Origin: Pseudomonadota bacterium | GTDB taxonomy: Bacteria > Bdellovibrionota_B > Oligoflexia > Silvanigrellales > Silvanigrellaceae | DNA: 34,076 nt | Assembly: GCA_039799905.1 (NCBI GenBank) | Contig: JBDLRP010000007.1 | Location: forward strand, 1 to 34,076 | Direction of reading: 5' to 3' | Shown: piece by piece, positions 1 to 34,076 of the stretch | Layout: each line of letters begins with the position of its first letter | How positions within the stretch are numbered: the first letter of the stretch is position 1 | Program-made: the position numbers and the translations under genes | Notes under the pieces: model-generated | Told to the model about the DNA's origin: nothing | The model's database searches: none | What the model saw: the letters and a program-made list of their open reading frames with translations, nothing else

Positions 1-176
1 TTTTTGTCGTGTGCTGCAGACAAATATATCCACTCCCAAACCTGCGCGGCAAGCCATACGTCAAAGTGCGGTTTGCCGGGTGACTTGAAGAGCTATTCTG
101 AATTACACACTGTAGCGTTAAGCTTTTCTATTTCCCGACCGGATTGGAAATTCGCAAATAGGAAAGGAAATGCGCG

Positions 177-680
177 ATGCAAACAAGACTTTACGCCCTA
201 ATTTCAGGTTCCATACTTTTTTTGCTTGGAATTTTCGGATTCGTGTCTTTTTTTGTTTCACCGCCAAGTCCTGACTCTCCGACAATGACCATCACCTCCG
301 CATTCGGGCAGTTGTTCGCGATATTTCCGGTGAATTCGTTTTTAAATGTCATTCACTGTGTCTGGGGGCTTGTCGGTATCGTCGCATACACCAACGACAA
401 GTCGTCGGTCACATTCGCACGCTGGAGCGGTTACGGAGCAGGCCTGCTGGCCATTTTGGGAATGCTACCGTTTACCCGAACACTCGCTGGCCTGCTTCCG
501 CTCTACAGCCACAACATTTGGCTGCACGGCGTCTTTGCGTTGGTCTCTACACTTTATGCGAGTCGAAAAATGCAGGATACACTTGGACTCCGTATTCAGG
601 GTGATCAAGTCGATCAATTTGCCGCCGCGCGGAAAAGCGCACAAGAACGTAAACCCAAGGATCTCGACAAGGCGGGTTAA
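177..680 (+). CDS. DUF4383-like integral membrane protein
   Basis: Four hydrophobic segments and the N-x(2)-H patterns (FPVNSFLNVIH, HNIWLH) typical of DUF4383 proteins; AGGA upstream of the ATG. Confidence 0.7.
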   Translation: MQTRLYALISGSILFLLGIFGFVSFFVSPPSPDSPTMTITSAFGQLFAIFPVNSFLNVIHCVWGLVGIVAYTNDKSSVTFARWSGYGAGLLAILGMLPFTRTLAGLLPLYSHNIWLHGVFALVSTLYASRKMQDTLGLRIQGDQVDQFAAARKSAQERKPKDLDKAG

Positions 681-690
681 TAAACCCGCC
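671..690. terminator. Hairpin between convergent genes, possible bidirectional terminator
   Basis: GGCGGGTT-aata-AACCCGCC, a perfect 8-bp stem over the stop codon; no strong U-tract. Confidence 0.45.
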
Positions 691-725
691 GTCCGTTTAG
701 TGATCCAATTATTTTTCCAGCGTGA

Positions 726-2291
726 TCAGCCGGCGCCCTCGCCGCGCATCCTGTCTTCGAATGCACTCAGGGCAACCTTGGCTCCCTCGCCCATCGCAAT
801 GATGATCTGCTTGTAAGGCGTTGTTGTGACGTCGCCGGCTGCGTAGATTCCGCGTGTAGAGGTGCGGCCGCGGCCATCCACCTGAATCTCGCCATAGTCT
901 GACAGCTCGACCACACCCCGCAGCCCTTCACTGTTGGGAATCAGGCCGATTTGTACGAAAATCCCGTCTACGCTCAGCTGTTGAATCTTTCCGCTATTAC
1001 GATCTTCAATTTCGAGCCCCGTGACGCGATTTCCATCGCCCAAAACACGGGTAGTCTTTGCGGACAAACAGGTCGAGACATTCGCAAGCGAATTTAGTTT
1101 ATCGATTAGAACCTGATCAGCCTTGAGAGCCGGTGCGAATTCAATCAGCACAACCTCACTGCAAATGCCCGCAAGATCAATGGCCGCCTCGACCCCCGAG
1201 TTTCCACCGCCAATGACAGCAACCTTTTTGTCTTTGAAGAACGGGCCATCACAATGCGGACAATAAGCAACGCCGCGCCCAAGGTATTCTGCCTCTCCGG
1301 AAACATTCAGAGTCCGCCACTTTGCACCTGTTGCAACAATCACCTGTTCGGCAGAGAGACTCTCACCGCTATCAAGGCCAACCGATTTAATGCGTCCATC
1401 CGAGCTCAAACTGCGGAATTTACGGTGCTCAAAGATATCGACTGGGTAACTGCGCAAATGAGTATTGAGTCCTGCTGCCAACTGAGGACCTTCGGTGTAG
1501 AGAACTGAAATCATGTTCTCGATTCCCTTCGTCTCATTCACCTGCCCGCCAAGCCGTTCCGCTACCAATGCTGTTTTGAGTCCTTTGCGTGCGCTGTAAA
1601 TAGCCGCCGAAACTCCGGCAGGACCTCCGCCGAGGACAACGACATCAAACTGCCCGAGGTTTTCGTTTGCTGTCGCACCCGTTTGTTTTGTTCCAAGTTC
1701 AGTTTCAAGTTTTTCAAGCAGTTGAAGCAGCGAGCCACGACCGCTATGAATGAGCTTGTCTCCGATGAATACCGCAGGAACTCCCTGAATGTTCAGCCGT
1801 GCGAGTTCCTCCTGAACCATGCCACCCTCAACCATCACGTGCTCCACTTGGCCACCGAAGATTGCGATCTGATTCATCGCCTGCACGACATCAGGACAAT
1901 TCTCACAGCTCAGCGAAACATATGTACGGATTGAAGCACGACGGCCAAGCTGCTGCATTCGCCTTTTAAGCGCTGCATCCGGAGCACGTCCGGCGCCGCC
2001 CGCATTAAGAATGGCCAGAACCAAAGAACTAAATTCATGCCCTCCCGGAATACCAACGAAGCCCGCGCCGCTCGGTTGACCGGCGGATAAAATCTCGAAA
2101 CTGGGCACGGCTGATGAGTTTGTCTGTGAAATACTCACGCTGATTTTGTCGGAGCAATCAGCTACAGCGTTCAGCATTTCAAGCAGCTCGCCTTGCTGTG
2201 GATGAGCGGAAGCAGGAGCCCGCAATTCAACATTGTTTTCAATCTTTGCAAAATAATCTCTCAATTGAATTTTTAGTTCTTCGTCGAGCAT
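726..2291 (-). CDS. ahpF: Alkyl hydroperoxide reductase subunit F
   Basis: 521 aa; GHEFSSLVLA, N-terminal domain CENC, GGGPAG FAD motif, YCPHCDGP redox centre, GGGNSG NADH motif; directly downstream of ahpC. Confidence 0.97.
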   Translation of the reverse strand: MLDEELKIQLRDYFAKIENNVELRAPASAHPQQGELLEMLNAVADCSDKISVSISQTNSSAVPSFEILSAGQPSGAGFVGIPGGHEFSSLVLAILNAGGAGRAPDAALKRRMQQLGRRASIRTYVSLSCENCPDVVQAMNQIAIFGGQVEHVMVEGGMVQEELARLNIQGVPAVFIGDKLIHSGRGSLLQLLEKLETELGTKQTGATANENLGQFDVVVLGGGPAGVSAAIYSARKGLKTALVAERLGGQVNETKGIENMISVLYTEGPQLAAGLNTHLRSYPVDIFEHRKFRSLSSDGRIKSVGLDSGESLSAEQVIVATGAKWRTLNVSGEAEYLGRGVAYCPHCDGPFFKDKKVAVIGGGNSGVEAAIDLAGICSEVVLIEFAPALKADQVLIDKLNSLANVSTCLSAKTTRVLGDGNRVTGLEIEDRNSGKIQQLSVDGIFVQIGLIPNSEGLRGVVELSDYGEIQVDGRGRTSTRGIYAAGDVTTTPYKQIIIAMGEGAKVALSAFEDRMRGEGAG

Positions 2292-2324
2292 GACATCCTC
2301 CTGACTAATCCTTTAAGGCGCTCG

Positions 2325-2365
2325 GTTGCTGAGCCGGCCGGCGTGCAACCGGCCGGCGCAGCAAC
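2325..2365. terminator. 17-bp stem-loop between ahpC and ahpF (mRNA stabiliser or partial terminator)
   Basis: GTTGCTGAGCCGGCCGG-cgtgcaa-CCGGCCGGCGCAGCAAC, one mismatch in 17 bp, immediately after the ahpC stop. Confidence 0.7.
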
Positions 2366-2366
2366 T

Positions 2367-2933
2367 TCAGATCTTTCCAACCAAATTGAGCCCGGGTTTC
2401 AGAGTCTGCTGTCCCGGCTTCCATTTCGCTGGACACACTTCGCCTGAATTGTTCGCAACAAATTGCGCGGCCTGCACTTTGCGGAAAAGCTCCTCGGCAT
2501 TGCGGCCAATGCCGTTGTCATGGATTTCGACGATCTTGATGAGCCCATCGGGATTCACAACAAATGTTCCGCGGTTGGCCACACCTTCCGCTTCGATATG
2601 AACGCCGAATGCACGGCTGAGGTGTCCGGTCGGGTCAGCCAGCATCGGGAATTTGATTTTCTTGATGGTCTCGGAAGCGTCGTGCCACGCTTTGTGTGTG
2701 AAATGCGTGTCGGTGCTCACCGAATAGATTTCCACACCCAGTGAACGGAACTTCTCGTAGTAGTCTGCCATGTCGCCAAGCTCGGTCGGACAGACAAAGG
2801 TGAAGTCTGCTGGATAAAAGAAAAACACAGACCATTTGCCCTTAAGATCGCTTTGCGTCACCGTCTTGAATGACTCGTTGACGTAGGCCTGAACGCTGAA
2901 ATCTGTGACTTTTGTATTGATGATATTCATCAT
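2367..2933 (-). CDS. ahpC: Alkyl hydroperoxide reductase subunit C (2-Cys peroxiredoxin)
   Basis: FFYPADFTFVCPTE peroxidatic motif and GEVCPAKW resolving motif; GAGGTG RBS places the start at 2933 or 2930 rather than 2969. Confidence 0.97.
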   Translation of the reverse strand: MMNIINTKVTDFSVQAYVNESFKTVTQSDLKGKWSVFFFYPADFTFVCPTELGDMADYYEKFRSLGVEIYSVSTDTHFTHKAWHDASETIKKIKFPMLADPTGHLSRAFGVHIEAEGVANRGTFVVNPDGLIKIVEIHDNGIGRNAEELFRKVQAAQFVANNSGEVCPAKWKPGQQTLKPGLNLVGKI

Positions 2934-3005
2934 GGCGCACCTCGAAAAAAAAAGTTGAAACCTCAGCAAGGGGCTTCTCTTCGCCCCTCACATCTGAATC
3001 ATCGC

Positions 3006-3061
3006 CTATTTTTTCGATAATCAAAGTCGATAGTTTCTATAGACCAATAGAGAAAAGCTAT
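3006..3061. promoter_or_regulatory. OxyR-like operator upstream of ahpCF
   Basis: CTAT(3006)-N7-ATAA(3017)-N7-CGAT(3028)-N7-ATAG(3039), plus a perfect ATAG-N7-CTAT at 3047-3061; matches OxyR ATAG-N7-CTAT periodicity. Confidence 0.65.
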
Positions 3062-3075
3062 TAAGCGCACTCGGC

Positions 3076-4197
3076 TCAACGCGCGCCAATTTGCACGACG
3101 TGATTGGATAGATGCTCCAGCCACTCGTATTCGAAGAGCATTATCTTGGGAGCGAAAGGGGTCTCTTCACCGGTATTCGCGGCGTCGTAGTCATAAGTCC
3201 CTTCAGAACCATAGAACTCAGAGTTCCTCACATAAAAGACACCTTTGCCGCGGCAGCCGCCCGAGCCCTCATAGCTGCTCTTTAGTTTGCTACGCTTGCC
3301 GCGCGCATCTTTTGCTTTGAATAGGTACTCACTGCGCAGTTTTTCAGATGTGGCCCGCGCAGCTTTTTGCTCCCATTCCAACGCTTTTTCCTCAAAATAC
3401 CGAATAGTATTTTCCACGAAACCGCATTGCCGGCTGTCCCGTTCATCATCGAAACCGACAACAAAAACCGAGTGCCAATAACCCTCATGGTTGTAGATCA
3501 CCTGCACGGGCGCCTTGTTCTCAACCAAAGCGTCTTTAACACGTCCGACAATACCGGCAGGATTCAAACCAAGATTCCATTGATCAGAATCCGGATCCGC
3601 ATAGATGACTTCGCGGGTGAATTTTGGGATTTCCACATAACCAGAGGTCACCGACTTGATATTGTCGAACCAGTTGATGATGACCCCATAGGTGCTTCCT
3701 GCGGCATTGGGCGCGGCCGGAAAAATATCCCCTTTAGAGTCCTCGCGGTACCAACCTTTGGTGAAGGGGTACGCACTGTTAAGCAGACTGCGGCCCGAGG
3801 AATTGAGAATCTCTATGCTGTCGGTTCGCCAGTCCTGCACGTTTTTCTGAAACTTTTTGTATGCAGAAATGTTGATGAGGTAGCGTTCCGACAAATCCAA
3901 AGGACCATTGGGGGCCCGCGACACATGAGGATTCAACCGCGCCAGCCACCACTCTGCAATGCCCGTCAGTGACATATAGAGACAACTGCCCGCATCCTCT
4001 TGATGAGGCGAGGGCAGGATATACGGAACGAGTTCGGTGTATCCAGCGAGTGTCCGGACATCCTTGATAATTTCGGGCTTGTAGTTCTTCGGAGTTGCAG
4101 CTGCCGGTGCAGGCAGGCAGGTGAAAACCATCAAGGCCAATAAAACCCAATCTTTGAGGTGCGGTTTTGCCGACGCCACGGTGTTCTCCTCATTCAT
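3076..4197 (-). CDS. Secreted papain-like (C1 family) cysteine peptidase
   Basis: Signal-like N-terminus; HQEDAGSCL (Gln and catalytic Cys), DLSERYL, WHSVFVVGFDD (catalytic His), FYVRNS (catalytic Asn). Confidence 0.75.
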   Translation of the reverse strand: MNEENTVASAKPHLKDWVLLALMVFTCLPAPAAATPKNYKPEIIKDVRTLAGYTELVPYILPSPHQEDAGSCLYMSLTGIAEWWLARLNPHVSRAPNGPLDLSERYLINISAYKKFQKNVQDWRTDSIEILNSSGRSLLNSAYPFTKGWYREDSKGDIFPAAPNAAGSTYGVIINWFDNIKSVTSGYVEIPKFTREVIYADPDSDQWNLGLNPAGIVGRVKDALVENKAPVQVIYNHEGYWHSVFVVGFDDERDSRQCGFVENTIRYFEEKALEWEQKAARATSEKLRSEYLFKAKDARGKRSKLKSSYEGSGGCRGKGVFYVRNSEFYGSEGTYDYDAANTGEETPFAPKIMLFEYEWLEHLSNHVVQIGAR

Positions 4198-4305
4198 CGA
4201 ATGGCGCGAAGATTAAGCACATCGTTCCAGACACGACAAGAGAATAGAATGAAAATTCAAGGAATCGAATTAAATTCAGCCCTTTCGGGTGGTTATTACC
4301 AAAAC

Positions 4306-4333
4306 TCAAGACTCAACGCAGTAATTTCGATAT
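4306..4333 (+). promoter_or_regulatory. Possible sigma28 (FliA)-type promoter, weak
   Basis: TCAA-N16-TTCGATAT, just upstream of the GAGGTG RBS of the vWA gene. Confidence 0.35.
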
Positions 4334-4350
4334 GGACCTAGAGGTGTCGT

Positions 4351-5340
4351 ATGAGAACCGTCAGTCTTTTCGTGTTTATTTCTGCAAGCTTGAGCGCATG
4401 CGGTGACTCAAAGTACCAATCTGCGACACCCAACAACAAAGCCAAGGGTGCGGCCAATGCCAACGCAGGAACTGAAGACGTGTCGGGACAACTCAAAGAG
4501 ACGTTTGCGGTCGAGTCATCCTCAGGCAAGACAGATATCGTGTGGGTTGTTGATCAGTCGGGCTCGATGTCGACGGAAACCCAGAACGTTCAAAACAATC
4601 TTTCCAATTTCTTCAACTCGCTCAATCAAAAGGTGGACGCCCGATACGCGCTGATTGCCAGCTCGTCCTCAAGCAACAAAATCTCGCTGCCCGCCGCAAG
4701 TGACAAACAACTGCAAATCGAACAGAGCGTTGCGAGTACGAATGCGCTTGAAATTGCTATCAGCACGTTCACACGCGCCGACGTGCCCGAGCAGCCACTC
4801 ATCGATCCGAACAACCCTGCCGCTGGCCGCATCACGAAATATCCAACCCAAGGAGCACTGAGCAATTTCTTCCGTTCCGATGCACTGCCAGTTGTTGTTG
4901 TTGTGACCGACGACAACGCAAGAAAGGTAACCGAACAAAATTTTCTGCAACTCGCAAAAGCAGCAATCGGTAAGGAACCCAAGGTGTATGCATGGCGTGG
5001 GAATAAGTCGCTGCCGGAAATTCCGAACGCACAGTGCAACGTGGCACGCGACGGAATCGCATACGAGAAACTTGCGGAAGCGACCGGTGGCGAGGTTTTT
5101 AATCTTTGTGAACCCGACTGGAGCGCGACCTTCTCCAAACTGACAACCAACATCATTGCGGCAGTCAAGAACTCATTCACAGTTCAGAAAGAAATTAAAT
5201 CGGTCGTCTCGGTGACAATCGACGGACGAAAGCTGGACGCAAACAAGATCACGACCGCGGGCCGGACCATCACTCTGCCTCAGGATGAACTCAGCAAAAG
5301 CCCTAATGGCAAGGTGACCATCACATATGTGCCGAAGTAA
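4351..5340 (+). CDS. von Willebrand factor A (vWA) domain lipoprotein
   Basis: Lipobox LSAC; DIVWVVDQSGSMS MIDAS DxSxS, VVVVTDD, LAEATGGEVF; C-terminal beta-rich domain; GAGGTG RBS. Confidence 0.85.
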   Translation: MRTVSLFVFISASLSACGDSKYQSATPNNKAKGAANANAGTEDVSGQLKETFAVESSSGKTDIVWVVDQSGSMSTETQNVQNNLSNFFNSLNQKVDARYALIASSSSSNKISLPAASDKQLQIEQSVASTNALEIAISTFTRADVPEQPLIDPNNPAAGRITKYPTQGALSNFFRSDALPVVVVVTDDNARKVTEQNFLQLAKAAIGKEPKVYAWRGNKSLPEIPNAQCNVARDGIAYEKLAEATGGEVFNLCEPDWSATFSKLTTNIIAAVKNSFTVQKEIKSVVSVTIDGRKLDANKITTAGRTITLPQDELSKSPNGKVTITYVPK

Positions 5341-5387
5341 AAAAGCCAAGACAACCAATCAAAACGAAAAGCAAATACGAAATAAGT

Positions 5388-5415
5388 TAAAGAAAAATAG
5401 AAAAAAAACCGACAA
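5388..5415 (+). promoter_or_regulatory. Possible sigma28-type promoter, probably giving a leaderless mRNA
   Basis: TAAA-N16-ACCGACAA ending 7 nt before ATG 5423; no Shine-Dalgarno visible. Confidence 0.4.
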
Positions 5416-5422
5416 CGTACAA

Positions 5423-7069
5423 ATGAGATACTTTGGACACACATATTCAGTTTTTTTATCTGCAAGCCTGCTGCTCGCCTGCAAACCAACCTCTGAATCT
5501 TCGTGCCTGTCGACTTCCAGTGAGACTCTCAAACTTGCACCCACCGAGAAGGTCGCCCAAGGTGGTTACATTCAGTTCGACGACAAAGCGTGCAACGCGA
5601 CCTTTGATGTTGAAAAAATCACCAGCGATACAATCAAACTTCGAGCTTATTCGGCGAGGCATTGCAGATCTGAAAATGCCCTCGACAACAGCAAGACACA
5701 GGTACATCTATACTTTTCCTCCACGCCGCAACGCAGTGCAGGTTACGTCAAGAACATTCCCGTGACCGAGGACTTCACGACACGCTCAAAAAACCTGCTA
5801 AAGGATTTTCAAAAATCTTCTCTCCCCAAAGAGCTGGAAGGATTTTTTCTGGCAGCGCTCAAAGTTCCGACCCACAGCGAGTTCGACTCACAAAGAGGTG
5901 GCTTCGGCGCTGCGGGTTCGGTTCAGGTCCAGCCTGAAAATATCGTCTGCTTCAATGAAAAGATCCCCCGCTTTGACGATTCGATCAGCCTGACGGACTT
6001 ATGTTGGAGCGCCCTCGATGTGGGAATCTATGATTTAGAAATCAGCAAGACATCAGTGTCGGAAAATGTTTTCAAATTCCTTTCACAGCAACTTGCCGAT
6101 AAGCAAAAAAAGACCGCTGCATATCTTCAACAGGATCCCAAAATCACCCCACTGATAAGAGACCAGAAGGGTGACCTGACACGAATCCAGTCCAACCTCC
6201 GCTTTCAGAACTATGCGCCGTTGGCTTATTTGCTGAGTTTTGACCACTGCAAAGTCGCCTCGCCCGCAGAGGGCGCATCAGCACTCATCTGCAGGAATCA
6301 GAATAAATTGATCGAACTTGCAGGAAAATATTTGACCGAGATTGATACCGACGGTTCATCAATAAACATCTTCGACCGGCTTGCGCGTGAAACAGATTTT
6401 GCCGCACCCGGTATTCCACTCCGTGAGCTTCGGGCTGGACGGCGCCTTGCGATGCCGCAGGCTTCCGCAACTTTCGCTACCCTGCAGAACAAAGCTGAAC
6501 TTTATTCAGTCGACATGTTTTCTACATTCAAACTGTCACAACGAACCTCTTTGGACAATATGCTAAAACGCATTGAGCAAAGCTCAAACAGTCCAGACAA
6601 AACACTCATTTCGCAAGATTTTGTGGTGAGCACAAACGTCAAAATCGCGGCCGACGGTCAGTCTTCACCGCCCGTGTTCGCTCAATTTTCCATCTCGGAA
6701 ATTGCACTCGGCAATCAGTCGCTGGAGATCGCCCGTGATATTTCAACGCTCGAGGCAATAAAAAAGCAGATACACGGGGTAACTCAATACGGCACTTTGC
6801 GCATTGGCGTGCGTAACAGAAATCAGCGCGTCAGTTTTGACGCGACGGACAGCGGATCGCTCATCACATTGTTTGGAATGGTGCCATTGATGGTCTTGAA
6901 TACTGTAGATGACAAACCGGTTTCGGGTGGTGCATCAATTCTTGCCCTACCCGAGGCGCAACCGGAAACAGACTCATCTGCCGACGGCAGCGTCGCTGCA
7001 CCATCCGGACCTAGCGCTCCCGTAACCGGAAGAAAAGGCAAAACGACGGTTAGCGCAGCCTGCCGATGA
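5423..7069 (+). CDS. Lipoprotein with split trypsin-like serine protease motifs (paralog of 19959-21602)
   Basis: Lipobox LLAC after the Met at 5423; C-x(n)-YSARHC and ATDSGS motifs; collinear similarity to the 19959 protein. Confidence 0.6.
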   Translation: MRYFGHTYSVFLSASLLLACKPTSESSCLSTSSETLKLAPTEKVAQGGYIQFDDKACNATFDVEKITSDTIKLRAYSARHCRSENALDNSKTQVHLYFSSTPQRSAGYVKNIPVTEDFTTRSKNLLKDFQKSSLPKELEGFFLAALKVPTHSEFDSQRGGFGAAGSVQVQPENIVCFNEKIPRFDDSISLTDLCWSALDVGIYDLEISKTSVSENVFKFLSQQLADKQKKTAAYLQQDPKITPLIRDQKGDLTRIQSNLRFQNYAPLAYLLSFDHCKVASPAEGASALICRNQNKLIELAGKYLTEIDTDGSSINIFDRLARETDFAAPGIPLRELRAGRRLAMPQASATFATLQNKAELYSVDMFSTFKLSQRTSLDNMLKRIEQSSNSPDKTLISQDFVVSTNVKIAADGQSSPPVFAQFSISEIALGNQSLEIARDISTLEAIKKQIHGVTQYGTLRIGVRNRNQRVSFDATDSGSLITLFGMVPLMVLNTVDDKPVSGGASILALPEAQPETDSSADGSVAAPSGPSAPVTGRKGKTTVSAACR

Positions 7070-7070
7070 G

Positions 7071-7976
7071 CTAATTTATTAAGAGATCAACCGTGTTGAC
7101 TTCGATCTTTTCGGTGACGGTGAAGGCGATACCTTTCTCGTAATAGGCTGCCTCGTTGATAAACACTGCCCATGCAGTTCCTGAGTTCCACAGTATTTCT
7201 CGCCCTTTGAAATCGATGAAAATAGGGTCACCGTCTTTGAGCGGCTGAAAATCACGACCCTGCAAAAGCGGATGAATCATTGCCGTCGGCAGTCCGTCAT
7301 CCCCGCGCGGATAATCAACATGGTTCAGGAACGAGTACAAAGGAACGCTTGGCGGCAATGCTGGCAGCTCACCGCAATTCCAGAACTCAACAAAATCAAG
7401 GCAAGCGGAAACTAAATCCGCAGTCTTAAAAACCCACTCAGCATTCAAAACACCGTTGGCAACAGCACCGATCTCGATCGCAAAACCGAATTTGGAAAGC
7501 GAATTCAGGAAACCGGGTTGGGACTTTGGCTCCTGCCAGAGATACGCGTTCACACTCGGAAATTTCGAACGTAGATAAGCGTAAAGCAAAATATTGAAAG
7601 GCTCTCGATTGGTCAGAACAAGGCTCAGGCCCATCTGTGCGGTGGTTGAGTGAAGGTCAAAAATGACGCTCGGTAAGCCGCCTGCACAGTTTTTTCTCAG
7701 CTCGAGTTCAATATCCCGCGCGCGCGAAAGTTCGAATGCCTCTGGATTGGCGATTTCGCCGCTGGGATGAAAACTTCTGTTGAGGTCGCGCTCGACGTAG
7801 CGCCTGCAAATTGAAAATGCGCGCTGGTTGGCGAGCAGGGGAATAGTTTTGAACGATGCACGTCGCAAAAATTCTGGATTTTGAAGCCAGTGCCGCGCTA
7901 GAAACGCCCCCGTATATTCATTGCCGTGCGTTCCGCCGGAAACAAGAACATGGTCGAGATGCTGAATCTTTTTCAC
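7071..7976 (-). CDS. Aspartoacylase (AstE/AspA family zinc hydrolase)
   Basis: GGTHGNE, RYVERDLNR, DLHSTTA, IHPLLQGRDF, FINEAAYYEK motifs; GTG start overlaps the upstream stop. Confidence 0.9.
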   Translation of the reverse strand: MKKIQHLDHVLVSGGTHGNEYTGAFLARHWLQNPEFLRRASFKTIPLLANQRAFSICRRYVERDLNRSFHPSGEIANPEAFELSRARDIELELRKNCAGGLPSVIFDLHSTTAQMGLSLVLTNREPFNILLYAYLRSKFPSVNAYLWQEPKSQPGFLNSLSKFGFAIEIGAVANGVLNAEWVFKTADLVSACLDFVEFWNCGELPALPPSVPLYSFLNHVDYPRGDDGLPTAMIHPLLQGRDFQPLKDGDPIFIDFKGREILWNSGTAWAVFINEAAYYEKGIAFTVTEKIEVNTVDLLIN

Positions 7977-8779
7977 CGGCGTGTCTCCGAGAAGAAATTT
8001 GATGATTTGATGACGGCATCAATGGCCTGATTGAAGTCGAACGCACAATGCCCTGCAGCGTCGGTAAAAGACGCGCGCACCGGCAAGCCCATTTCGGCGT
8101 ATCGGGTAAGGCCAGCCTTCACCTGCTCGAGCAGAAAATCAGATTTTCCTATCTGCACAAACAAGGGAAAGCGGACGTCGAGTGTTTTGACACCGACAAT
8201 CCGAGGATAATTAGGCCACGCTCCGCCGCACAATGCCAGTGCAAGGCCTTTGAATTGACTCGCATGACGGGGATAAAAATCGCCCATAAGGAATGTGGCT
8301 CCGGCTGAGACGCCCACGAGCATCAACGGTTCACGCTTTTGCGCCCTGCTCAAATTAAAGTGCGCTGGAAGATCCTCGCGCAGGAATTCAAGCAAAAACT
8401 TGTCCTGCCCCTCTCCGGTTGCGCTCTCGAAGGGCCAGTTTCTTTTTTTGTTGGGTGCAGCCAATGCCGCCATGCGAAACTGATTGCGGCATGCGGAAAG
8501 GCTGACTGATTCAAGCAGACTCTGCAAATTTCCTGCTCCACCGCTGCCATGCAGCACGACCATGGTTGCGCGCGCAGAGGCAGACTTATTTTTCAGTGCA
8601 GAACCAGCTCCGGCGTCAGCGCATTGCGCAAAGTTCGCCTGTGTCTCGGGAAATCCTGATTTTCTAAAAGATACGGAGAGTGAAGTCAGGAGCGGGTCGG
8701 TGCCGGCCGGACCGGCCAAACCGACAAAACGAACAGCGAGGCAATAAATGAAGATTGTCTGGCGCAATACGGAGCGCAA
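7973..8779 (-). CDS. Secreted alpha/beta-hydrolase (esterase-like)
   Basis: VVLHGSGG, GVSAG nucleophile elbow, candidate Asp (GKSD) and His (AGHC); start codon uncertain (TTG). Confidence 0.7.
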   Translation of the reverse strand: MRSVLRQTIFIYCLAVRFVGLAGPAGTDPLLTSLSVSFRKSGFPETQANFAQCADAGAGSALKNKSASARATMVVLHGSGGAGNLQSLLESVSLSACRNQFRMAALAAPNKKRNWPFESATGEGQDKFLLEFLREDLPAHFNLSRAQKREPLMLVGVSAGATFLMGDFYPRHASQFKGLALALCGGAWPNYPRIVGVKTLDVRFPLFVQIGKSDFLLEQVKAGLTRYAEMGLPVRASFTDAAGHCAFDFNQAIDAVIKSSNFFSETRR

Positions 8780-8789
8780 AAGTTCATTC

Positions 8790-9305
8790 CTATCTCAATG
8801 AGCAAGCAGCATTTGCAGTCGCGAACTGCTGGCTGGCTGCGAGCAGGACTTTCACAGACTGACCGGCAGTAGCGCTTGGAAAACCGACGTACACTTTAAA
8901 CTGACCCGGACCGGCGATGGATGCAACGACTTGAAAACCTGCCTGCCCAAGCGCCTCCGCCACGTAGCGCCCTTGTAAGTCGACAACCAACAGAGCAGCA
9001 TCTGAGACGCCGCCAGGCAGATGGGTCGCAACACACGCGGTGATGAGTTTCCCCGAGGAAAGAGAAACGCTGACTTCTGCGAAAGGCACTTCATTGAAGC
9101 AATAGCCTGATGACAATGAGGCTGACGGAAGTTGAGTTGCGCAGCGACCCGACTGTGCTGTCGCAGTGAACACTGACCCTTCTCCGCTCAAATTCCATCG
9201 CTGAGTCGATTGAGATGAAATTTTCGACCATTGTAAATCGGTATCGTGTGAACATCCCGCGGACAAAGTCGCTAGCGCGAGAAAAGAAGCACGTGCAAAT
9301 TTCAT
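8790..9305 (-). CDS. Hypothetical lipoprotein
   Basis: MKFARASFLALATLSAGC lipobox; beta-rich, 4 further Cys; fills the gap in the minus-strand gene run. Confidence 0.6.
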   Translation of the reverse strand: MKFARASFLALATLSAGCSHDTDLQWSKISSQSTQRWNLSGEGSVFTATAQSGRCATQLPSASLSSGYCFNEVPFAEVSVSLSSGKLITACVATHLPGGVSDAALLVVDLQGRYVAEALGQAGFQVVASIAGPGQFKVYVGFPSATAGQSVKVLLAASQQFATANAACSLR

Positions 9306-9468
9306 GGTAGAGCCCCCAAACAGATCCGGCGTGCAAAACGCCGCTCGAGATTGCCCGTGGCTATCCTGCAAAAGGGCTAATGCCAAGTAAAAAATGCTGG
9401 GATAACGGAAGTTTAAGTTGACTGATTAGCCAACCCAAAACACAGAACGGAAGCTGTCTGCGAAGCGC

Positions 9469-10266
9469 TCAGGTTGCACCCTCAGCAGCTTGCCGCGGCT
9501 GAACCCCTCGCCACTCAAACACAATATTGTCGGCGAGCAGCGCTGCTTTTTTGAACTGCTCTTCGGTTCGGACGGTCCAGACCATCAGCGGCATGCGCGC
9601 GCGCACTTCTCGCGAGATCTCTTCGGTCAAATCGTTAATATTGTAGCTAATGAAATCGCAGTCCGGAGCCACTCCGGCACGCAGTTTCGACAGCCCCTCG
9701 GCCACCTCTGGAGTCAAGAAAGCAAAGTCGGGGTCTTTTTTATGATTGCAGGATATGAAACCGACGGGCCATTTGTCGGCGCCCGTGCGGATTCTCATCA
9801 GCTCCGTGACCGAAAACGGATTGAAGCTCTTCAGCGCTACGGGGCCCGCATACGTTGCCAGCAATTCGGCAACCTTCCGCTCCAAGCGGCCATTGGTGTC
9901 GATACCGTGTCGCCCGAACGACTTAAGTTCAATTATCAGAGGTTTTCTTCCTTGAACGTACATCAGGACGTCTGAGAGCGTGGGTATCCGTTCGGTAGTC
10001 CCGCACAGACGAGTCCCTCTGAGTTCGAGCGCGGACGTTTGCGAGAAGTCTTTTGCTACCCCGCACAATCTTTCGAGAGATTCGTCATGAAACACCATGA
10101 CCTCTCCGTCCGATGACAGCATAACGTCGAGCTCGCAGGCAAACCCCCGGTTGACGGCTTCCAATATCGCCCCGAGAGAATTTTCAGGATACTGACCCGC
10201 GTTATCGAAATATCCGCGGTGGGCGATTGGATGCTCTTTGAGAAAATCGACTTTAACGCGACTCAT
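9469..10266 (-). CDS. Glycerophosphodiester phosphodiesterase family protein
   Basis: PIAHRG, PENS, ELDV, VFHD, IIELK, VWTV motifs; ATGA overlap with the upstream pldB. Confidence 0.92.
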   Translation of the reverse strand: MSRVKVDFLKEHPIAHRGYFDNAGQYPENSLGAILEAVNRGFACELDVMLSSDGEVMVFHDESLERLCGVAKDFSQTSALELRGTRLCGTTERIPTLSDVLMYVQGRKPLIIELKSFGRHGIDTNGRLERKVAELLATYAGPVALKSFNPFSVTELMRIRTGADKWPVGFISCNHKKDPDFAFLTPEVAEGLSKLRAGVAPDCDFISYNINDLTEEISREVRARMPLMVWTVRTEEQFKKAALLADNIVFEWRGVQPRQAAEGAT

Positions 10267-11324
10267 GAATCTTCTCCCACGTGCTTCCAGCCTTCAAGAA
10301 ATGCAAGAGTCTGCGCCATCACCCGTTGGCGGATTTCATCGGTCTCCTGCATGATTTCATGCTGAGCCCTTGCTTCGTAGGCAAGAATAAAACTGGACTG
10401 ACTGTTGGGTGCGAACTGAGCAAAGTTTGATTTGACCACCTGATCTTCGCCCGCCTGCCAAATCAGCAGCGGGCAGCCGACAAAACGCGGAAACTGCAAA
10501 TGCGACAATCGCTTCTCGACCCGCAATGCCTCATGCAGCCAGCGAAAACTGGGCGAGCCGAGACGGAGCTGGGGATAGGTTTCGAATAGGTCACGATTCC
10601 ATTCACGGCGCGCAACACAGTTGGTCAGGTCTAGACCATAGTTGTCCAGCTCTATGTCTTTTCCACCAGTGATGTATTCCATTTCGCGTCCGTTGCGGAT
10701 ACCTCGCTCCACCATCATTTCAACAACAATGCGCGGATAGGGTTTGAGAATGAGTTCGACCATCGGCGCCGTAAAAACAGCAGCAGCCGGCTGTATCCGC
10801 GATTGCGACATCCACAACGAGGATATCGTGGCCCCCATGGAATGAGCGATCAAAAACAACGGACCCTTGCGTCTTGGTTCGACAACTTGCGTGTAAAATT
10901 TTGAGAGGTCATTCACATAGGCCTGAAAAGAATCAACCCAGCCGACCTGCGTGTTTTTCAATTCACGCTGCGAAAACCCTTGTCCGCGATGATCATAGCA
11001 GACAACATTGTAGCCGCGGGTAAAAAAGTCGTACGCAATTTCAGCATATTTGGCATGCGATTCATTGCGACCTGAAACAATCATGATTGTCGCAGTCGAT
11101 TCTTCACTGAGCCAGGCGCGCGCACTCAGGCGAACTCCATGCACTCCCTCAAAGTCGCACACTTCGGCGGATTCATAAAACGGCTGAATGTAGACGGCGT
11201 GAAGTTCACGCAATTTCGACTCGCGCCCACGAAAGGGGAGCGGCGCAAAATCAGCGACCGGTGCGGCAGCCTCTCGCGCAGATTTGTTCTTTTTTGCCGG
11301 ACGTCCGGTGTTCTCAGTTGTCAT
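10263..11324 (-). CDS. pldB: Lysophospholipase L2-like alpha/beta hydrolase
   Basis: GRNESHAKYAE, YDHRGQGFS, AHSMG nucleophile, QAGEDQVV, HEIMQETD; matches PldB family motifs. Confidence 0.82.
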   Translation of the reverse strand: MTTENTGRPAKKNKSAREAAAPVADFAPLPFRGRESKLRELHAVYIQPFYESAEVCDFEGVHGVRLSARAWLSEESTATIMIVSGRNESHAKYAEIAYDFFTRGYNVVCYDHRGQGFSQRELKNTQVGWVDSFQAYVNDLSKFYTQVVEPRRKGPLFLIAHSMGATISSLWMSQSRIQPAAAVFTAPMVELILKPYPRIVVEMMVERGIRNGREMEYITGGKDIELDNYGLDLTNCVARREWNRDLFETYPQLRLGSPSFRWLHEALRVEKRLSHLQFPRFVGCPLLIWQAGEDQVVKSNFAQFAPNSQSSFILAYEARAQHEIMQETDEIRQRVMAQTLAFLEGWKHVGEDS

Positions 11325-11341
11325 AGTGTTTGAGCATATAG

Positions 11342-12922
11342 TTAAGGCCCGATAAGTTCAACGTGACTGATTCGCCAACCCCAGTCGCTTACGAATGTGT
11401 CAGTCCTGAACTCAAGCGTGGCTTCGGCACCGAAGATGAACGCAGTTCGAAAATCGCCCAGTTCTCCGCTGAGCTGCTGAACGATGCGACCCGATTGATC
11501 GCGAATGTAGAGAACATCCGTTGATTGTGTGGAGAATTTTTCGAACTTCAGTCTGAAACTCCGCACTCCATCGGGAAGAATCACCCGCATGACGCTCCGA
11601 TGCCCCGCTCTGTAAGGATGTTCACTTTCCAGCTGATAGCTCAACCGACGAAGTTCATGCTCGGGCGGTGCATCCAGCCTGATACCGGAATGCCCAGACA
11701 ATGCATTTCGGTAGTTGAGCCTGACGCCGTTTTTGCTGAACCCGACTAATCCCTGAAGCTGGTCGCCAGCATCTACAATACGTTTTTTAATCTCAGCAGC
11801 TGTAAAACTTGGGAATCTGAAGCGTAGCTCGGCTGCCACTGCAGCAACCAACGGACAAGCCTGACTGGTACCCGACCGCGTGGCGTATGCCGAGCGCAAG
11901 GATGTCGAAACAATCGACTCTCCCGGCGCAAAAATATCAACCTCAGGTCCGAAGTTCGTGAACAAAGATGCAAGATCAGTGTTGCCGCTGGCAGAGACTG
12001 AAATCAGGTTCGGCAAGCGATACGATGCAGGAAAACTCGGCTCGTTCTGAAGATTCTTTCGGAAATTTCCAGTTGCGGACACGACCAACACATCATGCTC
12101 GAGCGCGTAGCGAAGAGCCGAGAGCAGATGGTCCGAGTGTGTCGGCGTTCCAAAACTTGCCGAAATAACCTTTGCACCGTTGTCAACCGCATAGCGGATG
12201 GCATCAGCAATCTTTTCAACCGGAACGGACGGACGTTTTCCCGAAAAGATTTGCAGAGGAAGAAGATTGAATCCGCTCCATGGGACGGCTATGCCCAGTT
12301 CATTGTCGCGCTTTGCGATCAGCAGTCCGGCAAGATGCGTACCGTGTCCGAGTGAGTCTGCCTGAAACGGTGAATCATCAGCAAAACTCCATCCCGAAAC
12401 GTCGTCGATAAAGCCGTTACCATCGTCATCTAGCCCGTTCTTAGCTTTATCACGTCCCGAGGAATCCAAACCAAGCTCACCTGAATTCACGTGCAATCGA
12501 TCGAGGTCGATATCCGGATGAGCGACATCGAATCCGGAATCTATCAAGGCCAGCAGCACCCGATCTCCGGTCACGTGATTGGGCCATGGGGAGGGAATTG
12601 CAATATCCGCACCAATCGTTCCCGACCCGGAAGGAGGAACCTCCTGACCAAGGTTGCGAAAATACCATTGCAGCGGATAGAGCGGATCGTTTACGATGAC
12701 AGCCGCCGGCTCGGATTCGCCAAATATCTTCTCGTAACTTGAAACACTTTCGGGAGCAGATATGAACAACGCTTGGCTCGCGGGCTGGTAACCCGCTTGA
12801 TGTAACCGGAGCGGCACGGAAGTTGTAAAATCGCCGCTGCACCCGACTGTAACAAGCGCGGTCAAAATAACATTGAACGGTGAATAAACAGGGCGCGGCA
12901 GCTGCAGGAAGGCCACGCGCAT
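11342..12922 (-). CDS. S8 (subtilisin-like) serine peptidase with a C-terminal CUB-like domain, probable lipoprotein
   Basis: ALIDSG, DDDGNGFIDD Ca loop, GHGTHLAG, SGTSQACP; C-terminal ESEHPY...FRTD..VSDWGW resembles CUB-like domains. Confidence 0.9.
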   Translation of the reverse strand: MRVAFLQLPRPVYSPFNVILTALVTVGCSGDFTTSVPLRLHQAGYQPASQALFISAPESVSSYEKIFGESEPAAVIVNDPLYPLQWYFRNLGQEVPPSGSGTIGADIAIPSPWPNHVTGDRVLLALIDSGFDVAHPDIDLDRLHVNSGELGLDSSGRDKAKNGLDDDGNGFIDDVSGWSFADDSPFQADSLGHGTHLAGLLIAKRDNELGIAVPWSGFNLLPLQIFSGKRPSVPVEKIADAIRYAVDNGAKVISASFGTPTHSDHLLSALRYALEHDVLVVSATGNFRKNLQNEPSFPASYRLPNLISVSASGNTDLASLFTNFGPEVDIFAPGESIVSTSLRSAYATRSGTSQACPLVAAVAAELRFRFPSFTAAEIKKRIVDAGDQLQGLVGFSKNGVRLNYRNALSGHSGIRLDAPPEHELRRLSYQLESEHPYRAGHRSVMRVILPDGVRSFRLKFEKFSTQSTDVLYIRDQSGRIVQQLSGELGDFRTAFIFGAEATLEFRTDTFVSDWGWRISHVELIGP

Positions 12923-14185
12923 TCAGCGGGGACAACTCGCGGCAGACTGACGGCCCACACAGCCAGTAATCAGATTTGAAATATTTTCGCGTTTCGCAGT
13001 GCAGTCAGCCATCACCTGAAATGCACGGCCGCGCAGAGTGGACTCGGTCGAAATTGCAACCGAAACAACACCCGAGTCGCCAGCGTAGGGAACCCACAGC
13101 GTACCTGCGGCTGCATGCGCAAGACCCGCAGCCAATCCTTGAACCGGACTGTGAAACGAAAGCTTTGCTTTGATTTCTTCGGCAGTGAATTCGAACGCGG
13201 GGCTCAGGTAACTGACAGGACTTGGCGCACTGCCAGCAAAAAAAGCTGGAGCTGAGTCAATCGACACACTGCTAAAGGCAATCGATTTCTTTTGCTGCGG
13301 GTCATTCAGACTCGCAGCAAAACCAAGAATGTATTGCTTATTGGCTGCCAGTGCTGTGCCATTGGACTCGGCCTTGCGCCAGATGACGTCAACAGCTCCA
13401 GCTGAACCACAATCATAGATTCGCTCGTGACGGAATTGAACATCGTAACCTGCCGGACGGCCCGGAGGACGAAGGTCTGCAAACCCTGCAGGTAAAACGG
13501 GTGATGGTGTAGGCTTTGCGGCGCCACCGACAACGGGGCCCCGATCGCCTTTGAACCCGTGTTCGCCATTGGAGACAAGATAAGTTCTCATGCGTTCTCG
13601 GACGGCATCGGAAATCGGCTGACAATTGAATTCAAGAGATTTTCCATCCGGCAGAACAATAAAGTAACGACTTGCGAACGCGCCGGCTTCCTTGTTCTTG
13701 GGCAGGAGCAACGTTGCTCCGGTGACGTCCGAAAGAACGGCGTCTTTGCCATTGATCTTTTGAAATCCCCAACCGGATTTCAGCTCGGAGTCGGGATACT
13801 GGAGAGACAACCCGAGGTATTTTTCAACGGGAAAAGAACCGGCCGGCTTGACTTCGGGAACCCGATATCGAGGTTCGTCGATTGTAGACACACTGCGGAA
13901 TTCAACCTTCTGTCCATCGAGACTCTGTGCCGTGGCAGCAAAACCGAGTATGTAAGGAGTTACTGCCTCGCCATTCTCCTTTCTCAAACGCCATACGAAA
14001 TCAAATCCACCGGATTCGTTGCCTTTGGAATCCTTGCACGTGGAAAAGCGTGTGACTTCAAACTGCTGTGTGAAGGCCGCGTCGCCCGTCGACTGAATTC
14101 CCGCATTGAACGTTCGCGGCTTGCACGCCGTGGCCATAAAAGCCGCCAAAACAATCAATCCGCCTGCCTTCATGTTTTTCACCAT
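12923..14185 (-). CDS. Hypothetical lipoprotein with two tandem copies of an unknown domain
   Basis: Lipobox ATAC; repeated C...D(F/V)(V/I)WR...YILGFAA...F.SVS blocks separated by a Pro-rich linker; GGGAG RBS; its stop abuts the S8 start. Confidence 0.75.
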   Translation of the reverse strand: MVKNMKAGGLIVLAAFMATACKPRTFNAGIQSTGDAAFTQQFEVTRFSTCKDSKGNESGGFDFVWRLRKENGEAVTPYILGFAATAQSLDGQKVEFRSVSTIDEPRYRVPEVKPAGSFPVEKYLGLSLQYPDSELKSGWGFQKINGKDAVLSDVTGATLLLPKNKEAGAFASRYFIVLPDGKSLEFNCQPISDAVRERMRTYLVSNGEHGFKGDRGPVVGGAAKPTPSPVLPAGFADLRPPGRPAGYDVQFRHERIYDCGSAGAVDVIWRKAESNGTALAANKQYILGFAASLNDPQQKKSIAFSSVSIDSAPAFFAGSAPSPVSYLSPAFEFTAEEIKAKLSFHSPVQGLAAGLAHAAAGTLWVPYAGDSGVVSVAISTESTLRGRAFQVMADCTAKRENISNLITGCVGRQSAASCPR

Positions 14186-14415
14186 GACACTCCCGTCAAA
14201 GTCGTATGTGAATCTTCTTCATAGCCATGCCTGCCTACTCTACGGCCTGAACAGATGAATCACGAGCTGGACGCGGCGTGTGCCAAAAATTTGAACCACT
14301 GCCACCTCTTAACGGCAAAGAGAACAATTTGACGTCAACATACTCGCACGCTAGTCCTATCATCCGTTGACATCCATTGCGGTACTGATTTGATCCGGCG
14401 CGAGGAGACCAAATT

Positions 14416-15024
14416 ATGAAGGTTGGCATTATATCCGGGAGTCACAGGCAAAAGTCACAGTCGGCCCGCGTCGGACGGTGGATTGAAAAACGTTTGTCAC
14501 AGATGGGAATCACCCAGCGGACGAGCTTTTTGGAACTGGCCACCGCCAACATCCCGATGTGGGATGAGGGAACTTGGGAAGGCGAGGAGCGCTGGAAAAA
14601 GATCTGGGGTGGATATTCTCAGGACCTGACCACCTGCGACGCTTTTATTATCATCGCCCCTGAATACGGCGGCATGGTGCCACCGGCTTTGAAAAATCTT
14701 TTTCTGCTGACAAGCAATCAAGAACTCGCGCACAAACCTGCTTTGATAGTTGCCATATCCGCGGGTCGCTCTGGAACGTATCCAGTCGCGGAACTTCGCA
14801 TGAGCAGCTACAAGAACACCCGTATTTGCTACCTGCCCGACCACATGATTTTGCGTGAAGTTGAAAAACTCTTTGTGGCCGACGAACCGGCCGACAAATT
14901 TGAAGCTGACACGCGTGCGCGTCTTGAATATTTTCTGAAAGTGCTCGCGGAATACTCCAAGGCACTTGCGAATGTGCGTTCGAGCGGTGTCATCGACTGC
15001 AAAACTTTTCCCAACGGACTGTGA
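14416..15024 (+). CDS. NADPH-dependent FMN reductase (flavodoxin-like)
   Basis: IISGSHR..SQS, PEYGG..PPALKN, SAGRSG motifs; AGGAG RBS. Confidence 0.9.
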   Translation: MKVGIISGSHRQKSQSARVGRWIEKRLSQMGITQRTSFLELATANIPMWDEGTWEGEERWKKIWGGYSQDLTTCDAFIIIAPEYGGMVPPALKNLFLLTSNQELAHKPALIVAISAGRSGTYPVAELRMSSYKNTRICYLPDHMILREVEKLFVADEPADKFEADTRARLEYFLKVLAEYSKALANVRSSGVIDCKTFPNGL

Positions 15025-15040
15025 TATGGAGATCCAGCAA

Positions 15041-15685
15041 ATGAACATGCAAGAAATCATTTCAGGTGCACTTGATTGGCGCTACGCGGTCAAGAAATTT
15101 GATTCTCAGCGCAAAATTCCCGCGCGTGACTGGGCGTTGCTCAAAGATTCTCTCCGTCTGTGTCCCTCCTCCTACGGTTTGCAGCCGTGGAAATTCATCG
15201 TGGTTGAAAACCCTGATCTCAGACACAAGCTCCGCACTGTGTCTTGGAATCAATCACAGGTCACCGATTGTTCGCACTACGTGGTTCTCACCTACCGCGA
15301 AAAACTCGATGCAGAATTTGTGCGCAAAAACATGGAAAAGATTTCGCAGGTCCGCGACGTGCCGCTGGATTCACTCGCCGGATTTGAAAAAGCGATTGCA
15401 GGTGACCTCATCCACGGGCCGCGCTCTGTGACCATAGAAGGCTGGGCGCAGCGACAGGTCTACATTGCAATGGGCTTTCTTCTCGAGTCTGCCGCTCTTT
15501 TGCAGATAGACTCCACTCCCATGGAAGGTCTCGATCCGGCCGCCTACGATAAGCTGTTGAGTATCGAAGGCAGCGGCTGGAAGACAGTTGCTGCTGTGGC
15601 TCTTGGCTATCGTCACCCCGAAGATCCCTTTCTCAAGAACAAAAAAGTCCGCTTCGACGAGGCGGAGGTTTTCGTCACAAAATAA
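15041..15685 (+). CDS. Oxygen-insensitive NAD(P)H nitroreductase (NfsB-like)
   Basis: WRYAVKKFD, PSSYGLQPWKF, DSTPMEG, ALGYR, KKVR motifs; GGAG before ATG 15041 (alternative start 15026). Confidence 0.9.
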   Translation: MNMQEIISGALDWRYAVKKFDSQRKIPARDWALLKDSLRLCPSSYGLQPWKFIVVENPDLRHKLRTVSWNQSQVTDCSHYVVLTYREKLDAEFVRKNMEKISQVRDVPLDSLAGFEKAIAGDLIHGPRSVTIEGWAQRQVYIAMGFLLESAALLQIDSTPMEGLDPAAYDKLLSIEGSGWKTVAAVALGYRHPEDPFLKNKKVRFDEAEVFVTK

Positions 15686-15796
15686 GCCCTACAATTATTT
15701 AGACTTGTGATTCCGGATATCTGAATCAAGATAGTTTGCCAGTGCCAAGGAAATGTGTCAGGACGGCTCCCTGTTTGAACCATGGGGAGCCGTCCG

Positions 15797-17020
15797 ATGT
15801 CTGATAAAAAATCTCTCGTTCTCTTGGGCTTTTTTCTTTCCTCCATGTCATCCATGAATGCGTCTGCCAATGCTGTGGCTCCGGCTGTTAACCAGTTTGC
15901 AGACCTTCTCACCGGGCTTTTCGACAGCTCCGCGCAGGCCATCGACGATTCCGAGTACCTCGACGTCACTGTCCGCCATTGCAGCGTCATGGTCACCAAT
16001 CTTCCGACTGATAAAAATAATGGACGATTTCTGGCATTGCGCCAGTCCGTCAGCACAGATTCAAAACCATACCGGGTGCGCATTCTGCGAGTTTTCGCGG
16101 GCGCTTCAGAAGATTCCGTCAGAGTGTCCAGCTATGCTTTGAACGACAACTCCGACATTTCTGAACTTTGCTTCAAACCCGAAGCAGAGCGCATCATCAG
16201 TTTTTCACAGCTTGCAGAAGAGAAATGCACGACTGAATCGCGCCTGAAAAACGGCACCTTCGTGGGCGGCACACTTGGCGACGGATGCCCGAGCATCCGC
16301 GCAGGGGCTGTGCGGATGACGAGCGAACTCACTCTCGATGCCCAAGGTATGACGACTTGGGACCGCGGCTGGACCGCACAAGGGCAACTGGCGTGGGGAC
16401 CAGAGAAAGGCCCCTATAAATTCGAACGCGTCAATAAACAGGATGTTCGACTCGCTCAGCTGGCGGCGTTTTTCTCAGGCCGCTTTTCGAACGCAGAACA
16501 AGTGGCAGCAGATCCAAAAAACTTCATTCCGGTGTCGTATCAGTTCTGTCAGGTCGATACTGCGCAGAATCCGCAGCGTCCTGCAACACGCCTCATGCTT
16601 GCACAGCAAACTGTCAGCACGCCGGCGCGAACAATTCAGCGCAACCGCATGTATGAATTTTTCCGCTCTGAACAGGGAAAGATTTCCATCCGCACCAACC
16701 CATTCGATGAAAGCAAAGTGCCAGTTGATATTTGTCAGCGTCCACTGAATGAAAGAAGGGCGCTTGCCGACGAAGCACTGGCACAACGCGACTCTTGCGT
16801 GTTGAACTTCGACTGGAATGAAGCAGAGCAATCCTTCGTCGGTGGAACTCCTGCAGAAGGTTGCCCAAGCAACTTCCAAGGATCCGTCAAACTGACCATT
16901 GAAGAAACCATCAAGGACGGTGTTATTGCGCCTTGGGAGCGTTGGTTCAACGCGGCGGGAGAACAGGTTGCCGGCGCCAAGGCCGGCCCCTATATCTACA
17001 AAAGAATCATCGGCCAGTGA
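15797..17020 (+). CDS. Secreted protein with two tandem CpcT/CpeT-like (T-type bilin lyase fold) domains
   Basis: Each half shows G.F.(S/N)..Q, (PY)R.R, F.GGT...GCPS...G, W(D/E)R.(W/F)...G..(W/A)G...GPY.(F/Y).R; signal-like N-terminus; start could be 15782. Confidence 0.75.
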   Translation: MSDKKSLVLLGFFLSSMSSMNASANAVAPAVNQFADLLTGLFDSSAQAIDDSEYLDVTVRHCSVMVTNLPTDKNNGRFLALRQSVSTDSKPYRVRILRVFAGASEDSVRVSSYALNDNSDISELCFKPEAERIISFSQLAEEKCTTESRLKNGTFVGGTLGDGCPSIRAGAVRMTSELTLDAQGMTTWDRGWTAQGQLAWGPEKGPYKFERVNKQDVRLAQLAAFFSGRFSNAEQVAADPKNFIPVSYQFCQVDTAQNPQRPATRLMLAQQTVSTPARTIQRNRMYEFFRSEQGKISIRTNPFDESKVPVDICQRPLNERRALADEALAQRDSCVLNFDWNEAEQSFVGGTPAEGCPSNFQGSVKLTIEETIKDGVIAPWERWFNAAGEQVAGAKAGPYIYKRIIGQ

Positions 17021-17639
17021 AAAACGACGCGCCGTGTGAGTCGCGGCCGTTGCTCACGCGACAACGGAACATTTCGTCCATCTTGATCGCATAGTCGCGC
17101 GGATCAAGATAGTTGACTTTGACGAGAACTTCGTTGTCTTCATAAACGCGCACACTGCCATAATTCAACACAAAGCCGCGGATCGAGATGAGCTTCGTTT
17201 CGGAAGCGGCAACATACTCACGCTTGTCGGCGCGCTTGCCGGTGATCCCGATACCGAACTGCTCCCACGTTTCCAGCTTCATTCCACCAATGGCATCCAT
17301 ACTTTCTTTCGCGCTGCCGTAGCAGCTCATTGGCTTGACGGAACTCGAGAGCTTGCAGGCCGTATCAGATGTTTGTTCATCGGGCTGCGTGACATTTCCC
17401 TCGACAAACTCCTTGAGAAACAAAAACTCACACTTTTTATACTCGAGCACCGCACGGACTGATTTTCCGCTGGAGAGTGCCCGCATCAATTCCGGATAAC
17501 TGGTGATTCTTTTTTCCATGCCAGCAACAATGGCATCGGTGACGGGCTTCCAGGGATTCAACGCGGATGCCACAGCGTGTGATGAGACGGCGGCAGAAAA
17601 ACCTGCCATCAGCAGGCTGGCCGGGAGAATTTTTATCAT
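17007..17639 (-). CDS. VirK-like secreted protein
   Basis: Signal peptide; SYPELMRALSSGKSVRAVLEYKKC, IGG, YLDPRDY...FRC resemble the VirK family as I recall it. Confidence 0.6.
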   Translation of the reverse strand: MIKILPASLLMAGFSAAVSSHAVASALNPWKPVTDAIVAGMEKRITSYPELMRALSSGKSVRAVLEYKKCEFLFLKEFVEGNVTQPDEQTSDTACKLSSSVKPMSCYGSAKESMDAIGGMKLETWEQFGIGITGKRADKREYVAASETKLISIRGFVLNYGSVRVYEDNEVLVKVNYLDPRDYAIKMDEMFRCRVSNGRDSHGASFFTGR

Positions 17640-17817
17640 TGGGAATTCCTCTCTCTCTTTCGTCAGGCCAATGATTGAGGAATTGGCCGCGAACGGCTCT
17701 AACAAGCTTCGTCACGTGCGACAACCAGAAGCACACAATGTCGAATCCATAGACAGCATCAATCTATTTTTACCCAATATTGTTGGATATTTAGTGCAAA
17801 AATTCTGCAGAAATTTA

Positions 17818-17833
17818 TGGCATGAACTTTGCA
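17818..17833 (+). promoter_or_regulatory. sigma54 (-24/-12) promoter
   Basis: TGGCATGAACTTTGCA with exact GG-N10-GC spacing, about 50 nt upstream of the M48 start. Confidence 0.7.
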
Positions 17834-17883
17834 CACCGCCCGGAACGCGAACTTGTGGCGCGCCTACCGAGGGAGAATTTCGT

Positions 17884-18744
17884 ATGCATATTGTCAACCA
17901 AGGCCTGCTCTTATTGTCGATGTCACTGCTCGGAGTTGCCTGCGGAGCGCAGATGAGACAACCCGAGGCCACTCCTCAAGAGTGGGGTACCTCCGTGCGC
18001 GCCGGTCAGGCCGAGGCCGAAAAATTGCGCAACCTTACGGTCGAAGAAGAGTATCAATACGGTGCGGAATTCGATGCAGCGATCAAGGATCCCGCTCGCG
18101 CGAAAGAAACTGGTGTCACAATCAAAACTCTGATCAACCATCCGGCCTCTGCTTACGTGAACAGCATTGGATGGCGACTGGCTGCTGCTTCGGACCGGCC
18201 GGATATGTTGTTTAAATTTCAGGTAGTCGAAGACGACTCGGTGAACGCCTTCGCAACCATGGGCGGCTATGTCTATATGCACACCGGACTCCTCAAGGCA
18301 GCCGAAAACGAGGCTCAGGTCGCCGGTGTCATGGCACACGAAATCGCGCACATCACACGCAAGCATGCCCTCCAGTCGATGGCCAACCAAGCAGTGTTCG
18401 GTGGCTGGATAAAGGGAGTTGGCGGTTTGGGCGGACTTGTCATTGGACTTGGTTCGCAGGTGCTGTTTCAGCTCCCTGGCAGCCGCGCGTTCGAATTCGA
18501 AGCAGATTCCACCGGTCTCGAATCGATGCAGCGTTCGGGCTACGCTTCTCAGGAAATGGTCCGATTTTTCCAGAACGTTCTTGGCAAGGGAGAGCCCGCC
18601 GACGGCAAACGCCGTGATTGGCTCTCAACCCACCCCGACACGGCACGTAGAGTCAATGCGCTGCAGCAACGACTCACTCCAGGTGACGCTCGTGGTTTTG
18701 GGCTGGATGCAAACGCGCACGCGCGCATTGTGAATTCGCTGTGA
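17884..18744 (+). CDS. M48 family zinc metallopeptidase lipoprotein (BepA/LoiP-like)
   Basis: Lipobox GVAC; VNAFATMGG, AHEIAH (HExxH), EFEAD, LSTHP; GGGAG RBS places the start at 17884, not 17503. Confidence 0.92.
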   Translation: MHIVNQGLLLLSMSLLGVACGAQMRQPEATPQEWGTSVRAGQAEAEKLRNLTVEEEYQYGAEFDAAIKDPARAKETGVTIKTLINHPASAYVNSIGWRLAAASDRPDMLFKFQVVEDDSVNAFATMGGYVYMHTGLLKAAENEAQVAGVMAHEIAHITRKHALQSMANQAVFGGWIKGVGGLGGLVIGLGSQVLFQLPGSRAFEFEADSTGLESMQRSGYASQEMVRFFQNVLGKGEPADGKRRDWLSTHPDTARRVNALQQRLTPGDARGFGLDANAHARIVNSL

Positions 18745-18771
18745 GCTCTGCGGCCTGAAAAGGAGAAACCC

Positions 18772-19869
18772 ATGCCGAAGTCAATCAAAACTGTGCGTCT
18801 TCTGCTCTCCGCTGTGAGCGCGCTGATGCTGACGACTGCCTGTGGTGCAAGCAACGGAGAAGGCTCGGGCAGCAGCCTGCAGACTGGCTCCCGGCAAAAC
18901 GGCATGGGAACAGCCCAATCCATCCCACTCGTCAATGACGAAATAACAACAACTATATCCGCTAAAATAAAAGACAAATGTACTGAAATTCATTCCGCAT
19001 CAGTGGCGGAATTGAAGTCCTGTCAGTCGGCGTCTGACGCCTTGGCGCGGGAACTCGGCTTCGACTACATCAGACGATCGGATGGAAACTCGGCTTTTGT
19101 TTTTATGAGCAAGAGACTGCAGTCGTTGCTTTCACAGCCAGAGGTCTCGGATTATTTGAATGAGGTTCAGCGAGCATCTTTGGACGCCGTTTATGCCAAT
19201 CAGAAATTCAACCTTTGGGATTTCACGCTGGCGCACGCAAAAGGAAACGAAGAGGTCGCTCTCGAACGCATTGCCGTTCTCTTTCAGGATGGCGCGCGGA
19301 CCGCAGCACAAAAGAAATTCCTTCTTGTCCAGCAGCATCCGATGGCCTTTGTGCTCGGTCAAACGCTCGAGGTTCTAGAAACAGGGCTCGCACAAGGAAA
19401 GATCACGGCATATCCTTCTTCTGTTCAGCTTCGTAGAACGGCCCACTATCACTACTTTGTTCCACGGTTTCTGGCGCAGCGGCTTAAAAAGACGGGACAT
19501 GGCAGCGCAGCGGCTGCACGCTTGCCTTTTCTGTTCAACTCGCTTTACGAGCTCAGACAAATCCAGAAGTCCCAAAATCCAAATATCGACAGCCATTATA
19601 AGCCTGTCCGGTTCGACGATGATGCAAGTGCGGCGCTGCGTGGTTTTGTCGACAAATGGAATAGCTTCGACGAGCTCTACAGTGATTTGCTCGACCACCT
19701 GACAGCATCCCTTGTTCCGTTCAACACTCAGGGTCAGAGTGACAACCTCGAAGACCTGTATCTCGGCTATGCGGGAGCACTGCATGGCAGCGGGCGTGGT
19801 GGATTGGTGACGTATTCTCAGTTTGTTGGGGAATTTGCCAAAAATCCCGCTCAATTTTTATCAAAGTAA
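18772..19869 (+). CDS. Hypothetical helical lipoprotein
   Basis: Lipobox TTAC; AGGAG RBS; 365-aa ORF 27 nt after the M48 gene; no family recognised. Confidence 0.7.
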   Translation: MPKSIKTVRLLLSAVSALMLTTACGASNGEGSGSSLQTGSRQNGMGTAQSIPLVNDEITTTISAKIKDKCTEIHSASVAELKSCQSASDALARELGFDYIRRSDGNSAFVFMSKRLQSLLSQPEVSDYLNEVQRASLDAVYANQKFNLWDFTLAHAKGNEEVALERIAVLFQDGARTAAQKKFLLVQQHPMAFVLGQTLEVLETGLAQGKITAYPSSVQLRRTAHYHYFVPRFLAQRLKKTGHGSAAAARLPFLFNSLYELRQIQKSQNPNIDSHYKPVRFDDDASAALRGFVDKWNSFDELYSDLLDHLTASLVPFNTQGQSDNLEDLYLGYAGALHGSGRGGLVTYSQFVGEFAKNPAQFLSK

Positions 19870-19912
19870 GCCATCGAAAAGAATGAAGAAAAAATCGCCT
19901 TCGCAGCCTGGT

Positions 19913-19940
19913 TAAATATTGGCCAATGACCGGCCGATAC
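19913..19940 (+). promoter_or_regulatory. sigma28 (FliA)-type promoter
   Basis: TAAA-N16-GCCGATAC, followed by the GAGGTGAGG RBS and ATG 19959. Confidence 0.6.
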
Positions 19941-19958
19941 GAACCCCGAGGTGAGGCG

Positions 19959-21602
19959 ATGACTGACCTGTTGACAAGAAACAACGACAGCTTTGCAATC
20001 AGACGCTTAATTGCTGCTGGAGCACTCCTGCTCATTGTTGGATGCAGCGCGACCTCCACGTCGCGCTCGCAGAACCAAGGGGCGAATTGCCCAAAATCGC
20101 CCGTCGCTGGAAACGGCAAAAGCGGGCGGGACAACGCGTCATTGAATTTGTCGTTTGGCGGGTCATCCCAGCTGACAGATGACAACGACAGCGGGATTGG
20201 CACGGGTTATTTGGACATCTCAACGAAGAATTTGGCTGGTGAGAAGGAGAGCAGGCGTTGCACGGTGCACTTGCGGCCTATCGACAGCTCAAACTCGGTT
20301 GTCAGGCTTTGGACCGCGGGCCACTGTTTCTTCGACCCGCAAACAGTTGAATTTCAGAATTCAACATACACTGCCCAGATTTATTTGAACGGCGGCTATT
20401 TTTCTGCCGCTGTGGATCTCGAAGGAATTCCGGAACTCGGTAAATTTTCCAAAGCCGTTGTTGCATTTCTTGGTCTTGCGAATATCCCTGAAATCAACAC
20501 GATTGTGGGCGAGACCTTTCAGGCGTTGCCATCAGCGACTGGTCAGAACTGCATTGACGACGGAAATATCTTCAAGGGAAATTTGAGCAACGCGAAATCC
20601 GTTGCATGCTTCGCACGCAGTGAGGTACGCGGTTTCAAAGCAAAACTTTCACTCAGTGAAAAAACATCTCCGCATATGAAAAGGGTTATGGATACCCTTC
20701 GTGCGCGCGAGTCGGCTGCACTTTCAAAACTTGACGCATCCAGCAAAAAGCAGCTTGAGTATTATCAGGCTGCACATTTTGCGGAAGTCCGCCGGCTAGC
20801 CGACCTGCGCAGCCTGGCATTTGCGCTCAACAAAAGAATCTGCGACGTTTACGAAAGCAACAACAAGTCGGAAATTGACCCAGAGCTGTATGATGCGAGT
20901 CTAAAAAAATACGATTCAGTTGCAATGTGTGGCACACAACTCGGACAGACATACCGTGACCTGATTGTAAATCAACTGAGTCAGTCGGGTATGCTTCCCG
21001 AATCGGATTTATCGATGATGAAACAATATTGGGAAGTACCCAGCGGCGGTCAGACCCTCCAGACACTGCGAGCTCGCTCGATGAGCTGCAACGTGACGAA
21101 CATTGCCACCGTCACGCAATCAGCAGATCAACTGACACCCTGCGATATGGGAATTCTTGCTGTGCAGGGTTGGGCTAAATGGGTCGACAATGGCACACAA
21201 CCTGTTTCTGTGTCCGACGGCCTTTACAGTGACAGCCAGTTCGGCTTCAATCCCGAGTCTTATTTCACACTGATTACCAACGCTGCCGAGACGTCGGCAC
21301 AACTCGCCAGCGGAGCACGCGGCAAAGCAAGGGTTATCCCTCTCAACGTCTCTTCGGTCCTAAATTTTGGAACCAAGGTCAGCTCCCAACATGGCAACAC
21401 CATGCTCATCAATTTCGATAGTGCTGCCCAGAGAATTTATCTGTCGAAAGGTGACAGCGGCTCGATGCTCTCGGTGTTTGGATACTTCCCGATGGGACTC
21501 CTCTCGACTGTCGACGGCGAAAAAACAGCGGGAGGCGCAAGCGTCACACCACTGCCGGAAGTGGACAGCGAAGATATCGCTGTTTCAAACGGCGGCTGCT
21601 GA
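19959..21602 (+). CDS. Lipoprotein, trypsin-like serine protease with a large insertion
   Basis: Lipobox IVGC; RCTV...WTAGHC and KGDSGS canonical S1 motifs 378 codons apart. Confidence 0.7.
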   Translation: MTDLLTRNNDSFAIRRLIAAGALLLIVGCSATSTSRSQNQGANCPKSPVAGNGKSGRDNASLNLSFGGSSQLTDDNDSGIGTGYLDISTKNLAGEKESRRCTVHLRPIDSSNSVVRLWTAGHCFFDPQTVEFQNSTYTAQIYLNGGYFSAAVDLEGIPELGKFSKAVVAFLGLANIPEINTIVGETFQALPSATGQNCIDDGNIFKGNLSNAKSVACFARSEVRGFKAKLSLSEKTSPHMKRVMDTLRARESAALSKLDASSKKQLEYYQAAHFAEVRRLADLRSLAFALNKRICDVYESNNKSEIDPELYDASLKKYDSVAMCGTQLGQTYRDLIVNQLSQSGMLPESDLSMMKQYWEVPSGGQTLQTLRARSMSCNVTNIATVTQSADQLTPCDMGILAVQGWAKWVDNGTQPVSVSDGLYSDSQFGFNPESYFTLITNAAETSAQLASGARGKARVIPLNVSSVLNFGTKVSSQHGNTMLINFDSAAQRIYLSKGDSGSMLSVFGYFPMGLLSTVDGEKTAGGASVTPLPEVDSEDIAVSNGGC

Positions 21603-22352
21603 GTTCGGAGCGAGTCTGAGTTTCCGAAGGACAAACGACTCTACAGCAGACAGAGCAAAATGGATCAAAAGGCCAAAGGCTGAAACGACAGCCAACACGG
21701 CAAACAACCGTGCAGTCTCCTGATTGTAAGCCGCCATGAGCAATCGGTATGCAAGTCCGAGCTCCTGCCCGCCAGTGCCAGCGACAAACTCAGCACCCAC
21801 TGCTCCCACCAATGACAGACCGCCGCAAATCCTGAGGCCATTGAGTATGTACGGCAGCGCCGAGGGTAGCTCGAGATGCCACAGCCGGCGAAACATCGGT
21901 GCTTCGTACAAACTGAACAACCGCTGCAGATTTGCATCGGCTTTCCCCAAACCAGAAACCGTAGAGCTGATCATCGGATAAACACACACCAACCATGCAC
22001 ACGCAAGAAGAGCCAGAAAAGCATTATTGCGGAACCAGATGATCAACAAAGGAGCAACCGAGACCACTGGAGTGGTCTGCAACAAAATGGTGAACGGGAA
22101 AATGGAGTTGCGGAAATTCTTGGAAACGTGAGCAGCCAGGCCAATCAAAAATCCGCTCACGACAGCAATCAAAAATGCACCAACGGTCAGCTGCGCCGTA
22201 AACATAAATGACTTAAAAAGTGACTCTGTGTCTTTTCCCAGAGCTTTTACAATCGCCGTCGGTGCCGGCAGCATCCAAGACGGTATTGAAGAGACCCTGC
22301 ACACAATTTCCCAGCACGCGACAACCAAAAGAAAAAACAAAAGACTGCGCAT
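21585..22352 (-). CDS. ABC transporter permease, nitrate/sulfonate (SsuC/TauC-like) family
   Basis: WEIVCR...LPAP, QTTPVVSVAPLL, ELPSALPYI, GAEF motifs; adjacent to the ATPase. Confidence 0.9.
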   Translation of the reverse strand: MRSLLFFLLVVACWEIVCRVSSIPSWMLPAPTAIVKALGKDTESLFKSFMFTAQLTVGAFLIAVVSGFLIGLAAHVSKNFRNSIFPFTILLQTTPVVSVAPLLIIWFRNNAFLALLACAWLVCVYPMISSTVSGLGKADANLQRLFSLYEAPMFRRLWHLELPSALPYILNGLRICGGLSLVGAVGAEFVAGTGGQELGLAYRLLMAAYNQETARLFAVLAVVSAFGLLIHFALSAVESFVLRKLRLAPNSAAAV

Positions 22353-22353
22353 T

Positions 22354-23118
22354 TCAGACTTCTCCGCGTGAGGATTTGAACCACAGCTCACGGATTTCCC
22401 GCCGCAATTCATTCAATGCTGGCGCGTCGCGCCTGAACGCTTCATCGCTTTTGGGCTGAAGGTATTCTTTCAAAACCCTGCCGTTTTGTGCAAAGACAAA
22501 AACTCTCCGGCACAAGTACAGTGCCTCTTCGATATTGTGGGTCACAAGAATGAAGGCTGTAGAGCTATTCTGTTGCAATTTCAGTAAATCATCCTGCAGC
22601 CGCTCGCGGGTCATGTCATCAAGTGCTGCAAATGGCTCATCCAGCAACAGGAGTTGTGGCTTGTTGATGAGCGCGCGTGCAAGAGCAACACGCATCCTCA
22701 TCCCGCCCGATAACTCATCGGGATAGGCATCGGCGGATTCCAATAGACCCACTTGCTCGAGCTGGGCATCGATGTTGGAGCGGAGCACGACAGCATCTGT
22801 AGACGATGCATTCGCGAGCACATCGACCAATGCGATGTTCTCGCGCACGGTCTTCCACGGGAACAAAGACGGATCCTGAAAAACAAAAGAAATTTTATCT
22901 GAAGTGACTTTGCGCACGACGTTTCCGTGCGTCGGCTTTAAAAGACCGGAGAGCAGGTTCAACAGCGTGCTCTTACCGCATCCGGAGGGACCAAGAAATG
23001 CGATTCTGTCGCCGGCGTTCACCGAGAGACTAAAATCTTCGATGACCCTGCGGGAGGAAAAACTGAGACTGACGTTTTTGCACTCGACCAGCGGAAAGGC
23101 TGTCAGCTCTACATTCAT
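22354..23118 (-). CDS. ABC transporter ATP-binding protein (SsuB/TauB-like)
   Basis: GPSGCGKST, VFQD, LSGGMRMR, LLLLDEPFAALD, VTH; GGAGAGG RBS. Confidence 0.93.
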   Translation of the reverse strand: MNVELTAFPLVECKNVSLSFSSRRVIEDFSLSVNAGDRIAFLGPSGCGKSTLLNLLSGLLKPTHGNVVRKVTSDKISFVFQDPSLFPWKTVRENIALVDVLANASSTDAVVLRSNIDAQLEQVGLLESADAYPDELSGGMRMRVALARALINKPQLLLLDEPFAALDDMTRERLQDDLLKLQQNSSTAFILVTHNIEEALYLCRRVFVFAQNGRVLKEYLQPKSDEAFRRDAPALNELRREIRELWFKSSRGEV

Positions 23119-23172
23119 GACCTCTCCTTCAATGACATGAATCCGCAAAAGGAATAATTGAACTTCAAAGCT

Positions 23173-24258
23173 TCAAACAAGTGCCAGCCCCATGCCGTGA
23201 CCGGCAGGCAAACCAAGTCTCGCCGACTTGCCATGGTAGGGACTGGTTTTTGTGATCCTCTTCTGCAGAAAAAAAGGCGTATCAAGGTCGCACCATTGAA
23301 TATTGCCTGTTCCGCACACGGCGTGCAGGGAAGCGGTCATGCCAATCTCACTTTCGACCATGCCGCCAATCATCAGCGGTATCGACGCGCGCCTTGCGAT
23401 CTCGGCAATCAACAGCGACTCGCGGATACCGGACTTCATGAATTTCAGATTGATCATGTGCGCACATTTCTCATGGATCACACGAATCGCATCGTTCATA
23501 GTCTTGACAGTTTCATCGGCACAAACCGGAATTGGAAGAGTTTCACTCAGGCGCGACATGCCGGCGAAATCATCTTCCGGCAAGGGTTGTTCAAAGAAGA
23601 GCGGTTGAATTCTTCTTGATATCAGCTCAAAGACAAGCCGCTTTGCAGAATCGACGTGAAACCCCTGATTGCCGTCGAGGCTGATACGCATTTGCGCGCC
23701 TGAAAGTCGCACCACTTCCTGAACGCGCGCCACGTCATCATCAAGGGTCCCGTCACCGACCTTGACCTTCACATAGGAAAACTCGTGATCAGAAAAATGT
23801 TGCCAAAAGCGTGATACGTCTTCGGCCGGAAGACACGGAAGAGTGATGTCGGTGTGTGCACTCTGTAAATTCGCTCTTCCCCAGAGTGCGGCCAATGGAC
23901 AACCCAACTGACGTGCATGCAGGTCCCACAATGCCATTTCGATACCCGTTCGAGCCGATGGGGCAAACGAAAATGCTGGCCAAAGTTCGTTGTGCAACTT
24001 CTCCAAAGCAGCGGCAGGTTGCAAACCGGAGAGCTGATTAGCCATATCTGCCGCTGCCTTCAGGGCGATTTCCTGAGTGTCGCCGGTGAGAACCGGAAAG
24101 GGAGCCGCTTCGCCCAAACCGACTCGGCCGGCGTCGTCCGAACAGCTCAACAGCACATTTGCGACAACTTCCACGCTGCCCTTTGAAATATTGAAAGGCA
24201 TATGCAAAGCGGACTCCAACGACTGAACGGTGAAGGTTGTGATCGGAGACGATTGCAT
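23173..24258 (-). CDS. Dipeptide epimerase (L-Ala-D/L-Glu epimerase-like, enolase superfamily)
   Basis: GLGEAAP, KVKVG, DGNQG, EQP, ADE, INLK, GGMVES, CDLD motifs; GGGAG RBS before MQSS. Confidence 0.88.
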   Translation of the reverse strand: MQSSPITTFTVQSLESALHMPFNISKGSVEVVANVLLSCSDDAGRVGLGEAAPFPVLTGDTQEIALKAAADMANQLSGLQPAAALEKLHNELWPAFSFAPSARTGIEMALWDLHARQLGCPLAALWGRANLQSAHTDITLPCLPAEDVSRFWQHFSDHEFSYVKVKVGDGTLDDDVARVQEVVRLSGAQMRISLDGNQGFHVDSAKRLVFELISRRIQPLFFEQPLPEDDFAGMSRLSETLPIPVCADETVKTMNDAIRVIHEKCAHMINLKFMKSGIRESLLIAEIARRASIPLMIGGMVESEIGMTASLHAVCGTGNIQWCDLDTPFFLQKRITKTSPYHGKSARLGLPAGHGMGLALV

Positions 24259-24362
24259 TGCGCACTCCCGTGTGACTTTTGCAGCATTGTGCCAATAAAT
24301 TCTGACAGAGGAAAGGTGGATTGCAAACGTGCTAAGCTCGAAACTCAGCTGGGAGGCCATTC

Positions 24363-25643
24363 ATGCAGCAGCCGATCTCTTCAGGACGTGAAAAACTCAT
24401 TCTCCTGCTACTTTCAGCAATCCAATTCTCACACGTCTTGGATTTCATGGTGATGATGCCGCTTGGGCCGCAGCTGATGAGAGTCTTCAACATTACGGCC
24501 AGCGAATTTGGCTACATTGTCTCCTCCTACGGCATCAGTTCAGGCATCGCAGGACTGGCTGTCGCTCCGTTCATCGACAAATACGACCGCAAGCTTTTCC
24601 TCAACATCTGCCTTGTCGGCCTGCTGGCCGGAACACTCCTCTGCGCAGTCGCCGAATCAGCCTCCATGCTGATGTTTGCACGCATCATCGCAGGGTTTTT
24701 CGGCGGAGTTCTGGGCGGGCTGGTGAATGCCATCATTTCGGATATTTTTCCGCCCGAACGCAGAGGATTCGCCATCAGCAGAGTGATGCTCTCATTCTCG
24801 ATTGCATCCATCATTGGCGTTCCAGCAGGGCTCGCTTTGGCAAATTCCTACGGCTGGCATATGCCTTTTTTCGTCGTCTCTGCATTGTTGATCATGCTGC
24901 TTATTCTCGCTCATTTTCGCTTCCCGAATCTTACAGCCCACATAGATCAAGGAATAACTATCCGCAGCCGCATCTTGCAGATCAGTCATCTTCTGATTGA
25001 AAAACCTGCGCTCATTGGATTTTTCACAACGGTGTTCATCATCGTTGGTCAGTTCATGGTGATTCCCTATATCAGCCCCTACCTTGTCAAGAATCTCTCG
25101 TTCAGCGAGCAGCAGCTGCCGCTGCTCTACCTTTTCGGAGGTGCGGCGAGTATTTTCACAATGCCGCTAGTCGGCAAGGCAACCGATAAATTTGGTGTCG
25201 ACAAGGTTTTCCCCGTCGGTGTCCTTATATCAATCATTCCGATGTTCACGCTCACGCATCTGACGACACAAAATCCCGTCCTGATACTCTCGACGACGAC
25301 GTTTTTCATGGTCTGCATGGGGGCAAGAATGGTTCCTTATTCCTCGCTGCTGACAACTGTCGTGGAACCCAAAAAACGTGGAGCGTACCTGAGCCTCAAC
25401 GCCTCCGTTCAGTCGCTCGCACAAGGCGGAGCAGCTCTGCTTGCTGCAAGCCTGATTTCCGAAAATTCTGAAAAGCAACTTGTGGGCTACACAACCTCAG
25501 GATGGATTGCGGCTATTTTCAGCCTCATCACAATCGCGCTGGGCTATCAAATTTCAAAATCCGCAGTGCGTTCAGCACAACCAGAAGGCTTGAAAGCACC
25601 ATCGCAGCCGCAGCCCACATCGGAGTCAGCCGACCCATCATAG
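24363..25643 (+). CDS. MFS transporter
   Basis: About 12 hydrophobic segments; DKYDRK motif A, ARIIAG, PPERRG; GGAGG RBS. Confidence 0.92.
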   Translation: MQQPISSGREKLILLLLSAIQFSHVLDFMVMMPLGPQLMRVFNITASEFGYIVSSYGISSGIAGLAVAPFIDKYDRKLFLNICLVGLLAGTLLCAVAESASMLMFARIIAGFFGGVLGGLVNAIISDIFPPERRGFAISRVMLSFSIASIIGVPAGLALANSYGWHMPFFVVSALLIMLLILAHFRFPNLTAHIDQGITIRSRILQISHLLIEKPALIGFFTTVFIIVGQFMVIPYISPYLVKNLSFSEQQLPLLYLFGGAASIFTMPLVGKATDKFGVDKVFPVGVLISIIPMFTLTHLTTQNPVLILSTTTFFMVCMGARMVPYSSLLTTVVEPKKRGAYLSLNASVQSLAQGGAALLAASLISENSEKQLVGYTTSGWIAAIFSLITIALGYQISKSAVRSAQPEGLKAPSQPQPTSESADPS

Positions 25644-27726
25644 CGAGCGGGATCAACAGTACGTTATAACCAAAGGCCCAAAAAAGATTCTGGCGGATAT
25701 TGCGGAACGTCATGCTGGACAATCGCAGCGCGCTGAGAACTCCCGAAAGACCAGTTTCCTTCAGAGTCAATGCAGCTGTCTGACGTGCGGCATCGGTGCC
25801 ACTGCCCATGGCGATACCAACATCTGCGGCAGCCAGCGCCGGAGCATCGTTGATGCCGTCGCCCAACATGGCAATCACACGACCGTCGGCTTTCAGCCGC
25901 TGAATCAGTTCAGCCTTCATTTGCGGAGTCTGCTCACTGTGAAACTCAATACCCAGATCCGCAGCCAACGCGGCCACAGCGCTGTTGTGATCGCCGGATG
26001 CGAGAATTGACTCGACCTTCATGCGCCTGAGGCTGTGGATGACGTCAGCAGCATCAATCCGAGGAGAGTCTTTCAACAGCCACAACGCACAGACCTGACC
26101 GTCAACCGAGCACACAACCTGGGACGCATCGTTAAACAAGGGAAGGACTGTCTTGTCTTTTTCAGATGGCCGTCCGATTCTGATCTCGTTGCTCCCCGTT
26201 GCCGACCGCCAAAGCGCACGAATTCCTTCACCGGCGATTTCGCGAATATCTGTCAGTCCGTCGGGCTGAACCCTGCTTGTTTTAATCTGTTGCAAGTGGT
26301 TCGTAAGAGCGACTGCGGCAGGATGCTGTGAACGCTGTTCCAGATGAAAAACAATATCAGTGAGAAGTTCTTTGGGCAGCGGTAAAAGTCGTTCTTCGAT
26401 GAGCCATTTTTCGTCTGCGACAGTAAGTTGACCTGTCGTCAGAGTGCCTGTTTTATCAAATACAATTGTGCGCACGGATTGCAGTGCCTCCAGCGCTGCG
26501 AGGTCGCGGAAGAGTATTCCAGCCCTCGCCGCCCTGCCGGTTGCGATCATAACTGCAATGGGCGTGGCCAATCCCAAGGCACACGGGCAAGCAACAACCA
26601 ACACCGACACCGCAGCGTTCATACTGTCGGCCAGCTCGGCACCCACAACAAAATTCCAAATCAAAAATGTGATGACGCTCAAAGCAAGAATGATCGGCAC
26701 AAAAACTGCAGAAGCACGGTCGGCAAGACGCTGTATCGGTGCCTTGGACAACTGAGTGCGCTCGACAAAACTGATGATTTCGCCCAAACGCGTTTGCGCC
26801 CCCACCGCACCGACACCGTAGGTCACTGCACCGCTGATATTCAGCGACCCGGCTACGACCGCATCACCAACATTCTTTGCAACAGGAAGACTCTCTCCTG
26901 TAAGCAACGATTCATCCGCTTCGGTCCGCCCGTCAACAATGACTCCGTCTGCTGCAAATCGTTCTCCAGCGCGACAGACGAGACGATCGTCAGGGCGCAC
27001 AAAGCGCAAATCCACACTTTCCAAGACTGACGGATCCGCGGCCGACGCTCTGAGTGCAGTGAACGGCTGTAATTGCATGAGCGCACCGAGTGACGACGTT
27101 GCGCGCCACACCATGCGATGTTCGATGTATTTTCCGACCAAGACAAACGTGACAATAGCCGCAGCAGTCTCAAAATAGACGTATCCAGTTCCCCGCAAGG
27201 CCTGAACGCACGACCAGATGAAGGTAAAACCCGCACCCAGCGAGACAAGTGTGTCCATATTAGCCGTGCGTTGCACCAGCAGTTTTCCGGCTTTGACGAA
27301 AAATTCACGTGCAGGACCCACCAACAGTGCGAAGGTCAATGCCGCTTCGAGCGCAAGAATCCATGCAATGCTTGACCACTCATGAACCATACCGATGACA
27401 ATGACCGGAGTACCTAGAATAAGTGCGTACACGAGACGTCGCTGCGCCGCGAGATGCTCGGAGCGATGACGTTCCTCGAGGGAAAGTCCACGCGACACAG
27501 GCTCTGCCTTAAATCCAAGATTGTTAATCAGCTGAGCGACCGCCATGGGCTCCAGAGGAGTGCGAACGGTTGCAGTCTTGTTGGCGAAATTGACAACAAC
27601 CTGTTCAATGTCATGGTTGTTGCCCAAAGTGCGCTCAATGCGTGAAGCACATCCGCTACAGCTCATTCCCTGAATTGAAAATTCCCTGATCTCAGACATA
27701 TTTGTTTTCATGATAATTCCCGTCAT
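25528..27726 (-). CDS. copA: Copper-translocating P1B-type ATPase
   Basis: GMSCSGC HMA, YFET, TGES, CPC, DKTGT, HP, GDGIND, YN and MxxSS Cu(I) ligands; start may be 27711 or 27699. Confidence 0.92.
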   Translation of the reverse strand: MTGIIMKTNMSEIREFSIQGMSCSGCASRIERTLGNNHDIEQVVVNFANKTATVRTPLEPMAVAQLINNLGFKAEPVSRGLSLEERHRSEHLAAQRRLVYALILGTPVIVIGMVHEWSSIAWILALEAALTFALLVGPAREFFVKAGKLLVQRTANMDTLVSLGAGFTFIWSCVQALRGTGYVYFETAAAIVTFVLVGKYIEHRMVWRATSSLGALMQLQPFTALRASAADPSVLESVDLRFVRPDDRLVCRAGERFAADGVIVDGRTEADESLLTGESLPVAKNVGDAVVAGSLNISGAVTYGVGAVGAQTRLGEIISFVERTQLSKAPIQRLADRASAVFVPIILALSVITFLIWNFVVGAELADSMNAAVSVLVVACPCALGLATPIAVMIATGRAARAGILFRDLAALEALQSVRTIVFDKTGTLTTGQLTVADEKWLIEERLLPLPKELLTDIVFHLEQRSQHPAAVALTNHLQQIKTSRVQPDGLTDIREIAGEGIRALWRSATGSNEIRIGRPSEKDKTVLPLFNDASQVVCSVDGQVCALWLLKDSPRIDAADVIHSLRRMKVESILASGDHNSAVAALAADLGIEFHSEQTPQMKAELIQRLKADGRVIAMLGDGINDAPALAAADVGIAMGSGTDAARQTAALTLKETGLSGVLSALRLSSMTFRNIRQNLFWAFGYNVLLIPLAMMGRLTPMWAAAAMVLSSLLVVLNALRILKFDSPARL

Positions 27727-27909
27727 ATCTTCGCGATGTACCTAGCTCGCGGGTCATAGCACAGTATCGAGCGCATGCAGAACACAGGTTTTCCGTCTTT
27801 CATCCGATCAATGGACATTGCCGGCTGTCTGCTTAACTAAAATCCCGCGACATAAGTGTCCGAAACTAAATATTTAACCAAATAATTTCGGTTATTTATG
27901 TGTAAGCTG

Positions 27910-27936
27910 TAAAATTTCCTCGAATTTGGCCGATAG
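27910..27936 (+). promoter_or_regulatory. sigma28 (FliA)-type promoter for the pilin-like operon
   Basis: TAAA-N15-GCCGATAG, 11/12 match to TAAA-N15-GCCGATAA with canonical spacing. Confidence 0.72.
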
Positions 27937-27981
27937 CCTCATATGGACGTGGGTGACTCTACCGATTTTTGAGGCTGGGAA

Positions 27982-29181
27982 ATGCGCCGTCAGAGACGAA
28001 ACCAAAAAGGTTTTTCAATCGTCGAAGTGATGCTGGGGCTGACCCTGCTCCTGACGGTCTTTGGATTTTCTTTCAAAAACCTGCAGGAACTCCGCACCGG
28101 AATGCAGCGTGTCACGACTTCGGGTCCGCATCTTTTTTTTGAAAGCTTCGCTGTCTCGCGCTTGAAGCTGTATTTTGCAAAGGTATTGCAGTGGAACACA
28201 CATATTTGTCCGGGCAAACCTAAACTCTCTGTATTTGACGCCGCTGAACCGTCTTGTCTCTGCGAAGATGCCGCATATTTTGCCTATGCATCCAACAATG
28301 ACTCGCTCACCGCAGGATACACGGCAGAAGTATCCGGTGATCCAAATGCAGGAATGTCTGACGCGACTCGGAAGACAATAGGAAACAAAACCCTTGGTGC
28401 CGACATGCGCCTCTCGCTCAGCACTTTTGGCATAAAAGACATTGCACCGAGTGGAGAGAGCGGACCATTCAAGACTCTTCTGCAAATTGCAGCTGAAAAA
28501 AGAACTGACTCCAAACAAGCTCCCTGGGGGGCACTGATTCCCTTCCATACCGTTGACGAATGGAACGCAGCTAATCCGTTTTCACGTGAATGGTGCGTCA
28601 AGAGAAAACCTGTGGCTGGCAGTATTGGTGATGAAATGTGCAAAGAATTCGACAGATGCGCGGAAGTCGCCGGCGGGTTGGGTGGCAAGCGTCCGGTCAA
28701 CCAATTGGGTTTTCAGGGAACTGCGGAGAAGAATCTGCGCGGCAAAAAGACATTTTCGATGTGCTTTGTGTTTGCTGGAAACTTGTTCACAAGGTCCGAC
28801 AACAGCAACCTTAACAATCAGTCACTCGGACTAGCAGCGCTCGACAACCCCGCCGTCGTGGGACTGGCGGTGGCCACCGCACGATTTGTCGACAACAGGA
28901 ACCAACAAGAATTGACCTGTAACCAAGCCGCCTTTGAAATGAACAGAAGTGTCAAGGTCAATGTGAATATCTACACCGCGCTCAACGCTGATATGACCGA
29001 CGGAAAAAAACAAACCGCGCAAAAATCTGTTCGTGAAATTACAGGCGAGAAATTGGGAGTTGCCAGTCCCAACTGTTTGGCCCCCAACCGCGGCGGTGAA
29101 AAGGCCGTTAAGGGTGATGCAGTCTGTCTTCAGGACCCAACGTGGATTTACCAATGCAGTCAATCTTGTCTTCTGTTTTAA
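27982..29181 (+). CDS. Large type IV minor pilin-like protein (PilV-like), Cys-rich
   Basis: Class III signal MRRQRRNQKG|FSIVEVMLGLTLLL with Glu5; 399 aa, 12 Cys. Confidence 0.8.
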   Translation: MRRQRRNQKGFSIVEVMLGLTLLLTVFGFSFKNLQELRTGMQRVTTSGPHLFFESFAVSRLKLYFAKVLQWNTHICPGKPKLSVFDAAEPSCLCEDAAYFAYASNNDSLTAGYTAEVSGDPNAGMSDATRKTIGNKTLGADMRLSLSTFGIKDIAPSGESGPFKTLLQIAAEKRTDSKQAPWGALIPFHTVDEWNAANPFSREWCVKRKPVAGSIGDEMCKEFDRCAEVAGGLGGKRPVNQLGFQGTAEKNLRGKKTFSMCFVFAGNLFTRSDNSNLNNQSLGLAALDNPAVVGLAVATARFVDNRNQQELTCNQAAFEMNRSVKVNVNIYTALNADMTDGKKQTAQKSVREITGEKLGVASPNCLAPNRGGEKAVKGDAVCLQDPTWIYQCSQSCLLF

Positions 29182-29199
29182 AGAGGTAAGGAGTGCGCC

Positions 29200-31587
29200 A
29201 TGCTGCGACGAAAAAATAAAATTGCCAAGGGCCAAAGTGGAAATGCTACAACCACGGGGCTGATGATCCTGTCGGGTGTGGCCGCTGCAACGGCGGCGGT
29301 GTTGACCGTGAACCAAGGTCTCAGAAAAAGCCGCGACCTTGGCGACCAAACAGATCTTGAGCGCCGCCTCAATGAATCAGCACTGCAGACGGTCACCCAA
29401 CTCATCACCAACGGAGCTCTCCACTTCAACGAGAAGTGCAACAGACTCGAGCCGACTCAGGAATTTGATTTGACTGGAAAGTTGGTCAACGAAAATTACG
29501 TGTTTCCGGCAGCGGATGCAAACGGAGCCGAGAGTTGCGGAAGCATTCAGGCAAAAAGAAAAGCCATCGACTGCGGCAGTGAAGTGGCAAACGCCCAATG
29601 GCTGTATGAAAACAATGCGCAAGAAGGCCGCGAGATCGTCTCGGTTTGCGTCACTTCCACCGAGAAAAAAGCTGGAGTGCTTGTCAGCTCCAAGAAAATC
29701 GTCAAGGTCTCATTCGAGAAATACGTCAATGAAGAGGACGATGCCAAGAACCTGCGAAGAATCGCGCTTGCCAAGTCACAGCCACAGGGCCGCAACTTGC
29801 GCGGCGCATTCTATTCTTCGCTCAACGGAAAAATATCTCTTGGTTTAAAAGAGGGAAACGCAGGTCTGCTGGGCAAACATGGTGCGGCAGACTCGTGTTT
29901 TTATATGCGACCCATCACTTCGGAACAAAAACGGGGCAAGCTTTCTTCTAAAAATCTTGCCTTCAATGCGCGCGCCACCAATGCGAAATACACCCTATCC
30001 GAACTTGAGCCGCGTCCGGATGGCCCGAACAGCGATGAATATGGCGAGACACATGACCTCACCACTCAGGCTCCCGAGGGCTATGAAGTTCTGGCGGTAT
30101 ATCGGAACAACCTTTTGGATAAGAAATACAAGTCGAATTTCCGAGGCAACCGACCATCGTCCGACAATTGGAACAGCAATGCATTGGCTTGGACGCCGCC
30201 CGACGTGAGCGCGAGTGGCGGCAGAAGCCGCTACACCGCAGAGATTCTCAGTGTCGACAAATACCACCAGGTTCCCGGAAAACCGCAGCCGCATTTTATC
30301 GGAGTCATGCCCAACGTTCCAAACGGGCCGCAGTTCCAATACTTTCTGGCCGCGAAAGTTGGAACTTCACAACACCTTCACGACCGCAAAACTTTCAACC
30401 CGGCGTTCTTTGGAGAATTCAAACAGGGCTGTGTGACTTCCACGGGCGACAGCAAGGCGACGTTCTGCACCCGCGTCGACATTCCGCTCAAGACTTACAA
30501 GGCGACCTTTAACAACAAGTGCACTAGTAAAAAACAAGATTTGAAGGCAGCAAAATACAACGAAGCACGCGATGTCAAATACGCAAACCGCGCTGTGCTG
30601 ACCAGCTGCAACAAGGAATGGGTCGATACCGTAGAAAAACTTTTGAAGGAGGAGGAGTCGAAGCTGACCGGCTTGCAAAAGCCTGAAGACGCGACCACTG
30701 CAGCAATGGCTTTTTCCGCGCTGGAAGTGGACGATGACTTCATCCAAAAGAAAGGAAAATGGGCGGGACATCCCATCCGCAACGCATACGATTCTTTCAA
30801 ATCCACAATCGAAAAGGATGGCGGGAAAGTCGTTGATGACTACACGGTCGAGTATGTGGGTGACCAAGACCAGGTCACGATCACCACTGAAACCGACGCA
30901 GACGGAAACACGACCGAGAAAATTGAAATTGTTTACAAAGCCAAAGTGATTAGCCATGATATCCCGATGATCCAGGAACTCCAGGGGGTTGCCGAAGAGG
31001 AAAAACACGAGGCAAAAAGCTGTGCTTATTTTAAATACTATGATCCCACCAACCCCAAGACCTGCTCGATCTCGTTCGTAACAAAAAACGACGCGGGTTT
31101 CGTGTGCCGCAACAACGACGGCTGCTTCGATGAGCTTACCAAGATCCGTATGGCAGACGGCTCCGATCGTCTTGTGACACAGCTGCGAAAAGGCGATTTC
31201 GTATACAATCCCGTCACGAAAATGCCGGCCAAGATCACCAAACTGACTATTGGTCCGGAATTGAAGCCGCTCCTTCATGTGACTGTCGGCGGTTCTACGG
31301 TGCGCGTGACAGACTCGCACCCGTTCATGACCACACGTGGATGGGTTGCAGCGAAGAATCTGCGTTCAACGGATAAAATTCTTGGACGAGACGGAAAATA
31401 TCTTGGAATTCAGAAGGTGGAGATTGGCGCTTCTGGACATACGGTTGCCAACCTCGCGCTGGAGGGCCCCGCAAACCAACCAGAACTTCATTATGTTTTG
31501 GCTGACGGTGTCGTCACAGGCGACCTCGTCATTCAGAACATGCTTGAACAAAGGGCCGCGCTCACGGACGAAGGTCGGGGTAAATAA
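29200..31587 (+). CDS. Giant PilX-like prepilin with C-terminal Hint domain
   Basis: Basic leader ...GQSG|NATTTGLMILSGVAAATAAVL lacking Glu5 (PilX/GspK-like); flanked by two prepilins; Hint domain at aa 642-775; AGGAG RBS. Confidence 0.75.
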   Translation: MLRRKNKIAKGQSGNATTTGLMILSGVAAATAAVLTVNQGLRKSRDLGDQTDLERRLNESALQTVTQLITNGALHFNEKCNRLEPTQEFDLTGKLVNENYVFPAADANGAESCGSIQAKRKAIDCGSEVANAQWLYENNAQEGREIVSVCVTSTEKKAGVLVSSKKIVKVSFEKYVNEEDDAKNLRRIALAKSQPQGRNLRGAFYSSLNGKISLGLKEGNAGLLGKHGAADSCFYMRPITSEQKRGKLSSKNLAFNARATNAKYTLSELEPRPDGPNSDEYGETHDLTTQAPEGYEVLAVYRNNLLDKKYKSNFRGNRPSSDNWNSNALAWTPPDVSASGGRSRYTAEILSVDKYHQVPGKPQPHFIGVMPNVPNGPQFQYFLAAKVGTSQHLHDRKTFNPAFFGEFKQGCVTSTGDSKATFCTRVDIPLKTYKATFNNKCTSKKQDLKAAKYNEARDVKYANRAVLTSCNKEWVDTVEKLLKEEESKLTGLQKPEDATTAAMAFSALEVDDDFIQKKGKWAGHPIRNAYDSFKSTIEKDGGKVVDDYTVEYVGDQDQVTITTETDADGNTTEKIEIVYKAKVISHDIPMIQELQGVAEEEKHEAKSCAYFKYYDPTNPKTCSISFVTKNDAGFVCRNNDGCFDELTKIRMADGSDRLVTQLRKGDFVYNPVTKMPAKITKLTIGPELKPLLHVTVGGSTVRVTDSHPFMTTRGWVAAKNLRSTDKILGRDGKYLGIQKVEIGASGHTVANLALEGPANQPELHYVLADGVVTGDLVIQNMLEQRAALTDEGRGK
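31123..31524 (+). other. Hint (Hedgehog/intein) autoprocessing domain, no endonuclease
   Basis: Block A G|CFDELTKIRMADGS...LRKGDFV, block B VTDSHPF (TxxH), GWVAAKNL, block F/G VANLAL...HYVLADGVVTGD. Confidence 0.9.
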
Positions 31588-31592
31588 AAGTC

Positions 31593-32459
31593 ATGAAGTC
31601 GCTTGGCTCGGAACGAGGTTTGACCCTTGCCGAACTTCTGATCACAGTCTCACTGACGAGCATTGCGTCATTGGTTGGCGCGATGCTGCTGAGTGACTAC
31701 ATGGCGACCGCACGCACATTGCGTGTTCAGGGAGATGCCAACATTGAACTTGTCTCTCTCTTGAAGGGAATCACCCGTGATTTTCAGACTTCGAACACAA
31801 CCCGACGAGCTTGCCTGTTAGACAGAATTGCCGATGACAAACCAGAAGTTCTGGCCGCGTATAACTGCTTTTCAGACCAGCAGCGGAGTGTTTTTGCAAC
31901 GACCGATGGAATCGGCTTCAATATCGATGCAACCGGGCGACCCCAGTCTGCCTACGTCAACACCTGTGTCACTTTTAAAAATGAAGAACTGCCCGTCGGA
32001 AAAGGCGGAAGGCACGCAGCGCCGCCTTTTCCAAACAATCTCAATTGGGGCGGAGCGAGCAAAATATGTCCCGCAGAATGCCCCGCCGGACAGCGTCCGG
32101 TTGTTAAGTTTCTTGATAAGACAAAGGGCTTGGTCAGTGCAAAACAGGTACCCAAAGCATCCACGACAAACAGCACGCTGGAAGTTTGGGGTGCTGTGAT
32201 CTGCGGTTCGGAATTTGAAGATCTCAGGCAGTTACAGGACCTCAAGAGCCGACAATTTCTTGCTCAATCAATCAACGTGCTGGCGTTTGTGGCACGCGGA
32301 CGATTCGACGTGAGATTTCCCTCTGTGCCAGATCCTGCAGACGCAAAAAAGAAAATCAAACAAAGTTATGTCTGGCTGACTGGCGGAATTGTTCTCGACT
32401 TTCTTGACTCACAAGAGATGGCAATTTTCCGCTGCAAACCAAATGACCCGACTTGCTGA
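31593..32459 (+). CDS. Type IV minor pilin-like protein (PilW-like), Cys-rich
   Basis: MKSLGSERG|LTLAELLITVSL with Glu5, amphipathic helix ending ITRDF; 8 Cys; 5 nt after the previous stop. Confidence 0.8.
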   Translation: MKSLGSERGLTLAELLITVSLTSIASLVGAMLLSDYMATARTLRVQGDANIELVSLLKGITRDFQTSNTTRRACLLDRIADDKPEVLAAYNCFSDQQRSVFATTDGIGFNIDATGRPQSAYVNTCVTFKNEELPVGKGGRHAAPPFPNNLNWGGASKICPAECPAGQRPVVKFLDKTKGLVSAKQVPKASTTNSTLEVWGAVICGSEFEDLRQLQDLKSRQFLAQSINVLAFVARGRFDVRFPSVPDPADAKKKIKQSYVWLTGGIVLDFLDSQEMAIFRCKPNDPTC

Positions 32460-32471
32460 ACGCCGGACGAC

Positions 32472-33164
32472 TCATTTGATTTGCTGATTAATCCAACCGT
32501 CGATGGAACGGGCCGTAAGAACGTCACCATGACCTACCAAAAATTTCTCGTATCCGGCTGACCTGAGTTCAATAATTTGCTCTAAGACCTTTTTGTTGTT
32601 GACGTTCAGCGGATGAAAGTTCGGCTTCCATGCAGGAGGCAGACCGAGCACTCCACCCATGATCAGATCACCGACGCATACTGAGCGATTCTCCATCAGC
32701 ACACAGACGGATGCTTCTGTGTGCCCGCCCGTGACAATTACCTCGCCCTCGACTCCAAACTCGCTCAGGTCAAGTGAACCTGCGACGGGATAATCAATCC
32801 GAACGGGCTGAAACTCTGATTTAACTGCCTGCCGCATCACCCGCTTCACGAATGGCAGAGAACTTGCAATTTTCATTATCGCAGAAGCATCTTCCTGACG
32901 TCCCTCCGACAAAAACGGCTGCGCCTTTTCGGATGCAATGACCGGAACTCCCTCGGCTTGAAGGAACGAGGCGCAGCCGCAGTGATCGAAGTGTGCATGC
33001 GTGAGGACGACCGCCGACAAACTCCTGATCTGCACTCCGGACCTGCCGAGAAATTGAGCTAGAAAAGGCCAGTCTCCGCAGCAGCCACAGTCAACAAGAA
33101 TCGTTTTTTTATCTTTAACCAAAAAGGCATTCGAGAGCGAAAGCGGAATTGTTTCGACCTTCAT
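32472..33164 (-). CDS. MBL-fold metallo-hydrolase
   Basis: ILVDCG, LTHAHFDHCG (HxHxDH), GHT, GD, GHG motifs. Confidence 0.92.
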   Translation of the reverse strand: MKVETIPLSLSNAFLVKDKKTILVDCGCCGDWPFLAQFLGRSGVQIRSLSAVVLTHAHFDHCGCASFLQAEGVPVIASEKAQPFLSEGRQEDASAIMKIASSLPFVKRVMRQAVKSEFQPVRIDYPVAGSLDLSEFGVEGEVIVTGGHTEASVCVLMENRSVCVGDLIMGGVLGLPPAWKPNFHPLNVNNKKVLEQIIELRSAGYEKFLVGHGDVLTARSIDGWINQQIK

Positions 33165-34076
33165 CTATCGCTCCGTCAAAACTGATTTCAAAAGGAGATT
33201 CTGGTCCATGAATCTCACGGCAGTATCTCTGAGAAGAGCGGAGGCTTCACTCCACTCGACACGTTCAAACAGCGGTTGACTCTGAAGAGCGTAAGCCTGC
33301 ATTTCGTTGAGAACCACATATTCGCTGTCGGTTTTATAAAGGCTCTCCGTAAAAAATCGGAGCGGAAGCATTTTCCATTTGTGATTCGAAATCGCCTGCG
33401 TCACCGCGTTGCGGTATTCCGGAGAGGAAAAATAAACAGCGTGCAGAAACTCATGCGAGGGAATTCCGGCAATCACAGAAAAGGCATTGAAGGTCAAAAG
33501 ATACTGCCATTCCTGCTTGCGCAGAAAACTCCACATCCGTTTTTCTTCAGGCGAAGTTTCGCTCTCGGATTCTATTTTCTCAGTAACTCTGTCGAAGTCC
33601 TTGCGCAAAAGATTGTAGCCCTGCCAGAATCGAAGCAACAGCGGTGAATTGTGTTCTTCCTGTGTTCGGACACGTCCTCCCTGCTCGATAACATAGGCAA
33701 TTCGACCCAACGCCTGATTTGCTTGCGTATTGCCGTATGTCAAACACACCAGCGCGCCGTTCAATTCACTGCTCGCAGCACACAAGACGTCGATATTGCG
33801 TCGACCCGAGTGAACAAGCGTTCCGAAGCTGTAATCGAGCCACTGCCGATAGGACACCGGCCGGTCAAGTAAGCGTACGCGCGGCCAGGCGGCATCTCCA
33901 CTCTGGGGAATGTCATTGCCGTGCTCGTCCTGAAGCCAAATAGATTCTGGCGTCCCGATTCTTCTCAACGAGTCAGTGATGCGGCATGCGCGCTGATCCC
34001 CCGATTCGCAACCCTCCGCAAGGCGGCCGGCCTCAGCTTTCGAAAAGATCGAATCCCAGGCAGTTCTTGCTGACAC
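33165..34076 (-). CDS. Hypothetical protein with HExxH motif, 5' end beyond the window
   Basis: Open frame to the window edge; SHEFLHA plus downstream NEMQAY; stop abuts the MBL start. Confidence 0.6.
   Translation of the reverse strand: MSARTAWDSIFSKAEAGRLAEGCESGDQRACRITDSLRRIGTPESIWLQDEHGNDIPQSGDAAWPRVRLLDRPVSYRQWLDYSFGTLVHSGRRNIDVLCAASSELNGALVCLTYGNTQANQALGRIAYVIEQGGRVRTQEEHNSPLLLRFWQGYNLLRKDFDRVTEKIESESETSPEEKRMWSFLRKQEWQYLLTFNAFSVIAGIPSHEFLHAVYFSSPEYRNAVTQAISNHKWKMLPLRFFTESLYKTDSEYVVLNEMQAYALQSQPLFERVEWSEASALLRDTAVRFMDQNLLLKSVLTER

Follow-up and report, generated by a model that had tools for sequence, protein, structure and literature searches.

The open reading frame at positions 29200 to 31587 of the window, a stretch of 34,076 nucleotides that was analysed as a whole, raises the question of why a protein resembling a type IV pilin should end in a Hint domain, and what happens at the bond between the two parts. 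An earlier note, made from the sequence, had described a PilX-like pilin fused to a non-splicing Hint domain. It supposed that the pilin forms a thioester at its C-terminus, and that this thioester is either hydrolysed or ligated to an outside nucleophile.

Layout of the protein

The open reading frame encodes 795 aa on the forward strand, where all the features below also lie. Its sequence and an AlphaFold2 model describe a PilX/K-type modular pilin with a C-terminal Hint domain, and the layout given earlier was found again: Gly641|Cys642, TDSH at 704–707, VVTGD at 771–775, a 134-aa Hint domain and a 20-aa tail. A chance or pseudogene reading frame is ruled out because the protein has 46 homologues and is present in 11 of 12 same-genus genomes.

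The protein begins with a basic, hydrophilic leader (29200–29241) ending in Gly14, the predicted prepilin-peptidase site, and this glycine is kept in 44/45 homologues. The residue at +1 is an atypical Asn; among the homologues, Ser (25/45) and Asn (8/45) are found there. Next comes an uncharged alpha-1N segment of about 21 residues (29242–29304) that lacks Glu5, as do 44/44 homologues, and the model shows a long helix at residues 20–70. A pilin-like alpha/beta head spans about aa 27–219 (29278–29856). It is followed by a Cys-rich cargo of about aa 220–628 (29857–31083) and by a pre-junction segment, aa 606–641 (31015–31122; 54% mean identity), which contains C608, C622 and C636 and closes with R-x3-G.

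The Hint domain, C642–D775 (31123–31524), was delimited with Pfam, PDB, Foldseek and an alignment. It includes C1, T704 and H707 of block B, E687, N751 (F:4), H764 (F:13) and G774-D775 (G:6 and G:7). The tail (31525–31587) starts as a helix, L-x-[LI]-Q-x-x-L (776–782, 88% identity), and runs through a variable end (30% identity beyond 782) to the stop. Among homologues the Hint domain is the best-conserved part of the protein, with 68% mean identity against about 40% elsewhere (38–42% in the cargo). Twelve cysteines precede C642, as had been counted; each is kept in 43–46 of 46 homologues, and the number of upstream cysteines is even in 40/43. The cargo gave no family match and no usable fold match in Atlas, Foldseek or VIA, which does not show that its fold is new.

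Scans of the region for promoters and terminators found no more than chance would give (4 versus 3.3 and 7 versus 7.4, respectively). In one RNA run, the genes at 24000–28031 had no cover save one short foreign match, and this lack of cover is uninformative.

Pilin identity and gene context

In VIA, the best non-Hint fold matches of residues 27–219 or so were EpsI, XcpV, GspI, PilA and TT_C0855, at a weak Z of 4.7–5.5; the top four matches of the N-terminal model were pilins (Z 4.7–5.4), and the next unrelated match had a Z of 3.6. Foldseek returned nothing for this model at E<=0.001, and Pfam and NCBIfam profile scans found no prepilin or PilX family match to the 795-aa protein. We base the pilin assignment on the sequence, the gene neighbourhood and a weak fold match (Z<=5.5), and not on a family match.

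Two minor pilins flank the gene. The upstream one (27982–29181, 399 aa) is the first gene of the cassette. Its class III signal (G|FSIVE) contains Glu5, and it scores above the cut-off for Pfam N_methyl. The downstream one (31593–32459, 288 aa) is the third gene and likewise has Glu5 in its class III signal (G|LTLAE); its N_methyl match (E 0.0056) falls under the cut-off. Homologues of the upstream pilin lie directly 5' of the Hint pilin at L004, L005, L007, L008, L009, L010 and L012, and the downstream pilin lies directly 3' of it in 7/8 same-genus genomes with a match. The predicted three-pilin cassette, with the Hint pilin between two Glu5 prepilins, is conserved in the genus.

Genes for a type IVa pilus machine are present in the genome, with homologues of PilA, B, T, C, M and Q and a prepilin peptidase. 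With its Glu5-less class III signal, its Glu5 minor-pilin neighbours and this machine in the same genome, the 795-aa protein is a predicted PilX/K-type pilin. The gene content agrees with the pilus-tip setting that had been proposed. A role in the T2SS is disfavoured because the genome has a separate T2SS operon with its own GspG-K. A Tad-like locus is also present, apart from the cassette, and a Tad role is unsupported. PilY1 family matches above the cut-off were found in 0/104 genomes, but equally in 0/14 controls, and are hence uninformative.

Characterised modular tip pilins, such as PilB and PilC of S. sanguinis and GspK, share with this protein a class III signal, the absence of Glu5, a large grafted module and two Glu5 minor pilins alongside (PMC8179133, PMC10191384). 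Unlike the present case, their modules bind non-covalently and none is described with a Hint domain in the available text of these two papers.

Identity of the Hint domain

Profile, PDB and model-fold matches far above chance confirm that the domain is a Hint domain. PT-HINT (E 6.3e-6) and Vint (E 4.4e-4) were the Pfam matches, both just under their curated cut-offs, and the BIL structure 2LWY was matched in the PDB (E 3.3e-7). The AlphaFold2 model has a mean pLDDT of 82. Every Foldseek match listed for it has the Hint fold (best E 1e-9), the top one being Tetrahymena BIL2, and VIA aligned it with a Z of 18.6 and an rmsd of 1.4 Å over 125 residues. The earlier note had allowed that the domain might not fold as Hint; in the model, Foldseek and VIA it does. 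The nearest Atlas structures belong to similar-sized proteins of Myxococcota and Pseudomonadota (TM 0.88 over 157 residues). A phage search gave weak intein matches only.

The aligned range stops at model residue 775, opposite the last intein residue in 1am2, 2imz, 2cw8, 1dq3 and 6riz, and D775 is therefore placed at the terminal-Asn position, G:7.

A conserved subtype ending in GD-x3-Q

Conservation was counted over 147 representatives of a GD-x3-Q Hint subtype and, for the junction, over 145 of them. The ending is conserved (Asp 146/147, Gln 145/147). So is the site of the N-S shift: C1 is present in 145/147, Thr or Ser at B:7 and His at B:10 in 147/147, Gly at -1 in 145/145 and Arg at -5 in 112/145. 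A canonical splicing end, HN-[CST], occurs in 0/147. Gly takes the place of the penultimate His in 145/147, and the +1 residue is Leu in 126/147 and otherwise Tyr, Phe, His or Trp, never a nucleophile. Cys1 would be free, as had been argued from the pairing of the upstream cysteines, since 144/145 have no other Cys in the Hint domain and tail. The tail after the Asp is short and variable (median 19 residues, range 9–55), and no ligand-binding module was found in it. Among the profile matches there is no dedicated Pfam or NCBIfam model for the subtype.

Asp775, Gln779, Asn751 and His764 (F:13 His, 144/147) are near-invariant in these representatives. The ending thus does not look like a simple loss of splicing residues, and the four positions point to a dedicated active-site arrangement.

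The protein might work uncleaved, with the Hint domain staying attached as a structural or binding domain or as a latent switch, and the unusual Asn at F:4 and Asp at G:7 could indeed slow the N-S shift. However, G-1|C1 and TxxH are kept in at least 145/147 representatives across unrelated cargo, a pattern not easily explained unless chemistry takes place at the Gly641–Cys642 bond. We consider an uncleaved protein decidedly unlikely.

The carriers vary widely. The search for a prepilin N-terminus joined to a Hint domain found a PilX-like N-terminus in 74/147 representatives, under a rule that also fires on 51/1362 control ORFs. A lipobox is present in 20/147, and in most of the full-length carriers the N-terminus is of the prepilin, lipoprotein or signal type. 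Thus, the GD-x3-Q Hint domain is the C-terminal end of diverse, predicted exported proteins in this lineage.

Comparison with known Hint systems

We compared the domain with each described Hint class. It is not a class 1 intein, since Gly-Asp-Leu stands where such inteins have His at G:6, Asn, Gln or Asp at G:7 and Cys, Ser or Thr at +1. Splicing or C-terminal cleavage of an Asp type could still be imagined, in which Asp775 cyclises and the freed Leu776 amine attacks the thioester as in A-type BILs, so that the short helix is joined to Gly641 or both ends are cut. The position of D775 at G:7 fits this scheme, as do the retained F:13 His and the strongly conserved residues 776–782. Additionally, some inteins can cyclise an Asp or Gln at G:7 (PMC4031507), and reviews, including that one, cite BIL ligation without a +1 nucleophile. 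Set against these points are the replacement of the penultimate His, six related proteins of a 2008 alignment that by eye keep GD-x3-Q without the F:13 His, and a tail whose length beyond 782 varies in a way not expected of a ligated product. It is simpler to take the conserved helix as part of the domain. We think this scheme unlikely.

A-type BILs and PT-HINT are rejected because Gly-Asp replaces the C-terminal His-Asn in 145–146 of 147. The best sequence and structure matches are nevertheless the A-type BIL 2LWY of C. thermocellum and, in addition, Tetrahymena BUBL BIL2 (6Y75, 6TMM). 2LWY shares the F:4 Asn, and both share a Glu at the G-P-E position. Whereas the A-type BILs described end in His-Asn, the GD-x3-Q subtype has Gly-Asp there, followed by a short helix and by no C-terminal cargo. 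In a quick tree of 46 rows with block G removed, from which the extraction rule left out L034 and P0195, 9/10 domains ending in HN grouped apart from the rest (SH-aLRT 98). The GD-ending groups were not separated from one another, and in that tree the subgroup of Burglin (2008) was represented by the stand-ins P0199, P0200, P0207 and L066.

B-type BILs have a Cys, Ser or Thr conserved at their C-terminal end without a preceding His-Asn (PMC9185962). This class is rejected, as the +1 residue here is Leu and PF13403 matches weakly in 3/46 homologues. Vint, a class with VWA and Vwaint domains at the N-terminus, is rejected as well; the protein has no VWA, and PF14623 scores 20.5 bits against a cut-off of 27.

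C-type BILs such as Bd2400 are likewise described as Hint domains on secreted proteins of related bacteria. They are said, from work by Dori-Bachash and colleagues in 2009, to undergo N-terminal self-cleavage in vitro, and Bd2400 reportedly carries PKD and PPS-1 domains rather than a pilin head. No PPS-1 profile was among the Pfam and NCBIfam matches of our Hint proteins, and bd2400 primer scans of metagenome contigs gave 0 matches.

Hedgehog proteins resemble the Hint pilin in the G|CF junction, TxxH, the C-terminal position and the lack of a terminal Asn. By analogy, Gly641 might become esterified with a lipid such as a sterol or hopanoid, and 1AT0 is a fold match (Z 17.7). Unlike the Hedgehog Hint-SRR, the pilin Hint has Asp in the register of C143, with no Cys there, and lacks an SRR-sized region, its 20-aa tail comparing with about 97 residues in SHH (PMC7906309). 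The Hedgehog class is thus rejected. Lipid ligation, one of the outcomes named in the earlier note, is disfavoured because nothing like a sterol-recognition region is present, the tail beyond 782 is poorly conserved and many carriers, being lipoproteins or pilins, already have an N-terminal anchor. We judge it highly improbable.

A close parallel is the unnamed bacterial Hint subgroup that Burglin aligned in 2008 (PMC2362128, Additional file 16), with MXAN_6253, STIAU_1829, plu1731 and a further three proteins. It too consists of C-terminal Hint domains on exported proteins, and by eye it shows the ending G-x3-G-D-x3-Q in 6/6, the F:4 Asn in 6/6 and G-x-E in 5/6; this is our reading and not that paper's definition. 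Its members differ in having another N-terminal region, shared among them and with two conserved Cys, with no prepilin signal reported in the available text, and by eye they have no F:13 His, Gly at -1 in only 3/6 and a longer tail in 5/6. That text reports no function for the subgroup. The GD-x3-Q subtype itself is thus not new.

A model for the Hint pilin

Based on these comparisons, we propose as the best reading, with a probability of about 0.5, that the Hint domain cleaves at its own N-terminal side by way of a thioester, which water then resolves. The protein would be a Glu5-less PilX/K-type capping subunit of a three-pilin type IVa pilus tip complex, bearing a large grafted cargo, as its signal, fold and gene context suggest. 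After export, the Gly641–Cys642 bond may be converted to a thioester by Cys1, Thr704 and His707, residues that are intact and whose chemistry is established in Hint domains. Water would resolve this thioester. Asp775, Gln779, Asn751 and His764 may place the nucleophile or activate it, or may restrain the reaction until folding or assembly sets it off. The 154-aa Hint cap would then be released, and the mature tip pilin would end in a probably disulfide-stapled R-x3-G C-terminus. In other exported proteins of the lineage the domain could likewise be a portable, self-removing maturation cap.

In favour of this model we count the near-invariant N-terminal catalytic set, the missing +1 nucleophile, the high conservation of the Hint domain relative to the cargo, the short, variable tail and the pilus genes of the genome. 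All 27 proteins found by residues 14–640 alone carry the Hint domain, and three N-only matches in G006 stop at contig ends. The variety of carriers suits a cargo-independent reaction. There is also a precedent for self-removing C-terminal domains on pilins, pilin+S74, for which Dataset S1 of a 2021 survey (PMC8179133) has four rows holding 37 proteins.

Several points stand against this model. It is not obvious why plain hydrolysis should require that Asp, Gln and the F:13 His be invariant, and F:4, where Asp is usual (PMC4031507), is occupied by Asn. D775 falls, by sequence register, at about the position of Hedgehog C143, where Asp blocks autoprocessing (C143D; PMC12054796). The pilin fold match is weak. 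Last, a dispensable cap would predict Hint-less homologues ending at the cut site, and we found none. A partial sample of 34 loci from three other cargo families contained no Hint-less version ending at the cut site; of these loci, three run off the locus or contig, L100 has an in-frame stop between cargo and Hint, and L118, a distant paralogue, has a different end.

In a less likely alternative, the thioester would stay latent at the pilus tip until it is attacked by an amine or hydroxyl, whether on a target surface, on a partner pilin or in the cell envelope. The N-anchored pilin would then be joined covalently and the Hint domain would leave, with Asp775 relaying the acyl group or acting as a base. 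The acyl group would remain on the N-terminally anchored part, which fits the anchored or signal-bearing carriers, and the near-invariance of D775, Q779, N751, H764, E687 and R-5 suggests more than hydrolysis. Up to 10 Hint matches per genome, with differing cargo, are what interchangeable tips would produce. Additionally, isopeptide bonding to lysines in other proteins has been reported for Tetrahymena BIL2 (PMC8616854), and the Hedgehog acyl relay residue lies at the same end of the fold (PMC12054796). Conversely, a conserved acid equivalent to Hedgehog D46 was not found by eye: E687 is Hint residue 46 by count, and a by-eye register, made without coordinates, aligns D46 with a position that varies (I684 or K681). 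BIL4 and BIL2 have E687 too, so this Glu does not set the subtype apart. No conserved acceptor-binding region lies beyond residue 782, and thioesters exposed to water tend to hydrolyse.

In its boldest and more doubtful form, this alternative would have Oligoflexia pilus tips and surface lipoproteins carry a Hint-made thioester as a single-use covalent harpoon. The GD-x3-Q Hint domain would be a transacylase whose Asp, at the intein Asn position, relays the acyl group and welds an interchangeable PilX-type tip to its target or partner. The thioester-domain pilus adhesins of Gram-positives (SfbI, Cpa) would be functional analogues of this covalent capture only, as they are described with a Cys-Gln side-chain thioester, an unrelated fold, sortase pili and no self-cleavage.

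In sum, the interpretation in the earlier note stands for the intact shift site, the absent splicing end, the free Cys1, the conserved ending and the pilus-tip setting. The simple loss of splicing residues is not borne out, and lipid ligation is disfavoured.

Significance and distribution

The protein links a modular tip pilin with a BIL-type Hint domain, conserved lineage-wide, and we found no such description in the literature. This agrees with the earlier statement that no characterised type IV pilin has this architecture, although Amitai 2003, Dassa 2004, Dori-Bachash 2009 or bioRxiv supplements may already describe the subtype. In Dataset S1 of the 2021 survey, pilin+PT-HINT (IPR012902-PF07591) is listed once (PMC8179133). 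The Hint pilin has no IPR012902-type motif and would therefore probably have been missed. A second outcome of the analysis is a large Hint subtype whose invariant Asp/Gln/Asn/His set is as yet unexplained. If the thioester is only hydrolysed, the domain would add a previously undescribed step to the maturation of pilus tips and might serve as a self-cleaving tag. If it ligates, a type IV pilus would adhere covalently, the first such adhesion chemistry on this kind of pilus known to us, by a new Hint mechanism. Named species with members of the subtype are Oligoflexus tunisiensis (P0172) and Pseudobacteriovorax antillogorgiicola (P0179); the host of the Hint pilin is an uncultured, freshwater-type bacterium.

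A probable pilin capped by a Hint domain

The 795-aa protein encoded by ORF 29200-31587 (+) is probably a modular pilin of PilX/K type, with a Hint domain of the GD-x3-Q subtype as its cap, and both kinds of module are already known. Pfam, PDB and modelled-structure matches agree that the domain (C642-D775) is a real Hint. The Pfam matches, to PT-HINT at E 6e-6 and to Vint at E 4e-4, fell slightly short of the cut-off, PDB 2LWY was matched at E 3e-7, and the AlphaFold2 model (mean pLDDT 82) gave a VIA Z of up to 18.6 and only Hint folds among the Foldseek matches listed. The G641|C642 junction, TDSH at 704-707, VVTGD at 771-775, the 20-residue tail and the 12 upstream cysteines described in the earlier note are all present. 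No second Hint turned up in the genome of the window.

The Hint region as query retrieved 46 proteins of 437-1392 aa. In the 43 closest, the Hint averaged 68% identity and the start of the tail (776-782) 88%, compared with 38-42% for the cargo and 30% for the far end of the tail. A query of residues 14-640 alone found 27 proteins, all with a Hint. Searching with a profile yielded 377 clusters at E<=1e-30, and 147 of the best 150 contained a Hint; this set was picked by similarity to the window's Hint, so its conservation is inflated. Among these 147, G-1 (145), C1 (145) and H707 (147) of the N-terminal catalytic set were nearly invariant, as were N751 (147), H764 (144) and E687 (140). The GD-x3-Q ending was equally constant (G774 145, D775 146, Q779 145) and the HN-[CST] ending, earlier reported missing from the window's Hint, occurred in none. 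A second cysteine was absent from Hint and tail in 144/145. The feature is real and conserved, and it is apparently under strong selection.

The N-termini of the protein and its homologues have class III anatomy, with a hydrophilic leader, a Gly (44/45) and then about 21 uncharged residues, and Glu5 is present in 0/44 homologues. However, no prepilin or PilX family match was found in the protein or its 45 homologues, and pilins, the best non-Hint fold matches to aa about 27-219 in two models, reached only Z 4.7-5.5; Foldseek on the N-terminal model found nothing significant. Because the +1 residue is atypical among the homologues (mostly Ser or Asn), we can only infer processing by PilD from the N-terminal sequence. 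In tip complexes, the cap is a subunit without Glu5 (PMC10191384). Family and fold searches with the cargo (aa about 220-628) gave no match. A 317-aa ORF on the opposite strand within the gene (30367-31320, -) was taken as a shadow frame.

Carriers of related Hints

Among the 147 proteins from the best 150 of 377 clusters, 74 N-termini were PilX-like, 20 had a lipobox, 41 were other and 12 partial; the PilX-like rule is simple, being positive also for 51/1362 control ORFs, and its 74 include 2 evident lipoproteins and 11 members of the close family. Related Hints at E<=1e-6 occurred in 73/104 genomes of the phylum, and a single genome can have as many as 10 matches, the weaker ones including divergent forms. 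When 22 pilin-like Hint ORFs from other genera were inspected, a prepilin lay within three genes of 13 (10 flagged by a pattern that missed 5/28 loci, 3 by eye). Paralogues share the pilin head and Hint and differ in the region between.

Several loci from other genomes (L-numbers, with their own coordinates) showed variations. L092 (5605-9566) has two PilX-like Hint paralogues in tandem with near-identical N-termini. L100 (1470-3972) has one in-frame TAA between cargo and Hint (601 + 232 aa), which could reflect an error in assembly, a gene split in two or a pseudogene. A distant PilX-like paralogue in L118 (1452-2676) lacks the Hint and ends in a Cys/Gly-rich segment. Secreted proteins of about 260 aa from other genera (L032 2250-3017, L033 2492-3274, L034 2797-3618) carry a divergent Hint ending GD-x-W-Q; that of L034 does not match the Cys1 pattern. 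A family of lipoproteins of about 345 aa that end in the same Hint as the window's protein occurs in 10 genomes, all belonging to a single family (L026 3922-4947 and L122-L131). A Pseudoalteromonas protein with a GD-x3-Q Hint (L066 3984-5546) adjoins genes annotated PKD-domain, 'internalin' and GEVED. In other Oligoflexia, inspection by eye often showed, beside PilX-like Hint genes, a protein of 280-340 aa whose one hydrophobic segment is N-terminal (L027, L076, L082, L084, L086, L090).

Gene context

The gene lies 18 nt and 5 nt from two Glu5 prepilin genes (399 aa upstream and 288 aa downstream). This order is repeated in Silvanigrellaceae/Oligoflexia-type MAGs, and the downstream pilin adjoins the Hint pilin in 7/8 same-genus genomes having a match. 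The genome encodes homologues of PilB, PilT, PilC, PilM and PilQ, a PilA-like pilin and a prepilin peptidase. Elsewhere it has a T2SS operon, which includes a GspG-K set, and it also has a Tad-like locus, several NCBIfam scores for these pilus and secretion genes being below curated cut-offs. As the cassette was the only other prepilin cluster found by scans of the genome, it best fits the tip of the type IVa pilus. A family search did not find PilY1; its control search was equally empty. Of six metatranscriptome runs listed, one has near-identical contigs across much of the cassette's first two genes, one of them bridging their junction. These contigs, which could be DNA, hint at transcription.

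The cassette has as neighbours on its two sides (window 23173-27726 and 32472-33164) genes for enolase-family, MFS, heavy-metal P-type ATPase and metallo-beta-lactamase-fold proteins; in related genomes these stay linked to it in varying order. Some related genomes have extra Hint-pilin paralogues without adjoining pilins, at L006 6156-8459, L011 6141-8456 and L003 6027-8471.

Possible fates of the predicted thioester

Possibly, the GD-x3-Q subtype is identical with the C-type BILs of Dori-Bachash 2009. The six bacterial proteins aligned in the available text of Burglin 2008 (PMC2362128) all end G-x3-G-D-x3-Q; that text credits Dassa and Pietrokovski with an earlier sighting of the subgroup, and puts the subtype in print with no function found there. 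A tree with stand-ins for these sequences left their relationship to the window's Hint unsettled. In Raynaud 2021 (PMC8179133), a pilin with PF07591 is listed for one protein, among 264 architectures in all. Our literature search, mostly of papers free of subscription, yielded no study of a characterised type IV pilin with this architecture, and nothing on an Oligoflexia expansion of this Hint.

In inteins, Cys1 makes the thioester with Thr B:7 and His B:10; splicing further requires a +1 nucleophile and G:7 cyclisation, where Asn is sometimes replaceable by Asp or Gln (PMC4031507). The window's Hint has the N-terminal catalytic set intact and lacks the canonical C-terminal set. Membership among inteins, A-type or B-type BILs, Vint or Hedgehog proteins was rejected.

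We propose that the protein most likely works like a self-cleaving BIL, judging from its residues: after export, it would be cut at G641|C642. We give about an even chance to resolution of the thioester by hydrolysis. Hydrolysis is in keeping with a cargo that varies and a tail that is short, and pilins whose S74 domains remove themselves (PMC8179133 Dataset S1) set a precedent for it. Alternatively, an outside nucleophile might attack the thioester, resulting in ligation. Ligation suits a geometry in which the anchor is N-terminal and the acyl donor C-terminal. It also agrees with the additional invariant residues and with the isopeptide chemistry reported for BIL2, the top Foldseek match (PMC8616854), and we hold it as a tentative second choice. 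That the tip thioester is kept as a covalent harpoon, for single-use joining to a target or partner molecule, is doubtful.

Three other fates are less likely than hydrolysis or ligation. Aligned ranges of model and structures place D775 at what would be the terminal-Asn position of several inteins; splicing of an Asp type is rather unlikely. It is unlikely, too, that the Hint stays on and the protein acts uncleaved. One point speaks against Hint activity: the register of D775 is approximately that of Hedgehog C143, and the C143D form of Hedgehog is inactive (PMC12054796); no position in the window's Hint was placed as the Hedgehog D46 equivalent. Lipid anchoring is very improbable. Hydrolysis remains our preferred reading.

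Other genes of the window

A Pfam scan gave no match at window 3076-4197, 12923-14185, 18772-19869 and 19926-21602. At 4351-7069, a VWA-domain protein is followed by an overlapping 580-aa ORF without Pfam match. An AhpC-type peroxiredoxin adjoins an AhpF-type thioredoxin-domain disulfide reductase at 726-2969, an ordinary pair. Finally, a 412-aa protein (15782-17020) of this non-cyanobacterial genome has two stretches of CpeT/CpcT (PF06206), a family known from cyanobacterial bilin lyases.
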